The position numbers were made by a program, and so were the translations under genes. A DNA stretch of 64,000 bases, from positions 62,001 through 126,000 of the IMG/VR virus record IMGVR_UViG_3300032268_000832. The stretch is one strand, 5' to 3'. How positions within the stretch are numbered: position 1 is the stretch's first letter; every line of letters begins with the position of its first letter. This document shows positions 1 to 64,000 of the stretch, one piece after another. Under the pieces are notes generated by a model. That model had not been told where the DNA came from. It did no database searches and saw nothing but the letters and a program-made list of their open reading frames with translations.

Positions 1-509
1 TCATTACCCTTGTCAAAATGTTGTGTTGTTACTGTGATACTAGAAGGTGAACCAGAATAAACACCAGTACCGCCACTCCAATTAAAACCTGTTTTTGGGT
101 TAACCCAGTTTGATGGTCCTGTTGAGTACAGATAATCACCGCTAGTTAATATTGGAACTTCGTAATCATAACCAACACCGTTATCCCAATCTTGGTTTAT
201 TTTAAAGAGTATTAAGTCAAACGAAGTAGCTCTATCTTTGGCAGCCATAGTACCGTTTAATAACCCAGTATCAAAAGATGCAGTGTTTGTAAGTCTAAGT
301 GTATGTTTTAATTTCGATAAATCAGTATAAGTACCACCAGTGTACAACTGTTTTAAATTAGTTTCATCAAAATGAAATAAAAATCTGCTATATTTTTCAA
401 TACCATCATAACCACCATAAAACAATTCAGTAACAGGATTTAAACCTGTGTTTGCTATTGTATTACTGATTATAGTATTATTTTTGTCGAAATATGTACG
501 TATTACCAT
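1..509 (-). CDS. Partial (runs off window) virion structural protein, DNRLRE-like beta-sandwich
   Basis: Not in the ORF track. ATG at 509 reads MVIRTYFDKNNTIISN...YSRFLFHFD...WDNGVG...GPSNW with no stop to position 1; late motif at 523-531. Confidence 0.6.
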   Translation of the reverse strand, partial: MVIRTYFDKNNTIISNTIANTGLNPVTELFYGGYDGIEKYSRFLFHFDETNLKQLYTGGTYTDLSKLKHTLRLTNTASFDTGLLNGTMAAKDRATSFDLILFKINQDWDNGVGYDYEVPILTSGDYLYSTGPSNWVNPKTGFNWSGGTGVYSGSPSSITVTTQHFDKGN

Positions 510-522
510 GTTTTGTTTTTAT

Positions 523-531
523 TATAAATAT
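523..531 (-). promoter_or_regulatory. Putative late promoter ATATTTATA
   Basis: Recurrent motif, 13 nt upstream of ATG 509. Confidence 0.65.
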
Positions 532-548
532 CACAAAACTTAATAAAA

Positions 549-1550
549 TTAATTGATTCTAATGTTTTTAGATAACATAGTTTCTTCAAGTTTGGCAGCG
601 TTCTTTTGAAATTCAAAAACAGCTTGTTTATTACCATCTATTGTTAAATCAGTTGGTGGTTTACCGTTACCGTTATGTACGTGTGATAAGAAAGCTTCTT
701 TAAGTAAAATAAGGTATTGTAATAACACGTCGCCAAATGGTAATTGATGAGCGGTGGTTAATATTTTTTCCAATTCATCTGTTGATATTAAATCAACGTT
801 ATTTGTAGTGTTAAAATTAGGTGAACCACCATGAGTTATAAAATTTATTTTATTTGATACGATATTGGTTACGCTACCTACTCTATCAGAAACTTCAGTT
901 TCAGTTAATTTTGGTAAATTAACTTTGTTTTTGATTTGAATATAAGCTTGAGTTTCCGTATTAAATTTAATAGGGTAAGGGTTTGTTTGTGTGATTTGAG
1001 ACTCCACAAATTTACCAGCTCTAATAACTATTTCATTATCTTTTTGTGTGATGTCTGTATTGTATCTACCTTGAATTGAAATATCGTTTGGGTTCGGGAA
1101 AACACCTTTTAATTCAGGAATATTAGCTGGTGTAACGTTTGGTGCCACTGGACCAAAGGTAAACCCAGCCAACGCAGTTGTTCTGGCAGAATCAAAACTA
1201 AGTTTATTTAACTGAGAAATAATTGGCCCGATATATAAACGGTCAGCGCTTTCTTTTTGTTTGTTTAGTAAAAAGATTAACACCATTTCACCCACTTTAG
1301 GTTTTATTGATAAGTGTTTTGGTAATAAAGGTAAACACCATGGTAAAGCGTCATATCCACTAACACCTTCACCTAATAACTCGTCATCACCACCAGTTGT
1401 GACTGAACCTTTTACCCAAACTTTAACTCTATCTAAACCCAAAGGGTCATCAACGGCCATAACCTCACCAAATTTTAAATATTGAAAATTTAATGGGTCG
1501 TTGTCGTTGTTTTTTACACCTCTAGTTAATCTATTACTACCTTCTAACAT
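549..1550 (-). CDS. Baseplate central spike (gp5/gpV-like)
   Basis: N-terminal OB-fold pattern GEV..VDDPLGLDRVKV...PWCLPL...PKVGEMV; C-terminal HxH (SHVH) spike-tip motif. Confidence 0.7.
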   Translation of the reverse strand: MLEGSNRLTRGVKNNDNDPLNFQYLKFGEVMAVDDPLGLDRVKVWVKGSVTTGGDDELLGEGVSGYDALPWCLPLLPKHLSIKPKVGEMVLIFLLNKQKESADRLYIGPIISQLNKLSFDSARTTALAGFTFGPVAPNVTPANIPELKGVFPNPNDISIQGRYNTDITQKDNEIVIRAGKFVESQITQTNPYPIKFNTETQAYIQIKNKVNLPKLTETEVSDRVGSVTNIVSNKINFITHGGSPNFNTTNNVDLISTDELEKILTTAHQLPFGDVLLQYLILLKEAFLSHVHNGNGKPPTDLTIDGNKQAVFEFQKNAAKLEETMLSKNIRIN

Positions 1551-1732
1551 TAAGCTTCGTTTTTAAGTCTTTTTAAAATAATTTTATTAGCACTTTCAAA
1601 TCGTTTTTCAATTTCGATTAATTTATCGTAATCTTGAACCATTTTTAATTTTAAAGCTTCATAATCAGCTTCCATTTGTTTTATTTCAAACAAGATTTCA
1701 TTGTTTGATTTTTCTTCTAAATCTTCATTCAT
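1550..1732 (-). CDS. Small coiled-coil hypothetical protein
   Basis: 60 aa ORF, stop overlaps start of spike gene. Confidence 0.6.
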   Translation of the reverse strand: MNEDLEEKSNNEILFEIKQMEADYEALKLKMVQDYDKLIEIEKRFESANKIILKRLKNEA

Positions 1733-1736
1733 AATA

Positions 1737-2204
1737 TTATCTAATTATTCCATTACCAATACCCATAGTTGTTGTAACACCTTGTATTAATACTGGCGCA
1801 CCTAAGTTTCCAATACCCACACCCATTATACCAACTCCAGGTGGGATGACAACATTAACAACACTTTCGGTTAATATGGCATTTATTATTTCCTCACATT
1901 GAATCGCTAACATAGCTTCAGAAGTGTTTGGACCGTCAGCAAAAACATCACCAACAACTAAACCAGCTTCTGATTGTCTAGAGATAATTCTAGAAGCAAT
2001 TTGTTTACTTGAAACCCCTGGTCTTAAATTACTACCAACCATAATCAATGGTGGTGGTAATGGTTCCACTGGTGTTTCTGGTAATTTAAATGCTGATAAA
2101 ATCATATTTAAAACACCGTATATTGATGTTAAATTAAAATTACTTTCTTTGTTTATTCCAGTTTCTGAAAATTTTTCTTTTACATTTTTACCTAAGTCAC
2201 TCAT
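1737..2204 (-). CDS. Hypothetical, probably baseplate/spike-associated protein
   Basis: Operonic; Gly-rich beta-strand C-terminus. Confidence 0.5.
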   Translation of the reverse strand: MSDLGKNVKEKFSETGINKESNFNLTSIYGVLNMILSAFKLPETPVEPLPPPLIMVGSNLRPGVSSKQIASRIISRQSEAGLVVGDVFADGPNTSEAMLAIQCEEIINAILTESVVNVVIPPGVGIMGVGIGNLGAPVLIQGVTTTMGIGNGIIR

Positions 2205-3625
2205 TATATTAAACCTTTTATTGTTCTTAAAGCCTCTTGTGAAACACCTACTAGGCTTAATAATTGTTGTTTTCTATTTTGGGTTTTTTCATTTAATTTA
2301 ATTAACGCTGCTTCACCTGCTAACCTAGTCACTTCTTTCATAGCATACGCCATTAATTCTTTAACAATAATTTGAGTAACTTCTTTAAATATTGCTGTGA
2401 ACAAACTTCTGTTCTTTTTTATAAAATCTTTAGCGTCAGTGTATTCAGCGTTTTCACCATATAATATTTTAAAATTAATTAAAAATATTATAATAATTTT
2501 TGGTGAAATAACAACATTAGCGATTGATTTGATTAAACTTTTTATCATATCACCAACAAAACTTATTTTGATAGTTTGTTTGTCTTGATTGTCTGGTGTT
2601 TGAGACGCTAAGTCTTCAGCCATGTTGTTTATAGAATTTGTGATAACTGTTCTTTTTTCAACTAAACTTGATGTTTGATTGTATTCATCAGTAAAACTAG
2701 TTAATTGTTCAATTGGCATCGACCCATTAAACGAAACGCTAGTTTTTAATTTTATTATACCATTTTTTCTATTGTTAGCAATTTCTTGTTGTCTAGCAAT
2801 TTCTGAATTTGTAAATGTAAAATAATCATCATTTATTTCACTATTAACATCAGCATTTGCTAACCTATCTATAATATCATTTATCTCGGTTTCTTTTTCT
2901 AATTGCTTTCTTGTTTTAGGAGTTTGAACCGTAATAGAACCAAATAATATATCGATAATTTTGTTTATGATATTTTGCGCGCCAATTATATTTAATGAAC
3001 CAACATAATTATCGTTTAATTGATTAATTGATTTATTATTATAACTTGGATTAACTTTTATGATTAATGAATTGTTTGGGTTATTTCCTGTACCGTTTTG
3101 TTCAAATTTAACATCTAAAATATTTTGCCATGTATGTGTTACATCAGGGTCTTGGATAACACCATATAAAAAAGTGTTAAAATCACTACTATCAGTTAAT
3201 GGTGATGTTATATCATTATATAATAAACCACCGACAGGTGTGTTAGGGTCTATTTTTAATTGGTCAAAAAAATCTATTTTATTAACACTAATCACCACTC
3301 CGTTACCAGATGGTGGTTTTAAAAAACTAGGTATACTTGGGTTTAGACCACAAGAAACCATACTTTTTAAAACTGTTTTTATTGTTTGTTTTAAATCTTT
3401 TTCAATTCTATCTAAATATTTTGTTAAAGTTTCAACAATCACCTTAACAAATTCTTTTTGACCCACCAAAGATTTAACCAAATCGCTTAAAAACAAAATA
3501 ATATCGTTCCCATTGTTTACCGATGGGAACGAATTAGTTGTTTTTAGTTTTGGTAACCCAGAAACCATTGTTTTTGCAGCGGCAATTTCACCAAAAACTT
3601 TTTGTTTTTTATCTTTGATACTCAT
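2204..3625 (-). CDS. Hypothetical late (probably structural) protein
   Basis: 473 aa ORF in late operon. Confidence 0.55.
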   Translation of the reverse strand: MSIKDKKQKVFGEIAAAKTMVSGLPKLKTTNSFPSVNNGNDIILFLSDLVKSLVGQKEFVKVIVETLTKYLDRIEKDLKQTIKTVLKSMVSCGLNPSIPSFLKPPSGNGVVISVNKIDFFDQLKIDPNTPVGGLLYNDITSPLTDSSDFNTFLYGVIQDPDVTHTWQNILDVKFEQNGTGNNPNNSLIIKVNPSYNNKSINQLNDNYVGSLNIIGAQNIINKIIDILFGSITVQTPKTRKQLEKETEINDIIDRLANADVNSEINDDYFTFTNSEIARQQEIANNRKNGIIKLKTSVSFNGSMPIEQLTSFTDEYNQTSSLVEKRTVITNSINNMAEDLASQTPDNQDKQTIKISFVGDMIKSLIKSIANVVISPKIIIIFLINFKILYGENAEYTDAKDFIKKNRSLFTAIFKEVTQIIVKELMAYAMKEVTRLAGEAALIKLNEKTQNRKQQLLSLVGVSQEALRTIKGLI

Positions 3626-3630
3626 CGTGG

Positions 3631-4014
3631 TTATTCGTCTGTTTCTGTGTTGTCGTGTTTATTCTTAAACAGTTCTCTAATTGATTTGAAATCATCTAAA
3701 GATACTTTTCCATCACTTCTTTCAGCGATAGCGGCATTAGCGTCCCCTCTATTCTTAATAATATCACTTTGTAATTTAGCAATTTCTAATTTTACTCTTA
3801 TTGCAGAATCTTTAACTTTAAGTAAGTTACCTTTTTCTTTTGCTATTTTAGTCAAATCATCAACCCCATCTGGGTTTACACCAGTTGTTAATTCGTTGAT
3901 TGTTCTTTGAACGTCGTTGATTTGTAAACACGCGTCATTATAAGTTTCTTGCATAAGACCTTCTAATGATTCGTTATTGTTTACTTTAACATCATGTTTT
4001 CTTTTTCTAGGCAT
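3631..4014 (-). CDS. Helical hypothetical protein, possibly terminase small subunit-like
   Basis: 127 aa, two long amphipathic helices, first gene after a late motif; function is a guess. Confidence 0.35.
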   Translation of the reverse strand: MPRKRKHDVKVNNNESLEGLMQETYNDACLQINDVQRTINELTTGVNPDGVDDLTKIAKEKGNLLKVKDSAIRVKLEIAKLQSDIIKNRGDANAAIAERSDGKVSLDDFKSIRELFKNKHDNTETDE

Positions 4015-4030
4015 TGTTATTAGTTTTTAT

Positions 4031-4039
4031 TATAAATAT
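4031..4039 (-). promoter_or_regulatory. Putative late promoter ATATTTATA
   Basis: Motif immediately after the sigma gene stop, 16 nt upstream of ATG 4014. Confidence 0.65.
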
Positions 4040-4768
4040 CTACAAGCCTCGTTTTGTTAAGATTTCATACAAATCTTTAAATCTTTTCATCGCAATACGT
4101 ATGTCTTTGGTTGAAAGATTTGTGTAATTTCTCATAGTTTCTAAAACAGAGTTTTTATTATATTTTGAACCACCGTCAAAACCTTCAAAAGCAGATTCCC
4201 AATTTTCCAATATGTAAATTAAGGCTAAACCTACTTTCTTTTCGTTTTCGTTTAGTTTCTTTTTTGGTGGTAGTTTTTCGTCGTTCATTTCTTCTTTGAT
4301 ACCTTCAATAAGGTTTAAGATGAAATCATCCATAACAAAACTATCATTATCAATTACATAAGTTAAATCTTGGCGTTCCTCAAAATCAGTCATCATATCT
4401 TCGTAAGATGATGTTTGTCTTAAGTGTTTTTCGTCTTTGATTAATAAACCTAATATATAATTTTTACTAATGGTCCCGAAGTATGAATAAGCTTTTTTAC
4501 CTCGTCCAGCTTCAAATTTATGTACTTTCGTCATCAAGAAAGAAACGGTGTCACTATGAAGTTCTTCATAAGTTTCACCCTTTCTATATAATTTATATCT
4601 CCTGATGATTGCTTCTATCATTTTATCCAAAGGGGCTTTTAACCATTCATTGAATATTAAATTTCTTTCGTTGGAATCTTCTGATTCTAAAAATCTGATA
4701 ACTGCTTCTTCTTCTTCGGGACCAAAATACATTTCATTTGTTCTTTTGCGTCCTCGTTTAGTAGCCAT
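4040..4768 (-). CDS. Phage late sigma factor (T4 gp55-like, region 2 only)
   Basis: EELHSDTVSFLMTKVHKF...KAYSYFGTISKNY resembles sigma region 2.2-2.4 (gp55 NPFAYFTQ-type motif). Confidence 0.65.
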   Translation of the reverse strand: MATKRGRKRTNEMYFGPEEEEAVIRFLESEDSNERNLIFNEWLKAPLDKMIEAIIRRYKLYRKGETYEELHSDTVSFLMTKVHKFEAGRGKKAYSYFGTISKNYILGLLIKDEKHLRQTSSYEDMMTDFEERQDLTYVIDNDSFVMDDFILNLIEGIKEEMNDEKLPPKKKLNENEKKVGLALIYILENWESAFEGFDGGSKYNKNSVLETMRNYTNLSTKDIRIAMKRFKDLYEILTKRGL

Positions 4769-4777
4769 TTATCATTC

Positions 4778-5572
4778 TTATACTTCATACGTTATTTTTC
4801 TATCATTAGCAAAATAATATTCTTTTTTAGCTGTTTGTAGCCACCATTTTGCTTCGGCTGGGTTCATAGTTTCTTTGTAACTAGAAAATAAAGATTTTGG
4901 TCTTTGATTTACGTGTTTATACCCAAATTTTGGTACTGTCATGATTCTAACATCTTTAAATGTTAATCTTAACAAGAATTCATAAATAAACGTTAATTTG
5001 ATACTAGGTTTAAGTTTACCCATATCTTCATAGGTTGATTTTCTAACCACCATTCCATCAATGTTAAAGTTTTGATAAGCTAACAAAGCGTTGTTATCTA
5101 AAACACCTAATTCATCTGAAAAACTATTAGCCCAAACAGCTTCGTTTGTAAAACCAATAAAACGACCTTCAGAATCAACATCGATAACAATTGGTAAGAA
5201 TAAATCTACATTAGGATGAGCTTCTCTGTATTCAACAGCGTTTTTAAACCAAATCTTAGCATATTCATCATCATACTCTAAGATAGAAATCCATTCTGAT
5301 TTAGCAGCAGCTACACCAAAGTTAATTTGTGAACAAAAATCTGTTTCACCGTCATTTTCGACAATAGTTACAATGTCTTTAATTTCACCAAAATCTAATT
5401 TTTTAACATATTTTGAAACATCGCTACCTTTAGGTGTAACAATGATAAGTTCATCAGGTCTAACAATTTGTAGTTCAACACTTTTAATTGCGTTAGATAA
5501 TGAATTTTTAGTCACGTCGTCTAATTCGTGAATTGGTAAAATTACCGAGATATCTGTTTTTTTATTTTCCAT
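4778..5572 (-). CDS. Glycosyltransferase family 2
   Basis: ISVILPIH start, N.GV..AKSEWISILEYDD (DxD-like). Confidence 0.8.
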   Translation of the reverse strand: MENKKTDISVILPIHELDDVTKNSLSNAIKSVELQIVRPDELIIVTPKGSDVSKYVKKLDFGEIKDIVTIVENDGETDFCSQINFGVAAAKSEWISILEYDDEYAKIWFKNAVEYREAHPNVDLFLPIVIDVDSEGRFIGFTNEAVWANSFSDELGVLDNNALLAYQNFNIDGMVVRKSTYEDMGKLKPSIKLTFIYEFLLRLTFKDVRIMTVPKFGYKHVNQRPKSLFSSYKETMNPAEAKWWLQTAKKEYYFANDRKITYEV

Positions 5573-5577
5573 TTTTA

Positions 5578-6726
5578 TTAAGCGTTTGTAGTTTCTTTTA
5601 GAGCGTCTTCAAATCTCTCTAAAGTTATTTTTAATTCTGAAGTTCTATTTTCAAAAATAGCCCCATATACATCAGTAATTGCTTGTTTTTGGTTTTCTAA
5701 AGTATAAAGACCTTTAGATTCAGCCATACCTTCTAATAAATCACTTGGCACCGCGTCTTCTAACCATATTTTTAAGTAAGTTGCAATTAATTCAGGTATG
5801 TTTAAAGTTGTGTTAGTCCAAACACCATTATTTTTTACTGAAACATCACCGTTTTCATCTACACTTTCTAACCACTCTGGAACCATATTAGGTATTTTTC
5901 CAATTACTGGTGTATTACATTCAATAGCTTCTAAAGGGAAGGTACCAAACCCAGCTTGGTCATCAATCCAAACAGCTAAACAACATTTTTCTAATTCTCT
6001 AGCGAATTTTTCTCTAGAAAAACCTCTTAATTCTTTAAAAGTAACCCATTTGTAAATAGGGAATTGTAAATAAAACGCTTTAGCTAATTTTGTTGCATCA
6101 CCAGCATTTCTAGTTAACAAAGCAACAACTGGTGTTTTAGGTTTATCTGAAGGTTTAAAATATTCAGGGATTGACACTGGAACAACGTGTGTCATAATTG
6201 AAGGGAAAAGAGATTTGATATAATCTGCTTGTTTTTTTGAAGTTGTAATAACATCATTAAATCCAAAATCAAAATCCCATTTTTTACCAATAGGTAAAAG
6301 TTCTAATAAATAATCATAACTTTGTGATAATACAATTTTTTTACATGGGAAGCTTTTTACTTGGTCCATAATATTCGCGAAGATTTCTGGGATTATAATA
6401 AAATCTGAAGGTGTAATCATTAGTTCTTGACCTTCAATAGATGCATGTGGTAATTGTGCGTATTCTTCGCCTAACCAATCTGCAACACCTTGCCCGTTTT
6501 CGTCACCTCTAAGTTTATAATCATTTTTTTCGTGTAAGATACTTGCGTTGTAACCTAATTCGTTAAGAATTTTTACATGTTCGTAAATGTTAGCAATACC
6601 TGCTGTTGGGTTACCTTTAGTATCCAACGTGAAAAAATACATTTTAAAATTTTTATTTTCTAAATTACCGATAATTTCTTTTAATTGAGAAATTTGGTTT
6701 TCAATTTGGTTTTTATTTTCTTCCAT
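5578..6726 (-). CDS. GT-B glycosyltransferase (GT4-like)
   Basis: AGIANIYEH N-terminal motif; GFGTFPLEAIECNTPVIG donor-binding motif. Confidence 0.75.
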   Translation of the reverse strand: MEENKNQIENQISQLKEIIGNLENKNFKMYFFTLDTKGNPTAGIANIYEHVKILNELGYNASILHEKNDYKLRGDENGQGVADWLGEEYAQLPHASIEGQELMITPSDFIIIPEIFANIMDQVKSFPCKKIVLSQSYDYLLELLPIGKKWDFDFGFNDVITTSKKQADYIKSLFPSIMTHVVPVSIPEYFKPSDKPKTPVVALLTRNAGDATKLAKAFYLQFPIYKWVTFKELRGFSREKFARELEKCCLAVWIDDQAGFGTFPLEAIECNTPVIGKIPNMVPEWLESVDENGDVSVKNNGVWTNTTLNIPELIATYLKIWLEDAVPSDLLEGMAESKGLYTLENQKQAITDVYGAIFENRTSELKITLERFEDALKETTNA

Positions 6727-6744
6727 TTTTTTTATTATTAATTA

Positions 6745-7116
6745 TTATTGTACCTCTACTAGTATTTCGTAGTGTATTAGTGTGTTAAAAGCTATTTTAT
6801 ATGAAATACTCATTTTATCTAAGGCTCTTTCAGAACCTAATTCTTCATCCATTTCATCTGTTTCATTTAAAACGATATCAATCATTTCTCTTAGTAGTTC
6901 GTACATTGTTTGTTGAATGTACATCTCTCTTTCTTTTTTTGTTGTTACAACTTCAGATGTAATTGTTTTACCCTTTTCATCTTTAATTTCTTTGGTTACC
7001 GATTCGGTAATGAAATTACCGTTTGGGTGGTCTATTTTAATAATTTCTGTGAACTTGTCCACGTCAAAATAATATACCGAACCACCAAAATCTAGCAGGT
7101 TATCATAGTTCTTCAT
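6745..7116 (-). CDS. Hypothetical protein
   Basis: 123 aa ORF overlapping upstream gene. Confidence 0.6.
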   Translation of the reverse strand: MKNYDNLLDFGGSVYYFDVDKFTEIIKIDHPNGNFITESVTKEIKDEKGKTITSEVVTTKKEREMYIQQTMYELLREMIDIVLNETDEMDEELGSERALDKMSISYKIAFNTLIHYEILVEVQ

Positions 7117-7732
7117 AAGTAGTGATTTTTGTGTTTAAAATTTTATTTCTTAAATCTTCATCGTTAATAAATTCTAAGATTGAATTTAGTTCATAATCAC
7201 CTTTTACATCATGATTATACGATGAATTAATTTTAACAGATATTTTACTGTTAGGTTTTTTTGAAAGCGAAATTGGGTTTGATGTGATTAAAACATCAGC
7301 GTCTCCCCATTCATCTTCATTGTCCTTAACAAATCTAATTTTATCAATTAAACATGCTGTTTTAGATAAAAAGAAAAAGGTTGATGGGATGCTTTTATCG
7401 ACTTCTCGACTTACTAATTCAATTTCATGTTCTTCATCATCTTTTATGTCTGATAAAAAACGATTAAAGTGAATCATCAACCCATCTGACATCAAATCAG
7501 CGTGACCAAAAATTTCTAGAGGTGCTTCTTTATAAAGAAACGTATTGAGTCTGTTGATGTCACCAAACTCAAAATGGTCTAATAAATTAAAACTGGTTAC
7601 ATCTTCAATTTCTACTTCTGAATATTTTTTACCTTCTTTTTCTAATTCTGGTACAATGTATTTTTCATAAGTATAAATGAATTGGCCAATATAATCTCGT
7701 AAAACCTCATTTATGCTAATAGCTATTTTCAT
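7103..7732 (-). CDS. HAD-fold 5'(3')-deoxyribonucleotidase-like protein with degenerate catalytic motif
   Basis: MKIAISINEVLRD matches NT5C-type IAIDxDxVL.D with both Asp replaced. Confidence 0.55.
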   Translation of the reverse strand: MKIAISINEVLRDYIGQFIYTYEKYIVPELEKEGKKYSEVEIEDVTSFNLLDHFEFGDINRLNTFLYKEAPLEIFGHADLMSDGLMIHFNRFLSDIKDDEEHEIELVSREVDKSIPSTFFFLSKTACLIDKIRFVKDNEDEWGDADVLITSNPISLSKKPNSKISVKINSSYNHDVKGDYELNSILEFINDEDLRNKILNTKITTYEEL

Positions 7733-7736
7733 AAAC

Positions 7737-7767
7737 GAAATTTACTGGCTAAATACCTATAAGTAAA
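7737..7767 (-). promoter_or_regulatory. Putative TTTAC-N18-TAnnTTTn promoter (near-leaderless)
   Basis: TTTAC 7767-7763, TAAATTTC 7744-7737, 4 nt before ATG 7732. Confidence 0.4.
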
Positions 7768-7781
7768 GTAAAAATAACTCT

Positions 7782-8663
7782 TTATTTAAAAAAATTAATA
7801 ATTTTTCTAATAAACGGCGAGCCACCCTCATTAATAACACTAGGTTGTGTTTTTATTACCTTATCAAGTTCAGGTACAAAATGTTGTTTCTTTTTATAGT
7901 TAGGATGTTCAAAAAGTCTTACGAAATACTTTGTAAGTCTGTGTCTAACAATTTCATCTTCAACAAATTCTACTATTGAAACACCTTCTTCTGGTAAATC
8001 TTTAATCATTTTAATTAGTTCACTTAAAGAACTATCTTCTTTCTTTTTAAGGTCTATTTGATTAGTATCACCTAATAAAACTATTCTAGTGTCTTCAGAA
8101 AAACGAGTAAGGAAAGTTTTAGCATTACCATCGTTTACGTTTTGAAATTCATCAAATAATAGAATGGTGTTGGCTAATGACCTACCTCTCAAAGAACCAA
8201 AAACTTCCATTTTAATATAACCAGCATCTAACATTTTATTTGTCAACTCTTCACCAATCAATTTGTAGAACGCGTCAAAAAATGACATCATGATAAATTT
8301 TAATTTATCACGCTCATCACCTGGCAACGTACCTAAATCTTCGTCTTTTAATTGAACTATTGATTTAACTAGTTTAATGTCGTGGTATTTATCTGGGTTT
8401 GTTTTAAGTAACAATAAAGCTTCAGCTACACTAAGAAGGGTTTTACCAGTACCAGCTGGGCCAATACAAACGGTTACATCACCATTTTTAATAGAATTAG
8501 TTAATTTCTTTTGAGTTTCGTTTTTGTGTTTTAAATCTATTTTAATTTGAGACAATAAATCTTGTTTAAGGTTAATTGTTGATTCTTTAGGTGAAACCGC
8601 TTTTTTAGCTCTAGTGGTTTTTGTGGTACCACTTTTTGGAGCTGGTGTAACTTTTCTAGTCAT
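7782..8663 (-). CDS. phoH: PhoH-family ATPase
   Basis: GPAGTGKT, LGTLPG, LRGRSL, DEFQN, GD..QID motifs. Confidence 0.9.
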   Translation of the reverse strand: MTRKVTPAPKSGTTKTTRAKKAVSPKESTINLKQDLLSQIKIDLKHKNETQKKLTNSIKNGDVTVCIGPAGTGKTLLSVAEALLLLKTNPDKYHDIKLVKSIVQLKDEDLGTLPGDERDKLKFIMMSFFDAFYKLIGEELTNKMLDAGYIKMEVFGSLRGRSLANTILLFDEFQNVNDGNAKTFLTRFSEDTRIVLLGDTNQIDLKKKEDSSLSELIKMIKDLPEEGVSIVEFVEDEIVRHRLTKYFVRLFEHPNYKKKQHFVPELDKVIKTQPSVINEGGSPFIRKIINFFK

Positions 8664-8678
8664 ACGCTTTTTTTATTA

Positions 8679-8686
8679 ATAAATAT
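8679..8686 (-). promoter_or_regulatory. Putative late promoter ATATTTAT
   Basis: Motif 15 nt upstream of phoH ATG. Confidence 0.55.
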
Positions 8687-8687
8687 C

Positions 8688-9623
8688 TTATTGTTTTATG
8701 TTAGGGTAGTTTTTTTCAAACCATTCAACTGTTTCTTTTATACCAACATCAAAAGGTGTAAATTTAAAATCTGGTAAATAACTCATTAACTTTGAGTTAT
8801 CACTAGGTTTTCTAAATTGTCCATCTGGTTTTGTTTTATCAAAAATAACATTACCTTTAAAATTCATAGCTTCTACGATAACACCAACAACATCTTTTAT
8901 TGAAATTTCTTCTGAAGTTGATAAAATGATTGGTTCTGATTCGTTATAATTTTCTAAAACCCATAAAGTTAATTCAGCGACATCTTTAGAATATATAAAC
9001 TCTCTAAGTGGTTGACCAGAACCCCAAATTTTTAAATCGGTACCGTTTTCTCTAGCCAAATAACATTTGTGAATCAAAGAAGGTATAACATGTCCGTTTT
9101 CAATGTCAAAATTGTCATTAGGACCATAAATATTTGTTGGTATTACCGAAGTATAGTTTAAACCATATTGTTCTCTATAAGCTCTTATTTGAACTTCTGA
9201 CATTCTTTTAGAATAAGCATACGCATCATTTGAATTGTGTGGTGGTCCTAAATGAATTTTAGATTCTGTTAATGGATATTCAATATCGTTAGGAAACACA
9301 CATGTCGATAAAAAGGCTACCAACTTTTTAACACCATATTTTCTAGCTGCTTCAATAACATTGGTATTAATCATGATGTTATCGTAAAAAAAATCACCTT
9401 TGTATTTCATGTTACCACCAACACCCCCAACTTTAGCCGCACAATGAATAATTTTATCAACAGCAAAATCTTTTTGTGTTTCTATATTAGTGTAAAAATT
9501 AAAAACGTCTTCAGTCTGTTTTTTATCTCTAAGGTCACAAACTTTAGATGTAATCGCAATTAAATCTCCTTTGAATTGTGAGCCAACTAATCCATTTGAA
9601 CCTGTTACTAATAATCTACCCAT
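8688..9623 (-). CDS. fcl: GDP-L-fucose synthase
   Basis: GSNGLVG, AAKVGG, LSTCVFP, YAYSK, PTNIYGPNDNF, HVIPSLI. Confidence 0.92.
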   Translation of the reverse strand: MGRLLVTGSNGLVGSQFKGDLIAITSKVCDLRDKKQTEDVFNFYTNIETQKDFAVDKIIHCAAKVGGVGGNMKYKGDFFYDNIMINTNVIEAARKYGVKKLVAFLSTCVFPNDIEYPLTESKIHLGPPHNSNDAYAYSKRMSEVQIRAYREQYGLNYTSVIPTNIYGPNDNFDIENGHVIPSLIHKCYLARENGTDLKIWGSGQPLREFIYSKDVAELTLWVLENYNESEPIILSTSEEISIKDVVGVIVEAMNFKGNVIFDKTKPDGQFRKPSDNSKLMSYLPDFKFTPFDVGIKETVEWFEKNYPNIKQ

Positions 9624-9625
9624 AA

Positions 9626-10606
9626 TTAACTTAATTTATTTAACCAATATTCTATCATTTCATCTAACATACTTTCGAAAGTATATTTAGGTTGCCAACC
9701 CAATTTAGTTTTAGCTTTAGTTGCGTCACCTCTTAGATAATGTAATTCTTCAGCTCTTTCAAATTTTTTATCTGATTTAACATATTTTTCAGAATCTAAT
9801 TCTAATTTATTAAAAACATACTCAACTAAATCTTTAACTTTATTTGACATACCAGTCGCTAATACATAATCATCTGGTTTTTCTTGTTGTAACATTAACC
9901 ACATACCTTCAACATAGTCTTTAGCGTGACCCCAATCTCTCATAGCATCTAGATTACCCAGCACAAGCTCATTAGAGAGCCCTAGTTTAATCTTTACCGC
10001 TTCAAGTACTACTTTGTTAGTCACAAAATTTATCCCTCTTCTAGGGCTCTCGTGGTTAAATAAGATACCAGAACTTATAAACATATTGTAAGAGTTTCTA
10101 TAGTTATGGCAAAGACTGTGAGCGTAAAGTTTACTACAACCGTATGGTGATACTGGAATCATTTTAGTGGTTTCTCTTTGGAAATAATCTTGGTCTGATT
10201 GGTTTCCGAACATCTCAGAAGTTGCAGCGTGATATACTTTAGAATTAGGTGAAAATTTTCTTACAGCTTCTAAAACAGCTAAGGTTCCACCAGAATTAAC
10301 ATCTAGCGTATACTTTGGTAATTCAAAACTAATTTGGACATGACTTTGCGCCGCCAAATGATAAATTTCATCTGGTTTTAATTCATTTATAATAGACTCA
10401 ACACTTATTGGGTCTGTTAAATCCATATAATGTAATGTTATTTGGTTTGAGTCTCTTAAATGCTGTATTCTAGTAGTTTGAGATTCTGGTACTGAATTTC
10501 TTCTAATAGTACCATGTACCACATACCCCTTTTCTATCAATAATTCAGCAAGATAAGAAGCGTCTTGTCCATTGGCACCCAATATTAAAGCTATTTTATT
10601 TTTCAT
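9626..10606 (-). CDS. gmd: GDP-mannose 4,6-dehydratase
   Basis: GANGQDASYLA, HLAAQSHV, TSEMFG, PVSPYGCSK, NHESPRRG, RDWGHAKDYV. Confidence 0.95.
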   Translation of the reverse strand: MKNKIALILGANGQDASYLAELLIEKGYVVHGTIRRNSVPESQTTRIQHLRDSNQITLHYMDLTDPISVESIINELKPDEIYHLAAQSHVQISFELPKYTLDVNSGGTLAVLEAVRKFSPNSKVYHAATSEMFGNQSDQDYFQRETTKMIPVSPYGCSKLYAHSLCHNYRNSYNMFISSGILFNHESPRRGINFVTNKVVLEAVKIKLGLSNELVLGNLDAMRDWGHAKDYVEGMWLMLQQEKPDDYVLATGMSNKVKDLVEYVFNKLELDSEKYVKSDKKFERAEELHYLRGDATKAKTKLGWQPKYTFESMLDEMIEYWLNKLS

Positions 10607-11199
10607 TATAAATATTTTTCTTTAAACGCTTCTATTGAAATTAAATTTATTGCCTTTTCTCTATTTTTTTCTAAAAAACTATAATCATAACAATTTTCAC
10701 CATCATTAATTTTTAATAATTCTTGAGAACCCTTTTTAATAATACCACAACCTTCATCAGTGTTTACGGTAAATATTTCCAATTCTGGGTTTTCCATTCT
10801 TAATTGTACAATAGCTTTCCACACATCACCATGCCATGCATCACTCGCGCGCTCTCTTCTTTGAGTTATTTCGGTAACTGGATTACAATCGTGTACAACA
10901 ATAACACCATTGTCATTTAAAAATTCTAAGGAATTTGTTATGTCTCTATAAACTTGTTCATGTAAATGTAACCCATCAACAAAAACAATATCATATTTTT
11001 GAGAAACATGTTTTTCAAAAAAGTCATCCGAGGTCATTTTGTAAGTTGTATCCACATTTGGGTCGACACCGTGTTTAGTTGGAACGTTAACACCAACCCA
11101 ATTATACCCAGGTTGTGCTGGTGTGTTTACACCAATCTCTAAATAAGAAGTGTATTTATTTTTTTCAATTAATCCGTTTATTATTTCTGTTCTTGTCAT
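10606..11199 (-). CDS. Class I SAM-dependent methyltransferase (Methyltransf_24-like)
   Basis: YLEIGV, YDIVFVDGLH, VVHDCNP. Confidence 0.8.
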   Translation of the reverse strand: MTRTEIINGLIEKNKYTSYLEIGVNTPAQPGYNWVGVNVPTKHGVDPNVDTTYKMTSDDFFEKHVSQKYDIVFVDGLHLHEQVYRDITNSLEFLNDNGVIVVHDCNPVTEITQRRERASDAWHGDVWKAIVQLRMENPELEIFTVNTDEGCGIIKKGSQELLKINDGENCYDYSFLEKNREKAINLISIEAFKEKYL

Positions 11200-12035
11200 T
11201 TTATTAAATGTTTATATTTTTCTAAATTATTTTTAATGTATAACGGTAGATTGTCATTATCAATTGTTAATATATGATTTCTACCGAAAATGTCAATAGA
11301 GCTTTCCATTCTACTTGATATCCTTGATTTGATATCTTCTCTATTTAATTCTTGGTGACCATAAGATTCTATTTTATTTTTTATCATAGTTTCACCACCT
11401 TGAAAAGTAAAATGCCAACCAGCGTTTAAAACTTCTTCGTAAACATTTCTGTTTGGTGTTCTTATATGGTTAATACTGTAGTTTTTTAAATTAACATATT
11501 TTGTAGCTACGGTTCCAAACCAATATTCAGAAGAACGAATATTTAAAAAATATGTGTAGACTTTTTGGTTAAGTCTAAATATTTTACCCGATTCCATATC
11601 TAATTTTATTTCTGGTAACCAAATTTCATCTAAATCAGAAACATAAATAAAATCATTGTCAGAAGCTTCTCTTAAACCTTGTTTTATTTGTTCTTTTTGA
11701 TAAAATTCTCTTAACCAATGTACCTCATTTTTTGGTACATTAGGTGTAGTTAAACAATCATGATGAATAGATTTATCTAATTCATCACCACTTCTAGATA
11801 TTAATTCATCAAAAGAATCTGGCATATCATTAACTATAATATGGATTATTTTATCATTAAATTTTTCAAATCTAGCTTTATTTTCTAGGTAATATAAAGG
11901 TTTATCTTTACCAGTAAATGTTTTAGTCGCTTCAACTAAAACGAAATAGTCAACATAATCGTTAAGTATGTTTAGCCTAATTTCTAACAAATCCAATTCG
12001 TTAAAAAAAATAAATGTATCATAAATTTTTGCCAT
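11196..12035 (-). CDS. Glycosyltransferase family 17-like (GlcNAc transferase)
   Basis: IYDTFIFFNELDLLEIRL, FVLVEA..TFTG..KPL, RE.YQ, SDLDEI, AGWHFTF, KIESYGHQE. Confidence 0.85.
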   Translation of the reverse strand: MAKIYDTFIFFNELDLLEIRLNILNDYVDYFVLVEATKTFTGKDKPLYYLENKARFEKFNDKIIHIIVNDMPDSFDELISRSGDELDKSIHHDCLTTPNVPKNEVHWLREFYQKEQIKQGLREASDNDFIYVSDLDEIWLPEIKLDMESGKIFRLNQKVYTYFLNIRSSEYWFGTVATKYVNLKNYSINHIRTPNRNVYEEVLNAGWHFTFQGGETMIKNKIESYGHQELNREDIKSRISSRMESSIDIFGRNHILTIDNDNLPLYIKNNLEKYKHLIK

Positions 12036-12036
12036 A

Positions 12037-12741
12037 TTAAAATGATTTATGTATATAATAAGAGTTGTTTTTGATTATACCCCTATATTTTTTATTGGTA
12101 ATTAAATAATTGGTTAATCGATATTCAAACGAATTAACACCATATGATGGAAAATTATGTAATGGACTATCGTTGGTAAAATCGACCGACATACCTTTAT
12201 TTTTTGATATGAAGTAAACTTGGTCGCTAAAAATTTTAGATAGAAAAAAATCATCGTGTTTTTTATCTATTGTTGCCTCTTCATGTTTTATTGTTTCAGG
12301 TAAGAATTTTATGTTATCCCAAAATAATGTGGTTGATATTATATCATTGTCGTTATCAATGGTTTTTATTGATTTTTTAAAAAAACCACTTAAATCTTCT
12401 GAATAAATTTCACAATCAGGACCAACATAAAAAATATATTTCGTTTTACCTAAAAGTAACCCACAATAATGTTGTACTGAGTAATAATATGATTTTTCGT
12501 TTTGATTGATGTTTAAGTTAAAACACTCATTAATCTCATCCAAATATTGGTTAGTATAATAGAAATCAAAATGTTTATCAAATTTTTCTTTTAACAAATT
12601 AAATTTGTCTAAACTTTCTATATTATTTATTAATACTATTTTTTTAGTAATCAAATCATGAGAATAATTAAAAAACCAACCATCAAAATTTAAAACATGT
12701 TCAAAATCTTTTTCGTAAACAGTAGTAATTAAAGTAATCAT
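12037..12741 (-). CDS. Hypothetical, possibly divergent GT-A protein
   Basis: ITLITTVY start, KYIFYVGPDC; lies within GT operon. Confidence 0.45.
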   Translation of the reverse strand: MITLITTVYEKDFEHVLNFDGWFFNYSHDLITKKIVLINNIESLDKFNLLKEKFDKHFDFYYTNQYLDEINECFNLNINQNEKSYYYSVQHYCGLLLGKTKYIFYVGPDCEIYSEDLSGFFKKSIKTIDNDNDIISTTLFWDNIKFLPETIKHEEATIDKKHDDFFLSKIFSDQVYFISKNKGMSVDFTNDSPLHNFPSYGVNSFEYRLTNYLITNKKYRGIIKNNSYYIHKSF

Positions 12742-13646
12742 TGTATTTCTTTTTTACATGTTTCATAATCACTAACAACTCCATTAACATCAATATAATT
12801 CCATCTATCAACTAAAGATTCACCGCATGACCAATAACCAGCATTAAGTTTATGTGCAGCCCAATATTTTGGTGCTATAACATTTGGGTTATTTTGATTT
12901 GTCCAAACTGGCCACCAACTAAAACTTGATGCTGATATTATTATGTTTTTAGCGTTGTTTAATATTGCATAATCCAACCATATTGGTCCACCTAAATGAT
13001 GTGAAGCTTTGTTAGCATCTGTATAATTAGTAACGGACGAACCTATGATTTCAACTGATGGTAATATTTGTCTAGCTGTGTTGATGTCATCAGTAACGAT
13101 ATAAAAAACAATGTCTTTGTTTTTTTCTCTAAAATAATTCATTGCATTGGTGTAATAACTTGAATACAACATAGCGGAACTATTTCTAAAATCACCACCT
13201 CTGATATGTATAATACAAACATTATCATCATATTTTAAAATTTCACTAGGGTAAGATGTTTTAAAATAACTAACTATTTTATCCCTATCATTCTTAACAT
13301 ATTCAAAGGATTGCATCGTACCATCAATTTTAGTGTTATCAGGTATTGCTATTAAGTTATCATCTTTTGGTGAAATATCTAAACCACTAGTTTGATGTCT
13401 AATTAAATTTTCTTTGTAATAATTTACTATACCGTCAGGTAATGATGTTGGTGGACCGCCTTCTGGACCTGAGCCGTTAATAACCGTTTTACCAAAATCT
13501 AAATTAATAAATTCTTTACCTTTAAATTTGTTAGTTGACATAATACCAAAATCATAACCATTTTTTTCAGCTATTAACCTAGTTACCGTGTAACACCATA
13601 ATTGATTACCTAATCCTTGACCATCATATAGTTCTGTAATTATCAT
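12738..13646 (-). CDS. Alpha-1,2-fucosyltransferase-like (GT11)
   Basis: GQGLGNQL, IHIRGGDF, YY..A, TDD, SSFSWW. Confidence 0.85.
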   Translation of the reverse strand: MIITELYDGQGLGNQLWCYTVTRLIAEKNGYDFGIMSTNKFKGKEFINLDFGKTVINGSGPEGGPPTSLPDGIVNYYKENLIRHQTSGLDISPKDDNLIAIPDNTKIDGTMQSFEYVKNDRDKIVSYFKTSYPSEILKYDDNVCIIHIRGGDFRNSSAMLYSSYYTNAMNYFREKNKDIVFYIVTDDINTARQILPSVEIIGSSVTNYTDANKASHHLGGPIWLDYAILNNAKNIIISASSFSWWPVWTNQNNPNVIAPKYWAAHKLNAGYWSCGESLVDRWNYIDVNGVVSDYETCKKEIQ

Positions 13647-14632
13647 AATATTTTTTTAAGTTCGTTTGTTTTTTTGTCGTTATACTCTTTAGTTGTGAAA
13701 CCTAAGTAATTAGAACCAGATTTATAGTGAACAACAAAATAATCATCGCTACCAATAAAACCAATAAACCCAATATGTTTTGGGTTTGGTAAATCCACAC
13801 CATATTTGTCCAATATGTCAATAATCTTATTCACCTTACTTAAAATATACGAAGAGTAATCTAAAAAATCTGGTTCGTGTGGGAACGATTTGTTGTCAAA
13901 AACTTTATCACCACCTATGTGTGAAAAAGATAATAAATTATTATTTTGGTCTAACACCAAATTATAGTTTATATTCCCATTTAAAATGAAATGTATTTTT
14001 TTAGTAGACCCGTCATTTAAATAATCGTAAATACAATATTCTTCCATTATACTAGCGTCTAATTGGTTTTCAGCTAAAAAATGTCTGGTTTTTCCACCGA
14101 CATCTAAACCTATCTTACCAACATAATCACAATTCCAATCTAAATTTTTTAATTTTTCGTTTCTTTCAAAATTTAAACAAACTAAAGCGTTCCACATATA
14201 TTTTAAATTATTATTATCTCTATATTGTGGTATATAAGCAACGTCTTTATCTGCCATTAATTCTTCAAAATTAATATCTTGTATAAAAAACATATCTGAA
14301 TCTATGATACAAATTTTTGGTTCATCAGTTAAATAATGTTTAAATGTGTAGATAATAGGATAAGAAGTTCCGACGTTTGCGTTACTATATTGATTATTTG
14401 ATATATGACCCATTATTAATGACGATGCAATATTTTGGTCAATAACAATATCAACACATTTAACGTTTAGTTCTTCACATATTTTATGGATTTCATTATA
14501 TTGTTCAATAGAATCAATTGCGTTGTTAAAAACAACGTATTCATATTCACTTTTAACATGTTTTTTAATAGACTCAAATTGAAGTTTTATAAAATCTGGT
14601 CTTTTATGTGCATAAGTAAAAATATGTATCAT
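13643..14632 (-). CDS. GT-A fold glycosyltransferase-like protein
   Basis: RPDFIKLQ, VVFNN, IIDSDMF (DxD), LDVGG, HYKSGSNY. Confidence 0.6.
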   Translation of the reverse strand: MIHIFTYAHKRPDFIKLQFESIKKHVKSEYEYVVFNNAIDSIEQYNEIHKICEELNVKCVDIVIDQNIASSLIMGHISNNQYSNANVGTSYPIIYTFKHYLTDEPKICIIDSDMFFIQDINFEELMADKDVAYIPQYRDNNNLKYMWNALVCLNFERNEKLKNLDWNCDYVGKIGLDVGGKTRHFLAENQLDASIMEEYCIYDYLNDGSTKKIHFILNGNINYNLVLDQNNNLLSFSHIGGDKVFDNKSFPHEPDFLDYSSYILSKVNKIIDILDKYGVDLPNPKHIGFIGFIGSDDYFVVHYKSGSNYLGFTTKEYNDKKTNELKKIL

Positions 14633-15249
14633 AAACTTTTATTTTTTAATAATACGTCAGAACCAAAATCTCTTATTAGCTCCCAATTATCACCCATTAA
14701 ATTTAATAGGTTTTCTAATTTTAACTGACCTTCATAATATTCTTTATTTGAATATTCGGTATACAAATACCTAACTTTTGCGTTTAAAGTATTTAAACCA
14801 CCTAAAATTAAATTTTCTTCAGCTCCTTGTACATCAGCCCAAATAAAATCTATTAATTCAATGTTTTTATCTTCACAGAATTTATCTAAAGTAATTGATT
14901 CAACGGTAATTTGTTCGTCAAATTTAATAAAAGACCATTCATTTAAATGTTCTTTCGGTTTTTTAATACTTCCAGAGTAAGATAAATCATCTGGGTTATC
15001 AGTTCTAGAACGATTAAACGTTAATTGACCATTAACATCAGAGATAACACCTTCAAATAAATGATGTTTTGGGTAATTGATTCTTTCTTTAACTAATTTT
15101 ATGTTTTTTGGTTCTGGTTCGAAACAATAAATTTCTAAATCGTTAAAAGTGTTTATAAATTCTAGTGTGTCACCACCATCAGCACAACCTATTTCAAATA
15201 TAATAGGGTTTTCTTTGTTAATTAAATTTTTAATTTCTAATTTGTTCAT
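14629..15249 (-). CDS. FkbM-family methyltransferase
   Basis: IFEIGCADG, CFEP, ITLD, IDFIWADVQGAE, LYTEY. Confidence 0.88.
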   Translation of the reverse strand: MNKLEIKNLINKENPIIFEIGCADGGDTLEFINTFNDLEIYCFEPEPKNIKLVKERINYPKHHLFEGVISDVNGQLTFNRSRTDNPDDLSYSGSIKKPKEHLNEWSFIKFDEQITVESITLDKFCEDKNIELIDFIWADVQGAEENLILGGLNTLNAKVRYLYTEYSNKEYYEGQLKLENLLNLMGDNWELIRDFGSDVLLKNKSL

Positions 15250-15252
15250 AAT

Positions 15253-15876
15253 TTATTTTTTATATTTATGAAAACCAAAAGGTTCGGCAACATCTTCATC
15301 GCAATTTGTTTCATGACTGAACATAGCCGCAATTTCTGGTGTTGCAAATTTAACCCCATAGTTTTCTAATTCTCTTCGATAATAATTACATAAAACACCA
15401 TCTTCGTTATAGAAGCCAGTTCCATTATCGGTAAATGGTAAATTAAGTTCGTTTAAACAATTCATTAACTTTTTACTTCTTAGAGTAAAACCACCGTTAC
15501 CAACTCTAATATTCAGGTCTCCATTGAAATGAATATTTTTAGGCCACGGCGCGCCAATGTAATCATAATTTAAAAACTCATCAATCCATTTATGTGGTCT
15601 TAAAACATAACCATCGTATTGTACTAACATAGCATAATCTGTTTTTATGTACTTTGCTAAATCATATAAAATAAACTTACTATATTCATCAATATTTTTA
15701 AGTTTATCACATTTTTCAAACCTAATTCCATTTGGTAGGTTTTCAGGACATTCATCAGATATTAATATAACATCTCCAAATTCAATCCCAGTCATTGAAG
15801 AAGTTAAAGCAAAAATGGTTTCTTCTATTTTAACTGAAGAAACCGAAACTAAGGTTATATTTGGTAATTTAATCAT
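15253..15876 (-). CDS. DUF5672-like GT-A glycosyltransferase
   Basis: VQYDGYV, YDYIGAPW, VGNGGFTLRS, NED, PFGFH. Confidence 0.75.
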   Translation of the reverse strand: MIKLPNITLVSVSSVKIEETIFALTSSMTGIEFGDVILISDECPENLPNGIRFEKCDKLKNIDEYSKFILYDLAKYIKTDYAMLVQYDGYVLRPHKWIDEFLNYDYIGAPWPKNIHFNGDLNIRVGNGGFTLRSKKLMNCLNELNLPFTDNGTGFYNEDGVLCNYYRRELENYGVKFATPEIAAMFSHETNCDEDVAEPFGFHKYKK

Positions 15877-16564
15877 TAAATTTTTGTTTTATATATTCTA
15901 ATTCTTTTATTTCTATTTCACGATTCACTATTGAATTTGTGACTTGATGTTCTCCTATTCTATTAACAACAGTGACAGCATTAAGTATTTTTGGAGACCC
16001 AAATTTTAGATAACACCTCTTATAATAATCACAATCCATTAACCATATCAATTTTTCATCAAAAAATAATGGGTTGTCATTTAATATCGTCAAAACCGAA
16101 GGTGAACTTATAGTGTTCAACCCTAAATGGATGTTATCGTTATAATGTGGTTTAAAATCTCTAATAAATGTTTGACCGTCAGTTGAATGTTCACATCTAC
16201 TCACTAACCACGTGTCTTTTTCTATGTTAAAATTTGAAACAGTAATTTCTAGGCTATCTTCATTAAACAAAAAATCATCTTGAAACAATACTTTTATTAG
16301 TTTACCAGATGCGTGTTTTATAGCGTTATTTATGTTGGCTGAAGAACTACCTAAATTATCTAAATTTTTAACATATTTTATTTTTATTAAATCACTATAT
16401 TTTTCACAAATTTCTTTTATACCATCGTTTGACGAATGGTCTGATATCACAACTTCAAAATCTTTAAAAGTTTGTTTACTTAAAATATTAAAACTATGGT
16501 CTAAAAATATCGTGCCAATATTTTTCATTTCGTATGTCGGTATACATATGCTTAAATAACTCAT
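15869..16564 (-). CDS. Glycosyltransferase family 2
   Basis: SICIPTYE, QTFKDFEVVISD, N.AIK.ASG, FQDD; start moved to ATG 16564. Confidence 0.85.
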   Translation of the reverse strand: MSYLSICIPTYEMKNIGTIFLDHSFNILSKQTFKDFEVVISDHSSNDGIKEICEKYSDLIKIKYVKNLDNLGSSSANINNAIKHASGKLIKVLFQDDFLFNEDSLEITVSNFNIEKDTWLVSRCEHSTDGQTFIRDFKPHYNDNIHLGLNTISSPSVLTILNDNPLFFDEKLIWLMDCDYYKRCYLKFGSPKILNAVTVVNRIGEHQVTNSIVNREIEIKELEYIKQKFND

Positions 16565-16567
16565 AGA

Positions 16568-16598
16568 CAAATATAGCGTAAAAAAATTTATTTGTCAA
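16568..16598 (-). promoter_or_regulatory. Bacteroidota sigmaA-type promoter TTG-N20-TATATTTG
   Basis: Matches -33/-7 consensus; ends 3 nt before ATG 16564. Confidence 0.6.
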
Positions 16599-17337
16599 GT
16601 ATTATCCAATCATTAGGGTAGATATCTTGAATATCTTTAGGGCCCGTTAAACCAAACCAATTTTTTGGTGCGATTACTCTCTTGTTTTCATTTTTATTTA
16701 AATAAGCTCCCCACCAACTAAAACTACTATTGGCTATTATATTATTATCACATAAACTCATTAAAGCCATATCTAAGGTTTCATCGTAGTTATTTGAATA
16801 TAATATGTTATCACCTTTGAAGTTATCTTTAACCCAATCCATATCATCTGAGAAAAAAATAAAATTACCACCTAACATTTCCATTGCGGTTAAATAATAT
16901 TCCACACTTAAAACGTTATGATAGTTTTGTAACTTTAAATAATCACCTCTTCTAACATGCACTGATGTTAAATTGTTAATTGGTATTTCTATTTTATCTG
17001 TGGGTAACTGAAATAAATCGATTATTTCTTTTTTGTAATCTGAAAAATATTTTTCAGACTGAAAATAACCGTTTAAGTGTAAATTATCTTCATATTTTAT
17101 TTCATCAAAAGAAAATTTAGGTTCATTGTATATTTTTTCAATGTTTAAATTTTTAGTGTTACATAACTTAGAAAACAAAGTGTCTGAATACATATTCGCT
17201 TCATTCCCTTGTAATGGTGTGTAACAAGTAGATAAATTAAAACACGCTAAATCATTGTTTCTTAATGCCAACGCATGCGCAGCTGATATTTGAAACATTT
17301 GATTTCCTAATCCTCCTTGTAATTTACAACTTATCAT
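16588..17337 (-). CDS. Alpha-1,2-fucosyltransferase (GT11)
   Basis: GGLGNQMFQ, GYFQSEKYF, SVHVRRGDY, FSDD, IANSSFSWWGAYL. Confidence 0.9.
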   Translation of the reverse strand: MISCKLQGGLGNQMFQISAAHALALRNNDLACFNLSTCYTPLQGNEANMYSDTLFSKLCNTKNLNIEKIYNEPKFSFDEIKYEDNLHLNGYFQSEKYFSDYKKEIIDLFQLPTDKIEIPINNLTSVHVRRGDYLKLQNYHNVLSVEYYLTAMEMLGGNFIFFSDDMDWVKDNFKGDNILYSNNYDETLDMALMSLCDNNIIANSSFSWWGAYLNKNENKRVIAPKNWFGLTGPKDIQDIYPNDWIILDK

Positions 17338-18037
17338 AAGGTTTTTTACTTCTTATTTTGTCAGCTATCACGTTTACTATGTCCATATTAACTTTGTGGT
17401 CATTTAATGGATTTTCACCATTGTAAACGTAATTTATTTTATCCATAAAAACATAGTGTTCATCACCAGACATTTCTAACATTGGAAACATGAAAGCAAC
17501 GTCACCACTAACTTTCCAAAATACACCATCCTCGTCTTTAAGGTCTTCTTGTTTTATTTTTCTCCATAAAAATGCTCTCCAAGTTCTTATGTGTGATGCT
17601 GTAAATCTTTCGAACCTTAGATTTGAAATATTTTTTTGTCTACTTGAAAAACCTAAACTTCCATCAGAATACCTAAAACTACCATTCGCTATCCAAACAT
17701 TATCATCTGAATAAACTTCATTGATTCTTTCAAGTGTTTTACCGTCTGGTAACCAATCATCACCATCTATTTCAACCACAACTTCATTATCATCTATATC
17801 GGGATTATTTCTAATTACTTGGTCGTAATTACCAGGTTGGTATAATTTTTCAGTATTTTCAATCAATATAAATCTATCATCACCCTTAATCATCTCTTTA
17901 ACAACATTTTTAGAATTGTCCGTAGATAAATCATCAGTTATGTAGCATTTAAAATTGGTGTACGTTTGTCCCATTATTGAAGCTAAACATTGTTCAATAT
18001 ATGGTTCACAATTATATAATGTTGTTACTATTATCAT
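17324..18037 (-). CDS. Glycosyltransferase family 2
   Basis: YNCEPYIEQCLASI..QT, DDLSTD, IDGDDW. Confidence 0.88.
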   Translation of the reverse strand: MIIVTTLYNCEPYIEQCLASIMGQTYTNFKCYITDDLSTDNSKNVVKEMIKGDDRFILIENTEKLYQPGNYDQVIRNNPDIDDNEVVVEIDGDDWLPDGKTLERINEVYSDDNVWIANGSFRYSDGSLGFSSRQKNISNLRFERFTASHIRTWRAFLWRKIKQEDLKDEDGVFWKVSGDVAFMFPMLEMSGDEHYVFMDKINYVYNGENPLNDHKVNMDIVNVIADKIRSKKPYDKL

Positions 18038-18039
18038 TT

Positions 18040-18783
18040 TTAAAACGCTTTAATTCTTTTATTTAAATAAGAACGATAATCTTCTTCTTGTTCTTTTTCA
18101 CTTATTAAATAATACAAACCGAAACCATGTTGTTTGTTAAAACTACTAAGACGTTCAGCTCTTATTTTTTGTTTGTATTTATGGTCTTCCATACCTAAAA
18201 ATTTATAATGAAGCATTTTTAAACCATTATGTTGATGAACAACAATATCACCTTCTGGTCTAGCGCTATGACAACCAAAATTATAATTGATGTTTGATAT
18301 TTTATTACAATCAAACATCATTGGTTTGTCTAGCACAGGTGTTCTAACACCTTCTTTAACTTTTTCAAGTAAATTTAATTCTGGTGAAACAATGAAATCT
18401 TCGTCTGCAACCATATGGTAACCTTCTGGTACAAAAAAAGTGATATTTTTTTCTTTTGATTCTTTTAAAAACTCAACCATGTTTTCATGATATAAAAATT
18501 CATCAGTATCACCTAAAATAACATAATCAGCAACACCAACGCTAGACTTCCAAACATGGTTTTTTAATTTAACATGTAACCCATCGTGAAACTCACCTTT
18601 TGAATCGAATGGGATTATATCTGTATTTGAAAAAGATTTAACTATTTCAACACTGTTATCTGTTGAATTGTTATCTAAAATAGTTACTTGTTCGCAAAAT
18701 GACAAATAATGTTTTAATAAATGTGGTAATATGTTAGCCTCGTTGTAACATAAGAAAAAAGCGTGTACTATAGGTTTTTTCAT
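18040..18783 (-). CDS. GT2-like glycosyltransferase (Glyco_tranf_2_4 type)
   Basis: YNEANILPHLLKHY, DNNSTD, GDTDEF, GCH, LHYK. Confidence 0.8.
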   Translation of the reverse strand: MKKPIVHAFFLCYNEANILPHLLKHYLSFCEQVTILDNNSTDNSVEIVKSFSNTDIIPFDSKGEFHDGLHVKLKNHVWKSSVGVADYVILGDTDEFLYHENMVEFLKESKEKNITFFVPEGYHMVADEDFIVSPELNLLEKVKEGVRTPVLDKPMMFDCNKISNINYNFGCHSARPEGDIVVHQHNGLKMLHYKFLGMEDHKYKQKIRAERLSSFNKQHGFGLYYLISEKEQEEDYRSYLNKRIKAF

Positions 18784-19727
18784 TTTTTTAATTTTTTTTC
18801 ATATTTTTTATCTAATTCTTCTACTTTATGTTGTTCTAAAATATCCTTACCATTTATAACAACATCAGATTTAAATTTAATAATATAAAAACCATTAAAC
18901 TCCACAATTTTATCAAATTTAATATTTTCATATCGATACAATAAAAAATCTTCAGAACCGATTGTTTTAAAAGTTAAAAATTCAACAGCTTCAAAATCTA
19001 AAAAAGTACTATGTTTACCGTTAATAACTTTTTTTATTGCTGATAAAAGTAAATTAGTTGTTTTGTTGTATTCGTCTGGGTAACTACTAATATAGAACTC
19101 CAACATTTTTTCTTTTTTATTTATTTTTCTAACATTTAATTTTTTTGTGTAATTTTCAATTAAAAAATTTGGGTAATCGATTCTTTCTATTTTTATAGGT
19201 CTATCACCTTTTTGTGTTGCCATGTGTTCTGTAGCACCTATAGTAGCATGGGAAACGCTGATTAAATTCCCATCATCATCATAATTTTCTAAAACACTAT
19301 CTAATATAGATAATTCTTCATTACCCATAACGTCAGTAGTGTTTAAAGCAATTTCTGTGTTGTCTAAAACCATTTCTAATTTATAATCATCGTAATCGTC
19401 AACTTTTATTTTTTTAAGACCTAATTTTGGATTTTTTTTCGTTGTTTTAACAATTGGCATCCCGTCTTCATCATAACCAATAATTGTCGATTTAACACCT
19501 TCAGTCGCTTTAAGGATTTTATATGTTCTCCATTTTAGATTTAAAACTTCTTGTGTAACAATATTATTTTTCAACGAATGTAAAAGTGTTCCAGTGTCTT
19601 TTTCACTAATAACATTTATATTCTCTTCTAATGAGTTTTTACTTGATAAAATATTTTTTTCTACACCATAAAAACTCATTAATAGCCCCACTATTTTATT
19701 TTTTACCCAATTTATCATATTAATCAT
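18780..19727 (-). CDS. Hypothetical protein
   Basis: 315 aa ORF overlapping both neighbours. Confidence 0.6.
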   Translation of the reverse strand: MINMINWVKNKIVGLLMSFYGVEKNILSSKNSLEENINVISEKDTGTLLHSLKNNIVTQEVLNLKWRTYKILKATEGVKSTIIGYDEDGMPIVKTTKKNPKLGLKKIKVDDYDDYKLEMVLDNTEIALNTTDVMGNEELSILDSVLENYDDDGNLISVSHATIGATEHMATQKGDRPIKIERIDYPNFLIENYTKKLNVRKINKKEKMLEFYISSYPDEYNKTTNLLLSAIKKVINGKHSTFLDFEAVEFLTFKTIGSEDFLLYRYENIKFDKIVEFNGFYIIKFKSDVVINGKDILEQHKVEELDKKYEKKLKK

Positions 19728-21753
19728 TAAATAATTTAATCCATTTATTTATTATTTCTTTGTTTGTTAAACTAGACACTTCATGGTCTGTATTTTCGTT
19801 ACCATAAAATACAGTATTTGTCATGAAACATTCGTCTTTAACTAAACAAGCAACTTCACTTTTAGACGAATGATATACACAACCAATCATGTCATACATA
19901 TCTTGCTTATTATTTAAGAACCCTTTTAAAATAACTTTATCACTCAATAATGGTTTTACCATATTCTCATAATAAACACCATAAGGTTCACCAAATAAAT
20001 AAACCTTATCACATCCGTCAGCTAATGCCCTTTCTATTGAAATATGGGTTTGTTTGTTATCATCAAATGAACCTATGATACCAGCAATTTTTTCTAAACC
20101 AGTTTTGTTTGATGGTTTTAATTCTGTTTTTAAATTAGGTATAATTTCATAAGCGTCATTATAACCACTATGATAATTTTTATGTTTTTCATTTAAAAAT
20201 ACAGCCACATCCCAAAATTTGTTTATATTAGAAACTTCATATAAGTTTTTTTCATGACAAGTAAGAATAACTATACCAGCATTAGGTCTTACTGGTGGTA
20301 CCATAAAATGCATTATCAACCTATCATTTTTATCAACAACAAAATTTTTACTGTCATATAATTCAGATTTACATTTATCTAAATGCCAAGTATGTGGTCC
20401 ATAAAATGTCGCATCATAACCAGATTCATTTAATAAATTTGTTAAATTTATTAACGCTTGTGTCGAACCGCCTTTATCTGACCAACCAGAAACTATTTTT
20501 ACTTTGTTACCGATTAATCTATTTTTTAATTTAAAAAAAGTTTGTTTTTTTAAATTATTAAAATTTTCATTACTTTTTAACGTTTCTATTAAATCGTCTT
20601 CAATTCCATATGTTTTAATTAAATTATCTTTTATAGAATCATTAATCGCTAAATATTTAAAAACATTTTTGTTTTTTATTGGTTCATCTGTGTTAAAATC
20701 GTTAGATGTGATTACGTTAACTACGTCAAAATCTGGGTACAAGTTAGTAAAATGTTCACTTATTTGTTTTTTAATTAGATATAAAAAATCAAAATTAACA
20801 TCTGCTATTTTATACAATGTTTTTTCCTTTGATACCATATCACCATTTTGAGTTTTAAGAACCCATTTCCCATCACCTAGCTTAAATGATGGTGGTTCTT
20901 CAAACGAATATAATTTAACCCCTAATTTTTTAAATTTATTAGCGTTGTTTATATTATAATTTGTTACTAGATGAATATCTGAATTATTTTTAAAACTTTT
21001 TATTATGTCAATAATATTTTTTTCATCATTTGGAGTCATGATAAAACCACTAACCATAATTTTAAGTCTCTGTCCTTGTCTAATAGTTTTTTTTATATTA
21101 GCTGGTAAATTATCTTTAAATTTTTCGGAGAAATTAACTCTGTTTTTTTCCCAAGCTTCGTTAGTCATCCCAATAGATTTGTGATTAACTCTTACTACAG
21201 TAGTAACACCAACCTTAACCCCTTCTATAAAGTTTTCAAACGCAAAAGTTACATCATAAAAATGAAACCCTTCTACATTTTCGTTAAATTGTTTTTTAAT
21301 TCTATTTTTATGTACTGCAAACCAAACACCATCAACAACAACAACTTCTTCTAAGTTTTGACCTAAATCATCACTATAAGTAGATAACCAAGTCTTTCCT
21401 TCGTGCGTGTGCGCGACTCTACCAAACATTTTAGACCTATTTTCCCACCATTGACCAGATACTGGCATGTTTTTACTACCAGCAACACCTATGATGCCAT
21501 ATTCTGGATTTTTACCAAACAATTTAACTAGTTTGTTACCCCATTGTTTAGTTTCCACCGTCAAATCGTCGTGACAGAATACTACTATATCGTATTTCGC
21601 TTGTTTTAAGCCACGATTATACGCGTGAGTTAATGATTCACCATTATTAATGATTTCTATCACCTCGACGTGTTTATGTAAGCCAGAAGACTTAATTAAG
21701 TGTTCTTTATGTTCTGGGTTTGTTTCTCTTGTACAATATACTATACTTACCAT
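19720..21753 (-). CDS. Multidomain glycosyltransferase (GT2-like plus GT-B-like domains)
   Basis: N-term YNRGL...VVFCHDD...VDGVW...FHFYD; C-term GWSDKGGSTQAL...SKSEVA GT-B pattern. Confidence 0.75.
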   Translation of the reverse strand: MVSIVYCTRETNPEHKEHLIKSSGLHKHVEVIEIINNGESLTHAYNRGLKQAKYDIVVFCHDDLTVETKQWGNKLVKLFGKNPEYGIIGVAGSKNMPVSGQWWENRSKMFGRVAHTHEGKTWLSTYSDDLGQNLEEVVVVDGVWFAVHKNRIKKQFNENVEGFHFYDVTFAFENFIEGVKVGVTTVVRVNHKSIGMTNEAWEKNRVNFSEKFKDNLPANIKKTIRQGQRLKIMVSGFIMTPNDEKNIIDIIKSFKNNSDIHLVTNYNINNANKFKKLGVKLYSFEEPPSFKLGDGKWVLKTQNGDMVSKEKTLYKIADVNFDFLYLIKKQISEHFTNLYPDFDVVNVITSNDFNTDEPIKNKNVFKYLAINDSIKDNLIKTYGIEDDLIETLKSNENFNNLKKQTFFKLKNRLIGNKVKIVSGWSDKGGSTQALINLTNLLNESGYDATFYGPHTWHLDKCKSELYDSKNFVVDKNDRLIMHFMVPPVRPNAGIVILTCHEKNLYEVSNINKFWDVAVFLNEKHKNYHSGYNDAYEIIPNLKTELKPSNKTGLEKIAGIIGSFDDNKQTHISIERALADGCDKVYLFGEPYGVYYENMVKPLLSDKVILKGFLNNKQDMYDMIGCVYHSSKSEVACLVKDECFMTNTVFYGNENTDHEVSSLTNKEIINKWIKLFND

Positions 21754-21756
21754 GTA

Positions 21757-22752
21757 TTATTTATTAAAACGATTATAAGCGTTGTCGCTTATTTTTATTG
21801 TATCAGCTTTCCCAATAAATTGAGCTAGGGTTTTAGTATTAGAATAACTCATCGCTGAACGAAGATAATCTTCAAAATTATTAACCCATTGTTTTAGGTT
21901 ATATTCAACCTTTCTAAATCTAACAACACCTTCAGACGTTGTTAATTCTTTTTTACCCCATTTTTTTTGAACTTCTTTGGTACTCATACCTCTGAATTTC
22001 TTATATACAGTAATTTTATTTTTATAACATAAATTAGCAATTCTTTGTGGTATCCATATTTTTTTGAACAAATAGTTTTCACCACAAGAATCGATAGCTT
22101 TGTTAAAAAGACTACCAACCATAACAAAGTTAGCACCTAACGCCAATGCTTTTATAACATCTGAATAATTTTGCATACCACCATCTGCTACAATATACGC
22201 TGCATCATCATATGTTTTAGCTATATCATAACATTCTTTAATCAAAGACGCCATAGGGTAACCAACACCAGTATGTACTGTTGTACTACAACCACCACCA
22301 TTTCCGATACCAATCCTAACAAAATCAGCGCCAGCTAAGGATAATTTTTCATAGGTTTTAGGGTTAGCAACATTACCAACCATTAAAATCAAATTAGGAT
22401 AATTCTCTTTTGTTTTTTTAACAGTTTCTAAAAGCTTACCCATATGACCATTTGCAATATCAATTAAATAAAAACCAGTTTGATTTAATTCTTTTTTATC
22501 AAACAATTCATCAAATTCAGATAATGAAAAAGACATAAAACCAGTTGTGTTTTTTTCACCTCTAGGTGAACATGTGATAATTTTTAACCCATCATATAGT
22601 TTTTCATTATTTTCATCGATAACAGAATCCATTGGTGCTGTTATTAGTGGTAAATAACCATTAATAAACGGTTCTACTTCTTTTCTACTATCTATTTTAG
22701 ATGTTATAGAAGGTTTGATTAAAATATCGTTAAAATCGAATTTTGTTGCCAT
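21757..22752 (-). CDS. guaC: GMP reductase-like (IMPDH/GMPR family, no CBS domains)
   Basis: FDFNDILIKP, APMDSV, DIANGH, GNVA, GIGNGGGCST, ADGG, FRGMS, SEG, LRSAMSY; no IMPDH RY flap dyad seen. Confidence 0.7.
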   Translation of the reverse strand: MATKFDFNDILIKPSITSKIDSRKEVEPFINGYLPLITAPMDSVIDENNEKLYDGLKIITCSPRGEKNTTGFMSFSLSEFDELFDKKELNQTGFYLIDIANGHMGKLLETVKKTKENYPNLILMVGNVANPKTYEKLSLAGADFVRIGIGNGGGCSTTVHTGVGYPMASLIKECYDIAKTYDDAAYIVADGGMQNYSDVIKALALGANFVMVGSLFNKAIDSCGENYLFKKIWIPQRIANLCYKNKITVYKKFRGMSTKEVQKKWGKKELTTSEGVVRFRKVEYNLKQWVNNFEDYLRSAMSYSNTKTLAQFIGKADTIKISDNAYNRFNK

Positions 22753-22753
22753 A

Positions 22754-23329
22754 TTATTTTATACCTGTACTACCAAAACCACCAGAATTTCTTTCAGTGT
22801 TTTCATTTATTTCTTTAACTGTATTTAAAGTTAACACATTTTTACCAATAACTGAAGCGATAACACCTTGTGCTATTCTATCTCCATTTTCAACATAAAA
22901 TTCATTTAAACCATGGTTGATTAGGATTACTTTAATTTCACCTCTGTAATCAGCATCTACAGTTCCTGGGGAATTCAAAACACAAACTTGATTCTTAGCA
23001 GCTAAACCACTTCTACTTCTAACTTGAATTTCAAACCCTTCTGGTAATTCAAAATATAAACCAGTTGGTATGATAGCGAAACCTCCTTGTGGTGACAACT
23101 TAATAGTTTCTGTTAAATTAGCTCTAAGGTCAAACCCAGAAGACCCAGATGTTGCATATTCTGGGTCTGGGTTTGTTGATTCGTTTTTAAAATTAACATT
23201 AAATTTAAAAGGGTTTTCATTTGTTAAATTTTTTTGAGAAAACTCTGAATTAAAATCTTCTTCAGTGTATGGGTCATTAGGGTCAATCATCCTAAGAACT
23301 TTTTCACGCATGTATTCTATATTAAACAT
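22754..23329 (-). CDS. dut: Trimeric dUTPase
   Basis: GFDL, RSGLA, GTVDADYRGE, RIAQ, RNSGGFGSTG; start moved to ATG 23329. Confidence 0.93.
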   Translation of the reverse strand: MFNIEYMREKVLRMIDPNDPYTEEDFNSEFSQKNLTNENPFKFNVNFKNESTNPDPEYATSGSSGFDLRANLTETIKLSPQGGFAIIPTGLYFELPEGFEIQVRSRSGLAAKNQVCVLNSPGTVDADYRGEIKVILINHGLNEFYVENGDRIAQGVIASVIGKNVLTLNTVKEINENTERNSGGFGSTGIK

Positions 23330-23330
23330 A

Positions 23331-23891
23331 TTATTCAGATTTTTCGTGTTTAATTGCAAAAATGTTAGCCATTTTTAATAATTCACCAAGAGTGGTGTTA
23401 TGATATTGTGCCATTTGGTCATCAGTTTTATCAAACATTAAAATAGCAGCGTATTCTTCATCTGTAAACTTAACACCGTTAGATAACGCATAGTAAATAC
23501 TTCTTTCACTAACACGCATTGAAACTAAGTTATTATTAAAGTCATACATTTTACCTTGGTTTTTTCGGTGCCATTCTGAATCACATGGTACGTATAAATT
23601 TGCCTTACCAATTTGGTGAAGTAAACAAATTTTAAGTAATGATGCTTGGTTTACTTGTTTATCCTCAGGTAACGCATTATTAAAACGGACAGCGTAAAAC
23701 GCGACTCTAAGTAAATGGTCAACAAGACCACCTTCAAAGGCATTATGTAAGCTGTCCATTGTAGATGCTGGGGCTTTTATGAAAGATTCACCCAAAAATT
23801 TCATGAGTTCATCTGTCATGAACTCATACTTTGTTGCTGTTTCAAAATATTTTTTAGTATTAGAAACAATTTTTTCTTGTGTTAAAGACAT
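23331..23891 (-). CDS. HD-superfamily (YhaM-like) protein with HD changed to HQ
   Basis: APAS...HNAFEGGLVDHLLRV...LLHQIGK. Confidence 0.7.
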   Translation of the reverse strand: MSLTQEKIVSNTKKYFETATKYEFMTDELMKFLGESFIKAPASTMDSLHNAFEGGLVDHLLRVAFYAVRFNNALPEDKQVNQASLLKICLLHQIGKANLYVPCDSEWHRKNQGKMYDFNNNLVSMRVSERSIYYALSNGVKFTDEEYAAILMFDKTDDQMAQYHNTTLGELLKMANIFAIKHEKSE

Positions 23892-23925
23892 TGATTTTAT
23901 ATTAAATAATTGTTATTCGTTTTTA

Positions 23926-23956
23926 CAAATATACGCATAAAAAACATAAAAATCAA
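23926..23956 (-). promoter_or_regulatory. Bacteroidota sigmaA-type promoter TTG-N20-TATATTTG
   Basis: Consensus match upstream of HD-dut-guaC-GT operon. Confidence 0.65.
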
Positions 23957-23981
23957 TGTTTTTTTTAAAATATTTATTTAA

Positions 23982-24344
23982 TTAAGACCTTGTCATACCA
24001 GATGTGACAGTATCCCCATCCTCTTCTAATTTATCTTGTTTTAATGTTTTTTGGATAAAAGATTCTCTTAGTTCTTCAATTTCTTTTTTATAGTCTTTAG
24101 CTTGAGTATTTAAAGCGTGCTTAACAACAGCGTTTTCATGACCTTTGATTTCAATTTTATCCATAATATTTTTAATTCTGGATGGGTCAAAAGAACCAAA
24201 GTTTGTTGTTTTTTGTTTTGGCTCTTCAAACAATAAAGGTCTATTTGATTTTACTTCTGAAATTTTAATATCTTCTTTTTCCTCATCTTTTAACATTTCA
24301 ATCATGAAATTTAAAAGCATTTTTACATCATCTTTTCTAGACAT
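23982..24344 (-). CDS. Hypothetical protein
   Basis: 120 aa ORF. Confidence 0.55.
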   Translation of the reverse strand: MSRKDDVKMLLNFMIEMLKDEEKEDIKISEVKSNRPLLFEEPKQKTTNFGSFDPSRIKNIMDKIEIKGHENAVVKHALNTQAKDYKKEIEELRESFIQKTLKQDKLEEDGDTVTSGMTRS

Positions 24345-25582
24345 AGTTCTGATTTTTTATTTTTTGTTAATTGTAAATATAATTCTCTTCTTTGTCCAGT
24401 AACACTTTCCATTGAATAAACATCTTTTACAGTATTGTATAAGTTTTCTTGTAAAACAGAAATCATATCTGGGTTTTGAATAAGTTTTTTAAGTGAAGAA
24501 TACCAGTCTTTGTGGTTTTTTCTAGTTTCAATAAGAATACCGTTGGCTGTTTTATCAAATTCACCACCAAACTTAATCGCGTTGGTTAAATCTAATTTAT
24601 AAGGTCCAAAATCTTGTGCAATAATTGCTTTATGGTGAAAACCAGCTTCAATTACTTTTAATTGACTTTTAACTTTATTAAAAACATTTTCTTCTAATGG
24701 TGCCAAAGAAATATCAAACAAATTATAGTTTGAAGCGTAAGTTGAAATTGGTTTTGTCCAAACTCTTCTATATGGTTCGTTAGCGATATTTGGGAATTCA
24801 TCCTGTGTAAATCTCATTAAAAAGTTTTTATATTCTGGACTAACAATATTGTAATTATCAGTAAAGATTTTTTCATAACGATACCAAACGCTTTCCATAG
24901 GTGTTATTGCTCTAACTTTTTGTTCACCAGTATTTGTGTCAATATCAGTATGTGTACCTCTAGTATCAAAACCACACAATACAAATTGTACTTTATCGAT
25001 AAGGTTATCACTTTTTAATTTTGAAACAACACCACTAAGAATTTCTAAATCTTTTAAGTGAGAAGAACCACCTAACCATCCAATTCTAATTCTATCAGAT
25101 TTTTCTAAATTGGGTGTAAATTGTTTTTCTTTTGGGTCAACAGCGTTAGGGATTACAAATACATTTTTATTGTATTTTTTAATCTCATCAGCAAATAACG
25201 GTGTTGTTGTCGTTACATTTCTAGCAACTTTAATATTATCTAATATTTTTTTATCTAGACCAGCTGATTTAATAATATGATAAGCTGGGTGGTGAGTACC
25301 TGGAGCCCAATAATCATCCAAATCCATAATACTAATAATCCCTAGACTATCTAATTTATCTAACAATTGAGGCATTGTTTCATAAGACCCTAATGTTCTA
25401 TGGTAATGAATAACATCATATTGTTTTAACCATTCATCATCATTTAATTGTGGTTCATAATCGATATCGATTGAAAATTCATCTGAATATAATGTTTCTA
25501 ATGCGATGTGTGGATTTGTAGAACGAAAATAACCAACCCCAGTTCTATCTGAGGGTACTACTAAAACTTTAATTTTTTTCAT
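24323..25582 (-). CDS. GT-B glycosyltransferase (GT4-like)
   Basis: GVGYFR, DLDDYW, IPNAVD, IGWLGGSSH..DL, DISLAPL..N.FN..KS.LKVIEAG. Confidence 0.85.
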   Translation of the reverse strand: MKKIKVLVVPSDRTGVGYFRSTNPHIALETLYSDEFSIDIDYEPQLNDDEWLKQYDVIHYHRTLGSYETMPQLLDKLDSLGIISIMDLDDYWAPGTHHPAYHIIKSAGLDKKILDNIKVARNVTTTTPLFADEIKKYNKNVFVIPNAVDPKEKQFTPNLEKSDRIRIGWLGGSSHLKDLEILSGVVSKLKSDNLIDKVQFVLCGFDTRGTHTDIDTNTGEQKVRAITPMESVWYRYEKIFTDNYNIVSPEYKNFLMRFTQDEFPNIANEPYRRVWTKPISTYASNYNLFDISLAPLEENVFNKVKSQLKVIEAGFHHKAIIAQDFGPYKLDLTNAIKFGGEFDKTANGILIETRKNHKDWYSSLKKLIQNPDMISVLQENLYNTVKDVYSMESVTGQRRELYLQLTKNKKSELCLEKMM

Positions 25583-25612
25583 AAAAATATTTTAAAACTT
25601 TTTTATTAATTT

Positions 25613-25643
25613 TAAATATATTAAAGTTAAAATAATAGTAAAT
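25613..25643 (-). promoter_or_regulatory. Putative TTTAC-N18-TATATTTA promoter
   Basis: Directly after terminator, upstream of GT4 at 25582. Confidence 0.45.
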
Positions 25644-25644
25644 A

Positions 25645-25672
25645 AAAAAGGGGTAAAATACCCCTTTTTTTT
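25645..25672 (-). terminator. Intrinsic terminator
   Basis: aaaaaggggta-aaa-taccccttttt hairpin with A/T tracts on both sides. Confidence 0.75.
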
Positions 25673-26282
25673 AATTTTTTCTTTTTGTTTGTATTTTACC
25701 TTCTTTAATTAAAGTGTTTATGGTTTTTTTAATAGTTTCTTCTGTAACTGTTTTATCATAAACTTGTTTAAAAAATCGGTTAATCGATTCGTCAATCATA
25801 TTTTGTAAATCAACTCTACTAATTGTTATCATTTCAGAATTTTCACTTTCTCTTAAAACTTTTCTTTGTCCAATTTCATTAGGTTTTCTAATAGTAGCAC
25901 CTGTTAATTTAGCTATTGCTTCCGCGCTAACTTTTGAAGGTGGTCCACTAAGTCTAGGGATTGGGTTTTTTAACATAGCTTCTTTTACAATTGGTGGTAA
26001 ATTAGATGCCATGATTTGTTCTGCTGTATAATTATTATTTGAGATAACACTATTGGTATTAGTTTGATGATTTTCATACAACGGTTCTTTTTCATCAGAT
26101 TCATTATATATTGGGCTATCATCAAACATAGATTGATTATAAGATTCTCTAGGGTCAAAATCCCTACCTTTAGTCGCTTTCTTTTCAGGTTCTCTGGATT
26201 CAACGACATTCATCACTTGTTTAGCTTTATTTAATATACCAAGTCTTTCTAATGCACTTACGTCAACTGGTTTTGGGTCCAT
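25671..26282 (-). CDS. Hypothetical late protein
   Basis: 203 aa; last gene of late operon; LRE/IDE motifs. Confidence 0.6.
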   Translation of the reverse strand: MDPKPVDVSALERLGILNKAKQVMNVVESREPEKKATKGRDFDPRESYNQSMFDDSPIYNESDEKEPLYENHQTNTNSVISNNNYTAEQIMASNLPPIVKEAMLKNPIPRLSGPPSKVSAEAIAKLTGATIRKPNEIGQRKVLRESENSEMITISRVDLQNMIDESINRFFKQVYDKTVTEETIKKTINTLIKEGKIQTKRKN

Positions 26283-26285
26283 ATT

Positions 26286-26987
26286 TTATTTATTTAATTC
26301 TAAATTATTTTCATCATCTTCTTCTGGTTCAACTATTGGTTCAACTGGTTTAGGAACTGGTTTAGGTACAACTCTTTTCATTGGTCTAACCACTGGTTTA
26401 GGTTGTTTGGCTGGTTTAGTTTCTGGACCCACTTGTGGTTTTGCAGTTTGAGATTGTGTAACAGGTGTACCAACTTTTGGAAATAAACTTTGTTGTGTTT
26501 TTTCCATTTTTTTGGTAGTACTTGGTGAATACACGTAATCAAATTGTGCTATAGTTGGTGTTGAAGCAACTGAACTTGAGCGATTACCATCTTTATTAAA
26601 TTTAAATTTAGGTTGATAAAAAGGAACTTTAGTTATTTTTAAATTCGACATTTTAGCTAAATTAAATTTTTTCCAACCTTCAAAACTTTCAATATTACCA
26701 GTTCTTGGGTTGACACCTCTTTCCATCCCATCTCTACTTATTTGATAAGCATCGATTAAGTCATTAGCTATGGGTTTTTTTGTTGAAATGTTTCTTTGAT
26801 GTATTTGAACGAATCTGTTTGATGTGTTACCGTAATCATCAGTATAATCAAATGAAACATGATAAAACTTACCATTATCACCAGCCAATATTTTTTCAAT
26901 ATCACTAACAGGAACCGCTTCTAAAAGCTGAACCGCATTAAAAATTTCTTCTAATATAATGTTTTGATAAATATTGTAAAGTTTCAT
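26286..26987 (-). CDS. WYL-like domain protein with N-terminal leader and Pro-rich tail
   Basis: VSFDY....SNRFVQ...LIDAYQ...GWKKFNLAKMSNLKIT follows the WYL fold pattern. Confidence 0.5.
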   Translation of the reverse strand: MKLYNIYQNIILEEIFNAVQLLEAVPVSDIEKILAGDNGKFYHVSFDYTDDYGNTSNRFVQIHQRNISTKKPIANDLIDAYQISRDGMERGVNPRTGNIESFEGWKKFNLAKMSNLKITKVPFYQPKFKFNKDGNRSSSVASTPTIAQFDYVYSPSTTKKMEKTQQSLFPKVGTPVTQSQTAKPQVGPETKPAKQPKPVVRPMKRVVPKPVPKPVEPIVEPEEDDENNLELNK

Positions 26988-26999
26988 GTTTTATTTTTT

Positions 27000-27458
27000 T
27001 TAGATGATTACTTGTCCTACGTTTAACGCCGTGTTAGGTGTTACATAGTTTGAACCAGCAATTTGTGTTGGCCCGTAACCCCAAGTACCTGCATTTAAAG
27101 TAACTTGTGGGTTACGTCCAGAACCGATGATAGCTGTTGCGCCATTTATATCTTCAACGTTACCACCGTTATAATTAAAAATAGCACCATAAACACCATT
27201 ACTAACACCATCACCAGTACCTCTACCATTGTAAGGTGATAAAGTATCAGAAACAGCATTTGTGTGACTTAAACCGTATTGGTCATTGATGTCACCAGTT
27301 ATTTGTGGGTTTTTATAAGGTCCTTGAAACGCGTATTTTGTCGTACCAATTCTAGATTGTTGGATTATTGAAAGACGACCCGAACCTGGGTATAACGGAT
27401 TACCGTTTATCGCGTAATATTCTAATGGTGACTGAGCACCGTTATAAATTTGTGGCAT
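27000..27458 (-). CDS. Gly/Asn/Tyr-rich putative virion protein
   Basis: 152 aa, few charged residues, late operon. Confidence 0.55.
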   Translation of the reverse strand: MPQIYNGAQSPLEYYAINGNPLYPGSGRLSIIQQSRIGTTKYAFQGPYKNPQITGDINDQYGLSHTNAVSDTLSPYNGRGTGDGVSNGVYGAIFNYNGGNVEDINGATAIIGSGRNPQVTLNAGTWGYGPTQIAGSNYVTPNTALNVGQVII

Positions 27459-27462
27459 AACT

Positions 27463-27894
27463 TTATATTATTTTATTTATGTTATTGTTATTCATGTATT
27501 CTATTAAATATTTGATATTTGAAATTTCTTCGGTTAAGGCTTGACTATTCGAAAGAATTTTTTTTGTTTCCCCACCAGAGTGGTCAGCTTTTTTAGTAAC
27601 TTTAGCTATACTAACTTCAGTACCGTTTTTTTCATCTTGATATGTATTGTTAGGGTCTGTAGTATTTGTTATTTTTTTAGATAATTTATCTTTTTTTCTT
27701 TCAGCTTGTACTAACCTTTCAATTTCAACATATCTATTTTGCCCACCTAAATTATTATATTCAAAACAGTTTCCGTTTCCTTCACAAACTTTTTTAGCAT
27801 TCTTTAACCTAGAAAATTCCATAGCATATGCTTGATGAGCTTTTGTTTCACCATTTTTACTATTAATTTGCTTATCGGCTATATTACTATTCAT
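27463..27894 (-). CDS. Hypothetical late protein
   Basis: 143 aa; C-terminal LTEEISNIKYLIEYM helix. Confidence 0.55.
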   Translation of the reverse strand: MNSNIADKQINSKNGETKAHQAYAMEFSRLKNAKKVCEGNGNCFEYNNLGGQNRYVEIERLVQAERKKDKLSKKITNTTDPNNTYQDEKNGTEVSIAKVTKKADHSGGETKKILSNSQALTEEISNIKYLIEYMNNNNINKII

Positions 27895-28394
27895 TATATA
27901 TTTTTATTTTTAGGTTTATTTTTTTTAGCTTCTATAGCTTTTTTTAATTCATCTAATTGTTCATCTGATAAATTACTATCTTCTATTGAGTCAACAAGTT
28001 TAGCTACTTTAGGATTATAGTTTTTATCGGTAACGTCATTTGTTAACTTTTTTTTAACCAAATCCTCAATAATTTCATCTAAGTCTTTTTTAGATAGAAT
28101 TTTTTTATCTTCACTTAATTTACTAATTTGACCATAGTACATAGGTAAACCACCTGTAGTTGAACCACCAAAGCTATAAACAGCAAACCATGGTATGTTT
28201 TGTCTATATCTAGAAAAAACTTTATCTGTTGTTGTTGACTTACCTTTTTGATAATCTGAATAATCGTTAAAGGGTTTATCAACTGGTCCAGTCTCTATTT
28301 CTTTGTCTTTTACTTGGTTTCTATCACCACCATCTGAAAATATATCACCACCAACTAGTTCGTCCAATTGTTTTTTATTCATAAATCTACTCAT
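27894..28394 (-). CDS. Hypothetical late protein
   Basis: 166 aa; repeated KK.LDE motif; first gene after late motif. Confidence 0.6.
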   Translation of the reverse strand: MSRFMNKKQLDELVGGDIFSDGGDRNQVKDKEIETGPVDKPFNDYSDYQKGKSTTTDKVFSRYRQNIPWFAVYSFGGSTTGGLPMYYGQISKLSEDKKILSKKDLDEIIEDLVKKKLTNDVTDKNYNPKVAKLVDSIEDSNLSDEQLDELKKAIEAKKNKPKNKNI

Positions 28395-28408
28395 AATTTA
28401 TCTTTTCA

Positions 28409-28440
28409 TATAAATATATTGAAAACATAGAATATTTATA
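28409..28440. promoter_or_regulatory. Back-to-back divergent late promoters
   Basis: TATAAATAT 28409-28417 and ATATTTATA 28432-28440 at the strand switch. Confidence 0.7.
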
Positions 28441-28455
28441 ATAAAACATATAAAT

Positions 28456-30243
28456 ATGCCTTTTAGAACAAAATTAGACTTTTCAAGTAATAGACAAGTT
28501 AAACAATTTGAGAAAACAAAAACGATTTTATCGGGTGGTACATCATTTGGTTTAACATTTAACGATTTAACAACAGGACCAAACCCTTTAACAAGTGGTG
28601 AAACAACTAGTCAATCATTTGTTGCTAGTACATTCTCTGGAAACAGTGCGACAACAGTTTTCAATTGGTTTAACCCAGCAATGGCTTTGGCTGAACCTTA
28701 TTTTTCTGCGTTAACACCTTCAAACTCAGCGACAACACAAACAGTTGATTCTGTTTTTGGTGTTAGTAGCACAACGGTAATTGATGGGAACACAGTAGCG
28801 CTATCTTATTCTGGTGTTGGTTTTGATATAACAGCTATAGCTATGTATAGTTTAGGTGGTGGTGCTTATTCTGGTACAGTTGAAACCGAAGAATTGGTTT
28901 TTTATTCTGCTACTAGTTTAGATTATACAGGTAGAACTATATGGGTTGATGTTTCTGGAATGACTAGAACTGAAAGACTTATCGTGACTAACAGTCCACA
29001 AATTGGTTATGTTTTAACATGTAATGATTCCGAAGGTATGGCAACATGGAGCCCAGTTACTGGTGTTACTATTAGTGGTGGGTCGATATTATGGTCTTCT
29101 GGTACTGGTACTTATTCTTTAGCAGCTAAAAATCATGGTTCTGTAGCTAGTGGAGATTATTCAGTCGCTTATGGTTTTGGAACGATAGCTAGCGGTAATT
29201 ACTCACATACGGAAGGTTATTTAACTGGAGCTGGTGTTTATTCACACGCTGAAGGTTATTCTACAGAAGCTAAAGGTGATGCATCACATGCTGAAGGTAA
29301 AGAATCAATTGCTAATGGTGATTATTCACATGCTGAAGGTAGCGGTACAACTGCTGATGGTGATTATTCACATGCTGAAGGTGTTGGTAATTTTGCTATC
29401 GGTATTGGTAGTCATGCTGAAGGTGGGTATAGTTTTAAAACTGGGTATTTACCAACTACTGCAACAACTGATAGTTCACACGCTGAAGGTGTTGGAACAA
29501 TAGCTAGTGGTGTTGGTAGCCATGCTGAATGTTACAACACTAAAGCAACTGGTGATGCATCACATGCTGAAGGTGGTGGTACAACTGCTAGTGGTGAATA
29601 TTCACATTCTGAAGGTTTTTTTACTATAGCTAGAGGCAATAATTCACATGCTGAAGGTTCAAATACTATAGCTAGTGGTAGTACAACACATGCTGAGGGT
29701 CAAGGGACAATAGCTAATGGTGATGCTAGTCATGCTGAAGGTTGGTATACGAGAGCGACTGGTACAACATCACACGCTGAAGGTTGGAATACGATAGCTA
29801 GTGGTTTTGCATCACATTCTGAAGGTTTTTTTACTATAGCTAGTAATACTGGTTCACACGCTGAAGGTTCTGGGACAACAGCTAGTGGTATTGCTAGTCA
29901 TGCTGAAGGTGGTGCAACAATAGCTAGCGGTAATTATTCACATGCTAGTGGTTCAGGTTCAACAGCTAGTGGTAATTATTCATTTGTTGGTGGGTTAAAT
30001 TCTAGGGCTTTAGCTGATTTTTCTTTTGTGCATGGTGAGCAGTCAGTTGTTGATAGCGGTGCGACGAATTCAATAGTATTAGGTGCTGGTATTTCAGGTA
30101 CTACTTCAGATACTTTATATACTAATACTTTAAATTTACAGTCAGTACTTGTTGCCGCTGATAACGCAGCAGCTATAGGTCTTGGTTTAGAAGTTGGTAC
30201 AGTTTACAGAACATCAGCAGGTCAATTAATGATTAGATATTAA
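28456..30243 (+). CDS. Fibre/adhesin with YadA-head-like SHAEG repeats
   Basis: About 18 ~14-aa repeats (A.G..SHAEG..T.); C-terminal ADNAAA.GLGLEVGTVYRT motif. Confidence 0.75.
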   Translation: MPFRTKLDFSSNRQVKQFEKTKTILSGGTSFGLTFNDLTTGPNPLTSGETTSQSFVASTFSGNSATTVFNWFNPAMALAEPYFSALTPSNSATTQTVDSVFGVSSTTVIDGNTVALSYSGVGFDITAIAMYSLGGGAYSGTVETEELVFYSATSLDYTGRTIWVDVSGMTRTERLIVTNSPQIGYVLTCNDSEGMATWSPVTGVTISGGSILWSSGTGTYSLAAKNHGSVASGDYSVAYGFGTIASGNYSHTEGYLTGAGVYSHAEGYSTEAKGDASHAEGKESIANGDYSHAEGSGTTADGDYSHAEGVGNFAIGIGSHAEGGYSFKTGYLPTTATTDSSHAEGVGTIASGVGSHAECYNTKATGDASHAEGGGTTASGEYSHSEGFFTIARGNNSHAEGSNTIASGSTTHAEGQGTIANGDASHAEGWYTRATGTTSHAEGWNTIASGFASHSEGFFTIASNTGSHAEGSGTTASGIASHAEGGATIASGNYSHASGSGSTASGNYSFVGGLNSRALADFSFVHGEQSVVDSGATNSIVLGAGISGTTSDTLYTNTLNLQSVLVAADNAAAIGLGLEVGTVYRTSAGQLMIRY

Positions 30244-30253
30244 TAAAAATAAA

Positions 30254-32119
30254 ATGGGAAATATTAAAAATTTTAACTTCGACAAACTAAAATTACAAAT
30301 CTCTAATAGTGATTATTGGGATTTTTATTTGGCCAATGATGAAACATCAGGTGGTTGTGATTCGTTGTTGTCAGGTTCATGTTTTGTTGTTTGGTATGAT
30401 TTTAATAACCCAGATACGTTTTTAAGCGGTTCTACTAACAACATACATAGTCTTGTTAGTTGGTCTGGGGCCACAAATTCTGGTTATACGTTAAACACAA
30501 TAGGTCTTACTGGTATTGATAACGGTTTGATAACTTTTGATAAACAAAGCGGTGATACAACGAACCAAGCATTATTATCAGCATTAACAACTAGCACTTT
30601 AGTAATAGAATCTGGTGACAATGGTTTAATTATGAATAGGGTTACTGGAACAACATCTGGTTTAACGTATACTTTATTACCTACATCTGGTCCTGAAGGT
30701 GAATATATTCAATTTTTAGGTGGTTTTTATCAAGGATTCTTTAAGTTAGATGGTTACACTTATGAAGTATTACCTACTAGAGTAAATCAATCATGGGGTG
30801 CTGAATTTTGGTTAAAACCTGAGGATATTGACCCAGTAGGAACAACACTTAATGACTTATACCCTAATAATAAAGGTTTTTTCTTTTATATGGGTACTAG
30901 AGCTGAAAACAAATTTTGGAATCAATTTTACGGTGCTGATACAGGTTGTACTAGCGCGTGTACTGCAACCGCGTGTACTAGTGGAGAAACCGTTAGTGAA
31001 TGGTGTACAATACCTAAAGAAACAGACATTACAATTGTGGGTGATTTTGGAATCGGAATACCTTTATCACCACCTCAAGTTACAATTGATTTAATAACAA
31101 ATCAATTCCTTATATATGGTAGAGGTTCTGGTCGAAAAAATTTTGAAACGTATACTGGTGACACTGGTAGTTTAGTTATACACGATGAAAGTCATGAAAT
31201 ATATAACCCTAATTGTAGATGTAGTAGATGTAATGGTCCTATGGATGGTTTGGGTTCTAAGCATGTTTGTAATTATGATGGAAAAGGAATAGCTGTTGCT
31301 AGAACTAGAATGGTGATTTCAAATGAAAATAACCCATTTTTAGTATACGGTAGAGCAGCACTAAGTGGTGGTTGTTCAACTTATTGTCATGGCCCTAACG
31401 ATGGTTTTGGTAATCAAACAGTACATTCATTTAGTGGTTTTTCTAAACCTATGACTGAATTAGATTATAAATTAGACATAATAGATAATGCTTTAGGGTT
31501 CAGAATTACTGATGATGGTAAAATAGGTTATAGGTTATTAACTGTAACTGGCGGTTGTCAAACAATTAACAACGAAAGAGTATATGTTAGTGGAATCACT
31601 ATTGAAGAAAAATACTCGCTACCAGATATGGTTAATTTCGATGAATGGAATTATATTGTTATTAAATTTGTAACAGATTATAAAGATGATTGTGATTTAA
31701 AAACAGCATCTAGGCGTAAGGGTAAACTTATGTTTTATGTAAACGCTAAACTTAAATTTGTTGTTAACGATTTTGATGAATTTATCGCTAAAAGACTTCA
31801 AGAATATAAGGATAAACAAATTGGTGTTCCTTTTAACTTTAGTCTTGGTGGTGGTTCTCAAGGTCTTATGGAAAGTCAGACCTTTGATGGGTTAGACCCA
31901 AGAGACAGGGATTTACCAATCGAAACAAATTTTGCTGGTACTTTTGTTGGTTCTATTTCTCAATTTAAATATAATATATGTGAATTGAAATATTGTAATA
32001 TAGTAGAAAATTACAATGCTGGGTTAAACCAATATGGGTTAAGTGCAACAAATTATTTGTTAACTGAAAACGAATTTGATATAGTGACTGAAGACGATGA
32101 AAATATTTCGTTAGAATAG
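30254..32119 (+). CDS. Virion protein with LamG/ConA-like fold and Cys-rich inserts
   Basis: WGAEFWLKP, WNYIVIKF, GKLMFYVNAKL, FVGSISQFKY; C-terminal LLTE...IVTED. Confidence 0.55.
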   Translation: MGNIKNFNFDKLKLQISNSDYWDFYLANDETSGGCDSLLSGSCFVVWYDFNNPDTFLSGSTNNIHSLVSWSGATNSGYTLNTIGLTGIDNGLITFDKQSGDTTNQALLSALTTSTLVIESGDNGLIMNRVTGTTSGLTYTLLPTSGPEGEYIQFLGGFYQGFFKLDGYTYEVLPTRVNQSWGAEFWLKPEDIDPVGTTLNDLYPNNKGFFFYMGTRAENKFWNQFYGADTGCTSACTATACTSGETVSEWCTIPKETDITIVGDFGIGIPLSPPQVTIDLITNQFLIYGRGSGRKNFETYTGDTGSLVIHDESHEIYNPNCRCSRCNGPMDGLGSKHVCNYDGKGIAVARTRMVISNENNPFLVYGRAALSGGCSTYCHGPNDGFGNQTVHSFSGFSKPMTELDYKLDIIDNALGFRITDDGKIGYRLLTVTGGCQTINNERVYVSGITIEEKYSLPDMVNFDEWNYIVIKFVTDYKDDCDLKTASRRKGKLMFYVNAKLKFVVNDFDEFIAKRLQEYKDKQIGVPFNFSLGGGSQGLMESQTFDGLDPRDRDLPIETNFAGTFVGSISQFKYNICELKYCNIVENYNAGLNQYGLSATNYLLTENEFDIVTEDDENISLE

Positions 32120-32129
32120 AAAAAATTTA

Positions 32130-32138
32130 ATATTTATA
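32130..32138 (+). promoter_or_regulatory. Putative late promoter ATATTTATA
   Basis: 14 nt upstream of ATG 32153. Confidence 0.65.
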
Positions 32139-32152
32139 TAAAAACACATAAA

Positions 32153-33535
32153 ATGCCAAATAGAAAAATAAGTCAATTACAAGCAAACGCTAATCTAACA
32201 GTTAGTGATATATTCCCTATTGTTAACAGTGGGACAACAAAAAAACAAGACATACAAGGGTTATTAAATTTTTTAACACCTTATTTTAGTGGTAACACAG
32301 AACTTTATATCACAGGTGGTACATATTCTGCTGGTACTGCTGTGTTTACCAACAGCACTGGCGGTACATTTAGCGTTTCTGGGTTTAGTACTGGTAGTTC
32401 ATTTACTGGAGGTACGGTATCTGGTGCAACTAGATTTACTAACGGATTAACAGCAAGTACAATATCAGCTACTACATATCAAAATTTACCATCATTTACT
32501 GGAGGTACGGTATCTGGAGCAACTAGATTTACCAACGGATTAACAGCGACTACAATATCAGCTACTACATATCAAAATTTACCTTTAGATATTAGAGTAA
32601 CTGGTGGTACTTATGATGAAAATAGTCGTGTTGCCACATTCACTAACAACACTGGTGGTACATTTGAAGTTCCTGGTTTTTATAAACCTTTATGGTATGC
32701 TGAACCTAGTTCAGCACCTGGCGCCTCACCAATTGTGGCTGGTACTAACAGTATTGCAATTGGTGATAGTGCAAATGCATCGGCTGAACATATGTTTGTT
32801 GTTGGTAATAGTGCTGGTGTTGCGGCTAATGGTTCTGCTTTCTCTAATTTTATTGGGACTTCTGCTGGTCGTGATGCTGGTGAATCTTATTATTCTAACT
32901 TTATTGGTAGAGAAGCTGGTGATGGGTCTAATGGTTCTAATCAATCTAATTTTATTGGGTATCAAGCTGGTTATAGGGCTACAAATGCTAGAAATTCTAA
33001 TTTTTTAGGTAATAGCGCTGGTATTAGAACCGATGTTGCTGAATACTGTAATTTTATTGGATATCAGGTAGCATCTGGGGCTACTAAGACTAGATATTCA
33101 ACATTTATTGGATATCAAGCTGGTTATAATACTAATTCAGATTATTCTATTATAATCGGTCACAAAGCTGGTTTAAATTCAGCTGGTAGTGTTAGTGACA
33201 ATAACATTATCATAGGTACTAATATAACATTACCACCAAATACTAAACGTCAAATTAACATTGGTGGTATATTGTTTGGTGCAAATGTTTACAATAACAC
33301 TGAAACTGAACCTATTTATTCAGCTAGAACAGATGGTGCTATTGGTATAAATGTTGTTGAACCACGAGCTAATTTACATATAGGTCCATCAACAACAGAC
33401 CAAGCTCTTATGAGACTTGAAGTTGGACCAGCACCTTCAAGTCCAAATGACGGTGATATTTGGTTAGAAAGTAATACTTTAACTGGTTTAAAAATAAGAA
33501 TAAGTGGTGTAACAAGAACAATAAATATAACTTAA
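32153..33535 (+). CDS. Fibre protein with 17-aa SNFxG..AG beta-helix repeats
   Basis: N-terminal KISQL motif, TGGT modules, SNFIGYQAG repeats. Confidence 0.7.
   Translation: MPNRKISQLQANANLTVSDIFPIVNSGTTKKQDIQGLLNFLTPYFSGNTELYITGGTYSAGTAVFTNSTGGTFSVSGFSTGSSFTGGTVSGATRFTNGLTASTISATTYQNLPSFTGGTVSGATRFTNGLTATTISATTYQNLPLDIRVTGGTYDENSRVATFTNNTGGTFEVPGFYKPLWYAEPSSAPGASPIVAGTNSIAIGDSANASAEHMFVVGNSAGVAANGSAFSNFIGTSAGRDAGESYYSNFIGREAGDGSNGSNQSNFIGYQAGYRATNARNSNFLGNSAGIRTDVAEYCNFIGYQVASGATKTRYSTFIGYQAGYNTNSDYSIIIGHKAGLNSAGSVSDNNIIIGTNITLPPNTKRQINIGGILFGANVYNNTETEPIYSARTDGAIGINVVEPRANLHIGPSTTDQALMRLEVGPAPSSPNDGDIWLESNTLTGLKIRISGVTRTINIT
32399..32583 (+). repeat. In-frame tandem duplication, 93 bp period
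   Basis: 32399-32490 vs 32492-32583, 4 mismatches by hand. Confidence 0.9.
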
Positions 33536-33580
33536 AATTATTTTTATAATTATAATAAAACAAATAAAATAATTAAAAAT

Positions 33581-33952
33581 ATGGAATTCTCAATAAATAA
33601 AAACTCTACACTTCCTGTGTTAAAATTAGAATTAATACAGGACGGTAGAAACGATTTTCAAAAGTTTCACGAAAAAGTGCAAAACGCTAGCATTTATTTT
33701 ACTATGACAGATGTTATCACAGGTGTTAAACGTATAGCAAAAAAACCTACTGGAATTGAACAAGTAGAACCAACTAATTGTGTTGGTGATGAATTTTATC
33801 TAACTTATCAATTTACTGAAAGAGATTCTTCAGTATCTGGTAGATATGTTGGTCAGTTTGAAATTGATTTTTTAGACGGTACTGGAACCCTTATAGTTCC
33901 AATTAGAGAAGAACTTTTTATTAACATTTTAGAAAGAACAATAAAAAAATAA
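33581..33952 (+). CDS. BppU-N-like Ig-fold adaptor protein
   Basis: FSINKNSTLPVLKLEL...IYFTM...GRYVGQFEIDF...LIVP. Confidence 0.55.
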   Translation: MEFSINKNSTLPVLKLELIQDGRNDFQKFHEKVQNASIYFTMTDVITGVKRIAKKPTGIEQVEPTNCVGDEFYLTYQFTERDSSVSGRYVGQFEIDFLDGTGTLIVPIREELFINILERTIKK

Positions 33953-33984
33953 CATTAAAAACTTGCTTTTTTAAAAATAAAATC

Positions 33985-34017
33985 ATAACTTTGTGTGTCA
34001 CAAAGTTATTTTTTTTT
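33985..34017 (+). terminator. Intrinsic terminator overlapping a sigmaA-like -7 element
   Basis: ataactttgtg-tgt-cacaaagttat perfect 11 bp stem then T run. Confidence 0.7.
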
Positions 34018-34030
34018 ACACTCATTTTAC

Positions 34031-34061
34031 TTGTCTAATAATAAAATGTTTAGTATATTTG
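34031..34061 (+). promoter_or_regulatory. Bacteroidota sigmaA-type promoter TTG-N20-TATATTTG
   Basis: Consensus match 16 nt upstream of polB ATG. Confidence 0.7.
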
Positions 34062-34077
34062 CAATAAAAAATAAATT

Positions 34078-37000
34078 ATGAGCCATACTGAACAAAAAGT
34101 TAGCAATGAAAGAATAGAATCTTTCTTACAAGGTAGTGACCCTCAAAAATATATTGTCGCTGTTGAGTCTTATTATGATAAACCTTACGTATCATTAGTA
34201 GTTAATGATGTAGAGGAAGGTAATAAACGAATAGAGGAACACAATTTCCAACCATTTCTTTGGTTTAAAGAAGATGTGACACAATATCTTTATCAAGGAA
34301 AACGAATGAAAGTTATTGAGGCTAGTAAACATTTTGGTGTTAAAATCACCAAATTAAGAACATGGTCTGAAGATGGTTTTATTCCTGATAGGATGGAAAA
34401 TGGTTATATTTATATGGCTAAGTGTAAAAAAAACTCTAACGATTTAATTAATTTTTTTAAAAACGGTGGTGTCGATATCTTTAGTAAAGAACACCAAAAA
34501 TCTTTTATCATGTTCAGCCCTACTGAACAATTTTTAATTCAATCAGGTAAGCGTTTATTCAAAGGGTTTGAGGATTACGATGATTTGCATAGATTACAAT
34601 TTGACTTGGAAACCGAGGGGTTATTTGCAACTAGAGATGCAATATTTCAAATCGGTGTTAAAGACAATAAGGGTAACGAAGCGGTTATAGAAACAATAGG
34701 TGATTCACCTAAAGATAAACGTGAAAGTGAACGTCAAAATATTATTAAATTCTTTAAAATAATAGAATTTTTAAAACCAGACATTATTGCTGGTTACAAT
34801 TCTGAAAATTTTGACTGGCCTTTTATATTTGAGCGCGCCGAAAGACTTGGATTACCAGTTACTGAGGTTGCAATTACTCTTAGCAGAGCATCAAAGATTA
34901 AAAGAAAACCAGCAACACTTAAATTAGGTGGTGAAACAGAAGCTTATAATCAAACACATATGTTTGGTTATAATATTTTGGATATTTCACATGCTGTTCG
35001 TAGAGCAATGGCTATCAACTCTGAGATTAAGTCTTGGGGATTGAAGTATATTACACAATATTCTGAAATTGCAAAACCTAATCGTGTTTATGTGCCAGGT
35101 GATAAAATAAACGCAACATGGGCCGATAAAGAAAACAAATACGCGTTTAATGATACCAATGGTGATTGGTATAAAATAACTGAGACAAATCAAATACAAG
35201 ATGGTTATGTGGTTAAAACAGGTGCTTTCATTGTTCAAAGATATTTGATTGATGACCTTTGGGAGACTGAACAAATTGATAATATTTTCAATCAAGCTAG
35301 TTTTCTTATCGCAAAAATTTTACCTACTACGTTTCAACGTTCATCAACTATGGGAACGGCTGGACAATGGAAACTTATTATGGCCGCATGGTCATATGAA
35401 AATGGATTGGCTATTCCAGAAACACAACCTAAAAGAGATTTTACTGGTGGTTTGTCACGTTTGTTAGAAGTAGGTTTTGCTAGAAACGTATATAAATTAG
35501 ACTTTGCTGCATTATACCCTAAAACACAGTTAACTTGGGATATTTTCCCAGAATTAGATATAACTGGTGTGATGAAAGGTACATTAACATATGTTGTGGA
35601 TACGCGTGATAAATACAAGTTCTTAAATGGTAAAGAGAAGGGTGTTTTTAAATCTTTGGAGAAAAAATTAAAAGAAGAAAGTGCTAATATGTCACAAGCT
35701 GAGATTGATAAACTTAAAAAAGAAATTCAAGAGCATAAGGCTTTGGCTAACTTGTATGATAAAAAACAGTTACCTCTTAAGATTCTTGCAAACTCATGGT
35801 TTGGTTCATATGGGGCACCATATATCTTTAACTGGGGTGATACAGATTCAGCTGAAGAAACAACATGTCGTGGTCGTCAATACTTGAGGCTTATGGTACG
35901 TCATTTTACGGAAAAATACGGATTTAGAGCGCTAGTATTAGACACTGATGGTTGTAACTTTGCAGCTCCTGATAATTTAAACGATTTTTCATATGTTGCT
36001 AACGGTACTCATTGGAAAACTGAGGGTGAAGGTGGTAAAACACTTTATGGTATCGATGCTGTATTGGCTGAATTTAACGAAACATTTATGATTGGCCGAA
36101 TGGGTCTGGATTTAGATGACGTGTGTACCTCTACAATTAATTTTGCTAGAAAGAATTATGCTAATGATATTGGTGGTAAGATTAAATTAGTAGGAAACTC
36201 TATTAAATCTAAGAAAATGCCAGTTTATATTGAGGAATTCTTAAATAAGGGTATTAGAATGTTATTAGATGGTGATGGTTATTCATTTATTAACCATTAT
36301 TATGAATACGTTGATAAAATATACAACTATAAAATCCCATTGATTAAAATGGCTTCTAAATCTAAGGTTAAATTATCAATAACTGATTATAAGAAAAAAG
36401 CAAAAATGAAAAACAAAGCTGGTAACCCTATGCCAAAACAAGCGCACATGGAATTAGCTATGTTAAATAATTTGGATACTAGTTTAGGTGATGTATTGTA
36501 TTATATAAACACTGGTACTTCTAAATCTCAAGGTGATTTGCAAACTATCTGGGAAAATAAAATGACCAAAAAACAGCTTGAAAAATGGTATATTAACAAT
36601 GGTCAAGACTCTACTCCACCTGAAGCTAAAAGCACTCTTAAAATAAACTGTAAGCTAATCATGCCTGATACGGTTGAGCGAGATTTTGAGGCTATTAAAG
36701 AACTTGAAATGTTGAAAAAAGCTGTTGAAAAAGTAGGTGAAGAAGGTGGTGATGTTAACCAATTTGATGCTAGAATAAAAGAACTGGAATCTACTTTATT
36801 TACTGATGAATACAACGTTGCTAGATATTTAGAAGCTTTCAATAAAAAAGTTAAACCATTGTTAGTTTGTTTTAGTCCAGAAATCAGAGACCAAATTCAA
36901 TTATCTATAATTAAAATTAAAGATAAGGAAACTAAAAAAACATTTGAGGTCTTAAAGGATAGAATTATTTTTACTAAATCTCAATGTAGTTTAATTTCAG

Positions 37001-37839
37001 GTAAACCTTTTAGACCAGTCGACCAAGATTCATATGAGGATTTAATGGTTATGGAAGATAAAGAGATTAAGTTCTGGGAACGCGTTAATAAAGTCCCAAA
37101 TAATATGGAACTATCTGAGTGGGAAGAAATCAAAATAGATTACTATGAAAGAATGAGAATAGCTAAAGAAGAGGGTGTCGTAGAAGAAAAAGAAAAATTA
37201 GATGAAATCTTTAAAAGATTAGAAGTTAAGGATTTTTCACTTATAAGAAAAAAAGGTGAATTACCTATCGATATTTTTATATTATGTGATATTGGTGAGA
37301 ACGGAACTTTGATTTCTAGAAAGTGGGGAGAAACTTTGTGTCATATTAGAGAAATCTTTAAATATGAAAAAGAATCTAGAGAAAGAGATAATTTTTACAA
37401 ACTTAAAAAATATTCAGATGGAGATAATCGTTATGATTTATGGCTTGATTATTTAGAAGAATGTAGAATCATGAGTGGTGAAACAATTAATATTAACACA
37501 GAAGAAGTTGAAATTGATGATTTGACTTTATTGGGTAAATTAAAAGAAAAAGCTGATAGTATTGTAATTGAAAAACCAGTCATTGAAAAGAAAAAGAGAA
37601 CTTACTCTGAAAATGAGGATGATGAAGAAGAATTAGAAGAAGATGAAGAAGGAAACCTTATCAGAAGTGATGAAGAATTATTGTTAGATGATGAATTTGA
37701 TGATACATTCAGTGAAGTACCTGAAGGTTACGTTGTGGATGAAACAGCAATTGTAAATGTTATGGATAAAGAAGCTGAACTTCATGAAACTCCTGAAGTT
37801 GTAGTTAAAGAAGAATCAGAAGAAGATTGGGGTTTTTAA
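34078..37839 (+). CDS. Family B DNA polymerase
   Basis: Exo FDLET, YNSENFD, YLIDD; pol LDFAALYP, KILANSWFG, LDTDG, RKNYA. Confidence 0.92.
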   Translation: MSHTEQKVSNERIESFLQGSDPQKYIVAVESYYDKPYVSLVVNDVEEGNKRIEEHNFQPFLWFKEDVTQYLYQGKRMKVIEASKHFGVKITKLRTWSEDGFIPDRMENGYIYMAKCKKNSNDLINFFKNGGVDIFSKEHQKSFIMFSPTEQFLIQSGKRLFKGFEDYDDLHRLQFDLETEGLFATRDAIFQIGVKDNKGNEAVIETIGDSPKDKRESERQNIIKFFKIIEFLKPDIIAGYNSENFDWPFIFERAERLGLPVTEVAITLSRASKIKRKPATLKLGGETEAYNQTHMFGYNILDISHAVRRAMAINSEIKSWGLKYITQYSEIAKPNRVYVPGDKINATWADKENKYAFNDTNGDWYKITETNQIQDGYVVKTGAFIVQRYLIDDLWETEQIDNIFNQASFLIAKILPTTFQRSSTMGTAGQWKLIMAAWSYENGLAIPETQPKRDFTGGLSRLLEVGFARNVYKLDFAALYPKTQLTWDIFPELDITGVMKGTLTYVVDTRDKYKFLNGKEKGVFKSLEKKLKEESANMSQAEIDKLKKEIQEHKALANLYDKKQLPLKILANSWFGSYGAPYIFNWGDTDSAEETTCRGRQYLRLMVRHFTEKYGFRALVLDTDGCNFAAPDNLNDFSYVANGTHWKTEGEGGKTLYGIDAVLAEFNETFMIGRMGLDLDDVCTSTINFARKNYANDIGGKIKLVGNSIKSKKMPVYIEEFLNKGIRMLLDGDGYSFINHYYEYVDKIYNYKIPLIKMASKSKVKLSITDYKKKAKMKNKAGNPMPKQAHMELAMLNNLDTSLGDVLYYINTGTSKSQGDLQTIWENKMTKKQLEKWYINNGQDSTPPEAKSTLKINCKLIMPDTVERDFEAIKELEMLKKAVEKVGEEGGDVNQFDARIKELESTLFTDEYNVARYLEAFNKKVKPLLVCFSPEIRDQIQLSIIKIKDKETKKTFEVLKDRIIFTKSQCSLISGKPFRPVDQDSYEDLMVMEDKEIKFWERVNKVPNNMELSEWEEIKIDYYERMRIAKEEGVVEEKEKLDEIFKRLEVKDFSLIRKKGELPIDIFILCDIGENGTLISRKWGETLCHIREIFKYEKESRERDNFYKLKKYSDGDNRYDLWLDYLEECRIMSGETININTEEVEIDDLTLLGKLKEKADSIVIEKPVIEKKKRTYSENEDDEEELEEDEEGNLIRSDEELLLDDEFDDTFSEVPEGYVVDETAIVNVMDKEAELHETPEVVVKEESEEDWGF

Positions 37840-37843
37840 AAAT

Positions 37844-37870
37844 AATAAAGGGGCTTTCGCCCCTTTTATT
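37844..37870. terminator. Bidirectional intrinsic terminator
   Basis: aaaggggc-tttc-gccccttt between convergent genes. Confidence 0.8.
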
Positions 37871-37871
37871 T

Positions 37872-39011
37872 TTAATATACCCAGAACCCTAATGGTCTGT
37901 ATTTCATAGCTTTATTAAGACTCTCAGCTTCTGTCGCACCTCTTTCTAATTGTTTTGTACTAGAAAGTCTTTCAAGTCGCGCGTCTAGTCTTTCCAGAAC
38001 TGCTTTTTTCTCTTCGTTACCCTCAGATATCAATGTTTCATAATCCATAGTTCTTTCAGCCTCAGGCGGTCCTACAATACCACCAAATTTACCTCTAGTT
38101 CTACCCAACGCTCTTTTAGCTTCAGCAATAAATAATTGACGGATAAGAGTTTTTGTTGGTTCGTTAAAATCAGCAAAATCCAGTTTTGCCAACGGAACTT
38201 GGTTAGGCATTTTTATAATATCTGGGTTGTCTTGTCTACATTGGTCAATATTTTCTGGTGTAGTATCATAATAGTGGTACCATACTTGACATCCTGTCAT
38301 GTTAATAGAACTACCAACACCACCAATACCTTGACCGAAAGAAAGTTTAGAACCTGGGGTGCTCATTAAATGTAATAATTTAGTACCTTCAGGTCCAGCG
38401 GTTATTTTATAAACCAACTCACTTCTAATGATTCTGTTTTTTAAATTCATATCAGCAGCGGTAAGTAAAATATCAAATGCTGGTGCAACATAATACCCCA
38501 TTCTTCCGTTAGGACCACCAGTACCAACACCACCACCAACTTGTGAAAAACCACCACCAAAACCATAATCGATACCACCATAATTAGCTAACAATGCTTG
38601 ACTAGTCGCTGGAGGTGTTATCCAAAGAACTTCGTTTATTTCACGGCCAGCTGGTATTTGATATACTTGACGACCAGATTCTAATTCAACATAGTCTTTT
38701 TTAAGTTCCCATGGTCCTCTAGTTTGTAAACCAACTTGTTTTGAATACGCATAAGTATATTGTGTCATAAAATCAAAATTTCTAACACTTAAAGCAAATG
38801 CCATATCAATAGTATCCATGTTTTGACCTATAATTGATTGCCATTGATGTTCTATAAGCCATTCTTGCACATATTGTGCGTAGTCTTCTATTGAAATCTC
38901 CAATAGAGTACATAGTTGTTCATCTGTCAATTCTATTTGACGGATTGGAGCACCTACTGAATGTCTAAATTGTCTAAAAAGTTTATCTTTTTCTTCTAAA
39001 CTAACGCCCAT
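37872..39011 (-). CDS. Neck/head-tail adaptor protein (T4 gp13-like)
   Basis: GAPIRQIELTDEQL...A..K..LGRTRGKF...G..L...G.EEK..L; start moved to ATG 39011. Confidence 0.75.
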   Translation of the reverse strand: MGVSLEEKDKLFRQFRHSVGAPIRQIELTDEQLCTLLEISIEDYAQYVQEWLIEHQWQSIIGQNMDTIDMAFALSVRNFDFMTQYTYAYSKQVGLQTRGPWELKKDYVELESGRQVYQIPAGREINEVLWITPPATSQALLANYGGIDYGFGGGFSQVGGGVGTGGPNGRMGYYVAPAFDILLTAADMNLKNRIIRSELVYKITAGPEGTKLLHLMSTPGSKLSFGQGIGGVGSSINMTGCQVWYHYYDTTPENIDQCRQDNPDIIKMPNQVPLAKLDFADFNEPTKTLIRQLFIAEAKRALGRTRGKFGGIVGPPEAERTMDYETLISEGNEEKKAVLERLDARLERLSSTKQLERGATEAESLNKAMKYRPLGFWVY

Positions 39012-39025
39012 ATTTTTTCTTTTCT

Positions 39026-39034
39026 TATAAATAT
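39026..39034 (-). promoter_or_regulatory. Putative late promoter ATATTTATA
   Basis: 14 nt upstream of ATG 39011. Confidence 0.65.
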
Positions 39035-39048
39035 AAGAAAAAATCAAA

Positions 39049-39309
39049 TTAAACTAAAAACTTCTTAGTTAATTCGACGGCTTCGGTAATGGTTTTAAAC
39101 GAAACGTTTGGTACAAATAGTTGTTTTTCAATTCTAACAATCGGCACTTCTTCGGCGTTAGATACTTCTAATATTTGTTGAAATTCTTCTTGATTTTCTG
39201 GTAAATCTATATCAACATTTCTATATTCAATATTTTCTTGTTCTAACAAGTTTTTTAATTCCGTACAATAAGGACATTCACTCATTGTGTAAATAGTTAC
39301 TTTATTCAT
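39049..39309 (-). CDS. Glutaredoxin (NrdH-like)
   Basis: VTIYT..CPYC, VP motif. Confidence 0.9.
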   Translation of the reverse strand: MNKVTIYTMSECPYCTELKNLLEQENIEYRNVDIDLPENQEEFQQILEVSNAEEVPIVRIEKQLFVPNVSFKTITEAVELTKKFLV

Positions 39310-41128
39310 ATAATTTTTCTATTAATTTTTCTGTTATTTCTTCTTCGGTAAATTCTTTTTCACCCATTATAATTGATATTACATCTTTTTTAGTGTTAAG
39401 CATATCCCACATTCTAGTTGATATGGTATCATCGAATAATTGATAGTAAACATTAACATCGTTTTTTTGACCTATACGGAATGCTCTATCTTCGGCTTGC
39501 TCGTTATTCCCTGGCACCCAATCAAATGAGTTAAAAATAACAACCGTACCCTCAGTAAGTGTAATCCCAACACCAGCTGATTTAATATTACCAACAAAAA
39601 CTTTAACCTTATCATTGTTTTGAAAAGCGTCAACAGATTTTTGTTTCATAGAATTAGACATAGGTCCGTTATGTTTAACAGCCGCTTTACCAAAATGGTC
39701 AGCAATTGTATTTAATTCATCTGTGAAACTTGTAAATACAATAACCTTACGACCCATTTCGATTGCATTTTCAACCATTTCAATTGTGTAGGGTATTGCT
39801 TGTTGTGCAATAAATTGTCTAAGAAGAATTAATTCTACTAAATCCTTCTGTTCTTCTCTCACTTTTTTACCAGCAGCTTTTTTAGCCAATATGTATTCTT
39901 CCCATAAATATTCATATTGTTTTTTTTGCTTACTATCCAACAAATGATACATTGGAGAAACAACTTTATCTGGCATATCCAAAACTTCTGTTTTAAGTCT
40001 TCTAAGAATAATATTTTTAGTCTTAGATGCCAATTCTTCTAAATTACTAGCACCATCAGTAAGCCATATTTGTTTTTTTTGACCATTTTTAAGCGTTCTA
40101 AAGAACTTTCTACCTTCACAGTATCTAGTTGCATAGTGTTGCCAATTATTAGCTATAGGAGACTTTATAATCTTTAATAAATTAAAGAAATCCATAGGTC
40201 TGTTAGCAACTGGTGTACCAGTTAATAACCAAACTTTTTCTATATTATGTTTAGTTGATAGTTCGACCATAATTTTACCTCTAATACTATCATTATTTTT
40301 AAGATAGTGAGCTTCATCTATTATACATAAATCATAACCAGCTTCAGCTAATTGTCTATGTATTGTAGGGTGTTCGTTTTCTTTACCTTTTTTTACTAGT
40401 GTGTGAAAATTTTTAAGGATATCAAAGTTTATTATCGTGAATTTAGAATCTGAAAATTTCTTTCCATCAATAATTGTTGTTTCATTAGAAAAAACGTTTA
40501 TTTCTCGTTCCCAGTTAATCTTTGTTGATGATGGGCATACGATAAGTATTTTTTTTGCACCACTTTCTATTGCAGCGATAATTGATTGGATAGATTTACC
40601 TAGACCCATATCATCAGCAAGTATACACCCGTTTCTAGATAATAAAAATTTTATACCTTCTTCTTGGTGTTGATATAATTTTTTACCTAATTTACTTAAC
40701 ACATCATTGTATTTAGTAAAATCAACATTGACATTTATGGATTCAAAATATGGGTCATCTGTTACTTGTGTTTTTGGTAACCAAAGCAATTTAGATTCAC
40801 TTTTTTTAGTTAGTTTCCCATAAACGTGGTAAGCTTTTTCTGTTTCAGCTAACATAAATTCGATAAGAATTCTTTTGGGTGTAAAATCTAATTCCATTTT
40901 TGTTTTTAATTCTTCACCTAAATATTCGGTAATATTAACCACACGATTCATGAATTGTGGGTCTCTATCTACATTATCTATAATATATCTTGATTGCGTG
41001 TCAGTTAACAGCAATTTTTTTGTCTTTAAATATTCAGCCTTAAGTGTTAGTATGTATGGATTATACCCATCATATGTTTCTAACATATCTAATGCTGAAC
41101 GACCTTTTATATCGTCTAATTTAATCAA
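39302..41128 (-). CDS. SNF2-family helicase (HARP/SMARCAL1-like)
   Basis: LADDMGLGKS, DEAH, LTGTP..NRP, GVGITLT, QAEDRAFRIGQ. Confidence 0.92.
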   Translation of the reverse strand: MIKLDDIKGRSALDMLETYDGYNPYILTLKAEYLKTKKLLLTDTQSRYIIDNVDRDPQFMNRVVNITEYLGEELKTKMELDFTPKRILIEFMLAETEKAYHVYGKLTKKSESKLLWLPKTQVTDDPYFESINVNVDFTKYNDVLSKLGKKLYQHQEEGIKFLLSRNGCILADDMGLGKSIQSIIAAIESGAKKILIVCPSSTKINWEREINVFSNETTIIDGKKFSDSKFTIINFDILKNFHTLVKKGKENEHPTIHRQLAEAGYDLCIIDEAHYLKNNDSIRGKIMVELSTKHNIEKVWLLTGTPVANRPMDFFNLLKIIKSPIANNWQHYATRYCEGRKFFRTLKNGQKKQIWLTDGASNLEELASKTKNIILRRLKTEVLDMPDKVVSPMYHLLDSKQKKQYEYLWEEYILAKKAAGKKVREEQKDLVELILLRQFIAQQAIPYTIEMVENAIEMGRKVIVFTSFTDELNTIADHFGKAAVKHNGPMSNSMKQKSVDAFQNNDKVKVFVGNIKSAGVGITLTEGTVVIFNSFDWVPGNNEQAEDRAFRIGQKNDVNVYYQLFDDTISTRMWDMLNTKKDVISIIMGEKEFTEEEITEKLIEKLYE

Positions 41129-41161
41129 TCTACATATTCTTTTTTTTTACGTTATAACATT

Positions 41162-41192
41162 TAAATATAATAAAAAAATAAATAAAAATCAA
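41162..41192 (-). promoter_or_regulatory. SigmaA-like promoter TTG-N20-TATATTTA
   Basis: Near-consensus upstream of helicase. Confidence 0.5.
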
Positions 41193-41215
41193 GGGTTTTA
41201 AGTTATTATTTAAAA

Positions 41216-41229
41216 TATAAATATTTATA
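41216..41229. promoter_or_regulatory. Palindromic late motif TATAAATATTTATA
   Basis: ATATTTATA 14 nt upstream of ATG 41244; readable on both strands. Confidence 0.6.
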
Positions 41230-41243
41230 ATAAAAATACATAT

Positions 41244-41771
41244 ATGAACAATCAAAATAACAATATCACACCCATAACTAGAATCAATAAATTTTTCTCT
41301 GAAGAAGATTTTAATTTAGAGATTTCAATGGGTCGCGAGGCAATTGAAGGTGATGGAAATTTTACAGTTATCCTTTATAGAGTTGACCGCGATATGACAG
41401 AATTCGATAATGTTTATGGTGAAGCATCGGCTGATGGTATAAGATATTTCCCACCAGTTGAGTTAAAGGTAATTCCTATAATGGCTGAAGCTGAAAATAA
41501 AGCGTATAATGGAAACGGTAGCCTTAGATACTTACAAGATGGGCAATTGACTTTTGGAATTTATGATGCTCAACTAACTGATTTAAAAACACAGATAAGT
41601 TATGGTGATTATATTGGATACCCAGTTACTGAAACTGAAATAAGATATTTTAGTGTTGTTAATGATGGTGTGAAAAACTATGACAATAAACATACAATTA
41701 TGGGTTATAAGGGTGCCTTTAGAACTATATTGTGTGCAAGTGTTGAATATAACGAATTTAAAGGAGTTTAA
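41244..41771 (+). CDS. Neck/head closure protein (T4 gp14-like)
   Basis: VILYRVD...DNVYGE...F.PPVE...GDYI; position before tail terminator. Confidence 0.6.
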   Translation: MNNQNNNITPITRINKFFSEEDFNLEISMGREAIEGDGNFTVILYRVDRDMTEFDNVYGEASADGIRYFPPVELKVIPIMAEAENKAYNGNGSLRYLQDGQLTFGIYDAQLTDLKTQISYGDYIGYPVTETEIRYFSVVNDGVKNYDNKHTIMGYKGAFRTILCASVEYNEFKGV

Positions 41772-41776
41772 TAATT

Positions 41777-42838
41777 ATGATGCCAAAAGGATACATAACA
41801 AATATAGATATTACCAATGGTAAGATTGGTCCAGAGAGACGTCAAGAAATTCTTGACGGTATTGCTGACCAAGGTACTTTTTTACCTAGGGGTGTAAACG
41901 CTGAAGATATGGATTCTTCAGTTGTTGATTTTTTTAATTCTGAAGATGGTTTATCTATCAGTATTGATGGAGAGAAGGTACCTGTTATATTTTTAACGAT
42001 ACAAAGATGGAATGAATTTACTAAAACATGGAGTTTCACCGATAAGTATAAAAATATAAGCATGCCATTTATAACAATACTTAGAAAACCAGATATACAA
42101 CAAGGTCAAAATCAAGCTGGTTTATGGAACATCCCAGGTCGTCGTACTTACACTTATATGAAAGTACCAACATGGGATGGTGCTAGAAGTGGTGTTGATT
42201 TATACAAAGTACCACAACCAGTCTCAGTTGATTTAACTTATGAGATTAGAATCTTTACAACTAAAATGAAAGACTTAAATTTATTTAATACAGCTATTCA
42301 ATTAGCCTTTCAATCTAGACAATGTTATATAAACGTAAAAGGTCATCCGATGCCATTGCATTTAGAGTCTATAGGTGATGAGAGTAATATTGATGACTTT
42401 GAAAATAAAAGATTTTATGTTCAAACTTTTGAAGTGACTTTATTGGGTTATTTGTTAGATGAATCTCAATATGAGGTAATTCCAACTATAAATAGAACTG
42501 TAATGGCTTTAGAAATTGATGAGAGAAAAATATTTAACGATGTTTTATTTGATGCGTCTAGAAAAGATAATATAGCTAATTATGCTTTTATTTTTAAACC
42601 TAGGTCTAATAATCAATTTAGTTTTACTTTACAATATGATGTAAACTTTACTCAATTAATAGATGTTAAGAATATATCTAGAATAACAATTATATCTAAT
42701 GGTTCAACGATATTTGATGGTACAATAATGAACACACCTTTAATATTAAGTGCAAATGATATTATAACAATAAAAGTCACTAAAAACTATTTAGCTGTAA
42801 GTGAATTTAAATTAGTAGGAACAACAATTACATCATAA
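41777..42838 (+). CDS. Tail terminator/sheath stabiliser (T4 gp15-like)
   Basis: VPVI...RW...MPFITI...P.SVDLTYEIRIFT...F.VTLLGYL. Confidence 0.65.
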   Translation: MMPKGYITNIDITNGKIGPERRQEILDGIADQGTFLPRGVNAEDMDSSVVDFFNSEDGLSISIDGEKVPVIFLTIQRWNEFTKTWSFTDKYKNISMPFITILRKPDIQQGQNQAGLWNIPGRRTYTYMKVPTWDGARSGVDLYKVPQPVSVDLTYEIRIFTTKMKDLNLFNTAIQLAFQSRQCYINVKGHPMPLHLESIGDESNIDDFENKRFYVQTFEVTLLGYLLDESQYEVIPTINRTVMALEIDERKIFNDVLFDASRKDNIANYAFIFKPRSNNQFSFTLQYDVNFTQLIDVKNISRITIISNGSTIFDGTIMNTPLILSANDIITIKVTKNYLAVSEFKLVGTTITS

Positions 42839-44886
42839 TGAATAATGGAACAAAATCTTTAAGTATAAACGAAACGTTTATTATAGAACCAGTAGACGGT
42901 GTTGAAGTGTATAGTGCATGTACAGCATTTTATACTAACAACCTTATATCATGTAGTGGAAACACTGAAATAATTATGGGTATTGGTGGAGTGAGCACTA
43001 ATTTAGCTTTTAGTGCTGTTACTTTTTATGGTGATGGTTCAAATTTAACTGGTATTTCAACTCAAGATACGTATATTACTGGTGGTACATATTCTGCTGG
43101 TACTACTAGATTATTTGATAGTAGTGGAAACACAATTACAATTGGTGGGTATTTTACACCGTCAGATGACATATATGTTAGTGGTTTAACGTTTAATACG
43201 TCTAATTATGATTTAACAGTAAAAAGAAATGATGGTGTTAATTTTACGCAAAGCCTTTCTATTCTTGCAAGTGACCTTACTATAACTGGTGGTACTTATA
43301 ACCCATCGACAGGTACCGCTACTTTTACTAATAATACTGGTGGAACCTTTAATGTTACTGGTTTTTTAACTGGTTTTACAGATATTTTTGTTACTGGTGC
43401 AACATTTAATAATGATAATTTAAGGTTAACTAGAAACGATAACAACAATATTAATGTAGCCATAAATAAATTTGATTCATTAACTGCTAACACAATATCA
43501 GCTACAACATATGAAAATTTACCAATAAAATACTATGCTGAATTTTCTGGTTCACCAAGCATTAGACCTATAGTGTATTCGGCTAATAGTATTGCAATAG
43601 GTGATGGCGCTGAAGCCTTAAATGAAAATATGTTTGTTGTTGGACAATATGCTGGTAGTGGTACAACTGCTAATAATTCTAACTTTATAGGTTATGAAGC
43701 TGGTTTTGATTCAACCGAAGCGGAAAGTTCTAACTTTTTTGGTTATCAAGCTGGATATAATGCAACTACTGTAAGTGATTCTAACTTTTTTGGTTATGTT
43801 GCTGGTAACAGTGCAACCAATGCGTCTAATTCAAACTTTTTTGGCAATGGTGCTGGTCGTGAAGCAACCGATGCAAGTAATTGTAATTTTTTAGGTAATA
43901 GCGCTGGTTTTTCTGCAACTACTGTAAGTGGTTCTAACTTTATTGGTAATAGTGCTGGTTATCAAACAATAGAAGCAAATTATTCTAACTTTTTTGGTTA
44001 TGCTGGTGCTCTAGCAACCGATGTTAATAATTCTAACTTTTTTGGTAATCAAGCTGGTGTTTATGCAACCGATGCAAGTAATTCAAACTTTATTGGTGAA
44101 AATGCTGGTTTTTATGCAACCAATGCTAATGATTCAAACTTTTTAGGTCAAGAAACTGGTCGTGAGGCAACTAATGCTACTTTTTCTAACTTTTTTGGGT
44201 ATAGAGCTGGTTATAAAACTATAAATTCAAGTAGTTCTAACTTTATTGGTTATCTAGCTGGTTCTCAAGTAACAGGTGCCAGTTATTCAACACTTATTGG
44301 TTTTAATGTTGGGAGTGCTACTGGTGCTAGTTTATCAATAGGTTCAAATAATATAATTATAGGGACTAATATTAGTTTACCAACTGGTACACAAGATAGT
44401 ATCAATATAGGTGGTGTGTTGTTTGGTTCTAACACATATTTTAACAGTAATGGTAGTACCAATCCATTTACTGGTGCTTTATCCACTGGTAGAATTGGTA
44501 TTAATGTGGTGCAACCAACACATTCATTACATGTATCTGGTGATACAAGGATACAAGGTGGTCTTACTGCGACAACATATAACGGATATAACCCTTTACC
44601 GACACAAGCGGCAATTAGTAGTGGTGTTACATTATCTTTTATTACAGATACTGTATATGGAACACTTTTAACACCAGAAACTAGCAGCGCTATTACAGCA
44701 AATGTTACTGGTGCTCTTTTGGGTGTTACAAACATTTTAATACATAGTGGTAGCACTACACCTACATTTGAGAGTCAATATAAAAAATTAAGTGGTAGTG
44801 GTAATTATTCTGCTGGTACGATAAATTATATTTTTTGTACATATATAGCACCAACAGAAATTATTTATTCTATAAATCAAAGGTAA
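42838..44886 (+). CDS. Fibre protein, paralog of 32153, with 12 SNFxG repeats
   Basis: FYGDGSNLTGI, TGGT modules, SNFFGYQAG repeats, NNIIIGTNI. Confidence 0.7.
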   Translation: MNNGTKSLSINETFIIEPVDGVEVYSACTAFYTNNLISCSGNTEIIMGIGGVSTNLAFSAVTFYGDGSNLTGISTQDTYITGGTYSAGTTRLFDSSGNTITIGGYFTPSDDIYVSGLTFNTSNYDLTVKRNDGVNFTQSLSILASDLTITGGTYNPSTGTATFTNNTGGTFNVTGFLTGFTDIFVTGATFNNDNLRLTRNDNNNINVAINKFDSLTANTISATTYENLPIKYYAEFSGSPSIRPIVYSANSIAIGDGAEALNENMFVVGQYAGSGTTANNSNFIGYEAGFDSTEAESSNFFGYQAGYNATTVSDSNFFGYVAGNSATNASNSNFFGNGAGREATDASNCNFLGNSAGFSATTVSGSNFIGNSAGYQTIEANYSNFFGYAGALATDVNNSNFFGNQAGVYATDASNSNFIGENAGFYATNANDSNFLGQETGREATNATFSNFFGYRAGYKTINSSSSNFIGYLAGSQVTGASYSTLIGFNVGSATGASLSIGSNNIIIGTNISLPTGTQDSINIGGVLFGSNTYFNSNGSTNPFTGALSTGRIGINVVQPTHSLHVSGDTRIQGGLTATTYNGYNPLPTQAAISSGVTLSFITDTVYGTLLTPETSSAITANVTGALLGVTNILIHSGSTTPTFESQYKKLSGSGNYSAGTINYIFCTYIAPTEIIYSINQR

Positions 44887-44892
44887 TAAGTT

Positions 44893-46872
44893 ATGAGTTT
44901 AAGAAGACTGATGTTATTTACACTGACATCAAAAATAAGAAATATTATTCTATTGTTTAAAAATAGAATTTTTTCAGATTTAGGTAGATTTGAAGCTGAG
45001 AATTGTTTGTACACACAACTTAATGGTTTAGAATATAAGGGGTTACTAGATTCGGCAAGTTTAGTTATAACACCAAACGGTTATGAAGAGACTAAATTAT
45101 TTAGTGTTGTTCCAAATGATGGAACAACAGATTTTGCAGTTACAAGAGCTACAGTAGCAACAAGGGTTAATTCACAGGGTCTTCTAGAAACCGTTCCGTA
45201 TAACCAACTTCAATATACATCTCAATTAGAAAACTCAACATTTACAAAAAGAAATGTAACAATAACTAATAATACACTAACCGACCCTAACAACAGTAAC
45301 ACAGCTTATAATATAGTAGGTAACTCAGGTGTTACTTATAGTTACGCTGGAAGTACTTCAATAACATCGATAATTTCAGAAGGGTTTGCAAATACATTAT
45401 TCAATCCATTTATCGGTAATGCTTCAGTTTATTTAAAATACAATGGTTTAAATAGTGTCAGATTTATTTTATCGGTTTCAACTTCTCTAAACCTTACTAC
45501 ATTAGTTTTTGTTCAAGTAAATTTACAATCAGGTGAAATCACAAATTCTCAACTTACGTCATCTGATGGTTTAACAAATATTTCTAATAGTTTTATTGAA
45601 AATGTAGGTAATGGTTGGTTTAGAATAGGATTTAAGATACTCACAGCGTCATCAACTACAAACAATAGATTGGCAGTATCTCTAGGTGACACAATAAAAA
45701 CAACAGGTAATGGTGTGGATGGTGTGTATATTTGGGGTTTGCAACTTACAGTTGGGGGTAATGTACAAGACTATTGGCCAACAAGTACAAGAATAAATAT
45801 ACCTAGATTGGATTATAGTGGTACCACATGTCCGACACTCCTTACTGAACCACAACTTACAAATAGTTGGACAAATAACAATATTACATCTGGTTATACA
45901 AATAACACAAACGCTATTCAAGTGGCAACAATACCTAATGCATTTGGGGAAGGTTTTGATGGGTTTGATTATAATTTCAGTAGTGGAACGTTTTTGTCGA
46001 GCACTTTTAGTATAAGACAATTTGATACTAGAGGGTTTCCAATTCAACGTTTGTGTTTTTTTGTTAAAAATCCATCATCAGATTTTTTTGGAATAAACTA
46101 CACAAACGCAACACAAGTTATTTATCAATTTAGTACATTAACAGCAAGAGATTATTATTTAAGTGGTAATACAGGTACTATTACTAAAATAAATGAAAAC
46201 ACATATGCGTTATACATGCATATGGATAACGCCTCAACTGGACAATTTTCTCAAGTTAGGGTAGGGTTTGTAGGGGACTTGACTAGTCAAGTCCCAATTA
46301 CGGGTAGTACTATTTTAGGGTTAGGGTACCAACAAGGTGCGGCAGCAGGTTCTACACTACCTCTAACCTATAACCCAATAACAACAGGTGCCTCATCAGT
46401 TACAAAAAACGCTGAAACACTTACTAAGGTAGGTATTGAAAATCTTATAGGTCAAACAGAAGGTACTTTGTTAGTTAAGGGGTACCAGTTTGATAGAGGG
46501 ATTGTTTTAAGAATAAGAAACAGTGGAAGTACAACACTTAACAGAATCGCAATATTCTGTGCAAGTAATGATGGAAAAGTTGAATGCGCAATAACTAAAA
46601 ATGGTACAGCTGTAAATTCAACTGTTCTGACATCACCAATTGTTTTTAAAAAAAACATTGCCTTTGTTTATTCAAATTTAGGTTTTAAAGTTTTTATTAA
46701 TGGTGCTATAATTTTTACACACACATACGCAACACAAACCGATTTTACCGCAGTACTAAATGAACTAAACTTAGGTTCAGTAAGCGAAAGAGCTACAGCT
46801 AGATTTGAATTAGTAGCTTTATGGAAAACACAATTAACAGATGAACAAGTAATACAATTAACCACATTATGA
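44893..46872 (+). CDS. Fibre/spike protein with carbohydrate-binding and LamG-like domains
   Basis: TRATVATRVNSQGLLE, VGNGWFRI, YIWGLQL, PRLDYSG.TCPTLL.EPQ.TN, GQTEGTL, LTDEQVIQLT. Confidence 0.65.
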   Translation: MSLRRLMLFTLTSKIRNIILLFKNRIFSDLGRFEAENCLYTQLNGLEYKGLLDSASLVITPNGYEETKLFSVVPNDGTTDFAVTRATVATRVNSQGLLETVPYNQLQYTSQLENSTFTKRNVTITNNTLTDPNNSNTAYNIVGNSGVTYSYAGSTSITSIISEGFANTLFNPFIGNASVYLKYNGLNSVRFILSVSTSLNLTTLVFVQVNLQSGEITNSQLTSSDGLTNISNSFIENVGNGWFRIGFKILTASSTTNNRLAVSLGDTIKTTGNGVDGVYIWGLQLTVGGNVQDYWPTSTRINIPRLDYSGTTCPTLLTEPQLTNSWTNNNITSGYTNNTNAIQVATIPNAFGEGFDGFDYNFSSGTFLSSTFSIRQFDTRGFPIQRLCFFVKNPSSDFFGINYTNATQVIYQFSTLTARDYYLSGNTGTITKINENTYALYMHMDNASTGQFSQVRVGFVGDLTSQVPITGSTILGLGYQQGAAAGSTLPLTYNPITTGASSVTKNAETLTKVGIENLIGQTEGTLLVKGYQFDRGIVLRIRNSGSTTLNRIAIFCASNDGKVECAITKNGTAVNSTVLTSPIVFKKNIAFVYSNLGFKVFINGAIIFTHTYATQTDFTAVLNELNLGSVSERATARFELVALWKTQLTDEQVIQLTTL

Positions 46873-47159
46873 TAAAGATATATAAATTAAAATATAATGA
46901 TAGAGAATCGGGTATAAACGATTTAATAAATAAGGAAGTTATAGATAGTGACGGATTGTTTGGTACAGGTATAAACGCTGTAGTAGAAGTTGGTAGAATA
47001 ATATTACTAAATGGAGTTTGTGATGATGAAGGAAATGAGGTTGAACCGACTCAATATTATGATGGGTATCACTTTGATGTCATGAGTGAAAGAGAAATAG
47101 ATTTTGGTTATAATGAAATAATTGTTAATAACCCAAAACACACTTTTTACGGTTTTTAA
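46869..47159 (+). CDS. Small fibre-companion protein
   Basis: Overlaps preceding stop; YDGYHFDVM...VNNPKHTF. Confidence 0.55.
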   Translation: MIKIYKLKYNDRESGINDLINKEVIDSDGLFGTGINAVVEVGRIILLNGVCDDEGNEVEPTQYYDGYHFDVMSEREIDFGYNEIIVNNPKHTFYGF

Positions 47160-47179
47160 ATTAAATTAAAATACTCATG

Positions 47180-47200
47180 ATATTTATTTATAAATAAATA
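47180..47200 (+). promoter_or_regulatory. Putative late promoter ATATTTAT overlapping a 20 bp AT palindrome
   Basis: Motif 47180-47187; TATTTATTTATAAATAAATA 47181-47200. Confidence 0.55.
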
Positions 47201-47204
47201 AAAT

Positions 47205-50200
47205 ATGGGACAAAAAATTAATTCAACACCAATAAGTTCAATATATTACCAAACTGGTAATGGTACACCATCACATATAGCTACTATAGGTTGTGTATAT
47301 ACTGACGTTGATACTGGGAATATGTATATAAATAAAGATGGTTTAGTTAATTGGGTACCTTTTTCAGATTCAAGTTCATCAATATTTGGAAATTATTTAC
47401 CATTGTCTGGTGGTACTGTATATGGTAATACTATCTTTACTAGCGGTCTTACTGTTAATTATTTAGATTTTGATACTACACCAATAGTTCCATCACCAAC
47501 TGGTGGTACACTATATTTTGATTCAACTGAAAACGCTTTATCCTATAAACCTGTTACAAATCAAAATGATGTTACGGTAAATTTGGGTCAAGAAAGTTTA
47601 ATTAAAATTTACAATAATTTAGGATACCAAATCAACAATGGTCAAGTTTTACATATTACAGGGTCTACTATAACAGGTGGTACACCAACAGTTGCGTTGG
47701 CTAACGCATCAAAATTAGGAACCGTATTTACTGTAGGTTTAGCACAAACTTCAGGTGTTGCAACTCACGATATACCTAGCGGACAATATGGTTTTATGAC
47801 AAACTTTGGCGTAGTTAGAGATTTAAACACATCAGCGTTTACCGCAGGGCAAGAGGTATTTTTATCTGATACTATTGATGGGGCTTTAACCAACGACCCA
47901 AATGATATTGCATACACTTCAAGGGTTTCAACCGTTGGTTATTGTTTGGAATCAAATGCAACAACAGGTAAAATATTAGTTCAAATTACTAATGAAAACG
48001 CTGTACAAAGTTTGACACAACTACAAGTAAATGTGTTGTTGGGTAATACAATATCGACAGGTGTTTTTAATTTTACTGGAATAACGTTGGCGTCAAGCAA
48101 CACGTTTAACGTTGCACCAGTAGATGCTTGGTTGGTTGACAATACAACAAATCCTTTAGTTCCAGAAGTTCTTTATGTTAAGTATTCTGGTCAAACAAAT
48201 ATTCCATCACTTTATTATAATACGGCAACAGAAACATACCTGTTACTTACTAGTGCTGGTACTATAACACAACAGACAACATTTCCAACACCGCAACAAA
48301 GAAGACAAAATATTTATTTGGGTAAAATGGGTCATGGTAATAGAACTAGTCTTATTAACGCATTTAACGAACCCGATTTAGACGTATCACCATTATCACA
48401 ACTTCGTGATATGTTTACACCGATTAAATTAATAAATGAAAATATTTATCCAAGCCCTAATTCAAATCTAACATTTAATACTAGTAGTGGAACTTTATTT
48501 GGGTTAGGTATTGGGTTTACGACAAATCAACTTAACCCAAGTAGTATAAGTGTATCAGGAAACTCACCAACAACATTTCAATATAGAACACAAACAGGTG
48601 GTACAGCAACCAATAGAACTACAATAGACCCAGCAAATTATGATTTAAATGGTGTAGTCACTTCAATTGGAAGTCCAGCAAAACAAGCGACAAACCAAAG
48701 AATATATTTGTTACAAAATGGTCAATTTAGGATACAATATGGTCAAACTAAATATGCTGATTTAACAACAGCAATTGCAGCGGTTAATACAGAAGCATTT
48801 ACAACATTTTCAAACTTTAGGGATAACGCAGTATTAATTGCAATATTATCTGTTAGGTCAGATGCAACAATTTTAAGTAATATAGCACAAGCCAAAATTA
48901 CGTTTGCATCAAAATTTGGTGAAACAGTAGGTGGAACTGGTGGTATTTCAACCACTACACTTCAACAAGCGTATGATAATTCAGCAACACCTGAGATTGT
49001 AACAAATTCGGCAGAAGGTGCATTATCTATTAAAAATGGTACTGGTAATGCTGATAACGTAACTAGATTACTTGAGGGTCTTAATGCTGCTGGAAATGCA
49101 ACTAGTTTTATTAGAGCTGATGGTGATATATCTGGAACAACAATACAAACAAATAATTTAACAGCTACTACAATTTCAGCTACAACAGTAACAGCAAATA
49201 ATCTTAATGGTTTATCGTCTTCAGCAACAACCGCGGTAAATGTTAATATCACAGAAATTACAAATGCACCTATTGATTATAATATAACTTTTGTAGGTAG
49301 TGTCTCGGGTAGTAATGGTTTAGGTGTTGATTCAACCACTTTAACTTATAATCCAAGTATTAGTACTTTTAAAACCCCAGTTATGTCTGCATCATCAACA
49401 ATAAATTCTGGTACTCTTACAACAACTACAATAAATGGTTCTAATAACCAATCAGGTATCGTTGTTGTTGGTAGTAACACAGTTGGTGGGTCTGGTTATG
49501 TAGATTTCATAAAAGTCACAAATACGTCTGCTGGTGCAACAAATATAAATAAAACAATTCGTGTAAACAACACAGGTGCTATAGAATTCATCAACAGCAC
49601 ATATCTTGCAACAACATTTAGTATTTCAGATAATGGTATCATAACAATTACTAGCCCAGCAAGCGTTACAAGTAATTCTGCGACTAACAATGCGTTGAAT
49701 GTTGGAACTAAAGGTCAATTATTTGATGATGGTAACTTTCATATACACAGTAATAGTGGTTCTGTATGGATTAATTCATTGGATGGTAATCCTATTCGTT
49801 TAGGTACACAAACCAATACAGGTAACTCGGCTGTTATTGTAGATACAACTACTGTTGGACATAGTTTCTTCACAAAAGTTCAGAGTGGTTTTAACGTGGC
49901 TTTTGGTACCGAGATAACCATGGATAACTTAAAGATTCGTATTAACGGAACTGGTGGTTCTGGTGGTCTTGTACAAGCTGGTGCTGTGAGTGGTAGTTTT
50001 GCTGCTTATACAACTTTAGTTGGTAATGTTGCTGGTGCAGCACTACAAGGTGATACTAATTCTGGTGGTATTACATTTACAACAACTTATCAAAACATAA
50101 GTGGTGTTCAGAAGACTTTATCCGCTGGTGGTGACACTACAACGTTACACCTTATTGATACCACAAACAGTAGAATATATAGAATAACAGCGATACACTG

Positions 50201-50246
50201 TCAAGGCACAACTGGTGGTTACACTAGTATTGAACGTATGTCATAA
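47205..50246 (+). CDS. Large Thr/Ser/Gly-rich fibre/appendage protein
   Basis: 1013 aa; YLPLSGGT, GVATHDI..G..GF...GVV.DLNTS decoration-like domain. Confidence 0.65.
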   Translation: MGQKINSTPISSIYYQTGNGTPSHIATIGCVYTDVDTGNMYINKDGLVNWVPFSDSSSSIFGNYLPLSGGTVYGNTIFTSGLTVNYLDFDTTPIVPSPTGGTLYFDSTENALSYKPVTNQNDVTVNLGQESLIKIYNNLGYQINNGQVLHITGSTITGGTPTVALANASKLGTVFTVGLAQTSGVATHDIPSGQYGFMTNFGVVRDLNTSAFTAGQEVFLSDTIDGALTNDPNDIAYTSRVSTVGYCLESNATTGKILVQITNENAVQSLTQLQVNVLLGNTISTGVFNFTGITLASSNTFNVAPVDAWLVDNTTNPLVPEVLYVKYSGQTNIPSLYYNTATETYLLLTSAGTITQQTTFPTPQQRRQNIYLGKMGHGNRTSLINAFNEPDLDVSPLSQLRDMFTPIKLINENIYPSPNSNLTFNTSSGTLFGLGIGFTTNQLNPSSISVSGNSPTTFQYRTQTGGTATNRTTIDPANYDLNGVVTSIGSPAKQATNQRIYLLQNGQFRIQYGQTKYADLTTAIAAVNTEAFTTFSNFRDNAVLIAILSVRSDATILSNIAQAKITFASKFGETVGGTGGISTTTLQQAYDNSATPEIVTNSAEGALSIKNGTGNADNVTRLLEGLNAAGNATSFIRADGDISGTTIQTNNLTATTISATTVTANNLNGLSSSATTAVNVNITEITNAPIDYNITFVGSVSGSNGLGVDSTTLTYNPSISTFKTPVMSASSTINSGTLTTTTINGSNNQSGIVVVGSNTVGGSGYVDFIKVTNTSAGATNINKTIRVNNTGAIEFINSTYLATTFSISDNGIITITSPASVTSNSATNNALNVGTKGQLFDDGNFHIHSNSGSVWINSLDGNPIRLGTQTNTGNSAVIVDTTTVGHSFFTKVQSGFNVAFGTEITMDNLKIRINGTGGSGGLVQAGAVSGSFAAYTTLVGNVAGAALQGDTNSGGITFTTTYQNISGVQKTLSAGGDTTTLHLIDTTNSRIYRITAIHCQGTTGGYTSIERMS

Positions 50247-50248
50247 AT

Positions 50249-50398
50249 TTATTCACCGTATAAGTCTTTTTTAGGTGTGCAACCCTCTCTAATCAGTTTT
50301 TCCACAAACTGAAACATCTTTAACCCATTTTCTTCACAATATTTTTTAAGAAGTTCATGGGTTAAAGGTGTTATTTTTATGTTTTTATCCCTTTTCAT
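50249..50398 (-). CDS. Ribbon-helix-helix DNA-binding protein (49 aa, not in ORF track)
   Basis: MKRDKNIKITPLTHELLKKYCEENGLKMFQFVEKLIREGCTPKKDLYGE: strand-helix-G-helix pattern. Confidence 0.7.
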   Translation of the reverse strand: MKRDKNIKITPLTHELLKKYCEENGLKMFQFVEKLIREGCTPKKDLYGE

Positions 50399-50414
50399 AT
50401 GTCTTTTACCTATA

Positions 50415-50445
50415 AGTATGATAAAAATATGAAAAAAATCATACT
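50415..50445. promoter_or_regulatory. Putative RHH operator
   Basis: AGTATGAT-N15-ATCATACT inverted repeat plus a central TATGA box. Confidence 0.5.
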
Positions 50446-50492
50446 AAAAGTGATTATTATTTTTTTACAAACCCACTTTTGAAAAATCAGTG

Positions 50493-50500
50493 ATATTTAT
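50493..50500 (+). promoter_or_regulatory. Putative late promoter ATATTTAT
   Basis: 50 nt upstream of sheath ATG. Confidence 0.6.
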
Positions 50501-50550
50501 TATAAAACAAAACATTAAATTTAATAATATCACTTAAAAAGTAAAAAAAT

Positions 50551-53406
50551 ATGGCAACAAAAGTGTTCGTAAGTCCAGGGGTTTATACCTCAGAAAAAGA
50601 CTTATCATTTATTACACGTCAAATCGGTGTTACAACTTTAGGTTTAGTTGGGGAGACTACAATAGGTCCTGCATTTCAACCAATTTTTGTAGGCAATTAT
50701 GGCGAATTCCAATCTTTTTTTGGTGGCCAAAATGCTACTAGAGTAAAAGATAACGGTGCACCAAGATATGAATTACCTTATATCGCTAAATCGTATTTAT
50801 CTCAATCAAACCAATTATTCGTAACTAGAGTATTAGGGTTTTCTGGATATGATGCAGGTAAAGCATGGGGTATAACATTACAAGGTACATTAGACCCTGA
50901 TACTGTTGGGGTAACTTCATCAGGAACCACATATAGTCCTATAATTTCATATACAGCAATAACTGCTACTAATGAGGTTGTTAGTGTTGTTTCAAACGTA
51001 CCTTTAATTCAACAATTATATAATGATGGTACTTTAGTAAATCCATTGAATATATTGGGTACTTTCAGTGCTACAGGTAATGTCGCATCTATAGATGTAG
51101 AGTACAAAAAAACAGGTGCTACTTATAGTGGTGTATCATTTAATTTATTTGTTAATTCAATCGGTACTACTGGTTTATATACAACTGGTACAACAACAGG
51201 TGCTACAGTTACTTATTCTGGTTCAGCATATTCTGATGTTGAAAACAAGTTGGTAACTTTATTACGTTCTAGAGGTACAATAAATTCAGCTACACAGTTA
51301 CCTAACTTTGAAGTTAGTGCGGCTACAGGTAATTTAGGTTTTAACCCTACTTATACCGCTGCAAATAGTGACGCTTTAGGTGATTTCGCGTTGACTGGTA
51401 CATCTAATACTCAAGGTGCTTTTAGTTATGTATTATCGTTTGATAAAACAAAACAAAACTACATTACTAGAGTATTGGGTAGAGAAGCTCAAGATGGAAC
51501 AACAGCAATTTTTGTTGAAGAGTTCTATAACAATATGTTTACTGATTTAAACGCTGCTGAAAAAATAGCTGGTATTAATTTAAGTCTTGTGAATTATAGT
51601 GGAGAATTTTCTGATTATCAAAAAGAATACCAACCAGCAGTTACACCTTATGTAGTTTCTGAATTACGTGGTACTAACTTATTTAGATTATTTAGATTCT
51701 GGACAATATCAGACGGTAACGCTGCTAACGAACAATTTAAAATATCTATTAGAAATATTAATTTAGATTCTGGTGAATTTGATGTTGTTGTTAGAGGATT
51801 CTACGATACTGATGCTCAACCAACTGTATTGGAAACATTCAGTCGTTGTACTATGAGCCCAACATCTAATAATTACGTTGCTAGAAGAATAGGTACACTT
51901 GATGGTGAATACCCATCTAAATCATCTTATGTTCTTATTGAGATGGATACTGATTCAGATACTAGCGATATGGTTCCAGCTGGTTTCGTAGGTTTCCCAA
52001 TTAGAGATTACCAAGAAAATAGCAATACAACAGTTGTTAACCCTGCTATTGAGTATAAAAAAGCTTATGGTACATTTGAAAATAAACGTAAATATTATTT
52101 AGGTTTATCTGAAACTGTAGGTATTGATTCGGATTTCTTTGATTATAAAGGGGTTCCTGTAGGACAAACTTATGATATGTGGACTGGTCTTACAAAAGGT
52201 TTCCATATGGACGTTAATGCTACTGGCGCTACAATCGACAATGTATTTGTTGTGATTAACAATAGTGGTGATACATATAATCCAATATTCTTATTTGATA
52301 CTGGTGACGCTGCGTTTAACAGTACTGCTGTAGCAGATGCTAATAATCCATATAATAAAATATATGCGCGTAAATTTACATTTGCACCTTATGGTGGTTT
52401 TGATGGATGGGATATATACAGAACTAGAAGAAGTAACTTAGACTCATTCTTAATCAACGGTACTAATGGTGTTAAAGGTTTAAATAGTGGTGCTTTTACT
52501 AATAGAACACTTACAAACGGTGATTTAGGTATTAATTCAGATTACTACGCATATTTAGAAGCTATTTGGACATTTAAAAACCCAGAAGCAGTTAATATTA
52601 ATGTGTTTGCAACTCCAGGTATTGATACGTTTGATAACAGTAACTTAATTGAGGCTGCTATTGAAATGGTTGAAACTGATAGAGCTGACTCATTATATAT
52701 TTTAACAACCCCAGATACAAATGCTGGTGGTGAGGTTATGTCAGCTGAAGAAATTTCAGATTTCTATTCTGATGGTTCTTTCGATAGTAACTACTCATGT
52801 ACTTATTGGCCATGGATTCAAGTAAACGATACTGAAAATAATGTTTACATTTGGATGCCGCCAACAAGAGATGTAGTTAGAAACATCGCGTTAACTGACA
52901 ACATTGCATTCCCATGGTTTGCTGTTGCTGGTATTCAAAGAGGTGATGTTGACTGTATTCAAGCTCGTAAAAAACTTACTCTTTCTGAAAGAGATGCGTT
53001 ATACGAAAATAGAGTTAACCCAATTGCAACTTTCACATCAGATGGTGTTAAAATCTGGGGTAATAAAACTCTTCAAGTTAAAGAATCTGCTCTTGACAGA
53101 ATCAACGTTAGAAGACTATTGTTACAAGCTAGAAAACTTATCTCTGCTGTTTCTATCAGATTGTTATTTGAACAAAACGATAGTGTTGTAAGAAATCAAT
53201 TCTTATCATTGGTTAACCCAATCTTAGATAATATTAGAGCTGAAAGAGGTCTTACAGACTTTAGAGTGGTTCTTTCAAATGACCCAGAAGATATCGATAG
53301 AAATCAACTTACAGGTCAGATATTCTTGAAACCAACTAGAGCGTTAGAGTTCATCCAATTAGAGTTCGTAATTATGAACACTGGTGCATCTTTCGATAAC
53401 ATCTAA
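50551..53406 (+). CDS. Contractile tail sheath protein (gp18-like)
   Basis: SPGVYTSEKD, G.T..GPAF.P, YWPW, PWFAVAG..RG, NPI, WGNKTL, RINVRRL, PTRALEFI. Confidence 0.95.
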   Translation: MATKVFVSPGVYTSEKDLSFITRQIGVTTLGLVGETTIGPAFQPIFVGNYGEFQSFFGGQNATRVKDNGAPRYELPYIAKSYLSQSNQLFVTRVLGFSGYDAGKAWGITLQGTLDPDTVGVTSSGTTYSPIISYTAITATNEVVSVVSNVPLIQQLYNDGTLVNPLNILGTFSATGNVASIDVEYKKTGATYSGVSFNLFVNSIGTTGLYTTGTTTGATVTYSGSAYSDVENKLVTLLRSRGTINSATQLPNFEVSAATGNLGFNPTYTAANSDALGDFALTGTSNTQGAFSYVLSFDKTKQNYITRVLGREAQDGTTAIFVEEFYNNMFTDLNAAEKIAGINLSLVNYSGEFSDYQKEYQPAVTPYVVSELRGTNLFRLFRFWTISDGNAANEQFKISIRNINLDSGEFDVVVRGFYDTDAQPTVLETFSRCTMSPTSNNYVARRIGTLDGEYPSKSSYVLIEMDTDSDTSDMVPAGFVGFPIRDYQENSNTTVVNPAIEYKKAYGTFENKRKYYLGLSETVGIDSDFFDYKGVPVGQTYDMWTGLTKGFHMDVNATGATIDNVFVVINNSGDTYNPIFLFDTGDAAFNSTAVADANNPYNKIYARKFTFAPYGGFDGWDIYRTRRSNLDSFLINGTNGVKGLNSGAFTNRTLTNGDLGINSDYYAYLEAIWTFKNPEAVNINVFATPGIDTFDNSNLIEAAIEMVETDRADSLYILTTPDTNAGGEVMSAEEISDFYSDGSFDSNYSCTYWPWIQVNDTENNVYIWMPPTRDVVRNIALTDNIAFPWFAVAGIQRGDVDCIQARKKLTLSERDALYENRVNPIATFTSDGVKIWGNKTLQVKESALDRINVRRLLLQARKLISAVSIRLLFEQNDSVVRNQFLSLVNPILDNIRAERGLTDFRVVLSNDPEDIDRNQLTGQIFLKPTRALEFIQLEFVIMNTGASFDNI

Positions 53407-53423
53407 TAAAAAATAAACAAAAC

Positions 53424-53453
53424 AAAAAGGCTTCCTTAGTGGGAGCTTTTTTT
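53424..53453 (+). terminator. Intrinsic terminator
   Basis: aaaaaggcttcc...gggagcttttttt after sheath stop. Confidence 0.7.
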
Positions 53454-53463
53454 GTTTTATAAG

Positions 53464-53471
53464 ATATTTAT
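53464..53471 (+). promoter_or_regulatory. Putative late promoter ATATTTAT
   Basis: 14 nt upstream of ATG 53486. Confidence 0.6.
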
Positions 53472-53485
53472 GTTAAACAACTATT

Positions 53486-53857
53486 ATGAAGCTTATAATT
53501 ACAGAAACACAATACAATAGACTTTTTTTAAACGAAGAAAAAGAAGTATCATTCAATTTTGATAATGACACCATATTGGCGTTCGGAAAATTAATTGGAT
53601 TACCAATGAAAGGTCAAAACGGTTTTTTAGCTGATAGAGCGTTAGATAACCAAGAAGTATTATCTAAGATTTATTCAATTATGACAAATGTTAATGAGAA
53701 GAATAAAATTATCGATGATTTGGGGAATAAAGGTATGGTTGATTCAGATAAAAAACTACATGATAATATTGAATCAATCGTTACAAATTTTAACAAATAT
53801 TCAAAGGATAAAACATTAAATTTGGATACCGTGTTAAATAAAATACTTAGAAAATAA
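53486..53857 (+). CDS. Putative internal head protein with IITETQY leader
   Basis: MKLIITETQYNRLFLNE; leader shared with 58037. Confidence 0.55.
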   Translation: MKLIITETQYNRLFLNEEKEVSFNFDNDTILAFGKLIGLPMKGQNGFLADRALDNQEVLSKIYSIMTNVNEKNKIIDDLGNKGMVDSDKKLHDNIESIVTNFNKYSKDKTLNLDTVLNKILRK

Positions 53858-53896
53858 AATAATTTTTATTTTTTCTTCAATTTTTTTTCTTTCATG

Positions 53897-53905
53897 ATAT
53901 TTATA
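53897..53905 (+). promoter_or_regulatory. Putative late promoter ATATTTATA
   Basis: Upstream of tail tube gene. Confidence 0.6.
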
Positions 53906-53968
53906 ATTAAATAATAATTTATTACCAAAAAAAAGGTACTAATACATATCTTAAAAAAAACAAAAATT

Positions 53969-54457
53969 ATGGCTGATTTATTAATGAAAATGCCCCTACC
54001 ATACGAGCCTAAGAAAAAGAATCGTTGGTTAATTACATTTCCAGCTGACTTAGGTATCCAACAATGGTGGTTATCTTCAGCATCTAGACCTTCAATAACA
54101 CAAAATGAGGTTGAGATTCCTTTCCTAAACACATCTACATGGGTTATTGGTAGATTTACTTGGGAAGCAATTGACGTTACATTCCGTGACCCAATTGGTC
54201 CTTCTGCTACTCAAGCAATTATGGAATGGGTTCGTCTTCACTCTGAATCAATCACAGGTCGTCAAGGTTACGCTGCTGGTTATAAAAGACCAGTTGAGTT
54301 AGAAATGCTTGACCCGACAGGTGTTGTTATCGAGAAATGGTTATTAGATGGAACTATGCTTACAAATGTAGGATTTGGTGATTTATCATTTGAGGATGAT
54401 GGTATCGCTGAGATTACAGCAACTCTTAGGTTTGATAGAGCAATCTTATTATTCTAA
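53969..54457 (+). CDS. Tail tube protein (gp19-like)
   Basis: EPKKKNRW, RPSI, GRFTWEAIDVTFRDPI, MEW, LDPTGVVIEKWLL.G, FGDL. Confidence 0.9.
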   Translation: MADLLMKMPLPYEPKKKNRWLITFPADLGIQQWWLSSASRPSITQNEVEIPFLNTSTWVIGRFTWEAIDVTFRDPIGPSATQAIMEWVRLHSESITGRQGYAAGYKRPVELEMLDPTGVVIEKWLLDGTMLTNVGFGDLSFEDDGIAEITATLRFDRAILLF

Positions 54458-54498
54458 TATTTAAAAATATATTATCCTAACCCATAAAAAATAAATAT

Positions 54499-54526
54499 AA
54501 AAACCATCTTTTTAGGTGGTTTTTTT
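54499..54526 (+). terminator. Intrinsic terminator
   Basis: aaaaaccatct-tttt-aggtggttttttt. Confidence 0.7.
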
Positions 54527-54537
54527 ATTTTATAGTA

Positions 54538-54546
54538 ATATTTATA
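54538..54546 (+). promoter_or_regulatory. Putative late promoter ATATTTATA
   Basis: 11 nt upstream of ATG 54558. Confidence 0.65.
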
Positions 54547-54557
54547 ATAAAATAAAA

Positions 54558-55223
54558 ATGCGAAAATTAGATAAACTAAAAAATATTAGAAAAGTTAATT
54601 TATTAATAGAACAACGATATTTGAGTGAATTTAATGGTGGTGAGAATGAAGTTAGACTTAAACAGTTATACTCTGGTTATTTAGATACTATTTTCCCTAA
54701 TTCTGATATTAAAAAAATACTATACCATGGAACAAAGTCTAAAGAACTTGAAGGTGGGTCTTTTAGGGTATCTCAGGATGGAACATATGGTTCAGGTGTA
54801 TATTTTTTTGATAGAAACCACAAATATAGTGTTGGTGAGTTTGGTGATAATACGATATTTGTTAAGATAAATTCTAGTATGGCGTTTAATAATATATTAC
54901 TTAAACAAGAATGGAGTAAATTAGCAAATAAGTTAAAAGATAGTCCAGATTATCACCATAGGGATTCTTTGAGTGGTTTTATCAACCAATACATTAGAAA
55001 AGAAGGGTATGATACTATTATTGATTATTATGGTTCAGATATAGTTTATGTTGCTTTATATTTAGAAAATATACATATTTTGGGTGATGAAAAAGACATA
55101 TTATCTTTTAAAAAATACGTTGAAGCAAATAAAAATAACCAATTAAATAATGAAATAAAAGATGGTGTTGAAGATTTATTTAACACTAAACCTAATTTAA
55201 AAAATATAAAAATAAATAATTAA
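54558..55223 (+). CDS. ADP-ribosyltransferase-like (ART-PolyVal-type) protein with shared leader
   Basis: LYHGT...G.YGSGVYF...GYDTII...IVYV...IHILG; start moved to ATG 54558. Confidence 0.6.
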   Translation: MRKLDKLKNIRKVNLLIEQRYLSEFNGGENEVRLKQLYSGYLDTIFPNSDIKKILYHGTKSKELEGGSFRVSQDGTYGSGVYFFDRNHKYSVGEFGDNTIFVKINSSMAFNNILLKQEWSKLANKLKDSPDYHHRDSLSGFINQYIRKEGYDTIIDYYGSDIVYVALYLENIHILGDEKDILSFKKYVEANKNNQLNNEIKDGVEDLFNTKPNLKNIKINN

Positions 55224-55231
55224 ATAAAACT

Positions 55232-55648
55232 ATGAGAAGATTTGATAAAAAAATAAATTTAAAAAAAGCAAATATATTAGCAGAACAAAGATATTTGGTG
55301 ACTAAAGGTTTGATTAACGAAGGTCCTATAACAGATGTTGATGGGGTAACCAATGATTTATTAAAAGATTATATTTATGCTTATGATAACGATAAAGATT
55401 TAGGTATGGTTGATGCTAAAATATATGATTTAATGAAAAAAACACTTAGTGTTCATGGTGCTGAACCAGAAATTAAAAAACAAATGTATTTAACCATGGC
55501 TGAAAAATTAAAAAATACAAATATACCTAAATTACAATCGTTTGGTCAAACCTATAGTATGATTGGTAGGTCATTTGGTACTGAAAGCCCTATTGGTGAT
55601 ACTAGTGATATGGTAAATCATATAAAAAGTCAAGGTGGTTTAGAATAA
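55232..55648 (+). CDS. Putative internal head protein with EQRYL leader
   Basis: MRRFDKKINLKKANILAEQRYL matches N-terminus of 54558. Confidence 0.55.
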   Translation: MRRFDKKINLKKANILAEQRYLVTKGLINEGPITDVDGVTNDLLKDYIYAYDNDKDLGMVDAKIYDLMKKTLSVHGAEPEIKKQMYLTMAEKLKNTNIPKLQSFGQTYSMIGRSFGTESPIGDTSDMVNHIKSQGGLE

Positions 55649-55665
55649 TAATAACAAACTAAAAT

Positions 55666-55709
55666 AAAATGAGTTGATTATTTAATTTAATTTAATCAGC
55701 TCATTTTTT
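55666..55709 (+). terminator. Intrinsic terminator
   Basis: aaaatgagttgatta...taatcagctcatttttt long stem (one G-U pair). Confidence 0.65.
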
Positions 55710-55758
55710 ATTTACAAAAAAATTAACTTTCTTATATTTATTTTTAAATAGTTTTAAA

Positions 55759-56454
55759 ATGAATAAACAAGTTAAAAATAAAAAAGAAATTTTAAGTGGA
55801 GACACCTTAGAGATTAAACATTTAAATGGTGTTAAAAGTTATTTAAAAAAAACACCACCTATTGGGAATAGACATGAGGATGCGAAAAGTATTAAAGGTG
55901 ATTATCCTAAATCAATTAATGAATATTTAGATAAAAGGAAAAATGAGGTTCCTATGTATGACCCTAAAACAGGTGAACCAAATCCTTATTATGAAAAGTT
56001 AACTGGTAATAAAAATCCTTTGTTAGAAACACCTAAAATGATAAATCCTAATATTAAAGAACCTAAATTAAAAAATAGGTTTTTAGTTCATTTACCAAAA
56101 GAATTTGGTATTGATATATGGGATGTTAAAAATATAAACAGACCTACAGTTATTTTAAAACCAAAAAAAATTTTAGGGTTAACTTATGGTTATGAAAAAA
56201 ATTGTTCTCAAATAAACATTGAATTTTATGACAAAATACAAAATAAAAATAAAAACCTATTAAATTATTTAGAAACCCAAAAAAAATTCTCATTTTATAT
56301 TGAAGAGTTAGACCCAACTGGTGTTGTAATCGATAGATTTGAATTAAGTCATTGTAATTTAACTTATCTTAGTTTTGGTGATTTAGATTATAAATCTAAA
56401 GAAATAAATAATATTATCTTATCAATTAATATTGGTAAATTAGAATTAAAATAA
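55759..56454 (+). CDS. Divergent tail-tube paralog with N-terminal extension
   Basis: EPKLKNRF...RPTV...IEFYD...LDPTGVVIDRFEL...FGDLDY aligns by eye with 53969. Confidence 0.7.
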   Translation: MNKQVKNKKEILSGDTLEIKHLNGVKSYLKKTPPIGNRHEDAKSIKGDYPKSINEYLDKRKNEVPMYDPKTGEPNPYYEKLTGNKNPLLETPKMINPNIKEPKLKNRFLVHLPKEFGIDIWDVKNINRPTVILKPKKILGLTYGYEKNCSQINIEFYDKIQNKNKNLLNYLETQKKFSFYIEELDPTGVVIDRFELSHCNLTYLSFGDLDYKSKEINNIILSINIGKLELK

Positions 56455-56461
56455 ATAAAGT

Positions 56462-57727
56462 ATGTCAGATATTAAACCAAATGTTTTCCCAAGCAATCAA
56501 CCACAAAAACCTAATTTAACCGAAGCTGAAAAACTTGCAGCGTATGAAGCTGAAAAGATGATGGTTACTAACGAAATTTATTCGTCTCAAATGCAAACAG
56601 ACACACCTTATGAACATATGAGTGCGATTGAACAAATGAGATATAGAACTGAAGCTCAATTAAAACAAAGACAAGACATTGGCGTTGTTAAAGACCCTTC
56701 ATTATCAGAAAAAACCAATTCTAGAGTATTTCAACAACCAACTAAAAAAGACAACAACGAAGAACAAATTAGACTTAGAGATGAGCAGTTAAAAAATAAT
56801 TTACAACAAACTCAGAACTATCAACGTTTATCTCAAGAAGCTATGGATAGAAATAAAGAATATTACGAACAACAAACAATGGAAAATAAACCAAGTTATC
56901 AACCACAACCTAGTAGTCCTGTTATTAAAGATAAGACTACTTATACATCACAACAAGCAATAGACCCATACATATTAGAATTGAGTCAACCAAATTATAA
57001 CGCACCTTTTGATGTTATTCCTTTACCTTCTAAGGGTAAATTATATAGAAATAAAAAACAAAATGTAAGATTAGCTTATATGACAACGGCTGATGAAAAT
57101 ATCCTTACTAGCCCTAATTTATTAAAAAGTGGTGAGTTTTTAGAAATTCTTATAAACAGAAAATTATTAGAACCTGAATTACGTTATAAAGATTTATTAC
57201 CAGGGGACCGTAACGCAATCATGCTTTGGCTTAGAGCGACAGCTTATGGTGAAATGTATCCAGTTACTTTATTGGATGAAAACGACGAAGCTTTTGAAAC
57301 GGAAATAAATTTAAATGAACTTAAAACAATTGATTTAAACGTTGAACCAGATGAAGATGGTTTATTTAATTTTACAATGCCTTTAAGCAAAGCAAATGTT
57401 AGATTTAAATTATTAACATGTGGTGATATTGATAATATTGAAGAAATGTTAGAGAGAGATAGGGAAAACAATATTTTAGTTAACAACGCGAATACTTACA
57501 AATTAGAAAAAATGATTATTGAAGTTAATGGTGATACCAATAAAACTATGATTAGAGATTTTGTTAATTATATGAGAATACAAGATTCAAAAGAATTCAA
57601 TAAATTTGTTGAATCCATTGAGACTGGTATTGATTTAGATATTGAGGTTGGGACTCCTGGAGGTGGGTCCATAAAAACCTTTCTTCCCCTTAACGTCAGA
57701 TTTTTTTGGCCTGACTTCCGAGTATAA
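56462..57727 (+). CDS. Baseplate hub/tail assembly chaperone (gp26-like) with Gln-rich N-terminus
   Basis: IPLPSKGKLY, YMTTADENIL, GDRNAI...LRATAYG, LPLSK..V.FKLLT, ends FFWP. Confidence 0.75.
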   Translation: MSDIKPNVFPSNQPQKPNLTEAEKLAAYEAEKMMVTNEIYSSQMQTDTPYEHMSAIEQMRYRTEAQLKQRQDIGVVKDPSLSEKTNSRVFQQPTKKDNNEEQIRLRDEQLKNNLQQTQNYQRLSQEAMDRNKEYYEQQTMENKPSYQPQPSSPVIKDKTTYTSQQAIDPYILELSQPNYNAPFDVIPLPSKGKLYRNKKQNVRLAYMTTADENILTSPNLLKSGEFLEILINRKLLEPELRYKDLLPGDRNAIMLWLRATAYGEMYPVTLLDENDEAFETEINLNELKTIDLNVEPDEDGLFNFTMPLSKANVRFKLLTCGDIDNIEEMLERDRENNILVNNANTYKLEKMIIEVNGDTNKTMIRDFVNYMRIQDSKEFNKFVESIETGIDLDIEVGTPGGGSIKTFLPLNVRFFWPDFRV

Positions 57728-57737
57728 ACCAATTGTT

Positions 57738-57980
57738 TTGGAAGAAACTTTTATCGTTATGCAACAATTGAAAACACCTTATATTGACGTAATGTCAATG
57801 CCAGTGTATGAAAGAAGGTTTTTTATTAATTTATTATTAAACCAACATGAAAAACAGCAACAATACATTGAAGATAATGCGGGTACAACAAATTCAAACG
57901 CTAAGGGTTCTAGAAAAACAAAAATATCTGGAGATGCTTTAAAATCAAAAATGAAATCTGGAGAAATCCCATTAAATTAA
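57738..57980 (+). CDS. gp51-like small protein / probable frameshift extension of the chaperone
   Basis: YIDVMSMPVYERRFF motif; frame open from 57675 across the T7 run. Confidence 0.65.
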   Translation: MEETFIVMQQLKTPYIDVMSMPVYERRFFINLLLNQHEKQQQYIEDNAGTTNSNAKGSRKTKISGDALKSKMKSGEIPLN

Positions 57981-57982
57981 TT

Positions 57983-58004
57983 AATCCCCATTTTGGGGAT
58001 TTTT
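57983..58004 (+). terminator. Intrinsic terminator
   Basis: aatcccca-ttt-tggggattttt. Confidence 0.7.
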
Positions 58005-58014
58005 AATTTATAAG

Positions 58015-58023
58015 ATATTTATA
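58015..58023 (+). promoter_or_regulatory. Putative late promoter ATATTTATA
   Basis: 13 nt upstream of ATG 58037. Confidence 0.65.
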
Positions 58024-58036
58024 AATAAAACTTATC

Positions 58037-59305
58037 ATGAAAAAGAAAATAATTTTAACTGAAACACAATATCTTAAGTTAACTAAATTTTTATTGGAAG
58101 ACATAAATAATGATTTTAAATACATTAAGAATGGTGATATTTTAAGTTTTACGTTAAAAAATAATCAAAACGTAAATTTAAAAATCACTAGCGTAAACAT
58201 ACCTAATAATGAAATTTTAGCTTATGGTCCAAAAAATGAAAAAATAATGTTAAGGATTGGTGAATTCAACGAAAAAAACGATTTTTTAACTTATCATCAA
58301 TTTGATGATGTTGCTAAAAAATACATACCTAAAAAAGTTTATGTTAAAGATATGAATATTTGGAGAGATAATGATTTATTTGTCGCTCCAGAAAATATTA
58401 CTAAACCAACAAATAATCAGTCAAATAACAACATAAATGTAAATCAACAACAAAATAATCAATCTAAAAATTTAAGTGGTTTAGAAGTTAATAATGTAAT
58501 AACAGTTAAAAATCAAAATGATGAAACTTATTCTATTACAATAACTTCTATTGAAGGTGATGATGTTTATGGTAAAGACCAAGATAATTTTGATGTTGTT
58601 ATTAAAAATATAGATGATAAAAATAAAGAAATGACAATTATTAAAAATGATGGTGATAATCAAATTGAAGAAATTATAAAATTTGAAGAGATTAACATAG
58701 AAAAAAATAAAAATAAAATTAACCCTGATTATTATAATGATTTATTTAATAAGTATTATAAAGAAATCATAAACGACCCTAATTTAAAGAAAGCTTTTTA
58801 TAAAGCACCTTCATTTTGGAATTATTTCACGTCTGCTTTAAATAACGAAAAAGCTAGAGGTAAAGGTATTTTTCCCGCATATGAAATAATTAACGGTTAT
58901 TTTAATAAAAAAATTGATGAAAAATTACCAGGATTTGCTAATAAAGAAAATAAAAGAGCTAGTTTTTATTTATTTGATGATATTAATATAAGGTATAAAA
59001 AAATAAATGAAGAAGAATTTAAAAATTTTACTTTAAACGCTGGTTATTATAAAGCAACTGTTAGACAATATGAAGCTGGGTTAGGTGACGTAAAAGTTTT
59101 AACATATAGAAGTAGTGGTGGGTCTTTTGGTTTCAAGATAATTGTAAAAAAACCAACTGGTGAAAGACCTGATGAATATTTTTGTGACGTATATGTTAAT
59201 AAAAATAATGTCGAGGAAAATAAATATTTTGTTGAAAATGTCAGAATTAAATTTTTAGATTCTGAAGGTTATACATCTTATGAAAAATTAAAAAAAAATA
59301 GTTAA
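58037..59305 (+). CDS. Putative internal head protein with IILTETQY leader
   Basis: MKKKIILTETQYLKLTKFLLE; two similar beta-rich repeats separated by an N/Q linker. Confidence 0.55.
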   Translation: MKKKIILTETQYLKLTKFLLEDINNDFKYIKNGDILSFTLKNNQNVNLKITSVNIPNNEILAYGPKNEKIMLRIGEFNEKNDFLTYHQFDDVAKKYIPKKVYVKDMNIWRDNDLFVAPENITKPTNNQSNNNINVNQQQNNQSKNLSGLEVNNVITVKNQNDETYSITITSIEGDDVYGKDQDNFDVVIKNIDDKNKEMTIIKNDGDNQIEEIIKFEEINIEKNKNKINPDYYNDLFNKYYKEIINDPNLKKAFYKAPSFWNYFTSALNNEKARGKGIFPAYEIINGYFNKKIDEKLPGFANKENKRASFYLFDDINIRYKKINEEEFKNFTLNAGYYKATVRQYEAGLGDVKVLTYRSSGGSFGFKIIVKKPTGERPDEYFCDVYVNKNNVEENKYFVENVRIKFLDSEGYTSYEKLKKNS

Positions 59306-59307
59306 TA

Positions 59308-61776
59308 ATGGCTGAAATGAATGAAGAAGAATTAAAAGCATTCGAAAAAGCTTTAGCTAAGGCTAGGGCTGAATTAAAAGAAATGTATAACATCCAGAAA
59401 GAAATAAATAGTGGATGGGATGGGTTTACAAAGGGTGTTAAAGATGTTAGTAATTTAACTTCTGATATTAAAAATGTTAATAAACAAATATTAGAATTAG
59501 AGAAAGACCAAACAGAAGAAGGTAAATTAAAAGTAGCCGCATTAAAAAAAGAACTTGCTTTATTAGAAAAGAATAGAGATGTTATTAAACAAACTATAAA
59601 AGACGTTAATAAATTTAAATTAGCTGGTGGTACAGCAATGGCTGGTGTTGTTAAAGGTGCTTCTAATCTTGATAAAATACCTAATTTTATTACAGGTAAA
59701 TTAGGCCTTTTAAAAGGTCTTTTTGAAATGGACAAAGCCATTAGAGTAACCGTTAATCAAATGGGTACTCTTGGTAAACAAAGTGATATAGTAAGACAAA
59801 ATATAAAATCAGCCGCTGTAAACACAGTATCCTTTGGTGTTGGTATTAAAGAGATTGCTGAAATTCAAGCACAATACGCAGAGTCTTTAGGTAGAAATGT
59901 ATTAGTTTCTCAGAAGGGTCTTGAATCAATTGCTGAAATGGGTAAATCTAGTGGTCTAGGTATTGAAGGTGCAACAGAAATGGCTGCTCAGTTTGACAAA
60001 ATGGGTGTGTCAGCAGATAGGACTGGAGAATTTATGGAAGAAACTTTAAATAATTCTAGCGCTATGGGGTTAAACACTACCAAAGTAATGAAGAATTTAA
60101 ACCAAAACTTTAAAATGCTTAATAAGTATCGTTTTAAAGATGGTATTAAGGGTATCACTAAAATGGCTCAAATGGCGACTAAATTAGGTGTTGAAATGGA
60201 TTTTGCTGCTGGTATGTCTGATAAGCTTTGGAACGTTGAAGGTGCTGTTGAGATGTCGGCACAATTAAATGTTATGGGTGGTGCATGGGCTCAAATGGCC
60301 GACCCTTTCAAATTAATGTATCAAGCGCGTAATGACATACAAGGTTTAACAGAAGATATTGCTAAGGCTGCATCCCAATCAATGACTTTCGCTAAAGATG
60401 GTAGTATTGAAACTAACGCTATGGAAATGCATAGGTTAAAAATAATTGCGGAGCAAACTGGTCTTGAATATGAAAAATTGGTTGAGTTAGGTAAAACTCA
60501 ATTTAAAATGGGTAAAATTGAAATGCAAGCTTCTAACTTACCTGATGACGTAAAAGAGTTTGTTGCAAATACAGCTGAATTTAAAAACGGTAAAGCTTAT
60601 ATCCAAGTTGAAAGTGGTGATAAAAAATTATTAAGTCATATAACAAAATCTGATAGAGATTATTTAAAACGTCAAGTAGAAGAGAAAAAAACAATGAAAG
60701 AAAGGGCAGATGCTGCACAATCTTTTGATGAAACGTTAAATAACTTGTTAAACATGGTTAAAATTTATATGATGCCAATTGTTGAAGGGTTATCAAACGT
60801 ATTAAAACCAGTTATAGATGATTTAATGGGAGAAAAAGGTACGGCCTTTAAAAACGAATTAAAAAGTTTAGGTGAACAACTTGGTAATTTTATTTCAGGT
60901 GCAGCTGAATGGGTTAAACCTTTAATACAAATGGCTGTCGCTTTAGGTCCTAAAGGTATATTTTATACATGGTTAACAGGTAAAGCTCTTATGGGTTTAT
61001 TTGAAGTGGGGAAATGGTTTTTAAATGGATTGTCCTTATCTAAAGGATTTTTAATGGGAACTAAAGGTTTTATGGGTGGTTCTGGTAATAGTACACCTAA
61101 CACCACTACTTCTAAAGGTTCTGGTAAATTTGGAAAATTTGGGTCAACAAAGGGTGGTATGTCTTTTGGTAAATCTTTAATGAGAGGTTTAGGTAGTGGT
61201 GCTGTTTTAGGTGTTGGTGGTGCCGCTATGGATTATGGTAGAAGTAAAATGGATAACCCAGAAAGTACTGGTGGTAAATGGCTTGGGGCTGGAGCTAAAG
61301 CAGCTGAGTTTGCTAGTTATGGTGCTATGATAGGTAGTATTATACCAGGTTTAGGGACTGGAGCTGGTGCTATAATAGGTGGTTTGATTGGTGGTGGTAA
61401 AGGTATCTATGATGAATTTTTTGATAAACCACAAAACGATGTTAAATTTCCAAAATTAGGACCTAACCATTCTAAAGGTAGAATGTTAACACAAGGAGGT
61501 AAAATAACACCAATTGATAACAAAGATGAATTATTAGCTATGAAACCTGGTGGTGTTGTTGATAAGACTCTAAATAACACAAACACTGGGATTTCTTCGA
61601 CAAAAATTGAATTTGGTGATTTAAATATTACTGGAGAAATCAAGATTAATTTACCAGGTGGAACACAAATTGGTTCTGAATTGTTAAAAAGTTCTGAATT
61701 TAAATCATCAATTACTAGAGTTGTTCAATCTCAACTTGAAAAAAATATAAATGGTAAAAATTCTGATAGAAAATAA
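59308..61776 (+). CDS. Tape measure protein
   Basis: 822 aa, helical Ala/Met-rich body, Gly-rich hydrophobic C-terminal segments, follows chaperone genes. Confidence 0.75.
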   Translation: MAEMNEEELKAFEKALAKARAELKEMYNIQKEINSGWDGFTKGVKDVSNLTSDIKNVNKQILELEKDQTEEGKLKVAALKKELALLEKNRDVIKQTIKDVNKFKLAGGTAMAGVVKGASNLDKIPNFITGKLGLLKGLFEMDKAIRVTVNQMGTLGKQSDIVRQNIKSAAVNTVSFGVGIKEIAEIQAQYAESLGRNVLVSQKGLESIAEMGKSSGLGIEGATEMAAQFDKMGVSADRTGEFMEETLNNSSAMGLNTTKVMKNLNQNFKMLNKYRFKDGIKGITKMAQMATKLGVEMDFAAGMSDKLWNVEGAVEMSAQLNVMGGAWAQMADPFKLMYQARNDIQGLTEDIAKAASQSMTFAKDGSIETNAMEMHRLKIIAEQTGLEYEKLVELGKTQFKMGKIEMQASNLPDDVKEFVANTAEFKNGKAYIQVESGDKKLLSHITKSDRDYLKRQVEEKKTMKERADAAQSFDETLNNLLNMVKIYMMPIVEGLSNVLKPVIDDLMGEKGTAFKNELKSLGEQLGNFISGAAEWVKPLIQMAVALGPKGIFYTWLTGKALMGLFEVGKWFLNGLSLSKGFLMGTKGFMGGSGNSTPNTTTSKGSGKFGKFGSTKGGMSFGKSLMRGLGSGAVLGVGGAAMDYGRSKMDNPESTGGKWLGAGAKAAEFASYGAMIGSIIPGLGTGAGAIIGGLIGGGKGIYDEFFDKPQNDVKFPKLGPNHSKGRMLTQGGKITPIDNKDELLAMKPGGVVDKTLNNTNTGISSTKIEFGDLNITGEIKINLPGGTQIGSELLKSSEFKSSITRVVQSQLEKNINGKNSDRK

Positions 61777-61827
61777 TATTGATTATCAAGTAGTTATAAT
61801 ATAATATAAAAAAATAGTTTAATATAC

Positions 61828-61857
61828 TTGATTTTGTCAAAAAAAACCGTATTTTTG
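61828..61857 (+). promoter_or_regulatory. Bacteroidota sigmaA-type promoter TTG-N19-TATTTTTG with no downstream CDS before a terminator
   Basis: Consensus match in a 260 bp intergenic region. Confidence 0.55.
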
Positions 61858-61879
61858 TATATATAAAATTTAAAATAAA

Positions 61880-61919
61880 TAATAATAAAATATATAATTA
61901 TAATAATAAAATATATAAT
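61880..61919 (+). repeat. Two exact 19 bp direct repeats, 21 bp period
   Basis: TAATAATAAAATATATAAT at 61880-61898 and 61901-61919. Confidence 0.8.
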
Positions 61920-61940
61920 AATAACTTTTTAATAAAAATT

Positions 61941-61962
61941 GGCACATATTGTGCCTTTTTTT
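61941..61962 (+). terminator. Intrinsic terminator
   Basis: ggcaca-tat-tgtgcc followed by T7. Confidence 0.75.
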
Positions 61963-62011
61963 GTTTTAATATGTTTTAAACATTTATTTTTATAATTTTT
62001 TTGGTAGTTTA

Positions 62012-62020
62012 ATATTTATA
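62012..62020 (+). promoter_or_regulatory. Putative late promoter ATATTTATA
   Basis: 15 nt upstream of ATG 62036. Confidence 0.65.
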
Positions 62021-62035
62021 TATAAAAGAAATATT

Positions 62036-64000
62036 ATGCCATTATTTTATGACACGGCTTCGCCAACACCAACTTCTAGAAATACAATCAATAGTGTTTC
62101 AATTGATATTAGAGATTTTCTATTACAAAAAAATTTATTACCAACATATCCAACATTATCAACTAGTTTAAATGGTAGTCCACGTATTGGTCAACCAGTA
62201 TTAGATACTGAAACTAATTTCCTTAATTTTTACCCTCAACAAAGACTTGAAGGTAATACATCAAGTTTAGACATACTAGGAAGCATTTTAAACGGTCAAG
62301 GTGTTGGTTTGGGTGCTGGAGGTTCAATCGAACCTAATTTTGACGTTAGAGGGTCTCTATTAGGTCGTGTGTTAGGTTCTACAGGTATTTTAAGTGATAC
62401 TAAGATAGGTACTATTGGTGCAAAGCAATTAGCGTTAGCTTTAGCTAATAATGCAGCGTTCAATGTTCAACAAGAAATATTAGGTACATTAAATGTAAGA
62501 GAAAACATTTATTCACTTATCAAAGATGGAGATTTAGCTGGTTTCAGACCTAATTATAAAATCACGGTACCAAAATCTACAGGTGGTCAAATATTAAATG
62601 GTATCACAAGAGTATTAGGGTTTCAAATACCAAGAAGTTATTTAGATGAAAGTGGTTCTATATTCCAAACAGAAAATGGTGATGCGGCAAATATAGTAAG
62701 AGCTAATGCTATGATTGAAAACACTGGTAAGGGTCAAGTAGCTGCGTTAATTTCGTCTATGTTGAATAATTTAAGTGCTAATGAAGTTAATGGAAGTGTA
62801 GAAATAAATCCTTTTAGAAGTGGTTATTCACCAGCATTCAATGATAAAAAAGGAGAACCGATGAGTGACCCTAAAATTTATGCTTATTATCTAACCAATG
62901 GTCAAGGAACTGTTAATGGTGGTGTAAGTAAATTATTAGGTAATATAGGTGATTATATGCCTAGTCTTAGTTATCTTAGAGAACAAATGACTAGTGATTC
63001 TGGTTTTAAATCACCTGAAGAATTGTTTATTGGTACTGGTCAATTTTTTAATTCTGGATACGATAAAAGAACTATTAGTAGAATAGGATTTTCATGGGCT
63101 AGTGAACAACCAGATGCTGTTAACTCTTTAGCTGGTTTAGATAATACTTCAGATTTTGAATTTTTAACAGGTGTTGATACTAATAACATAAAAGGTGATA
63201 AAAAATCATTATTGGTTAAAACACAGAAATTATTCAATAGTAAAGGTATGAAAAACATTGTCACTGTTAAAGGTGATATGGAAAAAAATTCAACACAAAT
63301 ACAAACAGCTAATGGTAATGGTTTTTCTAAAGGTAGCGCTGTTTTAAAAGCAGAAATGTATGATTTAGAAAAAGGTATTTATATAGGTAAAGAAAATGCC
63401 ACAGCTGATGAAACATATTGTAGAAGTTGGACAACGTTAGACAGATATGATAGTGTAAGTAAATTGATTAGAAACAAGGCGTTATATACAGACCCAAATG
63501 TTGCGTATAGATTTCAAACACAAAACAGTGTGTTAGATGGTCCTTTTGTTAAAATAGCACCATACGCAAATGAAATTGAAGACCCTAAAAAATTCATGTT
63601 ATCAATTGAAAATCTTGCTTGGAAAGATGAAGTTCAAAATTTACCAGAATGTGAACAAGGTCCAGGTGATTTAATATCAGGTGAAAGAGGTAGAATTATG
63701 TGGTTCCCACCATATGATATCCAATTTAGTGAAAATAACACAGTCAATTGGGAAGAAACTAATTTCATTGGTAGAGGTGAACCTATATATACATATAATA
63801 ATACAAAAAGAAGTGGAAATTTATCTTTTAAAATAGTTGTTGACCACCCAAGTTATTATAATGCTTTTAATGCTAGAAAAAACCAAACAGGTTCACCTGA
63901 TGATAATTATATAGCATCATTTTTTGCTGGTTGTGTTGATGTTGATAGAAGATGGGCAGATAAATTAATGTCAACACAAACCGTTAATGAAATAATATCT
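62036..64000 (+). CDS. Partial (runs off window) large baseplate protein with tube-initiator-like domain
   Basis: Not in the ORF track. MPLFYDTASP... in frame with the window end; WFPPYDIQFSE...NWEETNFIGRGEPIYTYNNTKRSGNLSF. Confidence 0.65.
   Translation, partial: MPLFYDTASPTPTSRNTINSVSIDIRDFLLQKNLLPTYPTLSTSLNGSPRIGQPVLDTETNFLNFYPQQRLEGNTSSLDILGSILNGQGVGLGAGGSIEPNFDVRGSLLGRVLGSTGILSDTKIGTIGAKQLALALANNAAFNVQQEILGTLNVRENIYSLIKDGDLAGFRPNYKITVPKSTGGQILNGITRVLGFQIPRSYLDESGSIFQTENGDAANIVRANAMIENTGKGQVAALISSMLNNLSANEVNGSVEINPFRSGYSPAFNDKKGEPMSDPKIYAYYLTNGQGTVNGGVSKLLGNIGDYMPSLSYLREQMTSDSGFKSPEELFIGTGQFFNSGYDKRTISRIGFSWASEQPDAVNSLAGLDNTSDFEFLTGVDTNNIKGDKKSLLVKTQKLFNSKGMKNIVTVKGDMEKNSTQIQTANGNGFSKGSAVLKAEMYDLEKGIYIGKENATADETYCRSWTTLDRYDSVSKLIRNKALYTDPNVAYRFQTQNSVLDGPFVKIAPYANEIEDPKKFMLSIENLAWKDEVQNLPECEQGPGDLISGERGRIMWFPPYDIQFSENNTVNWEETNFIGRGEPIYTYNNTKRSGNLSFKIVVDHPSYYNAFNARKNQTGSPDDNYIASFFAGCVDVDRRWADKLMSTQTVNEIIS

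What the first reader, a model, noticed from the sequence alone, without database searches (positions are those of the whole stretch)
50249..50500. Hidden RHH regulator and operator divergent from the tail sheath gene
Seen: a 49 aa antisense ORF below the ORF-track cutoff with an RHH pattern. Upstream are TATGA boxes at 50417 and 50428 (11 bp apart) and an inverted one at 50439, forming AGTATGAT-N15-ATCATACT. This overlaps a one-mismatch late box on the minus strand (ATACTTATA, 50411-50419) and lies about 50 bp from the sheath late box. Inference: an autoregulated repressor/activator tuning late tail gene expression, unusual for T4-like late control.
Basis: partly seen in the sequence, partly recalled or inferred. 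Interest (0 to 1): 0.6.

Follow-up and report, generated by a model that had tools for sequence, protein, structure and literature searches.

The report
Conserved small repressor beside sheath gene
A 49-residue DNA-binding protein gene on the opposite strand between the tail-fibre and tail-sheath genes of an uncultured freshwater jumbo phage is real and very strongly conserved, and most likely shuts itself off by binding three short repeats over its own promoter; nothing shows that the sheath gene depends on it.

Summary
The 49-aa antisense ORF (50249-50398, minus) is a real gene. It has 231 protein clusters at 76-94% identity, 218 viral loci, and pN/pS 0.16. It stays at 76% identity or more where the neighbouring sheath drops to 47%. 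It matches the ribbon-helix-helix (RHH) family PF10723 at the curated cut-off.

Upstream lie three heptads: AGTATGA, then TCATACT twice, at offsets of 13 and 11 bp. The last starts 23 nt before the ATG. Their columns are 94% conserved against 72% for the rest of the intergenic region, and the cluster is unique in the 306-kb genome. They overlap the gene's own promoter-like elements.

Four sheath relatives that lack the gene also lack the heptads. Three of them keep the sheath late box. So the heptads belong to the RHH gene, not to the sheath promoter.

In some relatives a GIY-YIG homing endonuclease sits exactly between the heptads and the RHH gene. Its C-terminal domain is a copy of this RHH domain.

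Best reading: an autoregulated RHH repressor, a new member of a known kind. Control of sheath expression is not supported. DNA binding is inferred, not shown.

The parts
50249..50398 (-). 49-aa RHH-type gene (MKRDKN...DLYGE)
   Evidence: PF10723 at 21.5 bits (cut-off 21), matched by 54 of 58 relatives. 231 clusters at 76-94% identity. pN/pS 0.16.
50415..50421 (-). Heptad C (TCATACT on the minus strand), starting 23 nt before the ATG
   Evidence: same position (22-24 nt before the ATG) in nearly all of 55 distinct relatives.
50411..50419 (-). Late-type promoter box with one mismatch (ATAcTTATA), overlapping heptad C
   Evidence: 27 genes have ATATTTATA at this distance. This gene is the only one with C at position 4, and that C is part of the heptad.
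50426..50432 (-). Heptad B (TCATATT here, TCATACT in relatives), 11 bp upstream of C. In relatives, B plus its spacer reads TACTTTTG, a host-type -7 box.
50439..50445 (-). Heptad A (AGTATGA on the minus strand), inverted, 13 bp upstream of B
   Evidence: the inverted-direct-direct order with offsets 13 and 11 is found in 38 of 55 distinct intergenic sequences.
50475..50486 (+). Conserved ACTTTTGAAAAA block just upstream of the sheath late box. It belongs to the sheath side; function unknown.
   Evidence: 89% column identity. Absent from other late promoters of the genome. Kept in RHH-less relatives L135 and L155.
50493..50507 (+). Sheath late-type promoter box (ATATTTATTATAAAA, one mismatch to the genome consensus; exact in most relatives)
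   Evidence: 97% column identity.
50551..53406 (+). Tail sheath gene (951 aa), divergent from the RHH gene
   Evidence: Phage_sheath_1 and phrog_23. Divergent neighbour of the RHH gene in 84 of 84 loci found through the RHH.
47205..50246 (+). Tail-fibre-like gene (1013 aa), convergent with the RHH gene, with only 2 nt between the two stop codons
   Evidence: phrog_16641, tail fibre.

Best explanation
The ORF encodes a small ribbon-helix-helix DNA-binding protein of an uncultured freshwater jumbo phage whose host is probably in Bacteroidota. Its dimers most likely read the heptad TCATACT through the invariant N-terminal strand (K5, N6, K8, I9, T10). Three heptads lie 17 to 47 nt before its ATG: one inverted, then two direct, 11 bp (one helical turn) apart. 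They cover the gene's own promoter-like elements: a late-type box ATAcTTATA in heptad C and a host-type -7 box TACTTTTG at heptad B. Bound protein would therefore block its own transcription, which is negative autoregulation that holds the protein at a set level. Shown here: the gene is real and under strong purifying selection; the family assignment; the conserved box array and its overlap with promoter-like motifs; its uniqueness in the genome; and its loss together with the gene. Inferred: dimer formation, binding to the boxes, and repression. Autoregulation would explain how the protein's level is set, not what the protein is for. The invariant C-terminal tail (KKDLYGE) points to a further, unknown partner.
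For: Real gene: 231 clusters at 76-94% identity; 218 viral loci; pN 0.11 against pS 0.72, with all 49 third codon positions variable; more conserved than the sheath, which falls to 47% identity. RHH kind: PF10723 above its cut-off, matched by 54 of 58 members; weak matches to PHROG Arc-like repressors; profile match to the solved viral RHH protein chain 2kel at E 0.045; all named language-model neighbours are RHH families; two helices at 11-24 and 29-39 after an extended N-terminus. Boxes: 21 box columns are 94% identical, against 77% in their spacers and 72% elsewhere, and 39 of 10,000 random window triples do as well. Offsets of 13 and 11 and the distance to the ATG are fixed, while spacers flip between T-runs and A-runs. 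One relative has further copies of the heptad at about 11-bp steps (L023). The box cluster is unique in the 306-kb genome. Overlap with the promoter. Linkage to the gene: of 67 loci found through the sheath, 63 have the gene and 61 of those have the tandem pair; none of the 4 loci without the gene has it. Independent hint that this RHH domain reads this DNA: a GIY-YIG endonuclease whose C-terminal domain is a copy of the RHH sits directly after heptad C in several lineages. That copy keeps K5, K8, I9, T10, T13 and H14.
Against: There is no binding or expression data. The monomer model shows no strand and has mean pLDDT of only 70. Structure searches gave nothing significant. The boxes coincide with promoter-like motifs, so their conservation and their loss together with the gene could be explained by promoter function alone. 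The middle box is degenerate in this window. The endonuclease may sit at this spot because it arose there by local duplication, not because it targets the boxes. Metatranscriptome contigs cover the sheath gene but not this gene; contigs cannot prove absence.
Confidence: 0.6

Rival explanations
1. The boxes are only promoter elements of the small gene, read by host or phage RNA polymerase holoenzyme. Heptad B with its spacer would be a Bacteroidota -7 box TAnnTTTG, and heptad C a late box. The RHH protein would bind elsewhere or act mainly through its conserved tail.
For: TACTTTTG fits the -7 consensus found before about 70 genes of this genome. ATAcTTATA lies at the normal late-box distance. 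The boxes are lost together with the gene, as a promoter would be. No other box cluster exists in the genome.
Against: Promoter function does not explain the inverted heptad A. It does not explain the repetition of one heptad at one-turn spacing or the extra copies in L023. It does not explain the conserved C that makes the late box sub-optimal. No -33 TTG lies at the right distance from TACTTTTG (read). Operators overlapping promoters are the norm for RHH repressors (general knowledge).
Confidence: 0.2
2. One reading: the RHH protein bound at the boxes also tunes the divergent sheath late promoter, as repressor or activator.
For: The gene is the divergent neighbour of the sheath gene in 84 of 84 and 63 of 67 loci. 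The intergenic length is nearly fixed at about 150 bp. A further conserved block lies between the boxes and the sheath late box.
Against: The boxes end 48 bp before the sheath late box. Three RHH-less relatives keep the sheath late box, and two of them also keep the CAAAAGT block, without any heptads. The other 26 late-type promoters of the genome have no such boxes. Shared position can be simple vertical inheritance.
Confidence: 0.12
3. An orphan RHH antitoxin-like protein that neutralises a host toxin or defence system. This has been proposed for free-standing antitoxin genes of aquatic jumbo phages (PMC12619734).
For: The RHH fold is common in type II antitoxins. Language-model neighbours include antitoxin families. 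The conserved C-terminal tail suggests a protein partner.
Against: There is no toxin gene next to it; the neighbours are the sheath and fibre genes. Only about 10 residues follow the second helix, which is short for a toxin-binding arm (general knowledge). The best family match is a regulator family.
Confidence: 0.06

Closest known systems
Arc and Mnt repressors of Salmonella phage P22 (RHH)
   Same: A very small phage RHH protein. The operator is made of short sub-sites about one helical turn apart and overlaps the promoter it controls. Weak matches to PHROG Arc-like families, and Arc was the top, non-significant, Foldseek row.
   Different: No significant sequence or structure match. It sits inside a late structural gene block, not in an immunity region. 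It has three non-palindromic heptads rather than one 21-bp symmetric operator (the operator layout of Arc is recalled from the literature, not tested here).
Plasmid RHH regulators: CopG/RepB-regulator family (PF10723) and omega repressor
   Same: PF10723 is the only curated family matched. As recalled from the literature, omega binds 7-bp non-palindromic heptads in direct or inverted order, which is the closest formal parallel to the box array here.
   Different: The score is just at the cut-off. The heptads here are 11-13 bp apart, not contiguous. The context is a phage late region, not plasmid copy control or partition.
SvtR of Sulfolobus rod-shaped virus 1 (PDB 2kel)
   Same: Best solved-structure sequence match after spurious SUMO hits (E 0.045). 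As recalled from the literature, it is a viral RHH that represses its own gene and a structural (tail-fibre) gene.
   Different: The match is weak and covers only the two helices. It is an archaeal virus. Control of a structural gene is not supported here.
I-TevI of phage T4 (GIY-YIG homing endonuclease that also represses its own late promoter; cited in PMC12619734, ref. 71)
   Same: For the endonuclease found in relatives: a GIY-YIG catalytic domain joined to a separate DNA-binding module, placed just downstream of a site that overlaps a promoter.
   Different: The DNA-binding module here is a copy of the neighbouring RHH regulator, not a zinc finger plus helix-turn-helix. Cleavage and repression are untested.

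Membership tests
Ribbon-helix-helix superfamily (Pfam PF10723 RepB-RCR_reg) | Profile match at or above the curated cut-off | tested here: met
   21.5 bits against a cut-off of 21. 54 of 58 relatives match at E <= 0.01. The margin is thin.
Ribbon-helix-helix superfamily (Pfam PF10723 RepB-RCR_reg) | Strand, helix, turn, helix order, with alternating polar and hydrophobic residues in the N-terminal strand | tested here: inconclusive
   Helices at 11-24 and 29-39 with a Gly-containing turn. Residues 5-10 (KNIKIT) alternate as expected, but the monomer model leaves them unstructured. Fold searches were not significant.
Ribbon-helix-helix superfamily (Pfam PF10723 RepB-RCR_reg) | Obligate homodimer with a two-stranded ribbon | not testable with these tools
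   Needs a solved structure, a confident dimer model or solution data.
Ribbon-helix-helix superfamily (Pfam PF10723 RepB-RCR_reg) | Binds short repeated sub-sites on one DNA face | not testable with these tools
   Only comparative support: three conserved heptads at offsets of 13 and 11 bp.
Autoregulated phage repressor (Arc-like logic) | Operator overlaps the gene's own promoter | tested here: met
   Heptad C overlaps the late-type box at the standard distance from the ATG. Heptad B overlaps a TAnnTTTG-type box in relatives. The promoters themselves are predicted, not mapped.
Type II antitoxin (RHH type) | Adjacent co-transcribed toxin gene and a long C-terminal toxin-binding arm | tested here: not met
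   The neighbours are the sheath and fibre genes on the other strand. Only about 10 residues follow helix 2.
T4-type late promoter | Short A/T box at a fixed short distance before late structural genes, with no -35 element | tested here: inconclusive
   ATATTTATA lies 12-32 nt before 27 ATGs, including the fibre gene and several other large genes. The polymerase gene has a host-type promoter. Timing and the factor that reads the box are unknown. Three sigma-70-like ORFs are present.
GIY-YIG homing endonuclease (gene found in relatives only) | GIY-YIG catalytic domain, patchy presence at one fixed site, and decayed copies | tested here: met
   PF01541 above its cut-off in L013 and L017. The order is always sheath, boxes, endonuclease, RHH. 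Remnants occur in L016/19, L044 and L054/55. Copies are scattered on the sheath tree beside endonuclease-free sister loci. Cleavage is not testable here.

The most novel reading that the evidence does not exclude
The protein is more than a self-repressor: it would be a DNA-anchored adaptor. Its invariant C-terminal tail (KKDLYGE at the very end) is shared with a second, otherwise dissimilar phage protein, and is kept in that protein's distant orthologues. On this reading the tail recruits a common partner to the divergent late-promoter region, for example a hub of late transcription or replication. Because the operator cannot change, it would also have become the homing site of a GIY-YIG endonuclease that copied the same RHH domain as its targeting module.
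Probability: 0.12. Interest if true: 0.7.

Novelty: new member of a known kind. Interest (0 to 1): 0.4.

Why it matters
Small RHH repressors that control themselves are common in phages and plasmids, so the core finding is ordinary. It is still useful for four reasons. It adds a real gene, below usual ORF cut-offs, that is better conserved than the tail sheath across a large uncultured clade of freshwater jumbo phages, with no relative among 50,697 GenBank phage records. It defines that clade's two promoter classes. It gives a compact protein and 31-bp operator pair that could be tested directly. It also exposes a homing endonuclease that appears to have borrowed its neighbour's DNA-binding domain, a tidy example of how such elements may acquire new targets.

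Tried and rejected
- **Homodimer prediction:** no verdict (0.37 against a mark of 0.42). This is evidence neither for nor against dimer formation.
- **Foldseek against PDB:** only non-significant rows (Arc at E 3.7, TacA2).
- **VIA-align wide search:** best Z 4.0, generic helical hairpins, uninformative.
- **PDB profile search:** the top rows are spurious 15-residue SUMO matches.
- **GenBank phage collection:** no DNA match and no protein match to the small gene.
- **Rfam on 50150-50650:** nothing.
- **Sigma-70 promoter scan:** no more hits than in shuffles, and it is the wrong model for this host.
- **Genome-wide scans for heptad pairs, exact or with one mismatch each:** only the self site above chance, so no further targets could be named.
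- **Metatranscriptomes:** only assembled contigs were available. They cover the sheath gene in four runs from three studies but not the small gene, apart from one 151-nt record across the end of the fibre gene and the 3' end of the small gene. No strand, start or level can be read.
- **Sliding-clamp-binding tail, as in T4 gp33, gp55 and gp43 (PMC2988020):** the phage's polymerase ends differently, so there is no support.
- **Is the 139-aa protein that shares the tail a full paralogue?** Profile comparison aligns only the last 14 residues.
- **Is the genome a 'moraphage' (PMC12619734)?** Size, habitat and probable host fit, but no HSP70 gene was found. Not shown.
- **Length limits of the word search:** it sees only proteins of 27-86 aa, so it could not find the 150-aa endonuclease fusions. 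These were found by reading the loci.

Full report
**Setting.** The window is bases 62001-126000 of a 306,463-bp IMG/VR virus record, judged 86% complete, with 30.9% G+C. The region holds T4-like tail genes:
- a tail-fibre-like gene (47205-50246);
- a 951-aa sheath gene (50551-53406);
- a tube gene (53969-54457).

The nearest sheaths in GenBank phages are only about 33% identical, and no GenBank phage has the small gene. Near-identical DNA occurs in lake and river metagenomes from 18 studies.

**Observation.**
- the 49-aa ORF on the minus strand (50249-50398);
- TATGA at 50417 and 50428;
- TCATA at 50439;
- the exact 8+8 inverted repeat with a 15-base spacer (50415-50445);
- ATACTTATA on the minus strand at 50411-50419.

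In this AT-rich stretch the inverted repeat is one of 17 inverted pairs in 181 bases. So the single sequence proves little, and the test had to come from relatives.

**The ORF is a real gene.**
- The word search found 231 protein clusters at 76-94% identity, many on contigs of 100-370 kb.
- The viral collection holds 218 loci that encode it.
- Among 58 distinct coding sequences, pN is 0.11 and pS 0.72. All 49 third codon positions vary, against 17 second positions.
- In all 84 loci fetched through the small protein, it is the divergent neighbour of the sheath gene.
- It stays at 76% identity or more where the sheath falls to 47%.
- Twenty residues are invariant, including R3, K5, N6, K8, I9, T10, H14, C21, C40 and Y47.

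**Family.**
- Pfam PF10723, an RHH-type plasmid regulator family, matches at 21.5 bits against a cut-off of 21. It matches 54 of 58 relatives.
- PHROG Arc-like repressor families match weakly.
- A profile search of solved structures gives the viral RHH protein chain 2kel at E 0.045.
- All named language-model neighbours are RHH families: Arc, CopG, RHH_1, RHH_3, RHH_9 and TacA.
- The AlphaFold monomer has mean pLDDT 70. It shows an extended N-terminus and helices at 11-24 and 29-39, which is the expected order.
- A monomer cannot show the ribbon, and fold searches were not significant.

I take the RHH assignment as likely, not proven.

**Promoter classes of this phage.** Two motifs stand out upstream of genes.
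- About 70 genes, mostly small ones but also the DNA polymerase, carry TTTG, 19 bases, then TAnnTTTG. From general knowledge this is the Bacteroidota housekeeping promoter, and no Shine-Dalgarno sequences are visible. Both point to a Bacteroidota host and to early or middle genes.
- Twenty-seven genes carry ATATTTATA, followed by an A-rich run, 12-32 nt before the ATG. They include the fibre gene and several other large genes; only the fibre gene of these could be annotated as structural. The sheath has the same box (exact in most relatives, one mismatch here) but about 45 nt further from its ATG.
- I call this second motif the late-type box.
- The phage has three sigma-70-like ORFs.

**The boxes.** I aligned 55 distinct intergenic sequences in the orientation of the small gene. 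The conserved blocks, in order, are:
1. a block in the sheath leader;
2. the sheath late box;
3. TTCAAAAGT;
4. an A/T-rich stretch;
5. AGTATGA (heptad A);
6. a 6-base spacer;
7. TCATACT (B);
8. a 4-base spacer;
9. TCATACT (C);
10. about 16 bases and the ATG.

The main measurements:
- The order inverted-direct-direct with offsets of 13 and 11 occurs in 38 of 55 sequences. Heptad C starts 22-24 nt before the ATG in nearly all.
- The 21 heptad columns are 94% identical, against 77% for the spacers and 72% for the rest. Only 39 of 10,000 random triples of 7-column windows do as well.
- The first spacer flips between T-runs and A-runs while the heptads stay fixed.
- L023 has further copies of the heptad at about 11-bp steps. 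A deep branch (L051, L053, L058, L059) has a rearranged set that includes a perfect palindrome built from the same half-sites.
- In the 306-kb genome this is the only cluster of the heptads, whether exact or with one mismatch each.

**Overlap with the gene's own promoter.** Heptad C runs into ATAcTTATA, 18 nt before the ATG. This is the standard late-box position. It is the only gene of the genome with C instead of T at that place, and that C is part of the heptad. In most relatives, heptad B plus its spacer reads TACTTTTG, which fits the host-type -7 box. No -33 TTG lies at the right distance. Whichever element is the true promoter, a protein on the heptads would cover it.

**Whose boxes are they?** I repeated the search starting from the sheath protein.
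- Of 67 loci with enough upstream DNA, 63 have the small gene. Of those, 61 have the tandem B-C pair, and the other two have a one-base deletion in C.
- The four loci without the gene (L135, L155, L156, L161) have no heptads.
- Three of these four still have the sheath late box, and two of them also keep the CAAAAGT block.

So the heptads travel with the small gene, and the CAAAAGT block travels with the sheath promoter. The sheath promoter exists without the RHH system. It does not exclude a modulating effect.

**An unexpected witness.** In L013/14, L017, L065 and L170-172, a 150-aa gene lies between heptad C and the small gene.
- Its N-terminal two thirds are a GIY-YIG nuclease domain (PF01541 above its cut-off in two of three tested).
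- Its last 45 residues are a copy of the RHH protein, 52-59% identical. The copy keeps K5, K8, I9, T10, T13, H14, Y20 and C21 but lacks the C-terminal tail.
- The insertion starts directly after heptad C and replaces the late-type box and leader. The heptads themselves stay intact.
- L016/19, L044 and L054/55 hold decayed remnants.
- The family has only 27 clusters of about 150 aa, some of them truncated.
- A distant relative of the catalytic domain carries a NUMOD3 motif instead of the RHH copy and sits at another locus.
- On a sheath tree, intact copies and remnants are scattered, each next to endonuclease-free sister loci.

This is the pattern of a free-standing homing endonuclease. Enzymes of this kind bind through a separate DNA-binding module and insert next to the bound site (general knowledge of I-TevI and Seg enzymes). 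The location therefore suggests that this RHH domain reads the heptads. The alternative is that the fusion simply arose on the spot by duplication, and this cannot be excluded.

**Mechanism proposed.** RHH dimers bind the three heptads on one face of the DNA, from 17 to 47 nt before the ATG. This occludes the gene's own promoter, giving negative autoregulation. The steps from 'binds' onward are inference. Confidence is about 0.6.

**What remains open.** A protein this conserved should do more than regulate itself, yet no second target site is detectable. The last seven residues (KKDLYGE) are nearly invariant.
- The same ending, KKTDLYGE, closes a 139-aa protein elsewhere in the genome (bases 173082-173501, L173).
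- Distant orthologues of that protein, 31-52% identical, still end in DLYGE, DLYDE or similar.
- Profile comparison aligns only the tails of the two families.

A shared short C-terminal motif suggests a common partner. Its identity is unknown, and the phage polymerase has a different tail.

**Expression.** Four metatranscriptome runs from three studies hold contigs of close relatives. These cover the sheath gene from its start codon onward but not the intergenic region or the small gene. One 151-nt record spans the end of the fibre gene and the 3' end of the small gene. Contigs give no strand, start or level, so this neither supports nor refutes expression.

**Comparison with the known.** In logic the system resembles P22 Arc, plasmid CopG and omega, and the archaeal virus protein SvtR. 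Membership in the RHH superfamily is supported by sequence only. The antitoxin reading fails its defining feature: there is no toxin neighbour and no long C-terminal arm. A recent paper on aquatic jumbo phages with Bacteroidota hosts notes pairings of RHH-type antitoxin genes with homing endonucleases (PMC12619734). Whether this genome belongs to that lineage was not shown.

Noticed in passing
L013:3542-3991, L017:3540-3989, L065:3019-3480, L170:4001-4447 (relatives; absent from the window): A 150-aa GIY-YIG endonuclease whose C-terminal domain is a copy of the RHH protein. It is inserted exactly between heptad C and the RHH gene. Decayed remnants occur in L016/19, L044 and L054/55, and copies are scattered on the sheath tree. 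It looks like a homing endonuclease that borrowed its neighbour's DNA-binding domain.
   Followed up: yes
G000 bases 173082-173501 (L173:1583-2002); compare window 50249-50272: A 139-aa protein ends in KKTDLYGE, the same C-terminal motif as the RHH protein (KKDLYGE). Distant orthologues (31-52% identity) also end in DLYGE or DLYDE, and their N-termini look RHH-like by eye. Profile comparison aligns only the tails. This suggests a shared partner-binding motif.
   Followed up: partly
Whole genome G000; in the window e.g. upstream of 34078 (DNA polymerase): About 70 genes are preceded by TTTG, 19 bases, then TAnnTTTG, the Bacteroidota housekeeping promoter form. There are no Shine-Dalgarno sequences. 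Both point to a Bacteroidota host.
   Followed up: partly
Whole genome G000; in the window upstream of 28456, 41244, 47205, 54558, 58037, 62036: A late-type box, ATATTTATA followed by an A-rich run, lies 12-32 nt before the ATG of 27 genes. The phage carries three sigma-70-like ORFs, one of them in the window at 4040-4768 (minus).
   Followed up: partly
window 50475-50486 (+): The conserved block ACTTTTGAAAAA lies just upstream of the sheath late box. It is absent from the other late promoters and is kept in two relatives that lack the RHH gene. It contains a TTGAAA that could serve as a -35-like element. Its function is unknown.
   Followed up: partly
window 50489-50497 and 50526-50534; also 50448-50454: A perfect 9-nt inverted repeat (AGTGATATT / AATATCACT) brackets the sheath late box and leader, with a further AAGTGAT upstream. 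It is present only in the window's own subclade of relatives.
   Followed up: no
window 50508-50550: The sheath late box lies about 45 nt further from its ATG than in other late genes. In most relatives the leader holds a conserved block that reads ATAAAGTAAATAA on the sheath strand.
   Followed up: no
L135, L155, L161, L156 (relatives): Four sheath relatives lack the RHH gene. In three, the upstream gene ends 81-119 nt from the sheath ATG. In L156, an ORF of the DUF7487 family occupies the place of the RHH gene.
   Followed up: partly
window 50249-50398 (-), residues 21 and 40: Two cysteines are invariant across 58 relatives. The endonuclease fusions all keep C21; most of them lack C40. A disulfide or a metal site is possible.
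   Followed up: no
L023 and L051/L053/L058/L059 (relatives): These relatives have variant operator layouts. L023 has further copies of the heptad at about 11-bp steps. A deep branch has a rearranged set that includes the perfect palindrome AAGTAT-C-ATACTT directly before the gene.
   Followed up: partly
window 50185-50203 (-): A terminator-like hairpin with a T-rich tail lies 46 nt downstream of the RHH stop codon, inside the end of the fibre gene. It was the only such site in the 600 bases scanned (0.2 expected).
   Followed up: no
window 50550-53400: Contigs from four lake and river metatranscriptome runs (three studies) cover the sheath gene of close relatives. One contig starts exactly one base before the ATG. 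The intergenic region and the RHH gene are not covered.
   Followed up: partly

Follow-up and report, generated by a model that had tools for sequence, protein, structure and literature searches.

The DNA between the tail sheath and tape measure genes of this phage raises the question why proteins that are otherwise unrelated should begin with the same short N-terminal sequences. The window, i.e., the whole stretch of 64,000 nucleotides that was analysed, is part of the 306-kb genome of an uncultivated, T4-like jumbo phage whose lineage probably infects hosts of the phylum Bacteroidota and whose nearest isolates are only 31–39% identical in the tube protein. An earlier note on this DNA had read the locus as a set of cassette-like cargo genes whose N-terminal leaders form a modular packaging tag. 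We favour the interpretation that the shared N-termini are capsid-targeting propeptides of the T4 type removed by the prohead protease, to which we assign a probability of about 0.6.

The gene order of the locus is conserved in related phages: sheath, slot, tube, slot, the core genes p421 and p80, slot, and tape measure. The leader genes occupy these variable slots, and slot genes are replaced quickly from relative to relative. All features of this locus lie on the + strand. Slot 1 starts at the tail sheath gene (50551–53406; core gene, assigned by annotation matches), which is followed by an intrinsic-terminator-like hairpin (53424–53452; 12-bp stem, then a T run) and by a ATATTTAT box (53464–53471), a putative element of late promoters termed "L box" that lies 22 nt before the ATG of a 123-aa protein (53486–53857; relatives-only HMM, E 7.5e-10). 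Leader A covers its residues 1–17 and ends in L-N-E (LNE17); the cargo part matches no family and is retained by close relatives in their slot 1. Behind the tail tube core gene (53969–54457; phrog_4542, E 1.2e-25; >593 related loci), the hairpin scan detected a terminator-like hairpin (54499–54524), and a ATATTTAT box (54538–54545) lies 20 nt before the ATG of a 221-aa protein (54558–55223) with leader B at residues 1–24, ending in L-S-E (LSE24), and an ART-PolyVal-like domain. This protein starts at ATG 54558 and not at GTG 54516, which overlaps the terminator. A 138-aa protein (55232–55648; HMM E 3e-18) starts 8 nt past the end of this gene, has the canonical leader B at residues 1–30, ending in I-N-E (INE30), lacks a terminator and box of its own and is probably co-transcribed with 54558. 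The AT-rich terminator-like hairpin that follows (55669–55710; 12-bp stem, 12-nt loop, T run) was read by eye, as the terminator scan skipped loops of more than 8 nt. A ATATTTAT box (55734–55741) lies 25 nt before a second tail-tube paralogue (55759–56454; annotation and locus comparison), an accessory gene found only in the closest relatives, whose product has an N-terminal extension of ~90 aa and no leader. The 421-aa core gene of the lineage, p421 (56462–57727), always located between tube and tape measure, and the 80-aa core gene p80 (57738–57980; locus comparison) are followed by a terminator-like hairpin (57983–58001; hairpin scan) and a ATATTTAT box (58015–58022) 22 nt before the ATG of a 422-aa protein (58037–59305). 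This protein carries leader A at residues 1–21, ending in L-L-E (LLE21), followed by two beta domains and, at the C-terminus, a conserved domain of ~190 aa; fold comparison of the protein gave no informative match. The tape measure core gene (59308–61776; phrog_167) ends slot 3. The notion of cassette-like, variable cargo between core tail genes is borne out by the slots in their conserved order, but the 53486 and 58037 proteins are kept in fixed slots, beside tube and tape measure, respectively, across close relatives.

The leaders were initially described as pairs, with 53486 and 58037 sharing "IITETQY" and 54558 and 55232 sharing "MRKxDKxxNxxKxNLLxEQRYL". These likenesses are real, but they belong to families: family A (xIxITExQY…LxE) comprises four genes in this genome, family B (MRKxDKKxNxxKxNLLxEQRYLxSKGLIxE) three and family C (MKxxIKxLLRE) 11–17. 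The leader families number at least four (A, B, C, and D), besides which hybrids occur, including A/B hybrids. The leaders are 11–30 aa long and are found on ~25 otherwise unrelated proteins per genome, some of them 500–700 aa in length. All leaders begin at Met1; in six-frame translation the motif lies 2–5 residues after the Met in A and C and 13 in B and is almost absent elsewhere, with one C-terminal and one internal copy of the C type. While the local alignment of the B pair scores 65–91 against a maximum of 43 for shuffled N-termini, the A pair taken alone is marginal (45–47 against 43). The leader HMM check proposed earlier was performed with models trained on relatives only, which, run on the proteome of 386 proteins, recovered each of the four window genes with E values of 7.5e-10 and 6.5e-6 for family A and of 3e-18 and 1e-12 for family B. 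Searched against 1.84 billion representatives, the leader-B profile matched 659 protein clusters (E ≤ 1e-3), and 144 of the best 150 matches align from residue 1. The similar helices reported at 25671–28394 did not hold up, as no leader model matches there (best E 0.15).

The bodies behind the leaders are mutually unrelated, as had been claimed (26 leader proteins compared by BLASTP, best E 0.12), the cargo forms at least 57 BLAST clusters among 129, and only 4 of 121 cargo proteins have Pfam matches. Across relatives, orthologous cargo carries leader A, B, C, or none: "FSWDGKY" cargo has leader A in some relatives and B in others, "LILLDVDDTL" HAD cargo has A or C, and "AYSFDWDDN" cargo has A, C, a 7-aa stub, or none, with the junction in these swapped proteins always just after [L/I]xE. 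Moreover, seven contigs contain single ORFs with 2–3 internal leader copies, and a few database relatives (P0047–P0049) contain 2–3 leader-cargo units, while the leader genes of the window encode single-cargo proteins of 123–422 aa. Occurrence of the same leader on unrelated cargo and of the same cargo with different leaders or none strongly supports the proposed role of the leaders as modular tags, as judged from comparison of their sequences. One cargo can tentatively be assigned to a family by its relatives. The 221-aa protein itself matches PF18760 with 18.9 bits and E 0.0028, which is below the gathering cut-off of 31.2, but five of six aligned members of its family match this model (best E 1.9e-13), and the relative P0002, 78% identical to it, has a precomputed PF18760 match. 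The motifs "YHGT" and "GxGVYFF" are conserved in the family, the third catalytic position is not evident, a sequence search for solved homologues of the 221-aa protein found none, and its AlphaFold model (pLDDT 36.7) is too low in confidence for use. By its family, the protein is a probable relative of the ART-PolyVal ADP-ribosyltransferases, analogous to T4 Alt.

The junction between leader and cargo has the form of a prohead protease site. All four window leaders end in (L/I)-x-E, as stated earlier, and [LIV]xE closes 44 of 52 A leaders and 19 of 22 B leaders, compared with ~20% of equivalent windows in other proteins, (L/I/V)-x-E being a low-information motif present in ~20% of 10-residue windows. 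Among 30 homologues of the 422-aa protein (25–61% identity), 27 have the 21-aa leader; P3 is Leu in 28 and Ile in two, P2 is one of nine residue types, and P1 is Glu in all 30. For leader B, the Glu of an [LIVM]xE motif falls precisely on residue 30 in 143 of 144 matches, and the alignment (n = 121) contains the invariant columns M1, R2, D5, N14, E18, and E30, with E18 and E30 in L-x-E context; averaged over all columns of the alignment, identity amounts to only 7%, since nothing is alignable after residue 30. Leaders A and B each contain a pair of conserved cut-type sites with a most frequent spacing of 12 residues, and conservation continues past the first conserved Glu, so that the leader does more than offer a cut site. 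The genome encodes a Peptidase_S77 (gp21) homologue as prohead protease (E 7.5e-26, 88 bits, above cut-off), whose GELDHP and GVSSRGVGS blocks, which we take to be catalytic, align with their counterparts in T4 gp21; the SSRGVGS block also occurs in two relatives. Further head genes encode a scaffold-like acidic protein and a capsid protein of the gp23 type, and "SSLLTE|ATT" in the latter aligns with "SFLTE|AEI" of T4 gp23, where FLTE|A is presumably the maturation cleavage site. The capsid proteins of relatives read LLNE|S and LINE|A at the aligned site, so that here, too, P3 is Leu or Ile, P2 varies, and P1 is Glu. A ClpA/B-like AAA+ protein is also encoded in the genome.

The leader genes are associated with the ATATTTAT box of the structural genes, a putative late element. 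This 8-mer is 12-fold enriched upstream of ORFs, with a peak 20–25 nt before start codons, and is found upstream of the protease, sheath, and tail fibre genes, while a second box type, TAnnTTTG, lies upstream of the DNA polymerase gene. It precedes three of the four window leader genes by 20–22 nt, 14 of 25 leader genes compared with 46 of 361 other genes in the genome (odds ratio 8.7, p 1.3e-6), and 55 of 78 leader genes compared with 237 of 638 others in related loci. The claim that each unit follows a terminator and has its own late box applies to 53486, 54558, and 58037, but not to 55232, and since core genes have this box and such terminators as well, the arrangement is a general property of late genes rather than specific for cassettes.

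Under the propeptide interpretation, the leader would be a short basic amphipathic helix, made with its protein late in infection, which would dock the protein on the scaffold core of the assembling prohead. The gp21-family prohead protease would then cut the leader off at the conserved (L/I)-x-E, and the mature cargo would remain with the DNA in the head, probably to be ejected into the host like T4 internal proteins and Alt. Leader cleavage, entry into the head, and injection are steps that we infer. The location of the genes invites a different explanation, namely that the leader is an uncleaved docking helix for the tail, which would position proteins inside the tail or on its surface (tube lumen, tape measure, or baseplate), either to be ejected or to take part in assembly. 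The four window leader genes lie in the tail module, outside the head module, between sheath, tube, and tape measure and behind late-type boxes, and the 53486 and 58037 proteins hold their fixed slots; however, most leader genes of the genome are located elsewhere, three of them directly after the capsid gene, the invariant feature of the leaders is a head protease motif with freely varying P2, and this motif recurs at the capsid maturation site. We know of no tail-targeting peptides of this kind and regard this explanation as unlikely, although it is the most probable of the rivals. Ranked next, and likewise unlikely, is a generic N-terminal helix outside the virion, serving in oligomerisation, as a membrane-binding amphipathic helix or as a tag that a phage chaperone or unfoldase recognises. 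The residues conserved beyond the putative cut sites, the ClpA/B-like gene, and the C-terminal and internal motif copies fit such a helix, as do loose C-type N-termini on two RNA-repair genes behind early-type boxes (CCA-adding enzyme and polynucleotide kinase/CPD), for neither of which the C model is significant, but it leaves unexplained why P3 Leu/Ile and P1 Glu with a free P2 stand exactly at the leader/cargo junction, why the structural-gene box is enriched, and why orthologues exist without the leader.

It is very improbable that the conserved unit is a DNA or RNA element, such as a hotspot of recombination at which cassettes are exchanged or an element for translation initiation, with the peptide being incidental. 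Gene turnover in the slots is fast, and exact runs of 15–21 nt are shared at some starts, mostly inside the promoter box. Against this, identical leader residues are often encoded by different codons (5 of 13, 7 of 12, and 5 of 8), which indicates selection at the protein level, and conservation follows amino-acid classes over 20–30 codons in the 659 clusters. Chance likeness of K/I/L/E-rich N-termini in an AT-rich genome, to which the marginal score of the A pair alone would be open, has a negligible probability and was rejected given the independent HMM E values down to 3e-18, the strict positional specificity, and the 659 clusters at a library-wide E ≤ 1e-3.

The propeptide interpretation can be extended to a joint reading, which we hold tentatively and at slightly less than even odds, that leaders A, B, C, and D and their hybrids, each ending in a protease site, form a combinatorial capsid-loading code that can be read from sequence. 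Such a code would mark every protein that a widespread jumbo-phage lineage of Bacteroidota packages and injects. The ORFs with internal leader copies would in some cases encode polyproteins that are cut into several effectors in the head, and the cargo families without annotation, of which there are hundreds, would amount to a large and untapped collection of effectors for host takeover and anti-defence that can be identified by their sequence alone.

Several known systems resemble the one described here. The ART-PolyVal domain reportedly derives from the polyvalent proteins of phages and conjugative elements, which Iyer et al. are said to have described in 2017. Alike are the proposed delivery of diverse effector domains with the incoming DNA, the ART-PolyVal domain, which is putative in the present case, and the several cargo units that a few relatives string together in one ORF; however, polyvalent proteins are giant and multidomain, whereas here mostly separate small genes each have their own leader, and membership was rejected since the window genes are single-cargo. 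Incorporation of the Dar (defence against restriction) proteins of phage P1 follows an ordered protein-protein hierarchy and is not known to depend on a common cleavable leader. Dar proteins are packaged in the head and ejected (PMC9024508, PMC12810830), and to that extent both systems place accessory anti-defence proteins in the capsid for later ejection, head loading in the present case being predicted from sequence. In the phages phiKZ, 201phi2-1, and SPN3US a distant relative of gp21 acts as protease on many proteins of the head interior, with several cut sites per propeptide and paralogues with identical N-termini; these proteases belong to MEROPS family S80 and cut after S/A/G/T-x-E (PMC5694885). 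All of these and the present phage are jumbo phages, but membership in the phiKZ/SPN3US type was rejected, since P3 here is Leu, Ile, or Val instead of a small residue and the protease matches S77 and not S80. Unlike the leaders described here, the propeptides of these three phages show no portable consensus tag recognisable across hundreds of cargo families.

For T4, the literature agrees with the facts cited in the earlier note, namely N-terminal capsid-targeting sequences removed by the prohead protease after (L/I)-x-E: diverse internal proteins have only the capsid-targeting sequence (CTS) in common (PMC3012670), cleavage of Alt takes place at ITE-6 and LTE-619, and additional sites within propeptides were proposed to aid fragment clearance (PMC5694885). 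The CTS of IPI-III and the gp21-cleaved propeptides of Alt, gp24, gp22, gp67, and gp68 resemble the leaders in being short, N-terminal, attached to unrelated proteins, and closed by (L/I)-x-E, and both phages have a gp21-family protease, a capsid cut motif at the aligned position, and diverse fast-evolving cargo including an ADP-ribosyltransferase (compare Alt), which here is putative and, by sequence, of the PolyVal family, unlike Alt. The likeness to the T4 peptides MKTYQEFIAE, MELITE, and MAKINELLRE is one of form and logic only, as the leader HMMs scored below 2.5 bits against all T4 head-core proteins, i.e., gave no detectable homology. While a single CTS is described for T-even internal proteins, here at least four leader families and their hybrids exist, the leaders are longer (11–30 aa), with two conserved cut-type sites in A and B, and they are found on ~25 tagged genes per genome, swapped on orthologous cargo and in some ORFs repeated internally.

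The four open reading frames that begin at positions 53486, 54558, 55232 and 58037 of the window are present as the earlier note had claimed, and their N-termini are shared as it had described, with 'IITETQY' common to 53486 and 58037 and 'MRKxDKxxNxxKxNLLxEQRYL' common to 54558 and 55232. The sharing is not restricted to pairs, since a genome-wide scan resolved it into families of N-terminal leaders. Family A comprises four genes (genome positions 27110, 115486, 120037, and 180902), family B three genes and one weak match, and family C ('MKxxIKxLLRE') between 11, the number that pass E<0.01 in a model built solely from relatives, and 17, the maximum reached by pattern matching. Three family C genes lie directly behind the capsid gene, and about 25 genes of this genome are tagged. 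The short leader-C profile undercounts across genomes, its first filter passing 5–9 candidates per genome, and two whole relatives were used instead. The ORFs at 25671–28394, where similar helices had been noted, fit no leader model. In the six-frame translation the A and C motifs lie 2–5 residues past a methionine and the B motif 13 residues past one; only two copies, both of the C type, depart from this, one being internal and the other C-terminal. The C-terminal copy ends an ORF on the minus strand at genome 31600–33100 (…KKLIKKLIRENLGF), and in the adjoining ORF the internal copy separates the N-terminal domain from one that bears an HExxH motif. Loosely C-like N-termini were also seen in two genes of RNA repair with early-type boxes upstream, a CCA-adding tRNA nucleotidyltransferase and a P-loop kinase/CPD phosphodiesterase (genome 203675–204847 and 213762–214700); neither reaches significance with the C model, and both are left out of the family.

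The proteins behind the leaders are very diverse. Without their leaders, 26 proteins showed no mutual similarity (best E 0.12), and the same cargo can be found behind different leaders: the 'FSWDGKY' cargo is preceded by leader A in one relative and by leader B in two more, the HAD-type cargo 'LILLDVDDTL' carries A or C, and the 'AYSFDWDDN' cargo may have A, C, just seven residues (the stub MKRIINE) or no leader at all. In each of these leader-swapped orthologues the common cargo starts a few residues past the Glu. HAD-type phosphatases have true leaders in relatives. A more distant relative contains a fourth family, 'IKLTESDLxNLVxKVLKE', and hybrid leaders exist in which an A core is flanked by the head and the tail of B. 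Moreover, three database proteins carry two or three leader copies in a single ORF, one such ORF being identical on seven contigs from different samples; a polyprotein cleaved at every junction would have this appearance. The 41-kb metagenome contig L130 contains a run of leader genes at 6001–9067 and 13150–13851, among them an ORF with three leaders and a B/A/B hybrid, and these genes are preceded by the variant box GTATATTTACTGT.

Every leader is closed by (L/I/V)-x-E, in agreement with the (L/I)-x-E ending claimed before. Such a site lies in the expected window in 44 of 52 unique A leaders and 19 of 22 unique B leaders from relatives, whereas in other proteins about 20% of the corresponding windows contain one. 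Among 30 homologues of the 422-aa protein encoded at 58037 (25–61% identical), the leader is 21 residues long in 27, P3 is Leu in 28 and Ile in two, P1 is Glu in all 30, and P2 is occupied by nine different residues. In the AlphaFold model of this protein, which is of fair quality (pLDDT 77), leader residues 9–20 are helical and are followed by a low-confidence linker, with the first domain starting from residue 35. A 36-position profile of leader B run against 1.84 billion cluster representatives retrieved 659 proteins at E≤1e-3, of which 196 also pass E≤1e-10. The match begins at residue 1 in 144 of the best 150, in proteins of 29–616 aa, and 143 of these 144 have [LIVM]xE with the Glu exactly at residue 30. 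In an alignment of 121 leader-B proteins M1, R2, D5, N14, E18, and E30 are invariant, E18 and E30 each standing in an L-x-E context, and past residue 30 no alignable sequence is left. In leader A, too, two sites occur, I-T-E and behind it an L-x-E, whose most frequent distance from the first is 12 residues.

Few of the cargoes match a family. By BLAST, the cargo of 129 leader-B proteins forms at least 57 clusters, and a Pfam match was obtained for 4/121 and a PHROG match for 6/121. A tblastn search with the leader against 50,697 GenBank phage records gave no match. The family of the 54558 protein has an ART-PolyVal match in five of six members (best E 1.9e-13), the copy in the window scoring under the cut-off; the ART profile found no match among PDB sequences, and an AlphaFold prediction from the 6-sequence alignment was unusable (pLDDT 36.7). 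The cargoes of 53486, 55232, and 58037 gave no family match and no informative fold match: Foldseek with the 422-aa model against PDB and BFVD reached TM scores of 0.1–0.2 only, and ESM Atlas look-ups all scored <0.8, one match at 0.66 named 'IpIV internal head protein' being a lead only.

A Peptidase_S77 (gp21-type) prohead protease is encoded at genome 53563–54288, and the genome also has genes for an acidic scaffold-like protein and for a gp23-type capsid protein. About 160 residues of the protease align with T4 gp21, an enzyme that works within proheads, and the blocks GEL(D/N)HP and GVSSRG(V/L)GS, which we take to be the catalytic ones, are kept. The capsid sequence 'SSLLTE|ATT' aligns with 'SFLTE|AEI' of T4 gp23, and the same position reads 'LLNE|S' and 'LINE|A' in two relatives; the motif at the leader ends is thus also found at the position where the T4 capsid protein is matured. 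'SLLTEAT' is repeated in the scaffold-like protein. Besides the main capsid gene, short gp23-family matches occur at genome 226610–226774 and 278534–278647 and at 198815–198991 of the relative G001, and one such extra match, in a relative, duplicates the N-terminal propeptide region of the capsid protein. The T4 protein Alt is cut at ITE-6 and LTE-619, and additional sites within propeptides were proposed to aid the clearing of fragments (PMC5694885). The N-termini in the T4 record read MKTYQEFIAE for ipII/ipIII, end in TITE for ipI, and read MELITE for Alt and MAKINELLRE for gp24. None of them was detected by the leader HMMs, which therefore give no evidence of homology; a derivation of family C from a common ancestor with gp24, or of family A with Alt, is unsupported.

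The window genes lie among core tail genes, in the common order sheath (50551–53406), slot 1, tube (53969–54457), slot 2, p421 and p80 (421-aa and 80-aa core genes), slot 3, and tape measure (59308–61776), with slot contents that differ among the 80 related loci compared out of >593 matches. A second tube paralogue at 55759–56454, with an N-terminal extension of roughly 90 aa, is confined to the closest relatives (loci L006 and L008), and locus L019 has two tube-like ORFs. p421 and p80 (56462–57980) stand invariably side by side between tube and tape measure throughout the lineage. They are read in different frames and occupy the location of the tail assembly chaperones of other myoviruses; a search for a family match gave none for either. 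The slots also hold leaderless genes, namely minus-strand ORFs of 476–602 aa and proteins of 287–301 aa with a C2H2-like zinc-finger start, which may be mobile or homing elements (slot 1 in the related loci L006, L007, L017, L018, L030, L033–L036, and L042; slot 2 in L007, L014, L021, L025, L040, and L078).

Two promoter-like boxes partition the genome. The 8-mer ATATTTAT, a putative late element, is enriched 12-fold upstream of ORFs, mostly 20–25 nt ahead of the ATG, and precedes structural genes including those for protease, sheath, and tail fibres; TA(N2)TTTG, often TATATTTGC, is found upstream of the DNA polymerase and of many small early-looking genes. In some cases the ATATTTAT box stands just 12 nt ahead of the ATG, suggesting that the mRNA has a very short 5′ leader. 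The ATATTTAT box is associated with leader genes, preceding 14 of 25 compared with 46 of the 361 remaining genes (odds ratio 8.7, p 1.3e-6), and the association recurs in related loci (odds ratio 4.0, p 3e-8). Terminator-like hairpins lie behind sheath, tube, and p80, and a fourth, read by eye, behind 55232. The claim that each unit follows a terminator and has its own late box therefore holds in part: boxes were found at window 53464–53471, 54538–54545, and 58015–58022, and 55232 has none of its own. As core genes have the same box and terminators, the layout is the ordinary one of late genes. The mechanical ORF call for 54558 starts at a GTG at 54516 and overlaps the tube terminator (window 54516–54557); the true start is the ATG at 54558, because leader homology places it there.

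The phage is a distant T4-like myovirus and an uncultivated jumbo phage. Its IMG/VR record comprises 306,463 bp, of which the window covers bases 62001–126000; the G+C content is 31% and the completeness estimated by CheckV 86%. The closest GenBank tube proteins are from Microcystis phage Mel-JY01 (39% identity) and Flavobacterium phage immuto (31%), and megablast of the region against GenBank phages gave no match. Two lines of sequence evidence suggest a Bacteroidota host, namely signal peptides with a flavobacterial look and the TAnnTTTG box, the −7 promoter element known from Bacteroidota. This lineage is similar to the 'moraphages', a group reported from aquatic metagenomes in a paper whose main text lacks the term 'N-terminal' (PMC12619734). 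A ClpA-like gene is among the core genes listed for moraphages (PMC12619734), and an 834-aa open frame with a ClpA/B-type AAA_2 match (E 1.4e-66) lies on the minus strand at genome 33069–35573.

The best-supported reading of these sequences is that the leaders are T4-style cleavable capsid-targeting propeptides that have diversified into several interchangeable families, and that they tag a large set of putatively late proteins, most of them without a family match. In this mechanism the leader would bind the scaffold core and be cleaved, and the cargo would be retained in the head and later ejected. Cleavage behind the terminal Glu would make the mature proteins start at residue 18 of 53486, residue 25 of 54558, residue 31 of 55232, and residue 22 of 58037. 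Among the rival explanations the likeliest is that the leader serves as an uncleaved helix docking the protein to the tail, followed by a generic interaction or regulatory helix. An element acting at the level of the nucleic acid ranks behind these two, and is opposed by the finding that identical leader residues are frequently spelled with different codons; selection thus acts on the peptide, and a recent duplication or a DNA-level element was rejected on these codon differences. Chance is the least likely explanation. The propeptide reading has survived several independent computational tests and is plausible: the observation of shared leaders in the earlier note is real and more general than it had stated, and the capsid loading proposed there is plausible only.

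Should the propeptide reading be correct, genome sequence would suffice to list which proteins a widespread jumbo-phage group packages and injects. The list would span about 25 genes here and, for leader B by itself, no fewer than 659 protein clusters. It would delimit where to look for new effectors of anti-defence and host takeover, and the portable tags with their matched protease could be used to load foreign proteins into capsids. It would also mean that the T4 strategy has diversified far from the T-even phages: while T4 uses one tag for many cargoes, the phage described here has several interchangeable tags.

Follow-up and report, generated by a model that had tools for sequence, protein, structure and literature searches.

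The window analysed here spans 64,000 nucleotides (positions 62,001 to 126,000 of IMG/VR record IMGVR_UViG_3300032268_000832) of the 306-kb genome of an uncultivated T4-like jumbo phage. Within its tail-gene block lies a plus-strand ORF of 221 amino acids (54558..55223), composed of an N-terminal leader (aa 1–31, 54558..54650), an ART-PolyVal-type ADP-ribosyltransferase (ART) domain (about aa 32–177, 54651..55088) delimited from an AF2 model, fold matches and family columns, and C-terminal helices. Translation begins at ATG 54558 (table 11). The in-frame GTG at 54516 is an unlikely start, since a promoter-like 11-mer falls inside that extension and all homologues begin at Met. Upstream on the same strand is a tail tube gene (53969..54457; phrog_4542, E 1e-25), directly 3' of which a consensus scan placed a terminator-like hairpin followed by a T-run (54499..54524, plus strand; 11-pair stem with 3 G-C pairs), and the 11-mer ATATTTATAAT (54538..54548, plus strand) stands 9 nt 5' of the ATG. 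A second leader-tagged ORF (55232..55648, plus strand) starts 8 nt 3' of the ART stop, is probably co-transcribed with the ART gene, and encodes a 138-aa protein whose cargo has no known relative. It is followed on the same strand by a tail tube paralogue (55759..56454; phrog_4542, E 9e-10) whose N-terminus is longer by about 90 aa; in the comparison with four related lineages, no such paralogue was detected at the same position.

The order of sheath, tube, leader-tagged ART, a second leader-tagged gene and a baseplate-like gene is kept in four lineages. According to the tblastn synteny comparison, the tail tube is 93–94% identical across lineages where the ART is only 49–82% identical. The ART gene is under purifying selection, with pairwise dN/dS values of 0.19–0.53 among the four lineages. 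The slot after the ART gene holds different leader-tagged cargo in related phages, and the downstream gene was rejected as a conserved partner or antitoxin because it varies by lineage. Among cultured phages (INPHARED), the ART had no tblastn match and the 7-kb region no blastn match.

The 11-mer ATATTTATAAT occurs without mismatch seven times in the window, where 0.61 would be expected, and none of 100 shuffles reaches seven. Across the genome there are 18 copies, 14 of them with a same-strand ATG ORF (at least 60 aa) starting 8–61 nt downstream, 12 within 30 nt, and the genes behind the motif include those for the large terminase, the tail tube and the ART. The L001 orthologue of the ART carries the identical motif. 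ATATTTATAAT is also found ahead of a block of genes that runs up to the DNA polymerase, so that its identity as a late promoter is not proven. The T4 late promoter TATAAATA was not enriched (22 copies against 18.8 expected), and a sigma-70 consensus scan returned fewer sites than in shuffles.

An earlier note, made from the letters of this DNA alone, had described the ORF as carrying a leader, and this leader proved to be a genuine module, common to three ORFs of the genome (hmmsearch E 1e-16 to 4e-19, with the next best at about 1) and to 128 confirmed IMG/VR stretches. The 131 leader proteins from uncultivated phage contigs fall into 40 unrelated cargo clusters. Their leader consensus, about 30 residues long, reads M-R-[KR]-F-D-K-x-K-N-I-x-K-[AV]-N-L-L-x-E-Q-R-Y-L-x-S-K-G-[LI]-[IVL]-x-E. 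In the ART protein the conserved core covers aa 1–22, ends in EQRYL (aa 18–22), is basic (7 K/R against 2 D/E) and includes L16-I17-E18, an L/I-x-E motif. The pattern [LIVMF]-x-E occupies leader positions 16–18 in 100 of 100 unique leaders and positions 28–30 in 87 of them, and conservation stops right after E30. The ART-type leaders are devoid of the second [LIV]-x-E (position 30) and retain only L-I-E18, so a cut there would leave the mature protein starting with the conserved QRYL. No match to the leader was found in cultured phages (INPHARED, tblastn), and a search of 185,579 prokaryote genomes gave ten pattern matches, none of which was confirmed. A word search with ART residues 1–40 returned only the protein itself; one with a consensus-like leader did recover leader proteins. 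A literature search, including full text for EQRYL and for capsid targeting in metagenomic phages, yielded no description of the leader, and the system appears to be undescribed so far.

The sequence elements that had been singled out in the protein (YHGT, GxGVYF, GYDxII, EQRYL and SDIVYV) are all present in the 221-aa translation, and the ART-PolyVal-type assignment that the earlier note had drawn is borne out by sequence relatives, the AF2 model and the Foldseek and VIA-align matches. Motif I, YHGT (aa 56–59, 54723..54734), contains H57, predicted as the His with which H-Y-[EDQ] clade members bind NAD, and motif II, GSGVYF (aa 78–83, 54789..54806), contains Y82. GYDTII (aa 150–155, 55005..55022) bears the family-specific D152 and opens a strand one before the catalytic strand, and motif III, SDIVYV (aa 160–165, 55035..55052), supplies D161, the first residue of the penultimate core strand, at the catalytic Glu/Asp position. 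The stretch IHILG...D..SF (55071..55109) covers the last core strand and the start of a C-terminal helix and is near-invariant in the subfamily (H173, L175, G176, D180, F184). All of these elements lie on the plus strand. The motifs are not chance occurrences, since they coincide with the columns conserved when 112 family sequences are aligned (H57 in 109/112, D152 in 103/112 and G80 in 87/112 sequences); at Y82, 61 of the 112 have Y and 31 have F.

An exhaustive search recovered 480 relatives of the ART at E≤1e-3, many within proteins of 1,000–5,000 aa and many being parts of giant polyvalent proteins. The Pfam profile ART-PolyVal (PF18760) scored the ART protein alone at 18.9 bits (E 0.0028), below the gathering cut-off of 31.2, which is a curation threshold rather than a biological feature, and the protein is treated here as a divergent subfamily member. 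A search with PF18760 across the phage's own genome gave no match, because its loose first pass overlooks a sub-threshold match. One relative (P0008) matches the ART at E 5e-24 and itself exceeds the Pfam cut-off (34.6 bits against 31.2), and PF18760 is matched by 55 of the 68 aligned relatives, with a best E of 2e-16. Sequence searches of the PDB with 4-sequence and 112-sequence profiles gave only spurious matches (shark antigen receptor, Nup58). Judged by its sequence relatives and its modelled fold, the ORF encodes a genuine ADP-ribosyltransferase of the phage "polyvalent-protein" type, a stand-alone enzyme of the H-Y-[EDQ] clade in a family of phage and plasmid polyvalent proteins (ART-PolyVal, Tox-ART-HYD2). 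It is an additional member of this already known family.

An AF2 model from a 4-sequence alignment was unusable (pLDDT 32), and the model from the 112-sequence alignment was used instead (pLDDT 83, pTM 0.76). In this model, Y38, Y41, F46, P47, S49 and K52 lie on the N-terminal helix of the ART domain, H57 in strand 1 (55–59) and Y82 in strand 2 (78–84); a helical insert (aa 112–148) follows, then strands 153–158, 161–166 and 172–174. Foldseek, which the earlier note had suggested as a check, found the ART fold, with AcrIF11 (6kyf, E 5e-5) and the cyanophage A4 pre-ejectosome (9k3a_B, E 1e-4) as the first PDB matches, followed by PARP4, tankyrase and diphtheria toxin. The VIA-align Z scores against the model were 9.0 for 9k3a_B, 8.3 for PARP1/2, 8.0 for 6kyf, 7.8 for MbcT and 7.2 for diphtheria toxin, and PARP, diphtheria toxin, AcrIF11, ParT and MbcT all fell within Z 6.9–8.3. 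In BFVD, 54 matches were obtained at E≤1e-3, many of them named PolyVal ADP-ribosyltransferase (down to E 6e-6), and the matches also include a MuF fusion and an N4-like virion RNA polymerase.

The late catalytic Glu had been considered not obvious in SDIVYV; the acid is present there as an Asp, D161, which opens the strand 161–166. By arithmetic on aligned ranges rather than residue-level superposition, D161 falls opposite E148 of diphtheria toxin, E988 of PARP1 and D115 of AcrIF11 (structural alignments 1dtp_A, 5ds3_A and 6kyf_A). The range 12..163 of diphtheria toxin against 48..176 of the model likewise sets H21 opposite H57. Among the relatives, the D161 position holds E in 51, Q in 12 and D in 4 of 110 sequences and is preceded by a loop of variable length, and the closest subclade has N, D, E or G at the start of the catalytic strand. 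The most conserved acidic residue, D152, was set aside as the catalytic Asp: all structural alignments end in strand 172–176, and the catalytic strand is thus 161–166, not that of D152. Both D152 and D161 are present, whichever is catalytic. The predicted active site, as read from the alignment and the model, is an intact H57-Y82-D161, and the protein is probably catalytic.

The head system of the phage resembles that of T4. The genome encodes, at about 53.6–54.3 kb, a gp21-type protease (PF03420, 88 bits), and the gene order portal, core, protease, scaffold and gp23-like capsid is as in T4, where the portal, protease and capsid were identified by PHROG matches and the intervening ORFs of 273, 113, 161 and 412 aa, which had no match, were taken as core and scaffold by position only. 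When the capsid protein is aligned with T4 gp23, its L-T-E60|A falls on the L-T-E65|A of T4 (E65|A66). A gp21-type protease is also encoded in three of four other leader-bearing jumbo records, including both that are at least 90% complete. A complex prediction with the gp21 homologue and ART residues 1–45 scored 0.00 and was counted neither for nor against an interaction. In T4, diverse internal proteins have only a capsid-targeting sequence in common and gp21 cuts after L/I-x-E (PMC3012670, PMC9026906), and Alt is processed at ITE-6 (PMC5694885).

The leader anatomy, the gp21-type protease, the conserved capsid cleavage site, the promoter motif that the gene has in common with those for the terminase and the tail tube, and the known occurrence of related domains in virions together point to injection in the manner of Alt, and we lean modestly towards the view that the protein is a virion-packaged, injected ADP-ribosyltransferase that uses host NAD+ and is Alt-like in function. 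The terminase, the tail tube and the ART would all be expressed from promoters of one kind, and the ART leader (about 20–30 residues) would most likely act like the T4 capsid-targeting sequence, bringing the enzyme into the prohead scaffolding core. The gp21-type protease would then cut off the leader after L/I-x-E, which in the ART is L-I-E18, and the mature enzyme may be carried in the head and reach the next host cell together with the DNA. Inside the host it may use NAD+ to ADP-ribosylate part of the transcription or translation apparatus or, alternatively, a component of host defence. The wider proposal, to which we give slightly less than an even chance, is that the leader is a capsid-targeting propeptide, so far undescribed and widespread among uncultivated T4-like phages, and that all its carriers form an injected arsenal. 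The arsenal so proposed comprises at least 40 unrelated cargo groups, including the ART, P-loop kinases and many orphan proteins. Some leader-tagged genes adjoin a tRNA nucleotidyltransferase or endolysin gene rather than structural genes, a location that is neutral because the T4 internal-protein genes are likewise scattered.

An active but unpackaged ART, working in the producing cell like T4 ModA and ModB, is an unlikely explanation, although the ART fold and site residues would be equally expected of it. Under such an explanation, the leader would serve otherwise, as a basic amphipathic helix for oligomerisation, for nucleic-acid or membrane binding, or for regulated turnover, with which its strongly basic core is consistent; some leader-tagged genes do lie outside structural modules, and the 11-mer may not be specific to late genes. 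However, the leader occurs on 40 unrelated cargo groups with conservation stopping exactly at [LIV]-x-E in 87 of 100, it has turned up only in phage or metagenome sequence, and gp21-type proteases are encoded by the complete genomes with the leader that were examined. The position of the ART gene between tail genes in four lineages also argues for packaging, and related ART-PolyVal domains typically occur in virion proteins, namely MuF fusions, a virion RNA polymerase and A4 gp27 (PMC5512222).

That the protein is a pseudo-enzyme or NAD+-binding decoy, which would keep the ART fold without transfer and sequester NAD+-derived signals or bind a host protein, had been raised in the earlier note and seems improbable. 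It would fit the Asp where Glu is usual, the N or G of the nearest subclade at this position, and the inactive ART folds PARP13 and TASOR among the structural neighbours. The decoy is nevertheless the weaker option because the catalytic acid is present and H-Y-D is the published configuration of the ART-PolyVal family (PMC5512222). Besides H57, G-x-G-V-Y82-F, D152 and D161, every other near-invariant family position is kept in the ART, and the gene is under purifying selection; AcrIF11 is active with a catalytic Asp and its D115A mutant is dead.

We hold it to be no less improbable that the protein degrades NAD+ instead of transferring ADP-ribose, acting as an NADase or as an NAD+ phosphorylase like the MbcT, RES and NatT toxins, and so depletes or reshapes the host NAD+ pool, for instance to blunt NAD+-dependent defences. 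The Z scores of MbcT (7.8), NatT (7.7), VPA0770 (6.5) and the Xre-RES toxin (6.0) do lie near the PARP values, but H-G-T and G-x-G-V-Y-F fit the PARP and diphtheria-toxin transferases, the family clusters by sequence with protein-modifying ARTs, and the top small-protein match is the transferase AcrIF11. The varying downstream gene, moreover, leaves the ART with no antitoxin-like conserved partner. Loading of the cargo into the tail (tube lumen or baseplate) rather than the head, as by the N-terminal packaging domains of extracellular contractile injection system payloads, would suit an ART gene that in four lineages comes directly 3' of the tail tube gene and here lies between two tube paralogues, but is very improbable given that the leader boundary bears a head-protease motif, that other leader-tagged genes are distant from tail genes, and that in contractile-tailed phages the tape-measure protein normally fills the tube lumen.

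To our knowledge, the ART-PolyVal family is well populated and biochemically almost untested, with no member domain whose target is known, and a solo ART of 190 residues is a handy object for biochemistry and structural work. The leader is the more useful result than the enzyme. If it is a capsid-targeting propeptide, the T4 internal-protein paradigm would extend to a large set of environmental phages, dozens of orphan proteins would be marked as candidate injected effectors, and it would become clear why the "cargo slot" among conserved tail genes evolves so fast. Injected proteins that counter defences or take over the host could then be catalogued directly from metagenomes with the tag as a sequence handle, and the tag might also be moved onto foreign proteins to have them packed into capsids of this kind. 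If the leader functions otherwise, the finding shrinks to an ordinary phage ART annotation.

The closest known system by descent is ART-PolyVal itself (PF18760; Iyer et al. 2017, PMC5512222), which occurs in polyvalent proteins of phages and conjugative elements and to which the ART is homologous in sequence and fold. Both have the H/Y/acidic site, come from phages and are predicted to act as enzymes delivered to modify the host. The ART differs in being a small solo protein of 221 aa with a dedicated leader rather than a domain of a giant multidomain protein, and in belonging to a subfamily with the extra invariant residues Y38, Y41, F46, P47, S49, H173, D180 and F184. The anti-CRISPR ART AcrIF11 (PDB 6KYF), the best Foldseek PDB match (E 5e-5; Z 8.0), is likewise small, solo and phage-encoded; it is of the diphtheria-toxin type and uses an Asp, D115, for catalysis. 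The likeness is one of fold only, with no sequence similarity detectable in PDB searches with the small alignment or the 112-sequence profile, and the AcrIF11 target, N250 of Cas8f, is not transferable to the 221-aa ART. We know of no report that AcrIF11 is packaged in the virion.

The best VIA-align match was 9K3A chain B (Z 9.0 over 117 residues, 18% identity), which from its residue numbering appears to be gp27, a large pre-ejectosome ejection protein of cyanopodophage A4. By experiment, gp27 has a domain of ART-like fold inside the capsid, within the ejected protein set (PMC12002296). In contrast to the ART described here, this is one domain of a podovirus protein of more than 1,700 aa, and ADP-ribosylation is unmentioned in that study. 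The T4 internal proteins IPI, IPII and IPIII offer the nearest parallel to the leader, being unrelated small proteins that have in common only a short N-terminal tag ending in a protease motif (PMC3012670, PMC9026906), with scattered genes, fast turnover and a gp21/gp22/gp23-type head. The tag found here has 30 aa against 10, another sequence and two L/I-x-E sites, and occurs in many uncultivated phage lineages.

With T4 Alt, the proposed likeness is that both are made with the structural proteins, carried in the head, freed by gp21-type cleavage of an N-terminal propeptide at I/L-x-E, injected in a DNA-coupled manner and directed at host proteins by ADP-ribosylation. In size Alt exceeds the ART about threefold, and the two leader sequences are unrelated. 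R-S-E (Alt/VIP2) and H-Y-[EDQ] are distinct ART clades (PMC5512222), and the 221-aa ART does not carry the Arg-Ser-Glu configuration of Alt, ModA and ModB: its site is H-Y-D and its structural neighbours are H-Y-[EDQ]. As Alt belongs to the R-S-E clade and the 221-aa ART to that with H-Y-[EDQ], the latter is an analogue of Alt and not its homologue.

The 221-aa product of the ORF at 54558–55223 (+), hereafter ART, is almost certainly an ADP-ribosyltransferase-fold member of the ART-PolyVal lineage (Pfam PF18760). All of the motifs named in the earlier note were located in it, EQRYL at residues 18–22, YHGT at 56–59, GSGVYF at 78–83, GYDTII at 150–155, and SDIVYV at 160–165. Scanned alone, the protein matched ART-PolyVal below the threshold (E 0.0028; 18.9 bits vs. 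a cut-off of 31.2), had no match in PHROGs, and returned three close relatives in a word-indexed protein search. Since these results left the protein open, an exhaustive representative search was run, which retrieved 480 proteins at E≤1e-3, including 28 at E≤1e-10; the matches span ART residues ~30–200, and many lie within proteins of 1,000–5,000 aa. PF18760 was matched by 55 of 68 aligned domain segments (best E 2e-16), DUF3990 by five, and PARP by one. In whole-protein scans, ART-PolyVal exceeded the cut-off in the relatives P0008, P0010, P0012, P0016, and P0045, and it is fused with NADAR in P0045 and with AAA_33/zeta-toxin-like kinases in P0010, a setting that agrees with what Iyer et al. 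(2017; PMC5512222) described for "polyvalent proteins".

AlphaFold2 gave a pLDDT of 32 from an alignment of four sequences and a pLDDT of 83 with a pTM of 0.76 from 112 sequences, and the latter model was used. Its predicted strands are 55–59 (with H57), 78–84 (with Y82), 98–104, 153–158, 161–166, and 172–174, with a helical insert after the third. The best PDB matches by Foldseek were AcrIF11 (6KYF, E 5e-5) and chain B of the cyanophage A4 pre-ejectosome (9K3A, 1e-4), followed in order by PARP4, tankyrases, PARP1, and diphtheria toxin, so that the Foldseek check proposed for an ART fold returned AcrIF11, PARPs, and diphtheria toxin. The independent VIA-align search gave Z scores of 9.0 for 9k3a_B, 8.3 for PARP2 and PARP1, 8.0 for 6kyf, 7.8 for MbcT, 7.7 for NatT, 7.2 for diphtheria toxin, and 6.9 for ParT. 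The 54 viral BFVD matches at E≤1e-3, many named PolyVal ADP-ribosyltransferase, include a protease-MuF fusion, an N4-like virion RNA polymerase, and jumbo-phage solo proteins. The Foldseek, VIA-align, BFVD, and family matches therefore settle the fold and family, and the ART-PolyVal-type domain first proposed from motifs stands, by exhaustive sequence search for the family and by model and structure searches for the fold.

The late catalytic acid, previously described as not obvious in SDIVYV, can be placed at D161, an assignment drawn from aligned ranges and not from residue-level superposition. All structural alignments of ART stop at model residue 174–176, and therefore the last core strand is 172–176 and the catalytic strand 161–166. 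By range arithmetic, aligning diphtheria toxin 12–163 with model 48–176 puts H21 opposite H57 and E148 opposite D161, aligning PARP1 816–1001 with model 12–176 puts E988 at 161–163, and aligning AcrIF11 −2 to 130 with model 46–174 puts the catalytic D115 at ~159–161. Polyvalent-protein ARTs were defined by H in strand 1, Y in strand 2, and D in strand 5 (Iyer et al.; PMC5512222), and AcrIF11, whose key residues are H-F-H-D, is active as an ART and dead as the D115A mutant (bioRxiv 10.1101/2024.08.26.609590). Because the ranges agree and Asp is precedented both in the H-Y-D definition and in D115 of AcrIF11, the "missing Glu" is a conservative substitution. The first residue of the catalytic strand is E in 51, Q in 12, and D in four of 110 relatives, and between 2 and about 40 residues form a loop ahead of this strand, at the site of the ART target-recognition loop. 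GYDTII holds another Asp, D152, with still higher conservation (103/112 relatives). ART is probably catalytically active, because all near-invariant family positions are kept (Y38, Y41, F46, P47, S49, K52, H57, D152, H173, L175, G176, D180, and F184) and its gene is under purifying selection (dN/dS 0.19–0.53); on the same evidence, a pseudo-enzyme or decoy is the less likely reading.

The N-terminal EQRYL leader, a tag of ~30 residues, proved to be real and common to other proteins, with three ORFs in the genome and 128 IMG/VR stretches. A profile of its first ~25 residues retrieved exactly three genome ORFs (E 1e-16 to 4e-19; next best E about 1), namely ART, a 138-aa ORF that starts 8 nt past it, and, at a distance of 90 kb, a 199-aa ORF, while an IMG/VR scan with the leader alignment yielded the 128 confirmed stretches. 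The 80 retained IMG/VR loci all start at the leader Met and run on into a cargo of 81–488 aa, and a word search contributed another 54 leader protein clusters, all of them lacking Pfam domains. By cargo, the combined 131 leader proteins form 40 clusters, and the few recognizable domains are AAA_33 P-loop kinases (by Pfam at L055:3001–4116, with a cargo of the same cluster at L045:3001–3756), an ExoX-like_C domain (L012:3001–4107), and ART, two of which are found in polyvalent proteins too. Since AAA_33 is both a leader cargo and an ART-PolyVal fusion partner in P0010, the leader-tagged set looks from its sequences like a polyvalent protein divided into separately tagged pieces. The leader had no match in cultured phages, was not found in 185,579 prokaryote species (one genome each), and had no description in literature text searches. 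Residues M1, D5, K6, N14, E18, and R20 are invariant in 57 unique IMG/VR leaders. The motif [LIVMF]-x-E occupies positions 16–18 in 100 of 100 unique leaders and positions 28–30 in 87, and conservation drops sharply directly past E30. In ART and its orthologues the position-30 boundary site has disappeared, which leaves L-I-E18 as the sole site.

The viral record, of which the window covers bases 62001–126000, is a single sequence of 306,463 bp (31% G+C; completeness 86% by CheckV) and, judged from its genes, is a phage genome with a T4-like morphogenesis set; translation with genetic code table 11 showed no broken gene here, and no DNA-level match to the region was found among cultured phages. 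A 1,253-aa family-B-type DNA polymerase gene (34078–37839, +; phrog_262, E 4e-64) lies between a minus-strand block (1–28400) and the tail module (41244–64000), and the GC skew switches sign near 28 kb, where gene orientation flips. In the tail module, the sheath (50551–53406), a 123-aa ORF (53486–53857, +), and the tail tube (53969–54457, +) precede ART; the 138-aa leader-tagged ORF (55232–55648, +), a tube paralogue (55759–56454, +), and a 421-aa ORF, whose orthologue weakly matches T4_baseplate, follow it. The two gp19-like tube paralogues are ~27% identical, and the second has an extra ~90-aa N-terminal stretch and was not detected at the corresponding position in four related lineages compared. 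Four lineages keep the gene order of sheath, small ORF, tube, leader-ART, leader-X, and 421-aa gene, with identities of 93–94% for the tube and 49–82% for ART and outright replacement of the X cargo. Neither Pfam nor PHROGs matched the 138-aa ORF, whose cargo has no relatives in the set of 131 leader proteins, and other leader-tagged cargos fill its slot in related phages. The ART/X locus thus compared looks like a fast-evolving cargo slot within a conserved tail module. Elsewhere, leader genes adjoin a tRNA nucleotidyltransferase or endolysin. In two different jumbo phages, a leader gene is near the tRNA nucleotidyltransferase (CCA-adding enzyme), at L006:5204–5803 (206204–206803 of the whole record, G000:C1) and in L012, the distance downstream of the enzyme gene being 1.4 kb in G000 and 0.4 kb in G001. 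The internal-protein genes of T4 are likewise scattered.

A terminator-like hairpin (54499–54524) follows the tube gene, and the exact 11-mer ATATTTATAAT lies 9 nt ahead of the ART ATG. It occurs 18 times in the genome and seven times in the window (0.61 expected), at 521–531, 4029–4039, and 10605–10615 (−) and at 28432–28442, 41221–41231, 53897–53907, and 54538–54548 (+). A co-oriented ATG-started ORF begins 8–61 nt downstream of 14 of the 18 genome copies (within 30 nt for 12), and the downstream genes include the large terminase and tail tube. Six of the window copies are 9–61 nt upstream of a co-oriented ATG, and the seventh (10605–10615) overlaps the start of ORF 9626–10606. The motif, also found ahead of the ART orthologue in locus L001, probably serves the phage as a promoter element. 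It also precedes the block leading to the DNA polymerase and is therefore not assigned to a timing class. The T4 late-promoter octamer occurs within the reverse strand of ATATTTATAAT, in the wrong orientation.

The head genes are ordered large terminase, portal, three small ORFs without family match, gp21-family prohead protease (PF03420, 88 bits), acidic 412-aa ORF, and gp23-like major capsid protein. The 412-aa ORF (L007:10410–11648, outside the window) occupies the scaffold position, has no family match, and is extremely acidic, with long Glu/Asp runs in its middle third. The 609-aa capsid protein (L007:11682–13511, about 55.7–57.5 kb of G000:C1, outside the window) has Microcystis phage Mel-JY01 and Flavobacterium phages as its closest cultured relatives (~40% identity), and in alignment with T4 gp23 (NC_000866) its S-L-L-T-E60/A coincides with the T4 maturation site, S-F-L-T-E65/A. 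The tetrapeptide of leader site 1, L-L-[ATIVS]-E, belongs to the same type as the capsid L-T-E/A. Of four further jumbo records with leader genes (one to four in each), three encode the protease, among them the two whose completeness is 90% or more. In T4, all internal head proteins are directed into the scaffolding core by a short N-terminal capsid-targeting sequence, gp21 cleaves after the Glu of L/I-x-E, and Alt loses six residues at ITE-6 (PMC3012670, PMC9026906, and PMC5694885 jointly). These T4 facts, together with the gp21 homologue, the T4 head gene order, and the gp23 maturation site, are why the leader may be read as a capsid-targeting propeptide, and by this analogy the chance that ART is packaged through it is about even.

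ART would then be made together with the structural proteins, as the promoter motif in common suggests, be delivered by the leader into the prohead core as in T4, and be freed by the gp21 homologue cutting after E18, as the motif suggests; the mature enzyme of ~23 kDa would travel inside the head and be ejected together with the DNA. An ejection protein resolved within the capsid, gp27 of A4, gives a structural precedent for this last step (PMC12002296). The best structural match of the ART model is a domain within residues 713–1600 of 9K3A chain B, taken as gp27 from its residue numbering. ADP-ribosylation is nowhere mentioned in the A4 pre-ejectosome paper (PMC12002296), and this pre-ejectosome may hold an unannotated ART-like domain. 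The rivals to head packaging, both less likely, are that ART stays unpackaged and acts intracellularly and that the leader loads cargo into the tail lumen; the position of the gene in the tail module speaks for the second, and the head-protease motif of the leader against it. If packaged, the enzyme would use NAD+ to ADP-ribosylate a host target, for which it has the fold and the site; an NADase is the less likely alternative.

The 123-aa ORF between sheath and tube begins M-K-L-I-I-T-E, and its L001 orthologue (L001:6588–7001) begins M-A-K-L-I-I-T-E. The I-T-E at residues 5–7 resembles the site at which T4 Alt loses its propeptide (ITE-6), and the ORF may, on this sequence, encode a further head protein that the protease processes, one whose tag is different and shorter. 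Several short ART-PolyVal relatives (P0009, P0044, P0058, and P0115 among them) have short amphipathic N-terminal stretches ending in L/I-x-E.

Compared with known systems, ART is proposed to share the mode of action of T4 Alt but lies outside the R-S-E clade of Alt, and its likeness to AcrIF11 is confined to the fold. As a divergent, solo ART-PolyVal protein, it is a newcomer to a known kind of enzyme; for the leader-tagged cargo system, read as a variant of capsid targeting in T4, the searches turned up no earlier description.
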